Shown: positions 1 through 64,000, numbered from the stretch's first letter. The stretch: 64,000 nucleotides of DNA from Ruditapes philippinarum (GCF_026571515.1 NW_026853591.1:62001-126000); one strand, 5' to 3'. The notes: generated from the letters alone by a model not told the origin. Program-made: numbers and translations.

Positions 1-259
1 TCTTAAGTTTAATACATTTACAATAATATTGTAAGTTTATGTAAAGTTACATTATTATATCAATACAAATGTTCAAATGTTAGTGTGTCCTAAATTGTTT
101 AAATACCTATACATATTTGTAATTTTAATTACTATTTCGTTTAGTAGATAAAAACGTATTAAAATTAATGTTTAATAAAGACTTTAGGTTACATATCAAT
201 GATGCTATTTTAATATATACCTATATTACTGCAAAAGGACAAAACAAAACATTTAAAAA

Positions 260-1190
260 ATATACATTATGTTTTCCGAAACTACAAGCCACTACTTACA
301 TTTTTGATGGAGGAAACAAAACACATTGACAGTTAAAAGTGTTTTGTTAAATATAGAGATATTAGAAACTCATAAGCAAAGAAAACAAAGGCTTTTAGAT
401 TTCTTCTTCGGCACCATTCTCTTCATTTAATATGTAGGAGTGAAAGTTAAAGTGTTTTTGAAAAAATAAACCAATGATAATGGAATATTCTAATGGCATA
501 ATAGAACCTCATATTGAAGGGTGATAAACACACAAATCCGGGTTTGATCCAGGGGAATAGTAACTGAACTGTATACAAATTGGTATGTTTTATATTCTTC
601 CTTTATTTAACACCAGACTAATTCGACTATGGAGCGTAAAAACAAAGCAATAAACTATCAATCAAGGTAGCCTCTCTGGAAAAATGATTTTTGTAATCAC
701 ATTTCTACCACATTAAGATGTCTCCATTTCAGGAAAATCTTTACATTTAGACTGAATTTACCAGAGCAAATATGTTTAACAATGTATGACTTTATAAAAG
801 AGAGTGTGTTTTAAGTTCCTTTGGGAACTATATTTTTCTCTCCATCTTCATGACAATACTATCCTCTCTTGTTTTCTTGTTACTTCTTGTTGCTTTATAA
901 ATAAGTACGATCTTTCTTTGTGCCTTTTTTGAAGTCGTCCATGATGGGAACACATTTAAGCAGATGTCATCCAAGGTCACAATATTTTTGCTACTTGTAA
1001 CGTTACGTTTTGCAGAAGTACATGATGATAAAATAAAGATTTTCGATATATTATTCAATATGTAACATACGAGTTCATTGAATTTATATGAGTTCATTGA
1101 ATTAACATCGTTCTTTATGCAATAAATGAATAAACTGGAATATTTATAAGTTTCCAAAGAAAAATGTATCATCGAGGTAAGAAATGTGGA
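260..1190 (+). pseudogene. Decayed class A GPCR (FMRFamide-receptor-like type), TM3-TM7 relic
   Basis: Manual translation with stops and frameshifts. TM3-like 'WNILMA.IE(P)HIEG**THK' at ~481-535 (cf. W.LVAMTIER.IAV.FPHK). TM5-like 'NYIFLSIFMTILSSLVFLLLLVAL*ISTIF' at ~826-915. TM6-like 'SKVTIFLLLVTLRF' at ~970-1010. TM7-like 'VH*INIVLYAIN' at ~1092-1127. Motifs are in the correct order. Confidence 0.5.
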
Positions 1191-3360
1191 TTAAAATTTA
1201 AAAATAAAATAGAAAAAGCTGATCTTGATTATATTAGTCTTTTATAAAAAATTATGAGTTGTTTCCGTATTGAAATAAACAACTTAATGTGTACACGTAG
1301 TTACTAAACTTGACTGTTAAGGACAGTATATATAGAAAGAGCAAGCTAATGTTTTGTTTCAATTTGATGTACATGTAATTTTTTTGTTCAAAATATTATG
1401 TGTAATGTACATGACTTTAACTCATGCGAACATACTCAGATGACATCAGTTAATATTTTTGGCATCTTTCACGTAATATTCAACCTTGATATCTTTCATT
1501 CAACTTTTTTTTATAAAAGTCAGTTTAGGAGGAGGAAGGAGAAAGCATATATATTAATCAACGACCAGTTATATATTAGTTATACTGTGTTGGCGTGAAG
1601 TTAAACCCATCTGAAACACAATTCTACATACTTATATGTAGTGGCAGGTTTTGTTTCATTATTATGTCTGGTTAATAAAAAAATCAAGATAAGACTTTAA
1701 ATTTTGAAACAACATTAATGAATTCCGAAAACGTACAAACAGAAGACCATTATTGTGTGTCGTTAGTATAAATGTAACAACTGAACATATTAAAAGCATA
1801 TAATTTAATCTTAGACTTTAATTACCTAGAGTCCTGGTACATACAATGTCAAATGATTAGTAAGAGCAAAATAAAGGATAAAAAAAGTGCAATCACAGGA
1901 CGCGACGATGGCAATTACTGATGCAAAACTTCTATAAACAAACATATTGATTCAAAACGTACTCTAAAAGAATGTTCTTTTATTGATAAACTTCTACCGG
2001 AAAGAAGGAATTATGCACGGACCTTACAACTTTACTAATAGCATACAAATGAGATAATTACACATTATTACATCATAGTTTAACATTCAATAAACACAAG
2101 GGGCATTATCTTAATACCCAATCTTCATTGCACTGTACTGATGCTTCTATAATAAACATATTTAGCATGAAAGAATCACTGTAATAACATAAATATAAAT
2201 ACATAATTTTCAGAATTATAACATGTACATTATCTCTATTTTTTACAAACAAACAAACGAAAAAAAACTTATAACATTACTCCCTACAATAATTTGATAA
2301 CATTCAATTTATAATTACACGCTACGTTTTGAAATCTTGAAGTATTACTTTATCAGATATCATTATACAGACACCTGATATCAATCACCTGTGTAAAATA
2401 TCAAAACATTAAACGCTTAATGAACAGTATAGTGAATACGTATAATGCAGATTTGTAGCATATTCTGCTTGCTTGCTTGCACACAATATGGTGTATTGGA
2501 TGGTACCCGGCTAGACAGGTTCATAAATTGCAATCTAATTTAATTACTATATAATTTCTAACACTTTTGTGATGTCGCGTGCAATTAAAGATGTTTATGT
2601 TTCGAAATCAGTAAAAAATATTTGAATTTGTTTTATTACTTTTGTAAAGATAATTAAACAATGCAAATATCAAATTGTATATTTGTATCGGTCGGAATGT
2701 TTAAGTTCTTTTACTCAGCGATCATGACTTTGTCCTATACAAAAGCTATCAAAATAATCGTGTTTTTATGACGTCAAGGATGACATTTCGGAAATATCAT
2801 CCGAGTTAGCCATTGTCTGCCTGTAAATCAATTTTAGTTTCACTATATTGAATTTTCTCTTTATTTATCTATTTGGCATGTACATACTTGGTACACATTA
2901 TTTTCAGTATTAGTTAGGCATTGATGCAATATTTATGTTGTTGACGGTATAATGAAGTTATAAATTTCTCATATGTGTCATGTTTTATTAATAACGGATA
3001 TGAGGTGATAAACAATCTTGAGTTTAAAACACTTTTACTTTATTTGATATAAAATTAGAAAATGGTCTGTCAAAAACAATGAAAACAAAGGGGTGCTAGG
3101 GGGTAGGATCACGTGTGCTTTAACGGTATCATGGCACAATATTTTATTTTTATTTGACTTAAGCAATTTACAAATTGTTTCTTGTTTTAGATTTAATAGA
3201 AACATTGGCAGCAAAAGTTTAAGTAATAGGGAAACAATTATGGTAATTACTGGTCAGATATCCAGGAAAGCATGTTAGGTGTGATGACCGCTGGTGATAT
3301 GGCAAAATAAATTATGTGTTAAAGTAGGCAAGAAACAAATAAACAAACAGGTTTCTAAAT

Positions 3361-3620
3361 GAAAAAGATCAGATTGCGAGTACATTGAATCAGCGTACCA
3401 ACCCTAACACACCCACTGAGGATGTTCTTGTATGATGTGCAATGTGCATTAAAACAACATGATATTTGAAAGGAGTAAATTTACACAGTCAGCAAGAACC
3501 GATAAAACGAATACCTTATGCACCTGTCTTTCATGCTCAAGGAATCTATACCTATGAATCAACAAACAAGGAGCAAAGGGAAGATATCATAAATGGACAT
3601 TAAATGGCGTTATATTGAAA
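3361..3620 (+). pseudogene. Decayed immunoglobulin-domain exon
   Basis: A single frame from 3361 reads EDVLV*CAMCIKTT*YLKGVNLHSQQEPIKRIPYAPVFHAQGIYTYESTNK. This fits V.C...W(TGA)Y.KG..L...G-I-Y-T-C(TAT for TGT)-E-S-T-N, the Ig I/C2-set pattern, with two stops. Confidence 0.5.
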
Positions 3621-4374
3621 CGAAATTAAAAATGTAGAACTAAGTAAACGGAATTACTTACTTCTGTTATAATATAATGAACATTATTTTTCTTGTGTGA
3701 TTTGTTACCTGAATGCTACTAGCTACTATTTCTTTCTTAACAATGTACAATAGGAAAACATTTTTAGACTATTTGGAGTTCCCTCATTTCTGACAAATAG
3801 CTCTTCTAATAGCAAAGTTTTAATTAATAAACAACAAAACGTTAAAATTTTGTTTTAATTTTGCATACAAGTGTCCTTAAAGGCATATAACCTGCCTATG
3901 TTGTCAGCTGAACAGTTCCTGACAGTGCCCATTAGGGTCTTCTACCATACGACAAAAACTGACGCGAGCATGTGTTTTGTACAACTTTACTAAAACGGGC
4001 ACACAATCGAAACTGTTTTCTAGCATGGGAACTGGCAAAAACTATACTTTTCTGGACCAATACAGGAATACAATAAAAATGTATTGGCCCTCACGATGTG
4101 GATACTAAGGGGTATTGCGACAGAACTCAGCAATTCAACGGCGGGTATTGCTAGTTACGTTAATGTCACTTCAAATAGGGAAATTACGTCCGTTCTCTCG
4201 TTTTGTTTGTATCCATTGTATGTATATTGAATGCGATGAGACAAGACTAAACCTACAGCGAACTACAAAATGCATTTTTATTATATAGATATTGTAAAGG
4301 GCCTCTTTTTGCGTCAGTGAATTATTTTGGTAAAAGATCGGTACCTCACATCTATATAACATAAACATATTTAC

Positions 4375-4800
4375 AAATCAATGGCAGAATCAAGTTAGAA
4401 ACGCAAATCCGTGAGAAGTAATAATTCAATTTAAATATCAGTAACCTTGTTCAAACATTTCACAGACGTGACATGCACTGATATTGTTTATTGATGGTCA
4501 AAATATCAGTTTAATCATCTGGATTTGTTGATTGAGACACTTTGTTTCAAGGATATTTGTGAACACTTAATTTTTAAGATAAAATTAAAACATTCATAGA
4601 CAATACGAAAAGACAAATGTACATAATTATAAATAACATTAACAAATGTAAGAGACATTTACTAAGCACGCCCCCAAAACTTGGAACCGAGTAAAATCTG
4701 AAACTATTCTGACATTGTTTCATACACCTGCGATCACTACAAAAGTCAAAATAGTATGTTGATGTAGAATATGAATATCACGAAATTTCACTGTAAAAGC
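4375..4800 (+). pseudogene. Decayed class A GPCR TM1-TM3 relic, family-1 copy 1
   Basis: Paralog of the 13973 and 22056 blocks; retains 'HFTDVTCTDIVY' (TM2 LA.TD region). Confidence 0.5.
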
Positions 4801-6659
4801 TGATCTGTTTAGTGCGTGTGTTTTTCTTTTTTTACTGGACAATAGTGTTAACATGACAGTTTTGAATTGGAACGACTCGTCAAACTGTATAATTATTGAG
4901 TGTGAAAGTGAACTAACATGACATTAACCGAACCCTCTAACTAACTCCGTCATTTTGCGCTTGCATTTTTTTGTTTTCCTATTTTCGGACATCAATCTTT
5001 CAGGATATCAATTTTTCTATTCAATGGTAATGAGCTTAAAATAAAAATTCTGGTAATAAATATTCATTGTGACTATATCATCGCCTTACACAGACTACTA
5101 ATATTGCGAAGTCAAGGTGGACTACTAAAGGATAATCACTACAATATATACAATAACGTCACTAAAAAATGTACTGGCTTTAAGTATAAAAAAAATAGTT
5201 GTCAAGCGTCATAAATAAATATAATAAGTAAAGGTATATATATCGCGTTTTCATTATAAAGACGGTTTGAAATGAAATTTGAAAGCTCATTGGTAAATTG
5301 AAAATAGTGAAATGTGAAAAATTCTACTATCAAGTTTGATTTGCGTGAAATATATTTTGTCATTATTTCATTGTTTTTAGTTTATGACAGCTGTCTTTGC
5401 CCATGTAAACTAAAAATTAGTAGTATTATTACATTCAGGCAAACATTATATATGGGCATATACCTAACGTGAACATAGAAACACAGGACTTATTTTGTAA
5501 ACGATGATCTTTATTCAGCTTCTTTCAAAGTTTGTAATTTTGTGATTTGTGATTCAGCAAAATTTCTCCGAGATAAAGTTATTTGGACATAGAGCCCTAC
5601 TAGAACAATTGTTTTTTTTTCTTTGAATACTGTGGGATAAAAAAATGGCAAATTGGTTAAACAGATGAATTCCAAAGAAGAACAATAATGCCGATGACGT
5701 TGGCAAAAGAGTCGAAAACATACACATCCACCTTAAATGATTATTCTTCAGATTACACGTACTGATATATCGTAAAATTTTCAAACGTAACATATATACT
5801 TATGTATTTTTTTTTTTTTGAACTTTGAAATTTTTTTTTTTGACTTTTTTGAAATTTTTTTCTCGTCACCAAAGTAGAAGTAACATATTTTGCTATTGCT
5901 CGATTAGGCAATTAAATCAATTCAAATGCATTTCATTGACAAATGAACAGCAAAATAACACTGGATACAAATCACATGTGCAACAATGTGTTTGTAGCAA
6001 ACATATTCAATATGGGAACGTAAAATGTCGTGAGAAATGAAGGAGAATTCAATTAGCAAACTCACATCTTAAGCAAATAATCTTAGAAGTTTCTTATTCG
6101 CATTCAATCAATGACAGTATTATACTTGTTGTTGTCCTTGACTGGATTGTTATACTGCCATGGAAAATTTCTTGCAACACGACAGCATCCCAGGTTAAAT
6201 AAAAACTAAATATATGTAAATAATACTTGTATGATGTCTTGTATAGGCACAAGTATTAGTAACTTACTATTCAAAGGTTCATCGTAAAATGACATTGACC
6301 TCGGATTAGGACGTTCTGTTATAACTCTCAAAATGGCAAATTATAAAAAAGAAAAATCTGTTTGACGTCATTATATGACAACCGGACTATTTATAAGAGA
6401 TCGCCGTCAATTGTATGCTTTAAAACCGCTTTCTTAATATTAATTTTGCGATGGCTTATTTATTCAAGTTCATTTTCTGTAACTAAACAAGTTTCTATTT
6501 AACACAAAACCAACAACGGTGATTCACCATCATGGTTCAATAAATTGATAAATATTATGGATAAAAGACCACACATGTTATCGTTTGTAATGTTTATATT
6601 TTATCATTTTAATAAAACGATTAACTAATATGCGGGTAACATTAAAAAAGGCACTTTCA

Positions 6660-6900
6660 CTTTGAAGCGTGTTGCAGACTTTAATACTTTAAAAATGTTT
6701 TGCAAGTCTATGCACTTTAAATTTTAAACAAATAAACCGGTAAAATGCAATAAAACAATTTTCAAGAGAATGGACGCAAATGAGTATACACTGTATCAAG
6801 GTACAGTCATTAAAAAATCCTCATAATGTGGTATAGTTATTTGTAAACATTGTAAAAACATCAACGCAACTATTGATCGTTCCGTTGAAAAGTTATCAAT
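6660..6900 (+). pseudogene. Decayed class A GPCR TM3-TM4 relic, copy 1
   Basis: Reads 'CCRL*YFKNVLQVYAL*IL'; paralog of the 16325 and 23455 blocks. Confidence 0.45.
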
Positions 6901-7319
6901 AAAAAAGAAGTGACGTGGACGTTTAAATTAGAATCAGTATGCTTCTTGAAACTATAAAAGAGATTTAGTAAAAAGAGGTATTTAAAATGAAATTGTAAAA
7001 TATTCTTTGAAACCTGTTTTTTCTGTTTTAACGATAATTGTAATTTTTTCAATGCATTACTTTCGCATTTTTTAACGTAAATATTTAACAGTAGATCCTG
7101 GACTGGGTTGTATGTTTATATTCACTTAAAATATTTTCTGTCGTTAATTATTGTCTAGAACACAATATGTCCAAAGAAATAAATCTATGTAAACTGTAGT
7201 AGATAAAATTTGAAAAAAAAAACGATTTTTTCCCCCAAAAGAACCAGAAATAAACAAACAAAAAAAACAAACAAATACTAGCTCAATACATAAACAAATG
7301 ATAATAATTATAAAAAAAA

Positions 7320-7760
7320 TATGTATCATAATCTGTAAGGTCGTCTTTATCGTATTGATAAAAGCAATAACATTTCTTCTGCTGATACTAGTGGTTAGAA
7401 AGCGTCAATTGTTCTTAAACATGTTGACGAAGGGAAGTTTATATTATGTTTATCAAATCCTTACAAAATGCGTCACCTGAATAAACAAGAGCAACGGGTT
7501 AACAAGGAAAACAAAACTATGGTTCATCTACAGCTCGATCCCTTTTTTATTCATGACTGTAACAATATCATTTAGATAATGTATATTAATTTTATTTTTG
7601 AGCATTAGAAATCTTAAGCTTTATAAGAGTTTGAAGTAAGATTATTACCAAAAATTATCCGGGTTTCTCATTCATGCAGTTCGAATACAGATAGCAATGA
7701 TCTTAACATAACGTTAAAGCCTGATTCACCTTTTTAAGGAAGGATTGTAATTAAGTAAGA
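7320..7760 (+). pseudogene. Decayed class A GPCR relic (TM3 and TM5)
   Basis: TM3-like 'ICKVVFIVLIKAITFLLLILVVRKR' (within ORF 7298-7480), then TM5-like 'KLWFIYSSIPFLFMTVTI' at ~7513-7570. Confidence 0.4.
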
Positions 7761-8754
7761 CATATTCCAGATTTCAAAGCTTGTCAATTAAGTAGTCCAT
7801 GTCTTCATAAAAAAGATCCGTTTCAATAGGAAGCCTCTTCTTATCCCAAATGATGGCATTTCCGTCGTCATTTGTCAACGATAATTGAATGTTGATACTT
7901 CGGAACATATCTGAATCTAATCAAAGTCTGATATTGCGTGTGTTAGTTTGTCGAAATTAACATTTCATATTATTTATTCATCGTTTCGATGGCGGTGCTA
8001 TAGACACTTGGGTGTGTATTGGCATGCTCGTTATAATTTTAATTGCCTCAATTGATCACAACATTGACGTTCACAAAAAGAGTATATTCATGAATATAAT
8101 AATGCTTAAATATGTATTTAATTTGTGAGGAAAATTCTGATCCTCAGTTAGAAATGATCGGGGCTCAACTATAGAATAAAAAAAATCACTTTCCGATCGA
8201 TATGTATAAAAGGAAACATTGTATTCGGACCTCGTTTTATGTATGCTTTGTAAATACTAAACAAATCAGTGTTATTGGCCCTTTATTTCGGCAATAAGGC
8301 ACAGTGATTTTTATCAGAAAGAGAAAGTTACTTATAAAACCCACCAGAAAGTAATTAGATAAAGTTAAAGAATCCCGAACAGCTAGTTTACGAAACGTTG
8401 GTGTTCCTCTCAGGTGACTGCGATAGTTAGAATAAAAAAAAACATAGTCTTATCTTAACGATATTCAGGGGACCACCTGATTTTTGTCGTTATATTCTGA
8501 ATATCATTGCTTGTAAAATCTTTTTGGTTGTGGTGCATGTTTAGAAATGTGTTAGCAAGAACATAGTTAGCAAGACTTAGTAAGAAGCAAAAGCATATCT
8601 TTTCATAGAATTTAGCAATTTATGTTTTTTTTTCTTTTTCTTTTTCCTCTGATAAAAATCAACAAGAAAGACAACACGACTACAAAAAAATAATCCTTAA
8701 CACCAAGGAATTATGTTACATTTTCTACTTTTGCGTTTATCTTTTTCTTCCTTT

Positions 8755-8880
8755 ATTCGATAAGGTATCACGGCGCATTAAATCAATATAGGTCATCTGG
8801 CGACTTTCAAGCTTTACTGGTGAAAGAAGCCAGCAGATGCCCATCTTTGCTTTATTTAAGGCACATACGGGCACCTGAAG
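8755..8880 (-). mobile_element. tRNA-SINE family A, diverged 3' fragment
   Basis: 'tataggtcat.tggcgactttcaagctttactggtg...ggcac' matches the reverse complement of the 3' half of the SINE at 37520-37755. Confidence 0.8.
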
Positions 8881-8939
8881 GAATAACATTGTTTAAACTG
8901 AGTGTTATAGTTAATAAACAATAATAACGAAATTTGCAT

Positions 8940-9080
8940 TTTCATATGCAATTGGCAGATAGACATAATTTATACCGATTTCTATGCAACATTGTTTTTA
9001 GATGAATAGATAAGATTATTATTGCACGAGAGCTTTTATGTGCTGGTATTTAATTTGTTTAATCAATACTCTTAAAAGAA
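8940..9080 (+). pseudogene. Decayed class A GPCR TM3 relic (paralog of 24910-25100)
   Basis: Reads 'RFLCNIVF...SIL'; the TM3 pattern is clearer in the paralog. Confidence 0.35.
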
Positions 9081-11128
9081 TGATTTTAAAATTGTGGGCG
9101 GACTTCTTTTTGGGGTTGAAAATATATTTTAAGCAAATATTCAGCTCGTTTTTATTTTTTAAAATTAAAACAAGATCTATTTTTAATTTTTCTTTATCAA
9201 AAATTTAAAATTTAAAGAATCGACATATTGGCCCTTGTTTACGACAGTATCTGAATTTAAAATAATACCAAAAAATTTATTTTCAATCGGGCATTTAATT
9301 TTTCTTTTCAGAAGAAACACGAAAGGGTTTTACTATAAAATAGGGCAATCAATTTAAAATGTATTGCCCGAAAATAAAGAAAAAAACATGACCATTTTTT
9401 TATCATATCATTTGTTTAACAAAATGAATTTGGGAAAAGGGGTTTGTTTCGCATTACATTAAACAAAAAAATTTTAATAAAAACAAGGGATAAACGTATT
9501 TGAAATTTTTTCATTTTCTGGGAATTTTTAAACTTTTTTAAATCGTCAACACGTTTATAAAAATACTAAAAATTTCTTTATGATTTAAAATTTGGTTTTT
9601 CCGGGTGAGGTGTTACGCTTCTTGTTGGAGCCATGACGTCAATTTAAACTGATTAAAGAATTTTTTTTGCCCCTGACATTTACAAAAAGTTAAAACCGAG
9701 GGCCAATTTTTTTCGTGCAGCAAATTTCAAAATTAAAAAAGAGCTGAAAGATTAATATTACAAAATATTTATTTCACCGTTATAAAATTTTAATTTTCAA
9801 ATCAAGGTTGCTTCCCTAAATAAGCCTTGTATCAAGTATAAAGTTAATTTTTCATGGTAGTTTATTTTTTTTTATTTATTCCTGACATGTTTTAAACAAT
9901 ACCGGGGAAAACTCCCCCTTTAGACGGATTTTTGCTTTTGGTTAAAGTGTGGTTAATATTCTGTGTGTGAATTGTTGAAGAAAAGATTACCAAACTTCCA
10001 AAAAACGTTGGATAATTTCTTTTAAATAAATTTTTTATTTTTTAAAAAGGTTTTAAAAATAAATGATTTAATAAATAAAATTATTCCAAATTTTTATCAC
10101 TAAAATTAAAAATATTTGTTTTTTCCACACTTTAAGGTATTTACAGCAAATTTGAAAACTATTTAAACAACTGGAATAAATGTCAACTATGTTCAACTGA
10201 AATTGTATGCATTTAAATTGTATAAAGATGATCTTAACAGTTTTCCTTGCGAAGAGATCAAATTGACGAAACTGGACAAAAACATTAACCCTTAAGTGTC
10301 CTTTTTTATTATAAACTCTAATAAACGACCAATATGCAAATTACGAAGTCCTAACGATTCCTTCCGAACACTTGTGACAGGCTACGGATATTATTCGCAC
10401 ATTTTAAAAGTATTAAATGAATTTGGTTTCATTGTAATTATTTTTTCATAGAACATCATGATACCATTATATTTGTAACATTGTACTCATTTATCTTATA
10501 ATAGTCAATTACACTTTGGTATTGTATTATTTCCGCTTGTGGTAAAACACATGGCAGACTATGGAAGATTTATTTAGACATGATCCATAAACATTGTCCA
10601 TATGTCACATTTGTAGCCGTAAAGAATGACCTGAACGTAAATTGAATCTTCTTAGCTCACTTACTTACATTCATATAAAATAATGAATAATTGATGAGTA
10701 CAAATTATACCCAATGAAAGTTATTAAAATGGGGAGTTTGATTGATTATTGATCAGTTCCATAAATAACATTAGATTATTATCTCTTGATCTGTAAGCGG
10801 GAATTTTTATATCATGCTGTAAATGAAAAAAGAATCAGCTTTCGCCATGTCATGTACATATATTTGGTTAAGTTGTTTTAAGTGACAGTATGTTTTTTGA
10901 TTTCCTTAATATTAAGAACGTAGACTACTTATGTAATTTCATTTCAGTCTTAAAATCTTTGTAATAATGTTTTAAATGTAAACTTTCTTTTTCCAGCCAA
11001 GTTTATAAAAATAAGAAATGAAATACAATGTACACACAACGTGGTGTGTGCTGGCATTTAAGGGATCTACTCGGGTCAGTCTAAAAAGGAATAAATGAAC
11101 CACCTCTACCATTTTCTTACTCATTTAG

Positions 11129-11410
11129 GAGACACGTTTGTACATTCTGTCATTTTGAGACCGTATGTTGGCTTTTTTGGACGACATAAAAGTGCCATAT
11201 ATCAAGGTTCCATATAAACATTTGCGTTCAAATGCATCATCAGAAGCCATAAATTTCACGTTGAACATCATTTTTAATATCGAAGTTGCATTCTACTAAC
11301 AAAAGATCGATTATAAAAGACATTGATTTTGACTTGCTTTATCTATTGTCATTTATGAGTCCAAAACAAGGAATAATAGGACCGGACCTGTAATATTCTA
11401 ATCGAACCAT
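11129..11410 (+). pseudogene. Decayed immunoglobulin-domain exon
   Basis: After the acceptor ttactcatttAG (11128), a phase-1 frame reads GDTFVHSVILRPYVGFFGRHKSAIYQGSI*TFAFKCIIRSHKFHVEHHF*YRSCILLTKDRL*KTLILTCFIYCHL*VQNK. This fits V.L.P....(E)GS..TF.C....W(stop)Y....L....TL.L....Y.C.V.N. Confidence 0.55.
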
Positions 11411-12059
11411 GTTGTACAATCCTCAATATATCAACATTTGATACATTTTCATGGTTAATGGAAAAATTGATACAGAGATGTTTCAATCCTTTTGGACCAT
11501 AAATGGCGTTATAAAAGATGAGATGTTACTTTGCAAACAGGTTTGGATGATTATGACCTAACAATGAACACAATTTTTATTATCGTATGATTAAATCGTA
11601 TACATCATTGCAATTTCTTCATTTATCCAAATAAACTGTGTTGTATTATAATTACTCCATATGCATTAACACATATAAGCCTGTTATACTACTTTCACGA
11701 CATTAAGAAGCCTCACCTTAGTGATTGGTTAGTGTTCAAATAATTTGCTAGTACTTAAAGATTCTTTCATTTGGGTTACGGACGACCGGTTGTTCTACTT
11801 TCGTTACTTCGTTATCGCAGGAAGAGGCTTCTGATGTATTTCTCCACCCAAAAAGCTGGAAAGATACCATCGGCATTATCAGTTTTGGTTGGACTTAAAA
11901 CAGCCCCCCTTCCTGTATATCCTTGTATTTAACTATAATCGCACTGTACTTGTTATATATAACAGCAAACATATATTATCAATCATATTGCAGACAATAT
12001 GCAGCATTGATATCTTAGACAAAACAAATTTAAGGGTTATGTCTAAATCATTTGTTTGG

Positions 12060-12240
12060 ATTTGACGAACCAACGACCTATACAAATATAAACCGATCAA
12101 CCAAGTTTTTTTATGTCTGGTCTGTGTTTTTTTAATTCATATGTCATTGTACACAGACACGAACCCCGATTTTAATTAAAATTTAAAATTTGACAGTCTC
12201 TCCCAAACATCGTCAAAAAAGCAACATCTTGATCGGACAA
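12060..12240 (-). pseudogene. Decayed class A GPCR TM3 end to TM4 relic (paralog of 21725-21900)
   Basis: The minus strand reads 'VAFLTMF/ERL' followed by a hydrophobic TM4-like segment; clearer in the paralog. Confidence 0.35.
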
Positions 12241-12470
12241 ATCTTTTTGATATGGTATTATTAGATGTTGACTTGTATAGTTTTCAGACTTCTTTTTTGG
12301 TGGTTCATATAATGCATTTTCACTTCTATCCAGATATTTACATTTTGCTTTCATTTAATATAATCGAAACAGTTATTTGCAAAAAATAAATAGTCAAATA
12401 CACATTATTTCTTTTTGATTGCGAAGATAAAGTAAAATGGATATAGAAAAATATAGTTATAATTTAACGT

Positions 12471-12705
12471 TTGTTAGATAGGGTTTTACGCCACATCGAC
12501 ACAGTATAGGTCATATGGTGATGTTTCAGCTTTACTGGTTGAGGAAGACCTCAGTTGCCCCTCCGTGCATTATTTCAGGCACGAACGGGCACCTCATTAG
12601 CGCCACCGACGTTCGGTAAGTTTGCTGGATAGCTTCCTCATATGAAAGAATCCAAAGTCCCTGTCAGGAGTCGAGCCCACAACGGCGAGGGGCAAGTGGT
12701 TTGAA
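12471..12705 (-). mobile_element. tRNA-SINE family A (bivalve type, resembles Meta-domain SINEs from recall), 5'-truncated
   Basis: The reverse complement aligns end to end with 37520-37755: degenerate B box, 'gcctgaaataatgcacggagggg', 'cagtaaagctg', and tail 'atatgacctatactgtgtcg...gtaaaaccc'. Confidence 0.9.
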
Positions 12706-13972
12706 TATATTGTAATTAGTAGGTGGCTCTGCTACTTAAAACATATTTGCAACTCTACGAAATTCAATAATTAAATAAATGTTTATGTGCTTTCAAGAAG
12801 TGTTAAATAAAATGGGCACGTGCGTATTGACGTTTAAACATATTATTTAGACAAAATAGCATTTGTATTATGATACGTAAGTCGTATAACCACAAGCGCA
12901 ACATTTCTTCTTTTTTCTGGTTAAATATGAAAATAAAGATCAATCTATAAATTATTTTCACACCTTTTCTTAAAAAAGTTTATCAATAAAAGAATCGACT
13001 TTGAGACAATATTCAAGCTTTAAGCGGAAAGAGTGTAATGTTTTTATTGAATGATTTAAAGAATATAAATATATCATCCGAGTCTGTTATATCATCAACT
13101 GTGTCGTGTTTTACCGTTCTATATGTATTATGTTTTCTTTCCTGTAGATGCCATTGTAATAAATATTTCTATATTGATTATTTTTTAAGAAGTTCAGACA
13201 CTTCAATGCACCAATGTATATTATAAAAAATTTATTGAATAAAAAAACTTATACAAAAAGGGAATTGATGGGGAAATTTCATTGCTTTTTTCTTTGGGAA
13301 ATTAAAAGGTTTGGTTGGATAGTGCTTAAAAGCATATACTTTTTCTTTTTTTGTGTTGTTGTTGTTTTTTTTTCGAGTTAAAAAATTTTGCGAGTGTGTA
13401 AAAAAAAAAAGGGATCAAAAAGAAATCATAACTTGAAATAATAAAGAAAAGATGAAAATCTGTGATTTTAAAAATTAAAAACAAAAATCCTCGATAAGGG
13501 GGGTTTAAAACTCCCAACGTTGGGGATTATTTTTTTGTGGATTAGATAATGCAAACTTGAAATGATTGCAGATTAATCAGCCCTTTCAGGAGACTAAAAA
13601 GTGAGCTAGGTCCACGCTCCTACATTTTATAAATATTTAAAAACCCTATAGTGCTGTCGAGTTTGCAAAATTGGTGCTAGCAGGTTTAAAATTTATTGTC
13701 CATTTTTTTTTTAAACCTACAACATTTGCAATTTGGCCGTGCAAAACGACCCTTACGTATTTATTATTCCTATATATTTTTAAAATAAAAATCAGTAAAG
13801 TATATATAAAAAAATATTGGTATTGACATATTTTGCATCAAAATTTCTATCGAAATATGTGGGAAAAAACAACTACAACAAAACAAAAATAAAACAAAAC
13901 AAAAACATCAACAGAACGGAAACATTTGAGCCCCTTTCATAAGCATCTATAAAACGTAGAACCTTTTACAAA

Positions 13973-14400
13973 TCAATGGCAGCGAGTGTTAGAAATTCAG
14001 TCCGTGAGTAGTCATTATTCAATTAAAATATCAGTTACGTTGTTCGATCATTTCACAGACGTGACATGCACTGATATTGTTTATCGATGGTCAATAATAT
14101 TATTTCAACCGGCTGGGAGTATGTTTTATGGAGCACTTTGTTTCCATGATATGCAACAACGCACTAATAACTATAGTATAACTAACTATAGTAACCACCA
14201 ATAATCCATAAAAGCCCAATACATACATAAAATTGTTTAATGTTTAAAATGAAAAAAGATCAACAAAAGTAAGCGACAGTCACTTAAAGCAAACTCTTGG
14301 GGACTAAATGAAATCTTAAACTATTGCGAGATTGTTTCCTACATAGTGATAACTACTAGGGTTATAGTGTTTTCGAGATAGAATATGAAGATGCCGACAT
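13973..14400 (+). pseudogene. Decayed class A GPCR TM1 to ECL2 relic, family-1 copy 2
   Basis: TM1 and ICL1: 'SMAASVRNSV/VVIIQLKYQLR' (cf. G..GNS.V). TM2, ECL1 W.YG.LC and the TM3 Cys: 'HFTDVTCTDIVYRWSIILFQPAGSMFYGALC' (ORF 13986-14204). A later ECL2-like 'WGLNEILNYC'. Confidence 0.55.
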
Positions 14401-16324
14401 AACACCATCAGACCTGAGCCTTATCGTGCGATTGAGATACCTAACGCAGTTGGATTATGATTATAGTGATGAATGGGAACATGGTTTCGTCAAGGGAATA
14501 TTTGGTCTCTAAATTGAGTGCGAAAAACAACATCACTCGTTCTCAAACTCGATTAACCGAGCAACAGTCATGCACGTATTTAGCTGTTGTTGTTGTGGAC
14601 GTTCTTTTTAGTTTTTCTTTCAAAGAGTGTTTATCATGACACTGTTGATTGATCTTTTAAAGGTTCATGAAAACATTGCGTTGGTATAGTGTCAATCTGA
14701 CATCGTGAGAACAAAGCGTACTGCTAATAGTTAATACTGGATTTACAAATATCTTTTTATCAAATAACGTGAATTGTTAAGTAAACATAACATACATGTG
14801 CCGGCAATATATAAAAACTTTACAATTAGTTAAGGTTTCGGATGAGTGTATAACTTTGAGGATGCTTAAAACATGTTTAATAATGAGATATTTAATACAC
14901 TTTATGCCTCAGAAACGAATACATACATGTACATTTCTTTCTTCAAAAATCCTTACATGAGTTTTAACATAGTTTTAGAGTAAAGCGCATGCTTTCAACT
15001 GATTCCAGTAGCACTGAATGGGAGTGTGTTTGTAGCAACATTTTACTATTTTGATTTCATACAAAATACAAAATTTCATTTAAATTTTCTTTACTTACTG
15101 CCAAAAATAAAACTGAAGCAAAATATGATTCAGGTAATTCACCAATTAGTGACTCGATGAAGAGGGTAAAAACACTTTGCAAAATAAAAATATAAGCATT
15201 TCTATCGCATAATCCTTATATATAATGACATTTTCCTCCAAATAAGAATTATTTAGTTAAAATTAACTATTCTATTGATATTTCTAGTCATTTAAATCAT
15301 TTCAAATGCATAAGATATATAAATTAACGTTTAGAAAACGATGATACAAATCAATTCTTATGCAAGAATTCGTGCAACAAACATAATCATTTGGGAACGT
15401 AAATGTCATGAGAACACAGAACTAATTTCATTAACTAGCAACAGTCTTCGGTGATTCTAGAATTTTCTTTCTCGCATTCAAAGAATAACGAAAAGTATAA
15501 TTGTCATGAAATTGAATATTATAAAGCATGGGAAAATTCTTACAATTCTCACAACATCCCACACTAGATGCCCTCCCCATACTGGATTCACTTTAAGAAG
15601 TTTATCACAAATAGAATTATTATAATTATCTTTTATCCTCTATTATTTCCTTCTTTTAATAATTTTATTATTTCTTTCAATATTTTGAGCGTTTAATGTG
15701 TTTAACACTTTGAAATTAGAAATAATATATTGCAGCATAAACTTTATATTTATAGCCATTATATTTATATGGCACAGGGTTATGTTTACCTTATCATACT
15801 TTATATGTACGGCAGAATGAAACAGGGATATCCCATGTGATTTATTTTGTATTTTGTACAACTTTACAACCAAAAGCAGATTAAAATCAACCAACATATA
15901 TAATGTTCTATTAAGTCTCGACTTGGTGCAATGACATATAATACATACTAGGTCAATGTAATGTGATATAGAATTCGATTAAGATAATATTTAATTCTGT
16001 CACACGAATGAATTCTGTTCCAAAAATGCCCCCCCCCCCCATTATAAATAGAAAAACACTTTCGGCGTCATCATGTTTATATCCAAAGGACAATTTCGTC
16101 GATCATATACATCCTAACCGTTTTCTTAGTATCATTTTCATTGACTTATTTCCTTTCTGTTCTTGTTCTGCTTATAAACAAAACAGGTTCACCATTTTGG
16201 TTCTTTAGTCTATATATATTATAAAAGACATCCATCAAAGTATTATCTTAAAACTATTATGTAAATAAAGTAAATAGTTCAACTGTTATGCGGGTAACTT
16301 TACGAAGAGAGCATATACATTGTT

Positions 16325-16550
16325 CAAGTGTGTTGCAGGCTTTTATACTTCAGAAACATTTGCAAATGTATGCATTTTAAATACTGAGAGACCAGTAAAG
16401 AGCAATAAAAGCAGCTTTTAAGAGAATATACGCGTGCGTATCGACTGTTACAATGAACAGACATTAAATGCTCATATTTATCTCATTTGTATGGTTAATT
16501 GTAAGTTGTAAAACCACTCGGCAGAATAAGTTCTTTCCGGTGAAAGTTTA
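16325..16550 (+). pseudogene. Decayed class A GPCR TM3-ICL2-TM4 relic, copy 2
   Basis: Reads 'CCRLLYFRNI/QMYAF*ILRDQ*RAIKAAFKRIYACVSTVTMNRH*MLIFISFVWLIVSC' (cf. CKL..F...YS.WIL...ER..A.FP....T..R...I...VW). Confidence 0.55.
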
Positions 16551-16859
16551 AATGGTTTAAACGTTCAATTTGAATCAATATTTCATTTGATAGCCGTTTT
16601 GTTACAATTAATGAGGTTGTAAAAAATGATCAGTTTACAATACCTTTCTACTGTCTATTATCATCTTTTATTAACTATTGCACTTAATTTAATTTATAAC
16701 TTTCGCATGGAAGAAGTTATTAACGTAGATTTGACTAGATGATGTGTCACCGTTGCAAAAATTATGTTTGCACTGGAATTGTTCATGGTGGACGTTAATC
16801 GTCTTAGGCCTAAACCATAATTATTTGAACATTATTTGTATATGTTATTTGATGAGATC

Positions 16860-17000
16860 ATATAAGACATATTCAAGATTTTTATAAAGTATCCCATGCT
16901 CAAACAGCTACGCTTCAGTTTGAAATGTCTCTTTATGTTCGTTCTTATATTACAAAGCTTATTGTGTTTTTTTAACTTGGCACGTCCGTAAGTTAAGAAC
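16860..17000 (+). pseudogene. Decayed class A GPCR TM3 relic
   Basis: Reads 'SYASV*NVSLCSFLYYKAYCVFLTWHVRKL' (cf. YASVW.V...S.ER..AV.FP). Confidence 0.35.
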
Positions 17001-18094
17001 TATTATTATCATTAAGATAATATAAGCATTCGTGTCATAAATGTAGAACTAACTAAAAGTCCAATTAATTTTTTTTCTGATTTATATGAGTGTTCATAGT
17101 ATAAAAGAGGATAGAAATAAAAAAGCAAGCATAATTTGTCAAAGATATAAACATTTTTTTTTATATCTGTCGTACTTTTTTCTGTAAAAATATATATAAT
17201 TTAGACGAAGGAACAACCTTGTTCAAGCTAAGTGTTTTTAAGATGACAATAATGAGAAAAATTGGATTTTAAAAATGTGGTGTTCAGAAGGCAAAACAAA
17301 AAAATTTAATTTCCCATGGAATTCTCTGCAATTTTTGTTATTAGATTATCAGTTTCCCTATTATATTGCAGGGAAACTTTTATGTGAAATATATCACGAT
17401 TTTTTTAAAAATCCCAAAATTTTTAATTTGAGGGAAAACAAATTTACCCAATTTTTGTGATAGAAAAGTTTTCCCCGTTTAAATATTCAGTTCATTGTAT
17501 CATTTAATCAAGTTCTATTTTAAGTATCATTTGAAATGTTAATTGAAAAAATCTGACACATTAACTTACTTTAATTCAGTTTTCTGAATAATTTCCATAC
17601 ATCTGACATAATTTCCTTTGGAAGAAGCACGATTATTCTATTATTATACATGTTGTACAATCCTTACACTCCAATATAATATACCAAAAGATTCGAAATT
17701 ATGTATAAAATTTGTATCATAATTTAATTTTTTTCCCTGCTAAATGAACAGGGAAAGGGATTGTTTTGCATTGAAGTATAACAATGTATATCGGGATAGC
17801 TTCAGAATTTGTATAACGCGATTATAATGCACTTAATGTTAGAGACGGGTTAAAAGTATTTGCGGTGATTACTCTGCTATTTGTTTGAACCCCAAAAATA
17901 GAGAAAAACAGAATCATGATGATCATGATATATGTTTTTAATGACTAATCCTCATAGTTGATGTTTACAACCAAGGTACCTCCTTAGTATCCTGTATTAA
18001 GTTAGTGTTTATAATGTTTTTTTTTTTTTACTTTTCCGTTCCTGACATTTTTTAATCTATAAGGCACTAACTGGTCTGACAGCATTTTAAAAAA

Positions 18095-18185
18095 ACGAGA
18101 ATAAAGATCAACTAGGCAAAGGCAAGGTCCATTGGACGCAGCCCTCGACACACCCAACCACCACAGAAGGCACCAAACCAAAACC
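18095..18185 (-). mobile_element. Short interspersed repeat tail; second copy at 50110-50186 (+)
   Basis: The reverse complement 'ggctgcgtccaatggaccttgcctttgcctagttgatctttattctcgt' matches 'gactgcgtcctatgaacgttgcctttgtcttgttgatttttatcctcgt' at ~50133. Probably a retroelement 3' end. Confidence 0.6.
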
Positions 18186-18299
18186 GGGAGTTTTTACTAT
18201 AAGGCGGCGATAGAGATGGAGCGCGAAATGTATGAAATAATAAAGACTAAACTGGCCCATATGGGTTAAAATAATAGTTACTGTAATGCTTCAGATTTG

Positions 18300-18665
18300 G
18301 ACATCTTTGTGCCATTTTTTTCAGTTTACATAGAACTTTACCGAATACTGCAAAATTGGTTCGATCGTGTAACATGCTTTTAAATCAGAATGGTTGTAGT
18401 GGTTCGATCTATTATGCCTTGTTTTGGACTTATTAATGGTATGTTTATAAGGCAAGCCCTCCGTGCATGTCTAATTAATCGGCATAGTAGTATTAAAGTT
18501 GATTATCGAACCAATTTGCTCGGCGTAAATTTCATGGGCATCTGTAGTTGGCATTTTACGCAATTTTATATGGAACCTTCTAGTTGCTGGCATAACTTGT
18601 GAAGTTGGTTCACATGCAGCCAGAGCATGGTCTGAAAATGAGAGAGATGTAACGTGCGTGTGTCT
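18300..18665 (-). pseudogene. Decayed Ig-domain exon, inverted paralog of 11129-11500
   Basis: Shares 'aaggttccatataaa' and 'agtccaaaacaagg.ataatag' with the 11.2 kb block in the opposite orientation. Reads LIFRP..LEGSI*NCVKC../NWFDNQL../TYH**VQNK. Confidence 0.5.
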
Positions 18666-19681
18666 TAACGAGCCATAAAATAACTAGGGATTCGTTCTTT
18701 ATTTTTCAACTGAACCTAGAAGGTAACTAAAAATACAAGAAATATGAGTTGTGTACAATATTTTTATTATGACACATTGTTCTGCAACATGATCTGGGAA
18801 AGAAATTAATATTTCTACATTTTTTATATTTTATTTTAAGCATAAACCACTAAAACAAAGACAGACCAAACTTGTTTTAATGGAATTAAATAGGTAGTCT
18901 AATTAGTTTAGGGTAACCCTAAACTATGGTAAGGACAGTCGATTTATTTAAGTCGCTGAACTTATTATCTCTATATGGCATGGCATCAGTTGATTAAGTT
19001 TTTAAATAGAGTGTCCAATAACAAATGTTCACTAGCAGATTCAGTGGCAGTACTTAATCTCATGTTATTAATTAAACTGATCAAATAAATCAAACTCCGC
19101 TCTTAAAATTCTTCATTGAGTTTAATTTGTCGTCATCAATTATTCATTATATTATGTGAATGTAAAATAACTGAGCTTAGAAGATTCAATTCACGTTCAG
19201 GTCATTCTTTACGGCTACAAATGTGTCATATGAACAATATTTATGGATCATATAAATCTTCCATGGTCTGCCATGTTTTTACCAGATGCGGAAATAATAC
19301 TTTAGCAAATTGATATTGACTGTTTTCATCAACAATATAACATAAAGAGGAATAATGCTACAGATTTAATAAAATTATGACTTTTTACAATAATTTAGGA
19401 TAACAAAATGTTTTGGGAACTAAGAGCGCTCTTTAATAAAGAACATGTGTATGGCACCAAAATAAAAAAAATGTTGGCATTACAGCGAACCTAAAGAATT
19501 CGAAAAAAATACAAAAATTATCAAAATGCATATTAATATTACACTTGATTTTTCGCTCCCTGTGGCATTGACTAATGTTGCACAATTCATTATGCGATGA
19601 ATCTTTATAAATAAAAGACAGAAAAAAACAAACAACAGAACATCTGAATATTAAAACGTATGAAAATCATTCTTCTTTTAT

Positions 19682-21386
19682 CACGGTGCATATCCATATC
19701 GGTACCCTCTTTGCGAAATCTGCTGAAACGGTACCCTCTTTGTACATGCACAGGCCATTCTCTGCTCAAAACAAACCAGCGATGGATAACAAGCCAGTAA
19801 AAATTCATTGTAATAAGGAAAGGAAGGTATGACACGTGAACAAGATGTATCCACGGAACACTAGTTTAATGTTTTATCTCATGTGCTGATGTTGTCATGT
19901 GCCCGGTTTTTTTCATGTACTGCAACTTCACATAAGCTACAAAAATCCACATGTCTTACCTCGCCCATACTCGACATACTTTCTCGGGCTGAAAATGAAC
20001 GCTGTAGCTTGATTATATATCGGCATCATACATATCTAATATGTTTCATCTTACATATCATTTCGGACAAATGGCAAGTACATTGTCAAAAATAATGGTA
20101 AAATTCATAAAAACACCCTACTTTCAGTTTTGCAGCGGCACGGGCTACCTCTCTTAATTTGAATTTTTATATCACAGGTACCCTCTCATTTTTTAAAGGG
20201 ATACTCAGGCAAATAAATGACAAAATATCAAAATGATTTAATGTACTCAAATCATGCTAAAATGACATTTTCTAAAATCCCAGCATGAAATTCTGTATAA
20301 ATTCAATTTATTTATGGTTTGAAGCGTAAATATATCTAGATGTATTGAACGAAATTTAGTCGCCGACAGAATCACCGAAAAGCTGTAAAACAAGCCATGT
20401 GACTTGAACAAACTCTGGAATTTACAATAACAGATTTTGTGGATATTGAAAGATTGAAACAAGTCTAAGTCACTCATTTGATATGTTTCTTTAACGTTTC
20501 CATAGTTCATTGTGGGAACTTATGTGATATCTTAACGCTCTAACCTGACCCACGCGGGTCAAGTTAGGAAACCAGCATTTTATTCTTTATAAGGAGAAAA
20601 GTTTTGTTCCTATGACTGCCTAGTTTATTTATTTGAGGACATTGACAGAGTAATGAATGAAAAAAATCAAAACGAAGAAATGAAAATTTTGTCTGTGTCT
20701 CCCTTTAACACATAGGTATACTCAATGCACGACATATGCTTTTAATTGCGTTAATCGTTAAGTATGTAATATTTACATAAATAAAAAATTAATGTTACAT
20801 ACTAACGATTAAACGCCAATTAAAAAGCATATGTCGTCGCCTTGAGATAAAATATATGTGAAAAAAAAAATTGAGAGGGTACTGTGACATAAAAATTCAA
20901 ATGAAGAGAGGTAGCCTGTGCCGTTGCACAAACGAAAGTAGGGTGTTTTTCTATCGTTTTTTTTATTTTTTTTTGACACTATAACTGCCACTTTGTCCGA
21001 AGATGGTAATGTATATGAAACATATTCAAATATGTATGATGCATATACTAATCAAGCCACAAGGTTTATTTCAGGCCGAAAAAATAATGTCGAGGTTGAT
21101 TGGGCGAAGAAGGCATGTCGATTTTTTTTGTAGGCTTATTGTGAATTTGTAGTACATGAAAAACGGGAACATGACAAATCAGCACAAATAGATAGAAACA
21201 TTCAGTGTTCCGTGGTATACATACTTTTCTACGTGTTAACTTACTTTCTTATTATATTCGAATTTTTTACTGTATTGCTTATCAATCGCTGGTTTGTTTT
21301 TAGCAGAGAGTGGCCTGTGCATGTGCAAAGTGGGTACCGTTTCAGCAGATTTCGCAAAGAGGGTACCGATATGAATATGCACCGTG
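19682..21386. mobile_element. Non-autonomous foldback DNA transposon (~1.2 kb without the nested insert); termini CACGGTG...CACCGTG, 5-bp TSD TTTAT; Transib/RAG-like candidate
   Basis: The left arm (19682-20196 plus 20709-20775) is an imperfect inverted copy of 20790-21386. TTTAT lies at both 19677-19681 and 21387-21391. The subterminal motif CGGTACCCTCTTTG is repeated. Confidence 0.85.
20197..20704. mobile_element. Nested non-autonomous DNA transposon with TTAA TSD (Kolobok-like)
   Basis: TTAA|AGGGATACTCAGGCAAA ... TTTGTCTGTGTCTCCCT|TTAA. Removing it restores the symmetry of the host palindrome. Confidence 0.85.
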
Positions 21387-21724
21387 TTTATACTACCTGT
21401 TTGTATATCTTGCATCTAGAAGCTCGTTAATTCGTCTTTGTAGTGGAAAAAAGTGAGGATGGAGGGGGTTTCATTGTTCATACTGGTAATTAAACAATTT
21501 GTTAACTTCAGAAGTTGGTTTCAAGTAATAACAATGGTTATTGATAACAATAATCAGTTACACATTGTACACAATTATATGGCATAAATGATTAGACATT
21601 TCCGAAATAATATTACGATAAAACTGGAGTAAGTTCAGTACCTTTAACATATGACATTCTCATAACAGACAACATGCTGAACTTCAATCTTAGATAGAAT
21701 GAATCGGGTAATTCCGTCGGAATT

Positions 21725-21900
21725 ATTTGGTTGGATCTGACGAACCAACGACTATTACAAATATAAAAATCACACACCATATTCGCGTTCTATCATGTTT
21801 AGTCTGTGTTCTTTTGATGCATGTCATTGTTTACAGACATGGACGTCGATTTGATTAAAATAAGAGATTTTGTCCAAAAAAATGCTGTTTCTATTACAAC
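21725..21900 (-). pseudogene. Decayed class A GPCR ICL2-TM4 relic
   Basis: The minus strand reads 'RPCL*TMTCIKRTQTKHDRTRIWCVIFIFVIVVGSSDP' (P....T.R....IW........S.P). Confidence 0.4.
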
Positions 21901-22055
21901 AAAGTTGTTCTATATGACATGATCCATTGTTGTGATTTTATTCACAAATTCTAGATAAAAACACCACCACAAAAAACAACAACAAATGAACAACAGAACA
22001 TAAACATATAAGTCTCCCCATCAGAGCATCTATAAAATGTAGAAATAATTACAAA

Positions 22056-22340
22056 TCAATGGTTGAGAGTGTTTGAAATTCAACCCGTGAGTAGTTATTA
22101 TTCAATCAAAATATCAGTTACGTTGTTCAATCATTTCACAGAAGTGACATGCACTGATACTGTTTATTGATGATTAATATTGTCTATTCAATCGTCTGGG
22201 CGAAAGTTTTATGGAACACTTTGTGACCGTGATATATATGAAACAATATATTAATGTGAAAATCATAGTTACCACAAATTAGACAATAAACGCAAAATAG
22301 ATACATTTTTTGAAATAATATATGAAAGAAATATCAACAA
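22056..22340 (+). pseudogene. Decayed class A GPCR TM1-TM3 relic with an NRY motif, family-1 copy 3
   Basis: TM1 'SMVESV*NS' (cf. G..GNS), TM2 'NHFTEVTCTDTV', 'FYGTLC', and 'NRYIF' at 22296-22310. NRY is the motif of melatonin-receptor-like GPCRs. Confidence 0.55.
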
Positions 22341-23454
22341 AGATAAGTGACATTGGTGAATTGAGAATAGTAAATGTTCATTCAACTATCATCCTTGCTT
22401 TTGTAAAATATATTTTACCATTCTTTGCTTAATTTGATGACAATTGTCTCCCCTGTAAAATAAAAATGATGATGTATTATTCGATCCAAGGTAAACATTG
22501 CGTACGGGCATACGTTTTATGCCAGAAAACAGTTCAAATGTCTATTATTGTTGATTCAGAGATAGTGTGGGAGTAACAGTAGTCGTTCACATGCAGGAAA
22601 AGTTTTAAATTACGTAGTTAATATTTAAAGATATTTTTATATCAGGATGTATACATTGGTCTAATCATTCTAGACATTTCAATTCATTAACATAGTTACG
22701 TATTTTATACAAATAAACATTCAAATTGATACAAATCACTTGCGCAACAATGTGTGTAACAATAATATTCATTTCGGAAAATAAATGTCGTGGGAACATG
22801 AAGGGATTTTGAATTAGAATCTCATTTCTCATCCTTGAAATGTCCTTTTTGCATTCAAAGAATCACAAAAACAGTATTATAAAATTAAATTAAAGAATAT
22901 ACTGCCTGGGAAAATTCTCAAAAGTCTCATATCATATTAGTGTAGGTACCATTAAAACCTTACAACACAAGTAAGGTGATTATAATCGTTATATTTTACA
23001 GTTAAAGTTTCAGTTCACTTACTGTATTCCTCAGTTTACATTTAACCAGTGTAACATTTTGGTCATGATGTCATATAACTTGAACATATTATATTCATTT
23101 GACGCACAGATGTATCATAGAAACTTTATATCTACGCCAGGGTATATGTCAACATTCCGCCTGAACTATTTGTGAAGTAACGCTCAAAATAGATTAAAAC
23201 TAGTATATATATATTTATTGTATGTTCTGTTATGTCTGGTCTGTATTCAGTGACATGCAACTCGATTTATATTATAATTCAATTTGTCGCAAAAACTATG
23301 TTACATCTCTTCATAATGCCAGAATTGGCAACAGAAGACACTGTACAGCGTCAACATGATGGTGCTCATAAGGCCATTTATATGAGATCTTTAAGTTAGT
23401 AAATTGTAAGCGTTAAACAAATTTTTCTACTGTTTTGATACAATGTAGCTACAT

Positions 23455-23660
23455 TTTTGAAGAATGTTACAGGCTTTGATACTTTAAAAAGGTGTTCAAC
23501 ATCTATGCACTTTAAAGATTGAAATAATATGAAAATGTACGCGTGGTTACCGACTGATTCAATGTACAAACATTAAATACTCATAATTTTCTCATTTGTG
23601 TGGTTATCTGTAAAGTTATAAACCCACCAGCGCAGAATGTGTTCCTTCCGGTGAAAGTTT
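23455..23660 (+). pseudogene. Decayed class A GPCR TM3-TM4 relic, copy 3
   Basis: Reads 'CYRL*YFKKVFNIYAL*' and 'KH*ILIIFSFVWLSV'. Confidence 0.5.
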
Positions 23661-24909
23661 GTCAATACATGAAATGGTAAAACGTTCAATTCGAATCAAT
23701 GTTTTACTTGACTATTTTTATGAACGAGTATTAGTTAAATACGAATCAGTATGAAATACCTATGTAGGCTGTTTATAATATTTCGTTCACATGGAAAGCT
23801 ACGATGCCCCTAAACCTTGCTCATTAAGAAATACGAAAAGTAGTAGCAAAATTACTTGAGAGAGACACCCAAGCTCTTAGATGTTGTGTGTGTATGCCCT
23901 GACCAGCGCGGTATTTATCGGCTGTTTAACACCAAAAAGGCCGTAGGCCTAATAGGTTAATTTTTTCGCATCAAAACGGCAAAACCGGTGATAAATATGC
24001 GGAAATAACTTCCGGTGCCGATGTTCGTGTAACGCTGGTTGAATTCGTAACCTGCTGTTGCTAAGATATAGCAATTATTTAACAAAAGAAAAAAAAATAA
24101 GAAAAGAAGTTATTTTATTAAAGTTTCAGCAACAAAAAAACTTTTTTGCCCAATTTATCATTCTTGTTATTATTGAAATGACGTCAACTTTTATGAATGA
24201 GTTGTATACTTAGGATGACGTAATGACGCTGCTAACAAATAAGCGCCGTTTTGTCAAAATATGGATTAAATCTGTGTTGTTAGTCTATGTAAGATATAAT
24301 TTCAGTATAATATGAAAAAAAAAAACCATTATAATAAGAACTGCAAATACAAATAAATATGCTTTTTATTGTTGCTTAAAAGGCTTTGTAAACTATGTAA
24401 TCGAGGGAGACAAACATAACAGCCGCATAAACAAGTAGTCCCTAACCAGTGTTAATTGGCAGTTTAACGCCTTTTTATAGTGACAAAATCATGAGAAGTG
24501 TTACGATATTTTTTAAAGCAGTGTCACGCCGGATTTTAATGTATTCTATGTTTAACGATATATATATTTATATTATAAACAATCATATTTAAAAATTGTA
24601 ATTTTTCAAAATTTTCGGAACCGGTAGATCTACACTCACTGTAAACGAGTGTAATTAAATTGATATTTGGTATTATATTGATTTCGGGAGAAAACTGAAA
24701 TCCAATTATTGTTCATACTTATTTTTTCTGATTATGATGGGTGTTTTAATATTTTCTGATAATTATATATTAAGAAGAAGATAAAACGAAACAAACAATT
24801 TTATATCATTTTTTGTGTGGAAAAAAAGTTTCATCATTTAGACCAAAGAAAAAAGGTCTTTAGGCTGAGTGTAAATTGGTAATAAAAATAATAACGACAA
24901 CAATTTGCA

Positions 24910-25100
24910 AAATTTAATGCAAGTGCCAGATAGACATAATTTACACCGATTTCTATGCAAATTTGTCATTAGATTATTAGATGATTAGATACGATTATTA
25001 TTGCACGAAGTATTTATATACACGCTTCAACGTAATGTATAATCAATACTCCATAAAGAATGCATCAAAAAATACATCTGACTCTGATAGAAAACAATTC
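24910..25100 (+). pseudogene. Decayed class A GPCR TM3 relic
   Basis: Reads 'RFLCKFVIRLLDD*IRLLLHEVFIYTLQRNV*SILHK' (cf. FLCKF.......T.ER...I.HP). Confidence 0.5.
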
Positions 25101-25683
25101 ATGGCAATATATCATTTTGTTTGGATCTATTTTAAGTATAAGTTAAAAAGTTAATTGAAACAATCTGACTTATTGGCGTTGTTTATGATAGTTATCTGAA
25201 TAATATTAATACACATAATATTACAACCAGACATGCTTTCTTTTTAAAAGGAATACTATTGTTTCATAATTATAATAAAACATTAGGTTCAGTCAATTCA
25301 GAAGTTACGAGAATGTGCCTACGATTTATCTCATATTACTGCAAAATGGGCAGGAAAGAAACAGTTTTGCAAATTAAAACTGAAAACTGAAGTACTGACA
25401 AACTTTAGGAGAAAATAGTAAAGGGGCTAGTTACTCTGAAACAAGATTTTACAGGCCTGGTTTCATTACATCTGGTTTTGGACTCGTGGACAACAAATGT
25501 TAATGCAGAGACCTATCAACATAGACCTCTTTTCAGTAGAATTCAAACCATATTGTCTCAAAATGGAACAATTCACTTTGGCACCGTTCACTATAATATA
25601 TTTCTGAAATTGTGACACCATTTTTTAAAATAATAATACTATCATAGAGAGGGTTATATAGTTATAATAATACATGTAGTTAA

Positions 25684-26030
25684 AGCAGCAGGCCTCCAGA
25701 TTCATGATTATTTTCATGAAAATTTTGAAAATGTATTTGAATGTATAAAATTGTGAAATAACAAAAAGGAAGCCGTTTATACATTATCAATGGCACTTAC
25801 AAGCCATGTAAATTACCAAAAGGTGTCAAATTGTGCATAAATTGCCCTCACTGCGCTAGTTACACAGTAAAAATATAGTTAAAAATACTAAAAAAATGAG
25901 TCATTAACCACACATAACATGTAAAATATTACTTGAAACTTGTATCATTTTAGGTTTCCTAAAATCGTAGAACATATTTCTCAAGTTTGATTTTATTGGA
26001 ATATTTTGAATCATCTGGAGGTATGCAGCT
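25684..26030. mobile_element. Non-autonomous DNA transposon (MITE) with TTAA TSD (Kolobok-like)
   Basis: TTAA|AGCAGCAGGCCTCCAGAT ... ATCTGGAGGTATGCAGCT|TTAA. Confidence 0.85.
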
Positions 26031-27182
26031 TTAACGTTTTTTATGAGTAGGTGTTAACGTTAACATTTACTTGCGTCTTAAAGGATATGTATCATACAGT
26101 GTCTTTTTGTCAAATCCTTTGATGATGTACATACAGCAAATCAGTCTTTAAAACTACCTTTAAGATAATAATGCAAATTAAAGAGGTTATCAGCAAGCAA
26201 GAGTAGTTTCTCGAACGAGGTATTCTGGATTAGTGTCTCAGGTTACTCTATGTAGAGCTACCGTTTATTGCAAATAGCCGGTAAAAAGCACGAGCTCAAA
26301 CAGGACCACCAGAAAGACAATCGTCTGGAAAATAAAGTGCAGAATGTTTTGTTGTTTTTTTTTTAAAGCGAGGCTTGTTATAAGATTAATTTATGCCGAA
26401 AATAGTTAAATAAATTCATTACTGAGAAAATCATTATAATTTTTTATACAATATGATGCAAACTGGAACGGTGTGAAAAGGATGAGGAAAGGGTTTGTAA
26501 TTGAAAGTTTATCGATATATCTTCAACCTAAAAACATGAAACACCGCCTATAGACTTTGTCTTGATAAAAAGTAAAGAAGTTTCCTTAGGCACTATTATT
26601 TTCTAGTTTAATTATATTGTATTGTTTGTATTTTTCATTGAACAAAACAGATACAATGACACATGCAAACAAACGGCAAACAGTAGCGAAAAATGCACAG
26701 TTATTACATTGATGTTATAGTAACTGTTATTCATTAAATGCAAAAAGGTTAGGCCACAAGTTTTAAAAATATAAAAGAATTGGCCCTTCCCTCATTGTAA
26801 TATCATTGGTAATAAAAAGATGTTCATCTATTCTGTTGTAGTTGGAATTCAATACAATGTATATATCAGCTATCAATATCATAATCTAATGTTACCTCTT
26901 TAATATTCTTGGATAAAGTGTCCTACTTCAGATATTTTAAATCTCTGAGTAATCATATTTGAAAAAAAAATGTGAAAACAATTTCAAGAAGTAATATGAA
27001 CAGAGCAATTATTATCTTTCAATATGAATGGCAGCATTCCTTAACCATATTCCGAAGAACATTATAAGTTATATATAGTAAATATTTAGTACATTAAATC
27101 TAAATATCATGGGACTTTCTATCTTATTATCTAACTTCTGTTCGAAATTTTCTGCTTTATCTTAAATATAAAATTCATTTCT

Positions 27183-28290
27183 TTGATACGTGTATTTCTA
27201 ACATGCAATCTCATGTTAAGTTTTCTGTATTTTGACTATTATATATGGAAGTCAACATTTGAGTCAATTTTTTTGGGTCCCGTCAGTGATGTAAAGAAAA
27301 GTGTACCTTCTTTTATTGTCAGTTATTATATCGCTAATAATAAAAAGAGAAACATAAAGTTTAGTTATTTAACAAGTGCCGATGTTTTGTGTTTTGTTAA
27401 CTACTGAAATATGAACTTGTTGTTTTGTTATTTCCGTATTATAACTTTCCATCAAAACGTCATATAGGAATATCAATTTCATTTAATCGATACGATCTTA
27501 ATTGACCATGAAATTATTTACGACAATAAATTTGCATATTCTAACATTTACACCGGACAAATAGTGCGTCGGGTGAAGAAGACGGAAATAGTTTTGATGA
27601 ACAATTGCATTAATTTCCATATAAAATTAATATTAGATTGAAGAAAGATTGCAAAGAGTGTAAAATGTTGTTATTATTTTACAATCAATATGTTATAAAA
27701 GGACGTTTTGACGCAATTATTAGTTGTAATGAAACTATTATTTCTACTTTCCAACCTATGTCAGAATCGTACTGCATTTTATTTTTGAATTTCTAACATA
27801 TGTATGTTTTCACAGGTGCAATTTAATATACGTTTAATCGCTATCAGCCAACAAATGTATCTGATATTATAAATTTGAGCACGGCCTAAAAACTCTACAT
27901 TCAATGAGGAATTATATGTTACAACAACGAACACATATATCGCATAAATGTATGTGAAAATAGCAGTGCTACAAAACATAGGCAGGAGACAGTATCACGA
28001 CAATTTCCAGTGACTCTTGTCTATGGACTAGTTGTTTTATACAATATACAATTTGTCATATATATTAATAAACGTTACTACGATAATGTGCATTTACTGA
28101 CGCATGTGTCAGACAGACATACAAAAAGCAAGCAATATACTAGATTATTTAGATACAATTATTATCGCCTTGCCTTTAAGTGAATGCTACTATATTATTC
28201 GCAATCGGTTCTATATAAAGAATGTGTCAAACCCAAATATGAGATATATATTTAGCAAATATTTGCATTTTAATATTCAGCGCTGGGATC
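27183..28290 (+). pseudogene. Near full-length decayed class A GPCR (neuropeptide-receptor-like, DRY type)
   Basis: TM1/TM2 'SIFLGPV...VSYYIANNKKRNIKFSYLTSADVLCF' (ORF 27183-27407). TM3 'ISISFNRYDLN*P' at ~27470-27508. TM6 'LSYIL' at ~28052. TM7 'RFYIKNVSNPNMRYIFS' (ORF 28104-28301). Motifs are in order over ~1.1 kb with no room for large introns. Confidence 0.65.
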
Positions 28291-29799
28291 TGTTTTCATG
28301 AATAAGTCTGGCATACTGGGCGTTTACAGCAGTAATAACAAAAAGATGTATGCTCGAATTTGCGTCTTTGTTCTCATTTTGCCTCGACTTTAGTACATTG
28401 ATTTATCAAATGATTGATGATTATCAAGTTTATAATAACAACAAACATAAATATACAGAAGAGGTCAGAAAAGAAAATTGCACAGACTTTCAAGTAAAAG
28501 AATCTTTACATACAATTACATATATTTAAATTAAAAAGAGTTCGTTTACTTTAAAGTCATTATTTCATGTCAAGATTGCTTCTAACCTTACTTTAATTTA
28601 TTATCTACAAGAAAAAGTGACAAAGAAATGAAAAATTGACAATGCAAGACCGCATAATTTTGTTCCATAGAAATAAAGAGGGGACATGCATTAGATATTT
28701 GTTTCAGGACACTTGATATCTTGTAACGATTATTATACAGGTAGTGTTTAATATTTAAGCAATAAATAACATAGATAATGCATGAAGAGGATATTGTGTA
28801 ATATACATATATTTAGACACAATTATTGTAGTACTTTTTATTGTCATTATTATAGATCGGTTGGCCCTTTGTGACCGTGGGGTTGCATTTAATTGTTATA
28901 ACACAAACACTTTAGCCAACGTTTATTCCTTCGTAATCGTTAAATACGACTAGATGGATTCCAACAGCTTGTGTCCATGTATCTCTAAGCCCCAGCAGGT
29001 GAGGTAGTTTTGACCTCTTTTGTTGCATTGAAGTTTGTAACACACAACGTTAGCCTAAATCATAATTCCTGTTACGGTGTCACATGACCCATGATGTGTT
29101 GGTGCGCTGTCAAACAATCTGTGCTATGGAAACATGGAAAATTGATAAATTAATAATTTAAAATATATGCAAAGTTAGGGCTCATCACGAGACTATGACG
29201 ATTGTGTTGTCGTGATATGACATCATGATTTGCCTATAAAGGACACTGTTTTCCTTATTACAGATAAATTTTATATTAAAAGTAAAACATAAAGCATTCA
29301 TTAACTTACTCAAAAAACAAGATTCCTGTTTCTGATCAAGTGCAAGGTCAAAATTGAAATGATTATACTGTGGGTGATTAAATGGTTAAAAGCGGAATCG
29401 ATGATCGGATGATTTTCATTTTAATTCAGACAACTTGTTACGAGAATGTGAATGATCACTGCTTTAATACTAATTGAGATCAAATCAAAGTGTAATTTGT
29501 GCCTTATTCTTACATACCATATAATTTCGCTTAAGATAATTTGTCAGTAAAATACTATATTACTGAAAAAAGGTACAACTGAAATGAAAGATATAATATC
29601 TTGTCAATATTTGATTTATAAATTCATAACAAAAACAACAAAAACAAGCAAACAAACAAACAAGAAAAATACAAAAGAAAAAATCAGCATTGCATCTTTT
29701 TAATATGTTATTTGGAACGACATGCATATCATAGTATGAACGACAACTATCTGTTATTATAGTTATATTATAAAAAACACTTTGAAGCAGGCTAGACGT

Positions 29800-30290
29800 A
29801 ATTGACTATACCTAATTTAGTAATTGATATTGTTATAGTTGTAATTTTCATCATTGCAAACGCATTGTTACTTAAGTGAAATTGGAAAACTACATATAAC
29901 CAAGATGTAAGACATGCAGAGATAACTATCGATCAATTGTTATCAATTATAACTATATAACTATCAATTACGTTCAACCGATCAATCACCATTTTTGACA
30001 AGCATCGGTAATGCATTGCTTTATTGAATCTAGAAAACAATGTATCTTGTATATACGTAAAACTTAATAAGGCTTTGATTATATCTTTTTTTTTTATTCA
30101 TTTTGAACATAAATATTTCGTCAGATTTGTACAACATATTTTGTTATGATACATTATCAACATTTTACTGAATCGTGTGGCACTTTGCGGAAATGAGAAT
30201 TTAAAATATGTGTGCGGTGTTAAATATAAGATTATTGAATAAGTACAGCATGTACAGGTTACAAAATTATATTTTGAAGCCACTATAATA
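29800..30290 (-). pseudogene. Decayed class A GPCR TM1-TM4 relic, copy A
   Basis: The minus strand reads 'AMHYRCLSKMVIDRLNVI' (TM3 with DRL); paralog at 45620-46110. Confidence 0.55.
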
Positions 30291-30349
30291 TTAGTTTATT
30301 ATCAAATAAAACTTGGTAATGAAACTTCAAATATGTTATTTCATTTCTT

Positions 30350-30660
30350 TTGCACATATACATGTATAAAGTGGTTTTTTTTTCGTTAACAAACCCGTAT
30401 TATTTTTGACCGTATCTGAACATGTTACCATGTCAGAAAAGCGGCACTAGTATGCGTGTAATTCCAATGAAATAAAGAACAACTTATCTTGCAACGATAC
30501 AGTTTTCTCATAATATTCATTTATATTTAACATAATTATATTTATTGCTGTAAATCAATTTTGAGCTCATGTTGCGGACAAAACAAAAGGCGAACTTTTT
30601 CATATAAACATCTTAAACATCTGGCTGAATTGATGGTAAGACAACAGTCTGTAAGTTTCG
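30350..30660 (+). pseudogene. Decayed class A GPCR TM2-TM4 relic, copy A
   Basis: TM2-like 'FVNKPVLFLTVSEH'; paralog of 46190-46510. Confidence 0.4.
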
Positions 30661-31841
30661 TAACAAATGTTTTAATATGAACACCATGTTATTAATTCTC
30701 TTCTCTGTACAAGTGATGAATTTGTATTCAACGTTTAAAACATTAAATAACACTAAAGACGTTTAAAGTCATTTTAAAGACCTTGATTTCACGTTCAAGA
30801 CCAAATTATTTGTTAAAGTATTTATAAAAAGGAAATGTTGCTTATTGGAAAGTAAGACACTGAGAATAATTCTAGTAACAGTAGACTATGTAATGTATAG
30901 AGTTCAGTCCGAAACAACGTTAAATAATTTGTCTGACATTTTGCAAGTATGTCACCCATTTGATAAATTGTTGTTGATGTGAACTTATTCTGAAGTAATT
31001 AAAATGAAAATTACGACAATGACAGATGCCAGTTTGCAATGAATTTGTTTCAAATATTTTTTGTTGTATTGATGATATTTCTTCGTATTTAGTATCATGA
31101 AACAAAAAGTTTGTAAAAAAAACATTGATAAAAATTTTTTAAAAAAAAACGAAAAAATTTTTAAAAAATTAGTTTCCCTGCGGGGATTTTTTGTCTCCCC
31201 TGCATGTTTGATCCTTTTCAAAACACTTTTATCTTTTGATTTTTAAAAATTCTAAAAAAAGAGTCTTAAAAATCCATTGTTACTTTTTTTACTGAAAAAT
31301 TTTTTTCTAAACCTATTCCCTTTTTTAAATGTTACTGAAAAATGCGTTGAAACAAAAAATTTTTCCCATTAGACCCTAGAACTTTTGTATCATTAATTTA
31401 ATATCGTTAAAGGCAAAATAAAGAGTTGTTTTGATTGCTACTGACTATGTTATTGTTTTTTTTAAGTGTATTTTTTTTTTTTTTAAAAAAAGTTAAGGGG
31501 ACGTAAACCAAACGAAATGCAAGGGAGTTTGGGTATAGATTTTTATTTGATAATTTGCGACGTTGAGTGTTACTTTGCACGAAATAAATACGGGTTTTAC
31601 ATTGATTCGCAGTAAAAATTTTTTTACATCCTAGTTTAAATTTAAACTTAAAAAATTAAAAGAATTGTTACGTAGTTGTTGGGAAAGTACAGGAAGTAAA
31701 ATTTTCCCGTTCATTATAGCGGAGAATTTTGTTTAAACATGGGAAACCCAAAAACCCGTTTTGTCTGTTATTTAGGTCTATAATAATGTTATGTGATATT
31801 TGGTATTTACGGGTTTCTTACGGGTAACTTTTACATTTAAA

Positions 31842-32900
31842 TGATGACACCGACATAAAATTGGGCGGGGAAGTACCCAGAAATTTGGAAAGAATGGGGG
31901 ATAGTAAAAATTCAAAACGCCCCTGGAGACGCAAAAGAACGAATGCCAAGGAGATTGGCTCATTATTCGAAAAGATAAGTGAAAATACTAATAATTCACA
32001 GTTAAGCAAAATTAGTAATATCATAGCATGTGACATTCCAAAATTCAAAAGAAAAAAGCAATGAAGAGCAATATAAGCACAACGTTAAAGTAAACATGAA
32101 ATTAAATGAAGCCGAGCAGTTAGTTAGCACAGACAGACCCGTTCAGTGTAAAGACAAAATCGTTGAAGGTATTTATTTCTAATTTCGCTGTACAACAGTT
32201 AATTGATATCTTATTTTCGTTTATTAGATATTTTTGATTATTTTAATGATATCAGAAACACCTGAAACATAAACATTTATGATAACGGTGATAATCATAT
32301 ATAAAAGTACTGCCGTTATATAAACATGTCGATCACTATGTTAAAAATACACACTTTTCGTTAGTTCGCTTATGTAACGGATACTAGTATTCATTGTTTT
32401 TATATGAACAATATATGTTATCCTTACAATTTTAAAGCACATATATTTTTATTGAACTGAGTGATATTTTTATTGTTGCTATTCAGCATACTTGTACATA
32501 TATAATTTGATATATCTCACATCTCGTGCTGTTATGCGTTTCAGCTAAAGAGATAATTGGACACAGACAGAAGCTAATTCAGCTTGCGGATTCGAGCGAA
32601 TAAGGCTGGCGTGTGGTGCACGAGTATGAGACAAATCCACTCGCAGACGATTCTGAGGACGAACGACGCATGTATAAAGCCGAGGCACGGGCTAACCGGA
32701 AGTTAAAAGCCGAGCGAGCAAAGAAGTCAAAGTCGGGACGTCCGGCGCCCCTACAGACGACCGGTGGCTACTACGTCCACATCAACAACGGATCATGTAA
32801 CGCCTAAAACAGGTCGACCAGGTCTTTGTTTCCAGTGTGGAAAAATTGGTCACTGGAAAGAAAGAGTGCCCGGGAATAAGCACACCATATTAAGATGAGT
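31842..32900 (+). CDS. DIRS gag-like ORF1 (two exons, intron 32169-32544; disrupted in this assembly)
   Basis: Reads 'DIPKFKRK/NEEQYKHNVKVNMKLNEAEQ...KDKIVE A|KEIIGHRQKLIQLADSSE*GWRVVHEYETNPLADDSEDERRMYKAEARANRK', with zinc knuckle 'CFQCGKIGHWK.EC' at ~32827. Confidence 0.8.
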
Positions 32901-35300
32901 ATTAATGAAAATTTAATGTTTAATGATATCACTGTACTGAATGCACCAAAGTCTGTTGACACTGCACGTGATGCTGGAGCACGTGCAGTTCAATATACTC
33001 AAGGTAATTGTAAACCAAGCAACACTTCTAGTCTAGTGTTGTCACCAGTAGGAAGGTTAAGACAAAGCTTTGAGAAGTGGCGGTCAGTCGCAGGTGAGTC
33101 TTATATTGTAGAAGTCATAAAGTCAGGATTATAGACTTCCATTTAAGAGTTTGCCCTTCTAAATCTGTTTTGAAAAACAACAAATCTGCGAGAGACAATC
33201 CGATATTTGTTATGTCGGAATTGAGAGTCTTTTAAAAGAAAGGCGTAATATCTGAGGTTCAAAAACACTCCTTTTGTTGTAAATCCATTGACAGTTGCAT
33301 ACAATCGGGTAGGGGCAACCCAGACTTGTGCTAGATTGTAGACATATTAATCCACATTTACATTTGTTCAAAGTCAAATTTGAAGACATTTTTGTAGCAC
33401 AAAGTGTTTTTCAGCCTGGATCCTATGTGTTTACTTTTGATCTTAAGAGTGCGTATCACCATATTAATATTTTTCCTGATCATAGAACCTATTTAGGGTT
33501 TTCTTGGGTGAAAAAATGATATTGTTACTTTATTATGTGTATAATTCTCTGCCGTTTGGTATAGCCACTGCGGGTCATATTTTTACTAAAGTACTTAGGG
33601 TAGTAGTCTCGTATATTAGAGAGCAGGGTCATAGGTCATCATGTTTTAGATGACGGAATTGCGCGGAATCATGGTTTTAGCAGAAGCTTTTAAATCTAGT
33701 CATTTCATTAAAATCACACTGCAGGATTTCGGTTTCCTTTTGGCGGAAGAAAAAATGTTCATGGCAACCTTTACAAAAGTGTAACCTGGTTAGGTCACGT
33801 TTTAGATTTTAATAGCAATCGTATTTTTATTACGGAAGTAGGATTTCTAGGCTCTTTAAATGCAATAGAATGCTGCGCTAAAGCTATTTATCTTGACAAA
33901 TTAAGTTTATTACCAGTTAGGAAAATTTGGCATCCATTGTTTGTCAGATTATTTTCCTTACATTCTGTATTAGAGCATAAAGTTAGGAATTAAAACCAAG
34001 AAATGTACAATTGCATTCTGGTTAGGGCTAGTTGGATTCTCTGTAATTGTAACAGACAGGGCAATAGAAGAATTATTATTTTGAAAATAAACGTACGTCG
34101 TACACAGTTAAAAAACTAACGGTAAGTTCAATAAAAAGGGCACCCCCTTGCGAGTATACACTGTTCTGCGATGCAAGTGCATGAGGGTTTGGGGGGTAGT
34201 ACTGAAAAATAAATCAGTTTTGTGTATCACCCGAGAGGCAGGGGGACATAGGAATATCTACATTCCACCGGACTGTTGGGTTTCCAACGGGTACAGGAGC
34301 CGATTTTATTGATATGCTGACCCGAGGAAGTCGAGCTCCTCGTTTCGACGAGGTTTTCATTGGTAAGTAACGAAAAGCTCCCGGATGTGGGCAGTAATTT
34401 GCGGAGCGAATCTCCGGAAGTAGATAAGCTTGCACAGATTTTTCATATGTTAGATTATAGATATATGTCCGAATCCTAGTGATTTTTGTTGGCGAGGGCA
34501 ATTTAATCATGGTTACAAATTTCAAAACGTTAGCCAACGTCATCGGTACATGGGATCCCGAGGAAGTTCGGGCGTAGTTCTACTTGGGAGAGAGATTTGA
34601 GCAGTAAACGGTCATTAAGAGTCATGTTATATATATTGAAAACACTTCTGTAAAAATTTATTCTGACAACCAAAAAAACGTTAAATCTATTTTATTGAAC
34701 GGAAGTAGAAACTTTTCTCTGCATTGTATTTCAACTTGCATAAATGATTTTTGTGTGAAAAAATAGTATCAAGATTTTGTCCTGAAATATGGATTCCACG
34801 TTCCGAAAATTATTTGGCTGATTATTTACAGTCGGTGCAAAGATAGCGACGATTGGTTCTATATTCAGATACTCAATTTAAACGTTTTAGACATTTTAGG
34901 GGGGTACTCATACAGTAGATAGATTTTTTTTTCTTACAATAATCATTGTGAAAGATTTAATTCCAAATGGTGGGTCCTAGAACTGAGGCTGTAAACCTTT
35001 TGATCAGTTTTGGGCCGTGAAAATAACTGGATCGTTCCACCGCCTAGGTTAGTGCCGGATTGCTTAAATAAAATAGAAAACGAAAAAGCAAACATGTACT
35101 TTAGTAGTACCAATGTGGCAGTCTGCAGCATATTGGCAAAGCTTTTTGAAAGCAAGTTAAAAACTTAAAAGCTTCATAGTAGATGTAAAATTTTGCCGAG
35201 GCAGGAACCATATGTATAGGCAGGGGGAAATAATGGTATTTTCGATAGGGATCCGTTGTCTTTCAACATGATAACTTTTAGGATTTGTTTTTCGTACTTA
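32895..35300 (+). CDS. DIRS reverse transcriptase / RNase H / N6-adenine methyltransferase-like ORF2 (many indels)
   Basis: RT: 'GRLRQSFEKW', 'VNPLTVA', 'LDCRHINPHL', 'FDLKSAYHHI', 'NSLPFGIATAGHIFTKVLR', 'M(F)LDDG'. RNase H: 'FCDAS..GFGG', 'SSTWRE', 'YSDNQ', 'WIPRSENYLAD'. MT: 'THTVDRF', 'RFNSKWW', 'ENNWIVPPPRLV', 'LVVPMWQSAAYW'. Confidence 0.9.
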
Positions 35301-35358
35301 AATAAGCAAAGCATGCTTTTTTGTACATATAATATATGAATATTTTCTTGTTTAATAG

Positions 35359-36408
35359 GTGTTGACTTAAAATCAGCATGGGAGAGCAAGTTGGCAGAGG
35401 CAGGAAAATCAATAATCAAGGAAATCTGGCGGAACACATGGCTACATATATTTTACATTCAAGGGGCAGATAATACAGTTAAAAAATACAATAGGTTATT
35501 TCAAGCTCTTTAGGCCATTTTGTGAATCTAAAAGTTTATCAGCAATTACCAGCTAAATTTTACATGACAGTGGCACTTTATTTCTAACTTCTCTTCTAGA
35601 CGAAAATAAAATCAAACAGCGTCGTGAGTTCATCTGTGGTACCGCCATTAAGTGGATGCATTCTATTCATGACTTGCCGGATCCTACGGAAAATTCTGTA
35701 GTTAGGAATTTATTTAGAAGCCTCTAAAAGTACTTAGATCAAAACCGGGTTGTAAAGAAAGACATTGTAGATTCCCAATATGTTAAAAATCTTTGTGTGC
35801 CTTGTTTGAAAAACAATATGACACTTGGTGGAATTTTACGAGACTTGTCTATGATTCTAATTGGTTATGCAGGTTTTTTAAGATTTAATGAATTAAGTTT
35901 CTCTTTTGCTGTAAATGATGTCATTTTTAAATGAAAAATCAATATTGTTTATAAAAAATAAGGGTTAGCAAAACTGATATTTACAAGAAAGGGAAACGAA
36001 GTTTCTAATAGCTAAGGGTGATACTATTGCCTGTCCATACAAGATGTTACAAAAGTAATACATGTCTAAAGGCAGATTTGACTGTTGAATCAGAAAAATA
36101 TCTATTCAGACCATTGTTGAAAACAAGAGGTAAAATACTCATTGGTTAAAGTAAACAACAGCTGAGCTATACTAGAGCCAAAGAGTGTATTGTTGCTAAA
36201 ACTTAGATTAGTAGTTCGGCCTTGAAAACTCGGTACACATTCTCTTTTCGAGCCAGGCGGTGCTTCCGCTGCATAGTTAATTTGCAAGGTATCTGAGCGT
36301 TGCATTAAGAGACATGGTCGCTGGAAAGTCAAGACCAAGCAAAAGAATGGTTATGTTCAAGATTCACTTGAAAAAAAGGCTTTTTATTTCAAAGCTTTAG
36401 GGTTATGA
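35359..36408 (+). CDS. DIRS tyrosine recombinase ORF3 (indels present; begins at a splice acceptor)
   Basis: Motifs 'HSR.ADNTVKKY', 'RDLSMILIGYAGFLRFNELS', 'SKTDI', 'IAKGDTIACP', 'LSYTRAKE', 'LGTHS.RAGGAS', 'KRHGRWKS', 'GYVQDSLEK'; stop TGA at 36406-36408. Confidence 0.9.
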
Positions 36409-36567
36409 GGTGTTTGCATCTTTGTTTAAAAAAAAAAAAAAAAGAGCTCAGTTTTTCAAAAAATGATACATCTTTGCAATTTAATTAATGAATAATGAAC
36501 AGGCCATATTCGATATTATTAGCAAATTGAATTAGAAATGTTTTCTTTTCTATGCTTTGTATTTTTC

Positions 36568-36802
36568 TATAAATGCGCCTCGTCAAACGCAAAAACTGTT
36601 TGTTTGTTTTGGTGGTTTTGTTTAAAGGTGGTGTTTGAGACATATAGTTCTCCGCGTTACATCGTATAGCGGAGAAATATTGTCTCAACATAGCGTGACC
36701 AAAACCCGGTTTTGTCTGTTATTATAGGTCTATAAATAACTAGTTATGTGATATATTGGTCACTTCTACGAGGTTTTCTTACGGGTAACATCTTACATTC
36801 TA
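36568..36802 (+). repeat. Internal B1-A2 junction of the split direct repeats
   Basis: 36568-36642 is repeated at 37376-37443; 36647-36802 is repeated at 31702-31840. Confidence 0.9.
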
Positions 36803-37446
36803 ATTCAATTATATATTTTTTGTGAAAGTTTATATTTTCTGAGTTTTTTCTTTTGAAAAAATAGAGAGAGCACGTCTGGACAGAATTCCGTTAAGTCCAA
36901 TATTTCGAGGAATAGTCTGAGAAAATGTGCCGATACCGGTATAATTTCGTGCATGGCTACGGATACACGTTTCCTCTCGCCAAAAAAAAAAAAAACGGGC
37001 GACGGGGTTTTTCGTGGGCGGCCAGTATTCCGATGACAAATACACAGTCAATGAATATTTGTTAATTCTGTTAGAATGTTTTACAAGCTACAATGATAAT
37101 ATAATAACTATTGATTGTGACGTGTATTCCAAAAAGTAAATAGCTGATACTCATGTAATCTTTATGACATTACTTTTTTACTTTTGTATGGGACATGTTT
37201 TCCCACAGTTAATTCAAGTTTATATATACAATGTATAGTTCACAAAGTAGCAGATAACATAATATTTTAATTACGAATGAATTTAGTTTTATTGGCAATA
37301 TCAATGCATTTTGTTAAACAAAAATAAAATTAAAAGATTTTGTATTACTGCATAAACTGCTTCCATGTTACCTAAATAAATGCGCCTCGTCAACGCAAAA
37401 CTGTTTGTTTCTTTTGGTTTTGGTTTAAGGTGGTGTTTGAGACTCT

Positions 37447-38000
37447 TTGTTATCAACAGAATCGGTATAACTTGTTAAGACTGTTGCAAGAAAGACCTGT
37501 CATTTCTCATACTAGTATAACCACTTGCCCCTCACCGCTGTTGGTTCGAATCCTGACTGGGGCTTTGAATTAGTTCATGTAAGGAAGCTATATAGCTAAC
37601 GTACGGAATATCGGTGGTTCTACTCAGGTACCTGTTCGTGCCTGAAATAATGCACGTAAGGGCACCTGAGGTCTTCCTCCACCAGTAAAGCTGGAACGTC
37701 GCCATATGACCTATACTGTGTCGGTCTTACGTAAAACCCAATAAAACAAATCAGGTAGTATAGTAAGTTTAATTATCGAACTCTTTCACACCTCGACCGA
37801 CGTGGGATTTCTCTCTGACATTGGATCAGTACAGTCAAGGTTTAGTGTGATGATATTCGAAAATTTGTTTTGTAAATGAAACGTCTTGTCTCTTTGAAGT
37901 ATCTTATGGCATGCAAGGACTTGTCATTGTTTTTATTATGCGTGATTTTCATGGGGTATTGGATAACTCTCCAATTCATTTCATAATTTGGCACTGGAAG
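37447..38000 (+). pseudogene. Decayed class A GPCR TM1-TM3 relic interrupted by the DIRS element and a SINE; uninterrupted paralog at 47600-47930
   Basis: Reads 'TSTDVGFLSDIGSVQSRFSVMIFENLFCK' (TM2 .TD..FL and W.FG.LFCK). The paralog gives TM1 'VGKV/GRSVIVI'. Confidence 0.55.
37520..37755 (+). mobile_element. tRNA-SINE family A, 5'-truncated, TSD TAGTATA
   Basis: B box GGTTCGAATCC at ~37543. TAGTATA at 37513-37519 and 37756-37762. Absent from the paralog at ~47690. Confidence 0.92.
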
Positions 38001-38649
38001 CTGTGTAGGTAACATAGTTTTGTAATGCTTACAGCGGCCTTTAGCTTTTCTTAAGGTTAAATGATGTTATCCTTTAGAAAAATAGTTTCTTAGGAAAATG
38101 ACAATTGCCGTCGATTAAAATACAATTATAAATAAACAATAAAAAATACATCGATACCTGTAATCTACCAGTCCGCTCTCTAAGTAAAGCGGACGATTCG
38201 TTTCCCGGTCTTTTTTTAGAATCGAGATTCACTGGTGAGCTATAAATATTATTTTTTTTTGTTTTTGGTTGAAACATTAACAATGAACACTGAAGGCTTT
38301 AAGTCTTCAACGATGTTTCACAGCCTGTAAAAGACAAGCATATCAACATGTTGAACTGATACCGTAAATATATCTACACTACCAAGCGCAACTATTTGCA
38401 AAATGCAATAGGTGTTAGATTGGAACTTCATCCATCAGACATGATATTCCAGTTCTATGTAAAACCGCCATTTATATTCCAAAAACGTGTATAACCTTTG
38501 AATATAACATTGTCTGATAGACGCTAGGTATTTACATATAATTTTGACTATACGGAGCTGTTAAGATCACATTATTTCTAATCATGTAGCTTTATCGTTC
38601 TCAAATGTGGCATATTGACGTTATTTATGATAGTAGACTTCATTGAATA

Positions 38650-39520
38650 TCGATACGAAATTGTTCATGTCTGGCATTATATTTCAATGGATAAGGAAAT
38701 GTCCTAAATAATTTTGTTATAGATTCTTTTTGAATACAGGAAGAAATTATTAAGATCTATTATTGAATATGGAATGAAAAACATTTTGGAAATCTCTCCA
38801 AGCGTATAGCAGGCAATGCTTAATAATCTAAAACTCAATAAAACTGCTATGATCTCTAATATAAGTCTGTTATTGTTAATGTTTATGACATATTGTGAAA
38901 AACGTGCATAAGACACCACGAAAACAGTAGAATCTTATCAATACAGATATGAAGATTACTAAACATGTACATGACGCTTCTTTTCAATCAATGTCATATA
39001 ATTTAAAACTAATGCAAAACTAGTAAAGGTTTACGTAATATATACGAATATTATTATTTGGTCACTTAACGGCAACCTTCTGGACAAATTGTGCTTGCTA
39101 ATGCATTTTCACTGTTTTTGCATACAAATGTATTTTCAGCGTTATGTACAGCATCGCAAATTCATAACTATTTCAATATTTTCAATTTACTTATTATCCC
39201 TACAGCATGCAAAAACAACTACGTTTCCACATGCCATTCTTTAAGGCAATGCGCGTTTTCAACATGGTTTTTCATTGTTTGGAATATTCATTATATTATA
39301 TGTTTATAGATAACGAATTGAACACCTATATCCACATTTCCTTTCGTTTGTTACATTTGTAAATGGCTTGTTAATAAATTTTCGACATTTGAACCAGTAA
39401 AATATATAAATATAATACATTTTTAAGATATTCGGATGGTTGCTGTCCCATAATTGTCCAGAAGACCAAAACATCAAATAGTTATTGGGATTGAATTGTT
39501 CAGACATCGGATAGCTTTTA
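38650..39520 (-). pseudogene. Decayed class A GPCR (FMRFamide-receptor-like) TM4-TM7 relic, copy A
   Basis: TM5 'IIIFVYIT*TFTSFALVLNYMTLIEKKRH'. TM6/TM7 'RLILEIIAVLLSFRL...YSIIDLNNFFLY' (ORF 38704-38919). Confidence 0.6.
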
Positions 39521-40559
39521 AATAAGTTTAATCTTTAAGGTTACACAACCATTATATAATTTTGATATATGTATAACTTAAAATATTTAAATAATCCTCA
39601 CGCTTTATTCTTTAAGGCTAGTAATACACAAACATTAAATAATCTTTAAAGACTATATAATAAACATGAAATAGTGCGTTTGAAAGGTTTAAAACTACAA
39701 TATACTTTTTATGTCTATTTATAGAATACGTTTATCGTAACTATATTTCTTAAATAATAATAAATGCTGTGTTTTATAGAATGCATGATCTTTCGACGAT
39801 TCTGTTTATGTATAATATGCAAAATCATTAATGTTAGTGATTACCTTATCATATGATTATATAAAAATACAGTATGTATGTTTAAAATTTTCATCTTACT
39901 TCTGTCTAATTTCCTATTCGCAGTATTCGCATTTTAAAATTCAAAAAATGATCATGTTAATTGAACAGTGAACATAGTTCTTTATGTTAGTAACTTAAGT
40001 GACATTTTGCTCATATTTTCATCGTCAAGTTTAACTTAATTTACTATACATTTTGAAAGATTGGCTGTTATGATTGTGACTGAAACACATTGTTTTGGAT
40101 GGCAATAAATGTGCCTAAAATATAAAAATATTGCCCTACTCTTTTTATAAATTGAATGTTAAAGGTAAATTTTGATGAAAATTTACAAAAATGTCGTTTG
40201 GGCACGTGCTTTATTAATTGTTCGTGCGAAGTACATTATAAAATTGAAACTTAAGGAATTATGAGGAAATGTAAACTTATTTCGACTTTCACCTATATCC
40301 CTTGGATGGGCATAATGTCACATAATCAAGCTAAATTTTATGGGTCACATCTTATCTTGATATTATTATTCGCATGTACATTATCTTTTATATCAGCAAT
40401 TAGTTTCTTAAAACTTAAAGTAATATTTTTTGTCTAAAACTTACAACATTCCATTTGATGTTCATTTACATGACACGGAACATTCATTGATATATGTACG
40501 AGGGAAATGTGTTAAATAGCATGCTTTAAAACCTTATGCCTAATGCTGAAAACTGAACA

Positions 40560-40750
40560 CAGTCTGATGGCAGTGATTTGTTTTCAGATATGCATTGATT
40601 TCTAATCAATGAATCAATGATATTTACCGGAAACAATCTATTCCATTTCACATGGATTGCTTTCTTTTGTTAAGCAATAACCGTAAATAATGAAACATGT
40701 TCCGTTATAAAGAACATTTTATGTCGATATAAAAGTATATTATGCAAGTC
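40560..40750 (-). pseudogene. Decayed class A GPCR TM3 relic (paralogs 50270-50460 and ~55060-55220)
   Basis: Reads 'HVSLFTVIA' (cf. SLFT..IA.ERY.AI); 'atttaccggaa' is shared by all three copies. Confidence 0.4.
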
Positions 40751-41699
40751 GTTTACTGAAACAGCTCATGAAAAAAGTTAAAGAGCATTTTTCAGTATTG
40801 CTATTTTATTTTAACATTTAATATTTCATAAGGATCAGCATTTAAGAATTAGGCATGACATGACCTACGGTTACATATTTGCTAAAGGGCATGGGAAACA
40901 TGTAAACAATATACCAGTGCTACATGGTGTTGTGTTCTTAAATTGATAGAACTTAATTTAGCCTTGAATCTTTTGGGAACAATTAGGTTTTGTGTGGCAA
41001 AAGAGTATTGTTCATTAGGTAACATTATCTTTAAAAAAAGAACGATTGTTAGGTAGTAAATGGATTCAGATTCTGAGATACTGAAATAAATACAACGCTC
41101 TTATAACATTGAATGTTTAGTTACTGTCCTAATTATACATCAATAATTATGAAAACGTAAAAGATATGTTCCCTCGAAGATTATGTTATTTCCTATCTAG
41201 TAGCATTCGTTTCAGATATAATAAAAACAAATGCTCTTTAGTTTTGAAATTTGCAACACTGACCTATCAATTTCATTAAAGTATTTGCGTTTTAATTTGT
41301 TCATGAATTTTGTGCTGTTGCTAAGTATCTTGCGCGATTCTTAATAAGTACTAATGGAAGTCTTAGAAGAAAATTAGTTGCTTTATATTCTCATTTGTTC
41401 AGCGACACTGTAATGATTATATGGCGAGTTTACTTGTGTAGAAAAAAAAACTTACGTTCCCCTCTTTGCATTAATTCAACTTCATCACATTATTAAATAT
41501 GGTTTAAAGTCAACGTCCATAACATGCTTGACTGTTAGTACCTTTTTCTTTTCTTTTTCATACTGTTGTGAATTCAGCAAATACATGTTGATATCAAAAT
41601 AAATAGCCCCCCCCCCCCAGAATCCCCAAAAACCATGTTAATAATAAGTTTGATGTAACAATGCTAAGACGATGAAAAATACAGATGATGTGAAAATTG

Positions 41700-42990
41700 G
41701 AAATGAATGTCTCACAACTTACTGGTCTCAACTCCCATGTCGTACTGCTTCCAAATATGAAAGATAAATTAAAGAAATAACATTAACAAAATTTATCCTC
41801 CTTAACATTAAACATTTGTATTTCCATTTTCAGTATTTGATGTTACATCGTGTCAATAATATAACGTTTATGCATTCCGTGTGATCTCTTCAGAGTGCGC
41901 TTGTGTTCATTAATATTTGTTTAGTTAAGCAATAAAGGAGTCGTTTAAAATTCATTATCATGGTAATAATTCCAAGATGCAGCATTGTTAAGCCATATCC
42001 ACATTTTAAATGTATATGTTAAATGATTCGTAGTATAAAACTATGACATTTGTTCTAGTGTAATGTTCCATGACACTTGATTATGCCTTTAATTTTTATG
42101 TAATGCGATGTTTAACCTGGTATAAAAGTTCAATGACATTTTTTTTATTTTATCTTAAATGATATGTTGATAAAGGTACAACGTTTTTAGTTGCTGATTT
42201 GCTCATTCTCTGTAACGTGGTAGTTTATTGCTTCCTTTGTATATTACAATCACAATTTATTTTAAAAATTAACCAGACCTGTGCAATGGATGCAAGGAAA
42301 TGTTAAACATTAGCAATAATAATTTGTTGTTAAGGATAACAAATTTTTGCAGTTAATAATAAAATTATAATGGATGAACCTAGTTCATGTAGATGCTGAG
42401 ATATTTTAACAGTATGTTTTTACTGTTATTGAGTTATACTCACTTGTGTACTTACTTATTGATTAATTTATTTATGTATTCATAATACAAGCAATATATC
42501 GTAAACGTTTTAGTTTGTAATTGTATAATACTTCCTATGAATATTGTACATGTACCTATTCAAAAGATTCTCAACGGAGAGCCAGAACTTAGCGAGACGT
42601 GAAATTTGGAAATAAATATTTCATTGCACTTTAGTCAAATAAATGTTGATATAAATCCACACGTGACAAGGATAAAGTCTGTCTGATAACATTAAACGCT
42701 AATTGCATTCACTGTCCAATAGAGCACGGAAAACCTGGTTCACAAGGATACTCTGTGACAATACAGGGTTACGAGATGGTTAAAGTTGTAATTACAAGCT
42801 AGAAGCAGGACGCTATGTGGCTATTTTAATATTGTTAATGTAATATTACTGTTAAAGTTGAATGGCATCGTTGTTCCTTAGATTCAAAGAACATGACTTT
42901 GGGCCTAACTAGAATAGTGTTGCTTAGGGTAGGCACACATTTGTCTCAATATTTAACCATGTGTAATTTCTATACAAAAATAAAACTTTT
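41700..42990 (-). pseudogene. Decayed class A GPCR (FMRFamide-receptor-like) TM1-TM6 relic, copy A
   Basis: Paralog of 51600-53030; TM5 'VDMA*QCCIL/ITMIM/ILNDSFIA*LNKY'. Confidence 0.55.
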
Positions 42991-43869
42991 CACATATTAA
43001 ATGCATGACATTAGATTATCTAGGATAATTCTATGTACGACATTAGTATTTACCACACCTCATGCATATCTTGCATTGTTTCAATGGTAAGGAAATATGA
43101 TTTGTAGAATAAAATTATCGATAAAGATCACATCGATCTAATTGTTAGATTATAACAAATACATGTTGATTTATAAGAGTTTATCAAAAATGGTGCTTTC
43201 AGAAAGTATACTTACCGGGAATGGCACGAATCTGTTACACTGAAGGTTGCACAGGACAATATCTGCAGCATATTTTCAATCTTAAGTCTTGTTTCTATTT
43301 TCATGCTTTGTTTAAAAAGTATGTTTGACGTATTTTGATCATGTTCAGTGCGCCAAAGCGAACAAATGTTTTCATATTGTATGTATATACACAAGTTAAA
43401 CTGTGTTAAAGACACATAGTTTTCTGTTCCATCGACGCAATATACCGTTATCATAAAATTATAGAAACACACGTTCAAAGATATGGTTTACGTCAATTAC
43501 AATGATGTTGGTCATTTGAAAATGTTCTTTGATAATTATGTCATAAATAGGTATTCTTTTTATTAAGAAATACATTCATTTACTATTAGATTCTTTAAGT
43601 TACTTGTGTAGTGAATAATGTTTTTACATTTCAACCCATATTATCAAATTTAACTTTGAACATAATTGTACAATTATAATGTTATAGCAATTATATTATA
43701 AAAAATATATACCCTAGTGATGTATTTATTATCAGTCCCAATTGTAAAAGGCTAGCAAAGATGAAAATCCCAATGTTTTGGGATAGATAAAATATCTTAA
43801 AAACATTTATGTTTATTTCATTATAAAGTATAAAGTACTCGATTTATATAGAATATATTTTAGTTCTTT

Positions 43870-44058
43870 TGAATAGGAAGCTGTAAGGTTATAGACACAC
43901 TTTCAAATATGTTCATGGAAAGCAACCAGTAGTGACTATAAATGCAAAGTTTTTTGCTCAAGGAAACAGCGACTTGCCCCCGACGGGGTTTCAGCCCACT
44001 CTGCTAGCGATCATTAAATTTCTAGTCCAACGTGTTAACCACTCAACCATGCCGCCAC
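43870..44058 (-). mobile_element. tRNA-derived CORE-type SINE (family B), near full length
   Basis: On the minus strand: A box TGGTTGAGTGG, a degenerate B box, and CORE-like 'tgtttccttgagcaaaaaactttgc...actactggttg'. Confidence 0.8.
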
Positions 44059-44089
44059 ATATCAAGTATTTATGTCTGCATTAAAAATT

Positions 44090-44240
44090 TTACGGAACTT
44101 TGTTGATCACTAACTGTAAAGAATCAACAAAAACAATTTCCATATTAAGATAATGGTATTTTCCCTCCCGAAATACCTGTGTTATTGCTAAAATCAGCTA
44201 TTATAAAAAGAAACATCCCTTGTGTCATGCTAAACTTTGT
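44090..44240 (+). pseudogene. Decayed class A GPCR TM3-end relic (paralogs 55780-56010 and 61285-61470)
   Basis: Shared 'tattgct...gctat...aaacatcccttgtg'; the paralogs read 'AIA*RVLAIKKHPL' (cf. AIA.DRYLAI.HPL). Confidence 0.4.
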
Positions 44241-44603
44241 AAAAATTCATGATTTTCCTAAGAAGGACGTTGTTTTATTTATTGCAAATATATTTTATAT
44301 TAAAATTAAAACATAAAATCCATTCATTTGGACGTTATAAAAAAAATTAGATCCCTGTTTTTGATCAAGTGTCAGGTCAAAATCGAAATTATTATACTGT
44401 GGGTGATCAGATATTAAATGAATGGTTAGAATAGGAAAGTCAATTGTAACATTTTCTTATCAAGTGTTTGTCCGATTTATTCCGACAACTGATTACGAGC
44501 ATTTTATGTATAATGTCAATGAAAACCGCTTTAATACGAATTGTAATTGCTTACCTTAAAATCAAACAAATTTATGCATATTTCTATATATTCTTATATT
44601 ATC

Positions 44604-44606
<3 letters not shown>

Positions 44607-44670
<64 letters not shown>
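44607..44670 (+). repeat. (AAT)n microsatellite
   Basis: About 21 perfect TAA/AAT units; explains the poly-Ile ORF 44468-44692. Confidence 0.98.
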
Positions 44671-44671
<1 letters not shown>

Positions 44672-44689
44672 GTAATAGATCTAATGAAA

Positions 44690-45300
44690 TAATTATAATA
44701 TACAATTATTGACTAGTGAGCCATTGAATATGATGTGATATTCACCGGCAGATGACATATTGACCGAGGCGATAGCCGAGGTCAATATGTCTTTCTGCCG
44801 GTGAATATCACATCATATTCAATAGCTCACTAGTCAATAATTGTTTTATTATATAAAAAGGCTCAGAATTTAAAAAAAAATGACGAAAAAGTACAACCTT
44901 ATATACATGTACAAAGTTTGCCTAGTTCAAGCGCGGGAAAAAAGGCGCACGTGCTAGGCGTGCAACGACTACGCGAACGCTGCGCATACAAAAGTAATTC
45001 AAGTTTATTCTCATCGACACGGTTAAGCCTTTAAGTATAACAGTAAAGTAATGATATTTCAATCGAGAAATATGCCATAAAGAACAAAACGCAACAATTA
45101 TTTTTTAATTAGCACACGTAATTAACAGTCTTCGGTGTATGGTCATTGAATATAAGTCTCAATCTATTTTTAGACTTGGAAAATCCAATTCAGCCAGTTA
45201 ATATGATACTCCCCCCAGTGAATATGATTTTATAAAAAGTTCTGTTGACTACAGTTTTGACCAATGAGATTGCAGCTATTTTTAGATCATATAATAATAA
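44690..45300. mobile_element. Non-autonomous element with a ~160 bp near-perfect hairpin, flanked by AAT tracts; class unassigned
   Basis: Inverted arms at 44694-44765 and 44780-44853. The whole 44607-45375 segment is absent from the paralog at ~29520. Confidence 0.75.
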
Positions 45301-45619
45301 ATAATAATATCTTTATTTAATGAAAGTAACACATGAAGATACACAATCGTAGAACACAAATAACATATGTGACATTAATTTCGCTTAAGAGTTTTGGTCA
45401 GATAAATATAGTACTGAAAAAAGATACATATGAAATGAAGGATATAATATCATACACATATTTGCTTTTATATTAACAAAAAACATGAAACAACAAACGT
45501 ATATTTCCAATCAACATCGAATATTTTTATATGTTAATTAGAAGGATGTGCATAACACAATATAAACAACAACTATCTGTCATATTATTATGAAATAACT
45601 TTGAAGCAGTCTAGACGAA

Positions 45620-46110
45620 ATTGACTATACTTAATCTAGTAATTGATATTGTTGTAGTTGTAATTTTCATCAATGAAACGCATTGTTACTTAAGTGAAAT
45701 TGGAAAACTACATGAAACTAAGATGTAAAACATGCAGAGATAGCCATCGATAAGTTATCAATTATAATTATATAACTATCTATTACGTTCAACCGATCAA
45801 TCATCATTTTTGACAAGCATCGGTAATGCATTGTTTTATTGAATATGTATCTTGTATATACGCAAAACTTTATAAGACTTTGATTATATCTTCTTTCACA
45901 TGATCGTTTTGAGCATAAATATTTTGTCAGATTTGTAAAACCACATAACATATTTTGTTATGATACATTATCAACATGATGCTGAAACTTGTGGCAATTT
46001 ATGGATATGAGAATTTAAAATGTGTGTGCGGTGTTAAATATGAAGATAATTGAATAAGTACAGGTTACAAAATTAAATATTTGGATAACAAAATATATTG
46101 TTCGAGCCAC
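45620..46110 (-). pseudogene. Decayed class A GPCR TM1-TM4 relic, copy B
   Basis: ORF 45718-45951 reads 'SLIKFCVYTRYIFNKTMHYRCLSKMMIDRLNVI...LSMAISAC' (cf. CKF..Y..Y....W.L..M.IDR...I). Confidence 0.6.
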
Positions 46111-46189
46111 TATGATATAAGTTTATTAAACAAATTCTTGGTCATGAAACTACAAATAGGGTAAATTAAATAAATGTTATTCCATTCTG

Positions 46190-46510
46190 TTGCACATCCA
46201 TGTAAACAAAGTGCAGTCTTTCGTTAACAAGCCAATATTATTCTTGGCCGCATCTGAACATTTTACGGTGTCAGAAAAGTGTCACGAATATGCGTGTGAT
46301 TCAAAGCAAATAAAGAACAAATTACCTTGCAACGATACCGTTTGTCATAATATTCATTTATTCAACATACGAGTACAGTAATTGCTTTAAATCATTTTTT
46401 AGCTGATGTTGCTGACAAAAAACAAAAGGCGATTTTTTTTTAATAATTTTAATATAATATTTCAAACACATTTGGCTGAATTGATGGTAAGACGACAGTA
46501 TGTAAGTTTT
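46190..46510 (+). pseudogene. Decayed class A GPCR TM2-TM4 relic, copy B
   Basis: TM2 'SFVNKPILFLAASEHF' (cf. N..I..LA.SD), 'VCHNIHLF', TM3 end 'VIALNHFLA', TM4 'HIWL'. Confidence 0.5.
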
Positions 46511-47599
46511 ATAACAAATGGTTTAATATGAACACCATGTTATTAATTATCTCCTCTATTTGTATTCAACGTTAAACACATTAAATAACACTAAAGAAGT
46601 TAGAAGTAATTTTTAAAGACCTTGATTTCACTAAACACATTATTTGTTTAAGTATTTATAAAAAGGAAATGTTGCTTATTGGAAAGTTAGACATTGAGAA
46701 TAATTGTTGTAACAGTAGATTATTTAATGTATAGAGTTCAGTCGGATACAACGTCAAATTATTTGATAAATTGTTGTTGATGTGAACTTATTCTGAAGAA
46801 ATTTATATTCAAATTACAATAACAGTTCAAAGTTTGTAATAAATTTGTTTTAAATACTTTGTGTTGTATTATTGATATTTCTTCGTATATAATATTATGA
46901 AACATAACATTTTGCATTAAAAATCATTGATCAGAATTAATAAAAACCAGAATAATACTTTAAAAATACATTATAATTTGCCTGCCGAGGATTTTTATTC
47001 CCGCCCGCATGTTTGATCTTTTTTTAAATTACATTTTATCGTTTTATTCGTTTAGAATTCAAATAAAAGAGTCATTAGAAATCCATTGTATGACATTTGT
47101 TTATCCCGAGTAATATCATTTAAAAGCTCCATTCTCGTTTAAACTGTTACTGTTAAATGCGTTAAAACAATTAGGTTTGCCATTAGAACCCGGGAACTAT
47201 ACTATATCAGTTAATTGGCCAAATATGAAATAGTGTGTTTGATATTGCGCTGACTCAGCTATTGCATAAGTGTATAAGTATTTCTTTTATAAAAGTTAAT
47301 GAGTACGTAAACCCGAACGAAATGTCAACGGAGCTTTGGGTATAGTATTTTATCTGATAATTTGCTTTATATTAACGTTGAAAGCGATACTTTGTCATAA
47401 ACATGAATACTGGTTTACATTGATTATGCATCAGTAAAATATTGTAACACTTGTTTTATAACTGATTGTGTTGGTATGTTTGAAATTATCAATTATTCAA
47501 ATCAACAAAATTAATTTACTATTCACTAGGTTCATACGTATGGTAATACCTTCTCAGCTTCAGTTTAAACTTAAAACATAAAAAAATAAGTGTTACGTA

Positions 47600-47930
47600 T
47601 GCTGTTGGAAAAGTGGCAGGTCAGTAATTGTTATCAACAAAATTAGTACATTTCTTTAGACTGTTCTAATATAGACCTGTCATTTCAGAGAGTATAGTAA
47701 GTTTAATTATCTGAATCTTTCACAGCTCGACCGACGTGTCATTTCTGTCGGACATTGGATCAATACTGTCAGAGTATATTTTGATGGTATTAGAAAATTA
47801 CCTTGTCTCTTTGAAGTTTTAAATGTTATGCCATGACTTGTCTTTTTTTTTAATCATGCATGATTTTCACGGGGTCATTTGATAACTCCCCGAAGCATGT
47901 CATTATTTGGCACTGCAGGCTGTGTAGTTA
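47600..47930 (+). pseudogene. Decayed class A GPCR TM1-TM3 relic, copy B (empty DIRS site)
   Basis: Reads 'VGKV/GRSVIVINKI' and 'STDVSFLSDIGS'. Confidence 0.5.
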
Positions 47931-48619
47931 ATTTTGTTTTCTAATGCTTAAAGCGGGCTTTAGCTTTGCTTTAGGTTAAATAATATCATTTTTTGGATTA
48001 ATTGTTTCTTATAATTGTCCAGTCAAAAGAGTTAATGTGGGCAATGACAATTGCGTCGATAAAATACAAATGAACATAAACAATTAAAAAAACAGCATCA
48101 ATACCTGTAACATGTCCGCTCTCTATATGTAAAGAAGTAAAGCAGACGATTCGTTCTTTATCTTCTATTTTTAGAAACGAGAGTTTTTGGCGAGCTTTAA
48201 ATACCTCTTGGGTAACTGTTTCTTTTCTTTTTTAATTATTGTTTTTTGTTGTTTTTAAGTCTTCAACGATGTTTCACATCCTGTAAAAGACAAGCACACA
48301 TGCATGTTGAATTGATAACGTAAATGTATCTACACTATCAAATTCAACTATTTGCTGGATGCAATAGGAGTTAGATTGGAACTGCATACATCAGAAATGG
48401 TAATCCAGTTTTATGTTAATGTAAACCCGTCGTCAATATTCCAAAACGTGTATAACCTTTAAATATAACATTTTCTGATAGACTGTTAGTATTTACATAT
48501 GACTATTCGGAGCTATTAAGGTCACATTATTTCTAATCATGTAGCTTTATCATTCTCAAATGTGGCATATTGACGTTATTTATGATAGTTAACTTCATCG
48601 AATATCGATACGGAATTGT

Positions 48620-49120
48620 TCCTGTTTGGTATCCTATTTCAATGGATAAGGAAATGTCTTAAATGATTTTGTTATAGATTGTTTTTGAATACAGAAGAAA
48701 TTATTAAAAACTATTACATTATATCGAATGAAAATCATTTTGAAAATCTCTCTAAGAGTATTGCAAGCAACGCTAAATAATCTAAAACTCAATAAAACTG
48801 CTATGATCTCTAATATTACTCGGTTATTGTTAATGTTTATGACATATGGTAAAAAACGTGCATAAAACACCACGGAACAATAGAATCGTATCCATACAGA
48901 TATAAAGATTACTAGAAATGTAAATTACGCTTTTTTGTAAGTTTCAAAGAAACTAATGCGAAACCAGTTGTGCTTGCGTACGCATTTTCACGTTAAAACG
49001 AACTATACTGCTTTTCGCATAAAAATGTTTTTTCAGCGTTTTGTACAGCATAGCAAATTAATGACTTTTTTAAATTTACTTATTATTCCTTCAGCATGAG
49101 TCAACAACTACTATTCCACA
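48620..49120 (-). pseudogene. Decayed class A GPCR TM6-TM7 relic, copy B
   Basis: ORF 48634-48873 reads 'RVILEIIAVLLSFRL...YNVIVFNNFF'. Confidence 0.55.
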
Positions 49121-50269
49121 TGTAGCACTGACCAGAGTAGGTACTGTACCTAACCTAGCTAACATTGCCAAAGTCAGCTCAATATTAACTGCAACAATTT
49201 GATTGGTTGAGAATAATATTGTATATACCATGCAATAAGTATGAAGTATAGTAACTCACAACTTAGATTACCGTAAATACCCATCCTATTTCACATAGCC
49301 ATTCAATAATCTATAAAGACTCCTTAATATGCATAAACAGTACTTTTTTAAAAGATTAGAAACCATTATATATTTTTACGTCTATTTATAGAATAAGTTT
49401 TTAATTCTTATATTATTGCGATGTTTTATAGATTGTACAATATCATGATAAGTCTGTTTATATAAATATGTGGTAATCATTACTGTTAATAATTACAGTG
49501 TCATTTGATTATCTAGAGTAAAAGTGTGCATGATATTAATTTTCAAATGGCATAATTCTATTTTCCTATTTGCAGTATTCGCATTTAAGAATTTCAAAAT
49601 GATCATGTTGAAGTAACATATTATTCTGCAAGTGCTGATTGTCAGTGAACAGGTAAAAATCAAAATTACTTGACATTTTGCCATATTTATATCAATTTAT
49701 ATTTTACTTAATTTTTAAAAATAATCAATAATCAACGTGTCCAAAGGCATGTCTATAAATATCTTTCAGAATGTATCTGTGATTTTTTATTCTTTAAAAG
49801 AGTGGGATAGCCTTTTTATAATTTAGGTGGTTTGTATGATTATCATAAGGATTATTCTTATCTTTAATTGTTCAATTACCATAACAATAGTTAATCGTAT
49901 AAAATTAATAACTATTTCAGCTAAACTTGACAGAGAAACAAATTAGCATAATGTCACTGTAAGTTAAAAGTGAACATTATTTCTATTCTAAGTAGATATT
50001 GTTCTTTATGCTGGTAATTTAAGTTGAATTATACACATATTGTCATCGTCAATGTACACTGTATTGACTATACATTTTAAATAATGGTGACTGGCCAATA
50101 TTATAAATTGTTTTGGTAGCTTGGATGTGTAGGGACTGCGTCCTATGAACGTTGCCTTTGTCTTGTTGATTTTTATCCTCGTCTTGTATAGAAAATATAT
50201 TTGCTTAAAATATCAAAAACACTGCCCCACTTTTTTTTTAGAAACTTGCAAATTGAATGCTTCACAACT

Positions 50270-50460
50270 TTATGATGAATGCTGAAATCTGTCTAATGGC
50301 AGTGATTTATTTTCAGTTATACATTGATTTCTTATCAATGAATCGATTGTATTTACCGGAAGTAACAATTTCACGTGGATTGCGTTCTTTTGTAAAGCAA
50401 TAACCGTAAATAATGAAACATGTTCCGTATGTCGATATAAAGGTATATTATGCAATTCGT
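50270..50460 (-). pseudogene. Decayed class A GPCR TM3 relic, copy B
   Basis: ORF 50270-50455 reads 'HVSLFTVIALQKNAIHVKLLLP'. Confidence 0.4.
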
Positions 50461-51599
50461 CTGCTGAAAAACTGCATGCGTGCTAAAGGGGAACATGGTT
50501 CGTGATGTCAAATCTTTTTATGAAGCCACAAATACACCCGTTTATTGATTGAACAGTCACATAAAAAAAACTAGAACACGTTTAAGAGGCAGGAATTGTC
50601 CAAATCTTTACCCGGCCGATTGGAAAAAAAATGCAAATAAGTCATGAATTACTTTCCGTTTAATTTGGCTTAAGGTAACTTAGATATCTCGATTGTAAAC
50701 TTTTATGCGATTGTTTGGTTCAATATTTCCCTTGCACGCATTCTTCAAAAATAAAAATAAAAAAAGACTTGACTTATGCTAATAAGCATGGAAAATATGT
50801 AACCAATTTACCAATGCTTTTAAATTAGGTTACATGATAGGAATTTACATTTTACCTGAAATATTTTATGACCAAATTAATTAAGTACAAAGGTAAGCAT
50901 TGTTCAATAAATTACAGTGTCTGATGAAATGTGATTGTTAAATGATTTAGATACTGACAGTAATATACCTCGCTTAAAATCCTTGTCTATTGATTTGCTA
51001 CCCTAATTACACAATCAATAATTATGAAAGGTTAAGGACATGTTCCGTTAAAGGTTTTTGGTTGATTAGCAGTATTTTTTAGATATTGTATAGACTGATG
51101 TTCTATAATTCATCAATTTGCATCTCTAAATTATTTTTAATTTCATTACAGAAATCCTATTTAATTCGGTAACGATTTGTGTTGTGTTGTCAATATTTTG
51201 CACGATGCTCGTTCAAACAAAATGAAAGGCATGGACGAAAATGAAATGCTTTATTAAGTAGAGCCACCAAAGCTAGCTGGAAAGCTCAATCTCATTAATA
51301 ATTGGTTTAAAGTCAACGTTAATAACATATGTTTTTCTTTTTCTTTTTCGTACATGTATATACACTGCAATTACTTTAAATATCAAAATGAATATTTCTT
51401 CCCCGAAAATGAGGTTTTATAAGAATACGTTAATGATAAATTTTACCGTAACAATGCGTATATGATGAGAAATACAGATAATGTTGTCACAGATGTTAAA
51501 TATAATAAATATCAAATAAATAAGCTTTTGTTAAGACAATGTTATTATACGATGTTGAATGTCGATGCCTAATTTAACACCTGTGACAAATGTGATTGG

Positions 51600-52375
51600 T
51601 AATTGATGTTTGACAACTTTCTTGTCCAAACTCTCTAGTCGCACTGCTTACAAATATGGATGATATGTGAACAATTTACATTTACAAAACTATCCTACTA
51701 ACATGAAACATTTGTATTTCAATTTTCAGTATTTACTGTTACATCGTGTCAATAATATCACGTTTATGTATTCCGTGTGATCTCTTCAGAGTGCGATTGT
51801 GTTCATTAATATTTGTTTAGATAACTAATAAAGGAGTCGTTTAAAATTCATTATATGGTTATAATTCTAGGATATAGCTTTGTAAAGCCATATCAACATT
51901 TCAAAATGTATATGTTAAATGATTTGTAGCATACAAATGTGACATTTGTTCTAGTATAATGCTCTATGTCAATTAAGTTGCCATTGTTGTTAGGTTATGC
52001 GATGTTTGATCTGGAATAATGGCAATTCCATGACATTATCTTATTTTATATGATGATGATTCAAGTAGCACGTTTTTAAATGTTTTTTTTTTTAAATGTG
52101 ACGGTTTTGCTTAATTTTATTCTCTGTTGCGTGGTAGATACTTACTTTTTCTGTTTATTACAATTAAACTAAAATTTACAATTTTAACCAGACCTGTTCA
52201 ATGTATGTTATATAATCTTAAATATTCAAAATAATTATTTGTTGTAAACGACTACACATTTTTGCAGTTAATGGGAGAATTTCAGTTTTGATGAATCTTG
52301 ATAATGAACACTTTCAACCATGGGAATTTATATCACTGCTAATTGAGATATACCCGCTACTTTATGTTTCTATTT

Positions 52376-52408
<33 letters not shown>

Positions 52409-53030
52409 TATACAAGCAATATATTGTATATGTTTTGTTTATAATTTTTTATTTTTTAGCTAAAACTGATTTAATTAAACAGACACATACAAACTCGAAA
52501 ATGAAATGACTGTGCAATCAGTTGATTTACTTTTAAGATAACTGCGGTCTAAGATATCATACAACAAATAAAGTTTGTACATGTATATATTGAAACGATT
52601 CTCACTGGAGACCCAGAAACCAGCGAGACGTAAAATTTGGAAATGAATATTTCATTGCACTTGTGTCCAATAAGTGCTGATATAAATCGACATGTGGCGA
52701 GGATAAAGTTTGTCTGATAACATTTAAAGCTAATTACAGTCACTGTCCAATAAAGCACGACAAACTTGGACACTGTTTGACAAAACAGGGTTACGCTGTG
52801 GTTAATGTTGTAATTTCAAGCTAGTAGCAAGACGCTATGTGACCATTGTGATTGTTAATGTGATATTTAAACACAAACGTTTTAAAAGTGGAATGACCTC
52901 GTTGTTTTTTGGCTTCAAAGAACATGACTTTTGATCCGACAATACAAATGTTGCTTAGTGTAGGCACACAATTTGTCTCAATAATTAACCACGTGTAATT
53001 TATATGCAAAACAAATTTCTTCACACATCA
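51600..53030 (-). pseudogene. Decayed class A GPCR (FMRFamide-receptor-like) TM1-TM6 relic, copy B
   Basis: TM1 'TWLIIETNCVPTLSNICIVGSKVMFF' (ORF 52821-53024). TM3/TM4 'FVVLYWTVTVISFKCY...FYVSLVSGSP' (ORF 52549-52773). TM5 'VDMALQSYIL/ITI**ILNDSFISYLNKY'. TM6 'EIQMF/MLVG*...LFTYHPY..VR'. Confidence 0.65.
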
Positions 53031-53384
53031 GATGTATGTCATTAGATTTATTAGGATAATTCTATGTACGTCATTAATATTTACCTCACCTCATGTTTTT
53101 TTTTCAATGGTTATGTGTTTCGTAGAATAAAATTATTCGATAAAGATTACATTGACCTAATTGTTAAAGTGTAACAATTACATGTTAAGTGTAAGCTTTT
53201 TTTCAAAACTGAAGCTTGCAGAAAGTATACTTACCTGGAATGACAGGAATTTGTTACACTGAAGGTTGCATAGGACCATATCTTCAGATTATTTTCATTC
53301 TTAAGCTAAACATTATTTGCATGCTAAGTTTTAACATAATTTATTCTTGTTCAATTGTGTAAGAAACTATAAGCTAATACTAAC

Positions 53385-53545
53385 CTCTCAAATCCGTTTC
53401 TGGTACCAGCCAGAAAGAAGCACCAGTGTACAGTTTCTTGCTCAAAAATCAGTTTGAAACCTTGCCCAAAGAATCAGTTTGAAACCTCGCGAATAATTTT
53501 CCTTAGAATACAAGTCCGACGCGTAAATGATTAGGCCATTCCACT
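53385..53545 (-). mobile_element. SINE family B, diverged copy
   Basis: 'aatccgtttctggtaccagccag...agtttcttgctcaa' matches the 58833 and 43870 copies. Confidence 0.65.
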
Positions 53546-54399
53546 TCTTTAAGTTCATACTAAAATTAAGTTCTGCTGTCGTTTACGAACAGACTAAATC
53601 AAACAGAGAAAAGGGAAGTCCAAAAGAACGTACCAAAATTGCTTTTGTTGCAGGCTTGATTTGATTGAGCCTATGCTGCTAACCGAGCTTGCGACATGTT
53701 CAGTTTGGCGGCCATTAATATTTACACTTTGGCATCACCTGTTGTTATTTCGATATAGTATTTTGTTAACATTTAATTTATTGATTTGTTGACATTAATT
53801 AATCAATATAATTAAAAACTAGTTGCTACAACTTAAACATGAAAAAAAATTATTCTTTTTTCTTTACAGTGGCTGCATTTTCTGACAATACGACTAACAC
53901 TTAATGTGTGTTGATTTATTTATATAAATATCGCTTTCTTACTGATTAATGCAACATCAATGCAAATAAATGTATATTATCCAACATCATTATGAGTATA
54001 TCTCGTATAAAGTGATCAAATCAGAATAACGAACAAAGGTAAAAATACTTCAATACCTCGTTGTATGCATATTATATGGACTTTAAAAAAAAAACAACAT
54101 TTATTTAAAAACCCACACTTAATATATGGAATCTTTTATTTTACTGATTATTTTTTTATATCTGTTTCCTCCTAAAACATATTAAAAGTTAGAAAATAAT
54201 TAATATCTTGCATTGTTATTCATGCTTGCGCGGTAGTGGCTGAATACTTAATATTTATGTTAATTATTTAGCGGATATTCTAATGTTAGGAATTTCATTG
54301 GTTCTCATATATGTTTAACACTTATCTCCGTATAAATTACATGAACTTTAAATCAGATTTATTTTCTTACATAACAGTAACAACCATATTGTAAGAATG

Positions 54400-54730
54400 A
54401 TAACAATTATAATATTCTACTTGATTGATCACGGTTCGAAGTCTGCTAATTAGTTATGATTATAACATATAATGCGTCACTTATTTATTAACGTCTACAA
54501 AATATTTACGGTATCTTTCTGTTAAAAGCTGTAGACATTTTGATATTATTGTTCACACAAAAATCTTTCCGTTGTTATTATTAATGTTATCAGAAATTTG
54601 TCTACAGTAATTCCGGCAGTAGTTTGAAAACTTCCTATCAATAATTCATCGGTGCAACATCTTGTTACTTGAGTTGATCAGTCAGTCCTTATGTTTCTTT
54701 CCGATATTTGGATTTCTGATGTCATTTATA
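54400..54730 (-). pseudogene. Decayed class A GPCR TM3 relic (paralog 57580-57910)
   Basis: The minus strand reads 'SFQTTAGITVDKFLITL' (cf. T..ITVDRFL). The block 'atgttatcagaa.ttgtct...tccggcagtagttt' is duplicated at 57768. Confidence 0.45.
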
Positions 54731-55779
54731 AGCTATATAATATGTATACAATCTACTTGCTGGATTTAAAAAATGATGTGACGGCAATTGACGAAAAGCC
54801 AATAGATAGTTTTTTTTTCTGTTTTAGGTTCAATCTAAAGTTACAATCTAAATTTTTTTAAATAAATAATAAGTCTAATTGTGATTGCAAATGATCATAA
54901 TTTAGACAGAACGATAAAAAAGCTAATACAATATTATTAGCTTATTTATGCCTTAACGATTTATCTGATATAGATTTTCATTTCCCTAAATAAGCTATTT
55001 ATATTAATAAATTGTTAAATTACATAGTGTAAAAAATAAAAACCCAATAGGGCAATATGTTTGCTGTATTGATTACTTTCAAAATAAATAAATCAAGCGT
55101 ATTTACCGGAAACAAACTATAACACAATCATGTACTGATTTGTTTTGTTAAATGTTTTTTTACACTGAAACGCTTTCTACAGGATACATTCACTGTCGCA
55201 ATAAAACTATATAACTTAATTTCTTGCCTGAAACTCTTCACATATAGAAACAAATGACAAGTTAGTCGATTACTTGTTTATTTCTTTAGTCTGGAACCTA
55301 TGTTGTCTTAATTTTAATTTGTTTTGCTTCGCTAAAATACATATTTGGTTACATCAGAAAAAAACCACTTTCAAATTAAGTCTCAAAATTGAAAAGATAA
55401 TGTTATCGTCTACACAAGTCAAAATATGGCAATGAATTTATTCTGAGTTTTCTAAGATGCAATTCACCTTCCACATCATAGAGATATGCTTTACGTGGTG
55501 TTTATCGTAAATTTGACTTTGACTATGTTCTGATGCTAGGCTATTTTAACCGCGAAATATTAAATTCTACAAAGAAAAGAATTTTACAACGATGATGAAA
55601 TGGTATTAAGCCATAAAAATGATCAATATGATGTGTTTTTAGAACTCATTTGTGCTAGGCTTTCCATGTTCTTTAAGATAAAAATCACAATATTTTTGGA
55701 TAAAATAATATTATATTAAATGAGCTTTGGGGTGAATACTTAAGTTTCTATCTTTATCAAGTACTTATATCTGCACTTC

Positions 55780-56010
55780 AGAACTTTGTTGATCATAAAC
55801 TATAGAGGACCATATAAAACAATGTCTATAAAATGATCGCATTTTCCTCCCCGAAATGCCTATGCTATTGCTTAACGTGTATTAGCTATAAAGAAACATC
55901 CCTTGTGTAATTCTAAACTGTAGTTTGTTTTCTAAATTTATCTCAAACAGTTTCTACATTATCTTGGGACCTAGACGCAAAGAAAGAATCGGTAACTATG
56001 GTAACAAGAT
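55780..56010 (+). pseudogene. Decayed class A GPCR TM3-TM4 relic
   Basis: Reads 'AIA*RVLAIKKHPLCNSKL', then 'TVSTLSW'. Confidence 0.45.
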
Positions 56011-56819
56011 AATGCAATTTAACATGGTTGTGTTGTTGTAATCTCACAGGAATATAACAAATAAACACAATCAATTGATATCCAAAAAACGAATTACTTT
56101 AATATATGTTTAACGTATATACCGAAGACAAACCTAACCATTTAAACAATATACTTATGCATTTGTTAAAAATAAGATAACGTAAGCCCAACAGGATTTT
56201 ATTTAATGGCTTTGTGGAGAATTATCCAGATTAAATACAAAAGGCTATTCAAAATTTATAAAATGTCACAGATTTAAAATTCCACTTGTCAAGGTCTATC
56301 AATAAAAGAAACTTTTCTATCTTTAAAGTGCCTGTATGTTTTCCTAAAAACGAACCAAAATATTATGTGAGTAAATTGATTGGTTTTAACATATTTCATT
56401 TCTAAGAATATATATACATGTTATCATTTACAATATACACACAGCAGTTCAAATATTCTTAAAAACAGGAATGAAAGACAACGTGTCATATGGCTTTCTT
56501 TTCCTTTGTGAGTAATTGACATATAGGCGCTTAAATCAAAAACTATTAAATAATCTTAGACAAATATAATACAAAACAAAAATCATGAGTTTATATAAGA
56601 AAAAAACAACAACACAGAATCTGATTGTATTTAAATGCTTCAAGAAACATAGTATACTTTCCATCGAAAACATTTGAATAAATATATTATTGGTTCGAAT
56701 AAACATTAATAAACATTAATATTAATATAAACATACAAAAAAGGATACTATTTGAAAAGAACACATGAAGCTGAAAAGGTGGTGAAGAAGGGAAACAAAT
56801 AATAATGAGGTGTCTCGCG

Positions 56820-57300
56820 TATACAAATATGATGATTAAATGATTGGGTGTTAAATGAATCGATGTAAATATGTACATGTGAAAGGTGTCTGTCATCAAT
56901 TTGGGTTGCCTAGAATTAGAGCATTTAAATCAATGTAGTCAATGGCAACATTATTCAAATTGCGAAATATTTTTTGTCGAGCTGTATCAAATTGTGAACA
57001 CTCGAAGAAATAAAAGTTTTTTTTCTATTTGGCCACAACGGCATAAAGGCGATGCAGTTGTGTTTTCATAAAACAAAAGTTTGAAGTATTGTATGAAGAA
57101 TTTGAAGTTTCATTTCACTAGAAAAAATAATAGTTTAGTATGTGCCGTTTATTTTTCTTAAATTTGTGTTTGTTGGAAGGTTGCAGACATCGTGTGGAAG
57201 ATAATTCAATTCCCTTACTGCAGTCGGAAAAATGACTTAAAATAAAGTGTTGTTTTGGCACATTTACCAGAAATCTGTATTACTTATTAATGAATTGATT
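56820..57300 (-). mobile_element. CR1/L2-type LINE, decayed 3' end of ORF2
   Basis: The minus strand reads 'KSFF/TAVRELNYLPHDVCNLP', 'KLQILHTIL' and 'ASPLCRCGQIEKNFYFFECSQFDTARQKIFRNL...LNALILGNPN', the typical CR1/L2 ORF2 C-terminus. Confidence 0.8.
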
Positions 57301-57579
57301 TATATAATTACTACAATCTTACTGATTGAAACAAATCGACCTAACTTGAAAATTCATATTCGCTATACGAGTTTTTCTACCAACCTATTGCATTTTTGTT
57401 TTTAAATAATAATCGTTTAACTATAAATTGATAATGTTAATGTTATCAATGCCATTTGTTCTTATATAGGTCTGCCACTTGAGTCCGTTATGTTAATAAC
57501 TTAATGAAATGTAAATCAGATTTAACTTTAATATTACCTGAAACAAAATTTAAAAAAAATGATAACACTTTATTGTACT

Positions 57580-57910
57580 TGATCACGGTCCAATGTCTTT
57601 TAATTTATAATGGCTAATATATTGCTATGTCATAGCATGTGACGCGGTACTTCTATTTTAAATAGACGTGACTCAAAAATCAAAAAGTCAATGAGGGTTT
57701 TGCGTAATAAGGTATTATAGACAATATAATTGCTTTCAGTAAAAAATGTTCCTAATAATAATATCAATGTTATCAGAATTTGTCTGAAGTGAATCCGGCA
57801 GTAGTTTAAAAAAAAACTTTATCTATAATTCATCTATGCAGCATCTTGTTACTTGATCGGACCAGTTGTAATGGTGTTCCGATATTCGGATTTAAGATAT
57901 CATTTATGAG
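57580..57910 (-). pseudogene. Decayed class A GPCR TM3 relic (paralog of 54400-54730)
   Basis: Reads 'TTAGFTSDKF*'. Confidence 0.4.
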
Positions 57911-58029
57911 TCAAACTACCATATACATGTAATATATTCTGCATGTTAAAATGCCACAATGAAGGTTCCATACTATCCGCTGTATGAACACATTTATTGA
58001 AGTATCAAAATTCCACCATTTTCATGTTG

Positions 58030-58830
58030 TTTTGTTTTGCTTAGGCCTGTGCTGGTTAGGGTAGTTGCTGCAAGCAATTAGCAATCAGACCGTACCTGAC
58101 TCTTTTTCAATTTTACAGTTTTGAACGTTATATAAGGCATCAGTTTCTCTATTTAATTGCTGGATTTTGAAGAAGATCTTATTTACAAAATGTCGGTTAC
58201 GAACTACATATTTTCTTTCATGTGTATTTTTGTAAAAAAAAGTAAATTATTGAAAAACCATATGTGCAGGTCTGCAATGTTCGTATCAGATTTCTTATCG
58301 ATTTAACCAATATCACTGTCCTTTATTTTAAATGTCTGGCCAAACAGCCGAAAATAGATAATTACATATATTATATTGCAAAAACCTCTTGTGTTCATAC
58401 TTAGACAATATTGCTTGCATTTAATATACCGAGTTTATTGTAAAAAACTTCACATTTCTATCAGTGCGATACGACGTAATTCATTGTCATCATATGTAAC
58501 TGATTTTTTTATGGTAGTGAAGGATTGTAATTCTTACAGAGTCAAGTGCTATGGTCTGTTTTACAGCTGTTAAATGCTGCGCCGTACTCTCAATGATATA
58601 TTATTTCTGATCCTCCGGCATCATTGATTACAACAGATTATAATTTGGAAGATTGAATGCTTGGGGCGCGAGACTTACTGCACCTTCCATTATCTATCTA
58701 AATAAAACCGTCTGTAATTTTCACCTTTTGGATTTGATTGGTTTTTTTTCTTAACTATCATAAACGTAGTTTTCTATTTATAATAAGTATTTGAATTGCT
58801 TTGGTTTATACAAAATTTATTTAAGTTCGA
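58030..58830 (+). pseudogene. Decayed class A GPCR relic (TM2-TM5)
   Basis: TM2 'KQLAI/D', TM3 'KMSVTNYIF', ECL2 'NVWPNS', TM5 'KPLVFILRQYCLHLIYRVY' (ORF 58376-58573). Confidence 0.4.
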
Positions 58831-58832
58831 TT

Positions 58833-58985
58833 GTGTAGGAAGCTATAAGCTTATAGATACACTTTCGAATCCGTTACTGGAACCAACCAGTACTGAGCAA
58901 TGAGTGTAAAATTTCTTGCTCAAGAAACAACGACTTGCCCCTGACGGGGTTTGAACCCATACGCTAGCGATCATTAGATTACTGA
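58833..58985 (-). mobile_element. CORE-type tRNA-SINE family B, 5'-truncated
   Basis: B box GGTTCAAACCC on the minus strand; 'aaccagtactgagcaatgagtgtaaaatttcttgctcaag'. Confidence 0.85.
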
Positions 58986-58999
58986 ATAGCTTTAAAAGT

Positions 59000-60600
59000 G
59001 ATTATTGAATTATTTTCCCGATATCTTTTACAATAACAAACATTACACAATTCAAAAGAGTAAAATATGAAATCTATTGAACATAGTAGCAAACTGTTTG
59101 TTAATATCAATTTTGATTTCGAAAACTAAAAATTTAGTCTGAAAAATACTATGTTTAATTTGCCTGGTTGAGAGCTGCTTTGTTTCTGAGAAAGTTTCTT
59201 CTCAGCAATACTTTATTCAAGACAAAGAAACAATAAAAATCAATTATATTTCAAGTTAGCTGATAAATGTCAAAATTTATTTGACCTCCATTTATAACAA
59301 TTGCATTTATGCCCACCAGAAGCGGGTTAAGGGTTCTCTAGAGGAACTTAACAGATAAAACAGGTAATAAACTGCACTGTTTAGTTTTAGAACCTGATAT
59401 TTGGATGAATGTGTTATCAGATATTTGCTCCGTGGAATCAATATTTAAACGTTAAAAGTTATTCGTATATTATAGCAAATTGAAACACAACTGCCTTTCA
59501 TGATTGAGAAGAAAAGGTTCGTGCTATCAAATGCAACTTTTAAATGTCACGTTTAAATAAGACTCGAAAACCTTTTATAATTTTAGCAAAATCTTTTTAT
59601 TACTATGTTTATGACACCTTCACATATATCAATTTCGTAAACCCCCCTAAGCTGTTATGTATCCAATAGTCTAGAACAAAAACACACATTCTGACTTTTA
59701 AAAGGATTTGTCAACATTATTACAAATAAAAGAATGTTTTTAATCAATTTGATGATAATCATCTTTGATTATCACTATATTCTTCTATTTTCAACCGGCC
59801 GTTTTCAGAATCAGTTTACCAATGTGATATGTAGTTTGATGGAAACATTGAACATTGTTACTTATTTACATTCATTTTAAGTAAGTTGCTTTACATTATA
59901 AAATGGTTTAATCTGATTTTTCTATGAAAATAATTTCTAAATAATAATTGCATATTGTCAGATGTCGTTCTTCGTCATTGTGCATACACATTCAGTTAAG
60001 ACAAACTTGCATACCATACCATGTTGGTTTTAAACCATTGTACCGTCACAGTGTATGCTTTCGTTACCATATTAGACAGTATTCGTTGCTGTGATTTGCA
60101 TTTATACGAGATAATACAGCTTGTTTTCTGACAATGTTAATAATGAGCTAAAGTATAACTTACTGTTTGCAGACAAATTAAGAATTCTGTGTCTAAGTTT
60201 GACTTTAAAATATGACATGAACTGAACACATCTATACTGTAAGAGTTGTCTAAAGAACACCTCAACGGACACATTTTCGAATTCCTGCTTTAAATTGTTA
60301 GGACGCATTGTCCGTATCTTGCCATTAACAAAATACGTGTATGGGGAAAGCGTTATATATTTCTTCTACCTAAAGCATTTATTGAAATATGTTGTTCACT
60401 TAAACAAACGCCTTTAATTCGTCACATTATTGCAAATACTCGTTCACTCCTCTCGCAGTATCATTAATTAACCCGTTACTGTACTATGGTTACGAAATGA
60501 AATATTTAGAGGATCTTGATCATCCATTTGTATCCCGATTTAAAAAAAATCGGACAATGAATCGAGATAATCATACCGAGTCTACGTTATGATTTACAAA
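59000..60600 (-). pseudogene. Probable decayed LRR ectodomain (Toll-like receptor-like)
   Basis: ORF 60102-60308 reads 'KLRHRILNLSANSKLYFSSLLTLS'. Also 'YLDSLSDFF*IGIQMDD' (~60550), 'ESIHCDGT' (~60050) and 'LNKVLLRRNFL' (~59200). Confidence 0.4.
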
Positions 60601-61284
60601 CTATGACCATTTGACACATCCGTGCGTTGCTTGTATAATGGGACCGAGTTCTGCTTTTTCGTTTTTAACATAACAGGATTGGAAATCAAATTTGTGAGCT
60701 ATGTGTATAATATGATGTAAGTGTATAAGGCTCACTCATTTATTTTCAAAAATAATATCTTTTTATATGCAAGACGACATCGCAAAAACATTTGAGATTC
60801 ATATTAGACTTCCAACAGTTATGTAGAGGCACTTCTTTCCGACTTATATATCATATGTACTTATAATACTTTATAATAACTTTAATAAAATAGCTTCGCC
60901 TCTTCATATTGCTACAAGTCTACCAATATAGTCTTTTTTCTTAACTGTTAGCAGCAGATTAACTCTACAAAATTTACAATTTGAAAGAGAATACCAAGAT
61001 ATTATATTTTACTAAATATTGGTAGAGATATGAATTTTGAATTGCTTATAATACGTGTTTGCTGTATTTTATCTATAATTCCATGCAAGTGCACCGTGCA
61101 TATAATTATACTTGGAAATTAAATTAAGTACAATACATTGATAAACACAATGAAAATAATAATATCTTTAAAGAGGTTTAATGGGTCATTTTGATCACCA
61201 GCTGTTAAAATGTTTATCTAGTTCTTTGATAGCAGAACTACCTTGTCAATAGAGTCTAGCGGATCAAAAATCAATATCTGTCCG

Positions 61285-61470
61285 GTAATTGTATTTCCTT
61301 CCCGACAAGACTTTGTTATTGCTTAAAGTATATTAGCTATATACAAACATCCCTTGTGTATTTTCTAACCACTGTTTATTTTCAAAATTTATCTCAAACA
61401 GCTTCGACACCATCTTGGGACAAACACTCAAAAGAAAGCTGCGGTAACCATGGAAACCGAATAATGTTAT
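61285..61470 (+). pseudogene. Decayed class A GPCR TM3-TM4 relic
   Basis: Reads 'VIA*SILAIYKHPL'; paralog of 55780-56010. Confidence 0.45.
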
Positions 61471-61744
61471 ATTCCAAAGCTGTCTTGTTAAAATCGAATT
61501 TGACATTAACCGAATATTAAAATGTCCTTTAAAATACTAAACGGCATTTATTTTAAACACATAATTGTTATACATAATCATAAAATACAGAATCATAAAA
61601 TAATATAATTAGCAACTAAATGAGTTAATAATGCAATTTTAATCATAACATGATTAAAACTGAGCATCGGAAAATTTCCAGTTGTGGTACAGAGTGAATT
61701 TTCTCTGTACTGAAATTTGTATAAAATATGCATTAATGTACTAT

Positions 61745-61895
61745 AGCGTGTTAGGAACGCTAGCGCGTTGGCTCAAACTTCATCTGGGGAATTCCGTTGT
61801 TTTTTAGCAAGAAACTTAACACCCATTTCCCAGTAATTGATAGTACCAGGAACGGATTCGAGAATGAAGAATTAGATTATAATTTCCTACACAAT
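61745..61895 (+). mobile_element. SINE family B, diverged copy
   Basis: 'cgctagcgcgttggctcaaac...agcaagaaacttaacacccatttcccagta...ccaggaacggattcgag' is the sense version of the 58833 copy. Confidence 0.7.
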
Positions 61896-64000
61896 CATTT
61901 AACATGACCATTTCAAAGTGCAAGCGGAGCATGAGTGAGGTTGATATTTTTGTCATATACTATATTGTGGGAATAAAAAATTTGGGACTCTAGTAATAAT
62001 TAATATTGTTTGAATATATACCATTTTTATAAAGAATTATATCCAAATATTTTGTTGGCATGTTTAGAAATTATAATTTCATTGTATTACAATCAGTTCG
62101 TTTTTTTTCCTCAGATATGTATGTGCTTATTAAATTATATTATTTATGATGTTATAAAATTCAACGTCGACAATATTAGAATAATGCCGTCTAGGAAAGA
62201 TATGTTTCCGACAATGACACTAAAAGCCAGCACAAAACTTATAATTTTGCTTCATTGGTTCCAACAAAATTTGTTTCATTGGTTCCAACAAGTAAGTATC
62301 AGAAAAATTCTTGAACTCAAGTGGCAAATAACTTGACCTAACACGTCAATATTTTTTTTCCGAGATAAAGCAAATTCATCCATGAACTTGACTCAGTCAA
62401 AGAATATATGTTATTAATTTGATCAATCATCGTATAACTGTGTTATGATTTATACACCTAATATAATGTACGGATATCAAATAATTTAGGTTCATTATAT
62501 AAATATATAATTTCAAAGGACTTTGTTGGTTTACACAGACTATCATAATTATAGTCTGATCAGTAGCAGTACTCGTATATTTGAATACGTATTTTAAGTG
62601 CTAAAAAGAGGCTGCTTTGCGTGCTATTTGATATAAAAAGTATGAATTAAATAAATGAAATAAATGTTAATATTACACAAAGATCATATATCATTGTTTC
62701 TAATGTATTTGTTATTGTGAATATTGTTTCGTTTTGTATAAATATAATAGATAAATAATTATAATTTAAAGTAAGTAACTTATCTATGTCAGTGGAAACA
62801 GCGGTGTCATATATGATGAATGTTTTTGAAACTATCAATACAATAACTAACGTAAATTCCCATGGAATTCCCATGGTTGAAATATTCCATCCATCAGATA
62901 TAATCTTAACAGAAACTTTTCCCTATCTCTCCATTTTCAACTAGATAAGGTTTGTTGTCGTTAACAATAAATAATATTGATTTTAAATATTTCATCATTT
63001 TTATCGCATACATTTAGGATGTACCACCTGACAATTAAATTGCGAAAACTGTCTACTTAAAGTTTTGCTATTCCAGCAAGCCATTTTACCAGATCAATCA
63101 TCGCATGACCTAAAACAACGGCAAAATTAGTTGATGTAAAACAGTATAAACAAGAACAAACGGCACAATTTTATGCAACGAACCATTTAAGTTAATACAT
63201 TTGAAATGTGTATTAACCTTTCCAACGTTATATCTTTAAAATGATAGCATTATACTTAATAATTATACCAGAAAAATAATTGTTCAGTAAAGTTTTTGCT
63301 CACAGAATATTGACGGACATTCGTTGAATGTAAACGGACCGGTACTATAGTGCCAATGTTATTGCTCTAGGACGGGATGAATGATATTACAATCTACATG
63401 TCGAATGACGTCGTGAATTGCGACGCTACATATATACATATATATTTAAAGAATAAAATGTCACCAAATGTATGGACGTAAGCATATTGAAATGCCAATT
63501 GAATTTACATAATTATATAGACTTCGCTATGGAAGTCGCTATGCCTTTTTGCGTATTATGCGAACTTTTGAGAAACATCTCATATTTGTGTTATATCCGC
63601 GTAAAAACTACTTAGTAATTTCTTTCTACAGATCATACTTTTATAACATCATGAAATTGACACAAACAGTGGCAAATTCGTAATGTCTATTCAAACTCTA
63701 TCCGTTTACGAAGTTAAAATGTCAGTTTGAAAAAGAAATAACGTGAAGTATTTGAGCGGTTATCTCATTAGTTCTGAAACTACATAAAGTAAAAGATTTG
63801 TTAATTACCATCCGAAAAGACAGGTTTTTTTATACTTGAGATTCAATATTCGAATGATATATTCAAAATTAAAACACCTACAATTCAAAGGATTTCTAAT
63901 GCCATTATTTGTTTCCTTCAGTCATGTTTTTTTTCCAAAACGTAAAGTGATACAAACATAAAAATGAAATGCTTCAATGTCAATGGCCGTCACAAAAAAA

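Follow-up and report, generated by a model that had tools for sequence, protein, structure and literature searches.

Overall structure of the element

The window analyzed here is a 64,000-nucleotide stretch of the Ruditapes philippinarum genome, and its positions 31715 to 37443 hold a tyrosine recombinase (YR) retrotransposon with split direct repeats in the layout A1-ORFs-B1-A2-B2 (all coordinates refer to the window, and all features lie on the plus strand). Repeat comparison places B1 at 36569 to 36642, A2 at 36643 to 36803, and B2, which ends the element, at 37376 to 37443; A1 (31715 to 31837), which is degraded in the noisy window copy, shows matches to A2 and to the two A repeats of the sister copies. 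In the alignment of copies, gag exon 1 (31841 to 32168) comprises the N-terminal ~110 codons, is open in the sister copies L031 and L032, and is predicted to form the N terminus of a Gag(N)-YR fusion. An intron separates it from gag exon 2 (32545 to 32894), which contains a CCHC zinc knuckle (Pfam zf-CCHC on L031). Continuous with gag is pol (32895 to 35301), which encodes reverse transcriptase (RT), RNase H, and a Dam-like methyltransferase (MT), and a single reading frame spans both genes in the cleaner copies (848 aa in L032 and 1001 aa in L045). Pfam searches of L031 and L045 returned RVT_1 and RT_RNaseH, the latter under its cutoff, followed by Dam (E values of 2.8e-8 on L045 and 5.7e-4 on L031); neither an integrase, a protease, nor any other Pfam family was found in pol of these two copies at E 0.001. 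The YR exon (35359 to 36408), broken by indels in the assembly, encodes a Phage_integrase domain, and a structural model of the L031 YR has Cre as its top fold match (E value of 7e-13). The same model shows a helix at residues 4 to 14 with pLDDT of about 81 to 84, an observation that was not counted as support.

Judged by repeats and domains according to the group definitions, the element fits the PAT-like group of the order DIRS; the RT tree, from which L112 was left out because of its short RT match, holds no named references. As far as the available text of two papers describes them (PMC4157794, PMC3266345), PAT-like elements share with it the A1-ORFs-B1-A2-B2 repeats, the gag zinc knuckle, RT, RNase H, the Dam-like MT, and a downstream YR in the same orientation. 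Ngaro elements have the same repeat layout, RT/RNase H, and YR, but the parts of PMC4157794 and PMC9210276 consulted describe them as lacking the MT present here, which rules out a Ngaro identity. DIRS1-like elements, with inverted terminal repeats and an internal complementary region, are likewise ruled out, since the repeats here are direct.

The family to which the window copy belongs (F1) has six other copies across the region in question within the 1.4-Gb genome. As the original prediction had warned, the assembly is noisy, and the window copy is the noisiest of the family: relative to its closest sister, L031, it carries 108 insertions (74 of them single-base) and 38 deletions, and it is separated from the other copies by 134 to 185 indel events, compared with 19 to 97 among those copies themselves. 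For metagenomic relatives, a single-protein scan gave none and an alignment scan gave 80 loci.

A splice acceptor opens the YR exon and is read in two phases

Upstream of the YR exon lies a pyrimidine-rich tract ending in AG (35341 to 35358). This AG is kept in 7/7 copies of the family, is followed by GT in six of them, and is present in all 19 families compared (those with an intact YR start, with YR identity of at most 69%); in addition, a joint described below ends there in six sequencing runs. The proposal that YR is reached by splicing to 35358 is thus borne out by a site kept in copies and families and by a joint at exactly that place. The first nucleotides of the exon (35359 to 35370) can be read twice, as V-L-T-stop in phase 0, which ends Gag at TAA 35368 to 35370, and as G-V-D-L-K in phase 1, which is the YR frame. 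Both readings are general: the phase 0 frame meets a stop at codon 2 or 4 in 19/19 families, and the YR frame is free of stops over 27 codons in the same 19, the third frame containing stops.

Upstream of the acceptor, the YR frame is interrupted by stops within 27 codons in 15 of the 19 families, and 13 of them have no Met before codon 27 to 29. Residues G1 and G16 are invariant among 14 aligned YRs. The openness of the frame, the upstream stops, and the scarcity of Met therefore argue that translation enters the YR start from an exon farther upstream that ends in phase 1. The opening "GVDLKSAW" given earlier for the window is an indel reading; in five of the six other copies, codon 8 of YR (35378) is an in-frame Met, which is specific to this family.

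A conserved donor without GT is joined to the YR acceptor

To see which donor is used, we mapped eight sequencing runs, every one in the form of assembled contigs, on L031; their RNA status is guessed or taken from size, six being small (93 to 138 million letters, from six studies) and two genome-sized. A single joint to the YR acceptor appeared, L031 2561|4980 (window 32894|35359), in 6/6 small runs (X1, X2, X3, X5, X15, and X8). It was seen in neither of the two genome-sized runs, where contigs span both ends without a break. Contig depth, a rough measure, stood at 39/97, 13/18, 48/72, 5/11, 7/6, and 4/11 for joint over unspliced pol. The junctions thus end at 35359 as anticipated, although the donor joined to it is none of those proposed; it is AAG|ATGAGT at 32892 to 32900 (here D2), overlooked earlier, with the skipped part beginning with AT at 32895 and ending with AG. 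Joined and unspliced forms occur side by side in the small-run contigs, and the suggestion of alternative splicing as a switch from gag-pol to the YR exon is supported. No substitution at the +1 A was found among all listed substitutions of the unspliced contigs from X1, X2, X3, and X5.

The whole of pol sits within the 2.4-kb D2 intron (32895 to 35358). The D2 join is in phase 0, so it removes pol and lets Gag continue for three codons up to the stop at 35368, ending Gag instead of opening YR. The donor is kept far beyond the family and also occurs joined in a DNA copy (L267/L322, see below). Among 27 elements of the clade with fused gag-pol, 16 from the genome of the window and 11 from metagenome contigs, 25 have the form [AC]AG|[AT]T[AG]AGT in phase 0, 39 to 75 nt 3' of the knuckle; the first dinucleotide of these 25 is AT in 19, TT in 6, and GT in none. 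The two elements without it, L188 and L194, are similar to L183 and L181 and seem to have decayed. In relatives with split ORFs the motif stands just behind the gag stop and in another phase, so that it is not a peptide motif.

Apart from +1, the D2 intron has a U1-type donor consensus, a pyrimidine tract with AG, and base-exact removal, features that point to the major spliceosome as the agent of the join. The minor (U12-type) donor consensus is RTATCCTT. A U12-type intron is ruled out here by donors that read [AT]T[AG]AGT. Two ways of entering the YR frame from this donor were also rejected. Slippage of the ribosome at the end of Gag would need a slippery heptamer, and none was found at the stop by inspection. 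A one-base shift of the cut disagrees with the exact joint observed; TT donors are cut at -1 and at the normal site, +1, in the accessible part of PMC6280755, and neither cut gives the YR frame.

The gag intron carries a phase 1 donor that fits YR

Within gag, a GT-AG intron of 376 nt in phase 1 (32169 to 32544) is identified by DNA copies and by run joints. It is exactly absent from the genomic copies L032 and L035, and its joint is found in four of the six small runs and in neither genome-sized run, while contigs of X2 and X3 run through it without a joint. Its donor (here D1) has the phase needed for the YR acceptor. One clade, with 11 rows and support of 100/98, has D1 as the start of an intron at the same gag codon and in phase 1; among 13 intron-less relatives examined, 12 have it as an exonic G|GT at that codon, and it was not located in the remaining one (L186). 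With regard to codon usage, 44% of Gly codons are GGT, and at the D1 codon the intron clade, once spliced, mostly has Ala. Since the intron clade is nested among elements with the exonic donor in a midpoint-rooted tree, this distribution suggests that D1 is older than the gag intron.

Sister families contain DNA copies in which gag is joined straight to the YR acceptor. Among 100 screened loci that include the 5' end of YR (the best 60 matches plus 40 further matches), we found three such joins, all at predicted donors and all base-exact against their parent copies. In L302/L321, from the intron clade, and in L275, from the exonic clade, D1 is joined to YR in frame, and L275 preserves a whole A1-gag(N)-YR-B1-A2-B2 unit. 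The third, L267/L322, is an AT donor join, in which CAG|ATAAGT is joined to the acceptor and reads Q-V-stop. At two further loci with gag nearby, L335 and L361, the change is an ordinary deletion and MT is retained.

In F1 itself, the D1-YR join was seen neither in the eight runs, whose contigs drop rare forms, nor among eight genomic YR copies. Donor 32169, one of those originally proposed, is therefore the best in-frame partner of the acceptor in that it is conserved and joined in the DNA copies of sister families, although its join to YR is absent from the F1 contigs. We infer that a Gag(N) fusion made through D1 is how YR is normally supplied in F1 too, at low abundance; the join itself is seen in sister families only.

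Copies without the gag intron are not rare (2/7 in F1, counting L157, and 2/5 in another family, F3). In F1 they group with different intron-bearing copies: L032 shares six substitutions with L033 and L035 shares eight with L034, compared with one shared between L032 and L035. F3 offers four informative sites, which give no resolution on the spread of its intron-less copies.

Proposed expression mechanism

These observations are probably best accounted for by a single transcript in which two alternative donors and one acceptor before YR give three proteins, Gag, Gag-Pol, and a Gag(N)-YR fusion. The scheme rests on nucleic acid joins, and its protein products are predicted. Splicing from D2, 3' of the knuckle, would remove pol and leave Gag alone; splicing from the canonical D1 inside gag would give the Gag(N)-recombinase fusion; and RNA that skips neither long intron would serve both for Gag-Pol and as the template for copying. 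The AT or TT at +1 would keep D2 weak, so that enough RNA retains pol, and would set the ratio of Gag to Gag-Pol, and the Gag part of the fusion may bring YR into the particle. Copies that lose the gag intron would lose the phase 1 donor, with selection for masters that keep it; this would account for the persistence of an intron in an element that is copied through RNA. Taken together, the D2 joint in six likely RNA runs and the D1-YR copies in the DNA of sister families make it likely that splicing supplies both the structural protein and the insertion enzyme. We also lean, somewhat tentatively, toward a broader reading in which animal PAT-like elements carry an old splicing code, made up of a ratio set by a non-GT donor, an acceptor read in two phases, a true intron that one clade is forced by its need for D1 to preserve at each round of reverse transcription, and, in the same clade, an ETS enhancer hidden in an RNase H loop.

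The alternative that fares best, unlikely as we consider it, is that D1 serves only the gag intron in F1 and that YR is translated from the AT-spliced gag-YR RNA, a bicistronic message, by ribosomes that re-initiate beyond the Gag stop. No YR join other than the AT join is seen in F1, and the next ATG after the stop lies 8 nt on, in the YR frame and in good context, so that re-initiation could make YR without D1. A Met at codon 8 to 12 occurs in 5/9 families of the intron clade and in 0/10 of the exonic-donor group (one has it at codon 22), and in X3 and X5 the depth of YR contigs, a weak measure, is close to the sum of pol and joint depths. Against this, the first ATG after the Gag stop falls in the YR frame in just 9 of the 19 families, the stretch of 27 codons leading to the conserved Met is kept open and patterned in every one, and the D1-YR join is present in a DNA copy from a sister family within the intron clade. 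Both routes could operate together, and re-initiation may contribute in F1 beside the D1 fusion that we prefer.

The RNase H insert contains ETS-like motifs and no conserved exon

The insertion reported in RNase H is real. The distance from DAS to SSTWRE is 387 to 392 nt in the five full copies L031 to L035, compared with 90 to 105 nt in 10/10 relatives (L117 to L126). The insert (34200 to 34545) is in frame with pol, is very variable among families (spans of 252 to 704 nt, against the same 90 to 105), and is confined to the intron clade. It contains clustered copies of CCGGAAGT, or more generally CCGGA[AT]GT, which we label ETS-like; two are intact in the window (34381 and 34414), and two more are damaged by indels. 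There are two to six such motifs per insert in 7/7 families, where shuffled sequences have means of <0.05. The conserved unit is the DNA and not the PEV peptide: all 23 P[ED]V motifs use CCG for proline, compared with 25% of other prolines, and CCGGA[AT]GT occurs in another frame in 2 of 24 cases. These counts are non-independent, because motifs of one insert may have been duplicated from each other and the insert has a single origin. Our best guess is that the cluster acts as a cis-regulatory element rather than as an exon, with an internal enhancer the most likely form, though it may instead be a promoter or an RNA signal. Of the roles first read into the insert, the DNA-level signal is retained and the dual-coding exon is not.

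The sites themselves are present in the window as described. The acceptor AG ends at 35358, the ATG is at 34314, the donor TG|GTAAGT has its GT at 34363, and all agree in phase 1, as do the donors with GT at 32169 and 33004. Comparison with the other copies tells against the mini-exon (34314 to 34368): in 6/6 of them the same ATG is a codon of pol (D-M-L-P-E-V), so no second frame exists there, and the second frame of the window is an indel artifact. The donor is not conserved either, since GT occurs in 2/7 copies, GTAAGT in the window only, G|GTAAGA in L031, and TTT|GCAAGA in five. In L031 the distance from ATG to GT is 43 nt, which still gives phase 1 but within the pol frame. No joint from 34363 to the YR acceptor was found in the eight runs, five small runs carrying the GTAAGA allele, and the mini-exon is likely a sequencing error.

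The remaining donors gave similar results. The family-specific, phase 1 site AAG|GTAATT (33004 to 33009), one of the two alternatives originally named, has no joint in the eight runs and no donor column common to families. At 34122, on the border of RT and RNase H, a donor found in 5/15 frames was rejected, as it follows from a Gly-Lys pair and shows no use. In all, the eight runs hold no joint to the YR acceptor from 34363, 34122, 33094, 33004, or 32169, a weak null because contigs drop rare forms.

It is therefore very improbable, in our judgment, that a promoter in the RNase H insert drives a short first exon spliced to the YR acceptor, as first suggested. The ETS-like cluster is a real signal at the DNA level, the L031 allele from ATG to G|GTAAGA keeps phase 1 and is the one in five small runs, and the insert is restricted to the clade where a nearby acceptor competes for D1. 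However, the exon would have to be read from a frame that the other copies lack and from a GT that most of them do not have, the runs show no joint from the insert, and no donor column in or after it is common to at least 3 of the 15 aligned frames, several of which end early there. The original observation is thus partly confirmed and its interpretation partly supported, and the conserved non-GT donor together with the doubly read acceptor is a more interesting feature than the mini-exon.

Origin of the joins

The junctions have short sequences in common between their two sides, 4 to 5 nt at the DNA copy joins and 2 nt in F1, so template switching could mimic splicing. On such an account, the joins would arise during reverse transcription, whether cellular or in library preparation, by template switching or deletion where short sequences are shared, and internal deletions do occur in these elements (L335 and L361, second deletions in L321 and L322, and four other joints, in X17/X20). 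This origin is nevertheless hardly probable. The identical base-exact joint recurs in six studies, whereas ordinary deletions are scattered; 3/3 gag-YR DNA joins fall at the predicted donor and acceptor; and the donor and acceptor consensus is kept across 19 to 25 families. The shared nucleotides accompany the splice consensus, but template switching stays a minor rival to splicing.

Comparison with known systems

In the available text of PMC4157794 and PMC3266345, PAT-like elements have separate or overlapping ORFs. The element described here differs from them in its single gag-pol frame, its gag intron, the placement of YR behind a splice acceptor, the conserved non-GT donor, and the ETS-like RNase H insert. 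The terms "splic" and "intron" have no occurrence in the available text of PMC3266345, PMC9210276, and PMC3783388. More broadly, we found no report of splicing-based expression in the order DIRS in the accessible text of the papers searched by term (PMC7192593, PMC4157794, PMC9210276, PMC3266345, PMC12477816, PMC8547959, PMC8226300, PMC6681497, PMC5890265, and PMC3783388); Poulter and Butler 2015, the Goodwin and Poulter papers, Repbase, and supplements lie outside this set. Nor do those texts address how the recombinases of the order, often without a start codon, are expressed or how Gag is supplied in excess over Pol. The joins offer base-exact, testable answers to both questions and a candidate reason for intron retention in an element copied through RNA.

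A closer parallel in expression is found among long terminal repeat (LTR) elements. Drosophila copia, Arabidopsis EVD, and barley BARE1 make a Gag-only subgenomic RNA via splicing, according to the part of PMC5580714 consulted. Like the present element, they have one gag-pol frame in which splicing removes or cuts off pol, with a stop soon after the junction, giving excess Gag. Unlike it, they are LTR elements with the integrase inside pol; here, the acceptor is also read in a second phase to open YR, and the donor is without GT.

As for the donor itself, TT and AT rank directly after GC in donor use, and human AT-AG and TT-AG introns resemble the D2 intron in matching the full U1 consensus except at +1, in the text available from PMC6280755 and PMC4176328; in the same sources, the human FBXO9 and ETV1 sites have the form aAG|TTAAGT. 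AT-AG and TT-AG joins are missed by standard read mappers (the accessible part of PMC4176328), which may be why such joins have been overlooked. That the AT donor works only once A-to-I editing makes it GT-like, as the portion of PMC4176328 consulted describes for three human AT-AG introns, is the least credible explanation, given that TT, which is beyond repair by editing, stands in 6/25 donors and that unspliced contigs of four runs show no A-to-G at +1. With at least 25 diverged AT or TT donors that are seemingly heavily used, these elements provide a natural series for the study of 5' site choice by the spliceosome. In human, such donors are uncommon and weak, and many are young (same parts of PMC6280755 and PMC4176328), whereas here the non-GT base is held in 25/27 diverged elements from more than one source, with +1 alternating between A and T and never becoming G.

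Non-GT donors in the YR element and its relatives

Among the relatives of the tyrosine-recombinase (YR) retrotransposon (window 31715-37443) that have a separate gag stop, the same non-GT donor as AAG|ATGAGT (window 32895, phase 0) lies at the gag stop or within about 40 nt of it (L127-L130, L134, L135, L138, L139, L143, L144, L213, L222, L233, L239, and L250-L253). Several of these relatives have the YR acceptor in phase 0 and lack a Gly-coded gag donor. An additional non-GT donor-like site, AAG|ATAAGT (phase 0), is located in gag exon 1 at window 31972-31980; of the 15 frames in the alignment, three (L045 and L050 among them) have it at one shared position, and it is also present in the L323/L324 sister family; no use of it was seen. 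Copies of F1, the family of the element, further carry two near-perfect canonical phase-1 donors within pol (window 33094 and 34122), from neither of which a joint was seen in the runs, taken as assembled contigs.

Gag intron removal and DNA forms

L323, L324, and L321 represent one family in three DNA forms, namely, unspliced, without the gag intron, and with gag exon 1 joined to YR. In X2 and X3, two small runs that are probably RNA, the contig is unbroken across the gag intron (L031:1839-2215, in the closest sister copy) at high depth and with no joint there. Because both runs keep this intron yet show the pol-skipping joint alongside it, gag intron removal may differ by tissue or library.

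RNase H insert and flanking DNA

Beyond the Ruditapes philippinarum genome, metagenome contigs L181, L184, and L187 also contain the insert in RNase H, with five, three, and one CCGGA[AT]GT motifs, respectively, and each of them has the gag intron; the remaining 57 loci listed all have the short loop, with zero motifs.

The element is flanked by degenerate segmental repeats spaced at about 8, 10, and 16 kb (window 29900-30930 versus 45750-46770, 37750-43290 versus 47680-53310, and 4400-25200), and none of the flanking ORFs of at least 95 aa looks coding. Inverted-repeat pairs at window 19100-21390 and 44702-44844 (nested arms of 108 and 86 nt; a 51-nt hairpin, 98%) suggest candidate small DNA transposons.
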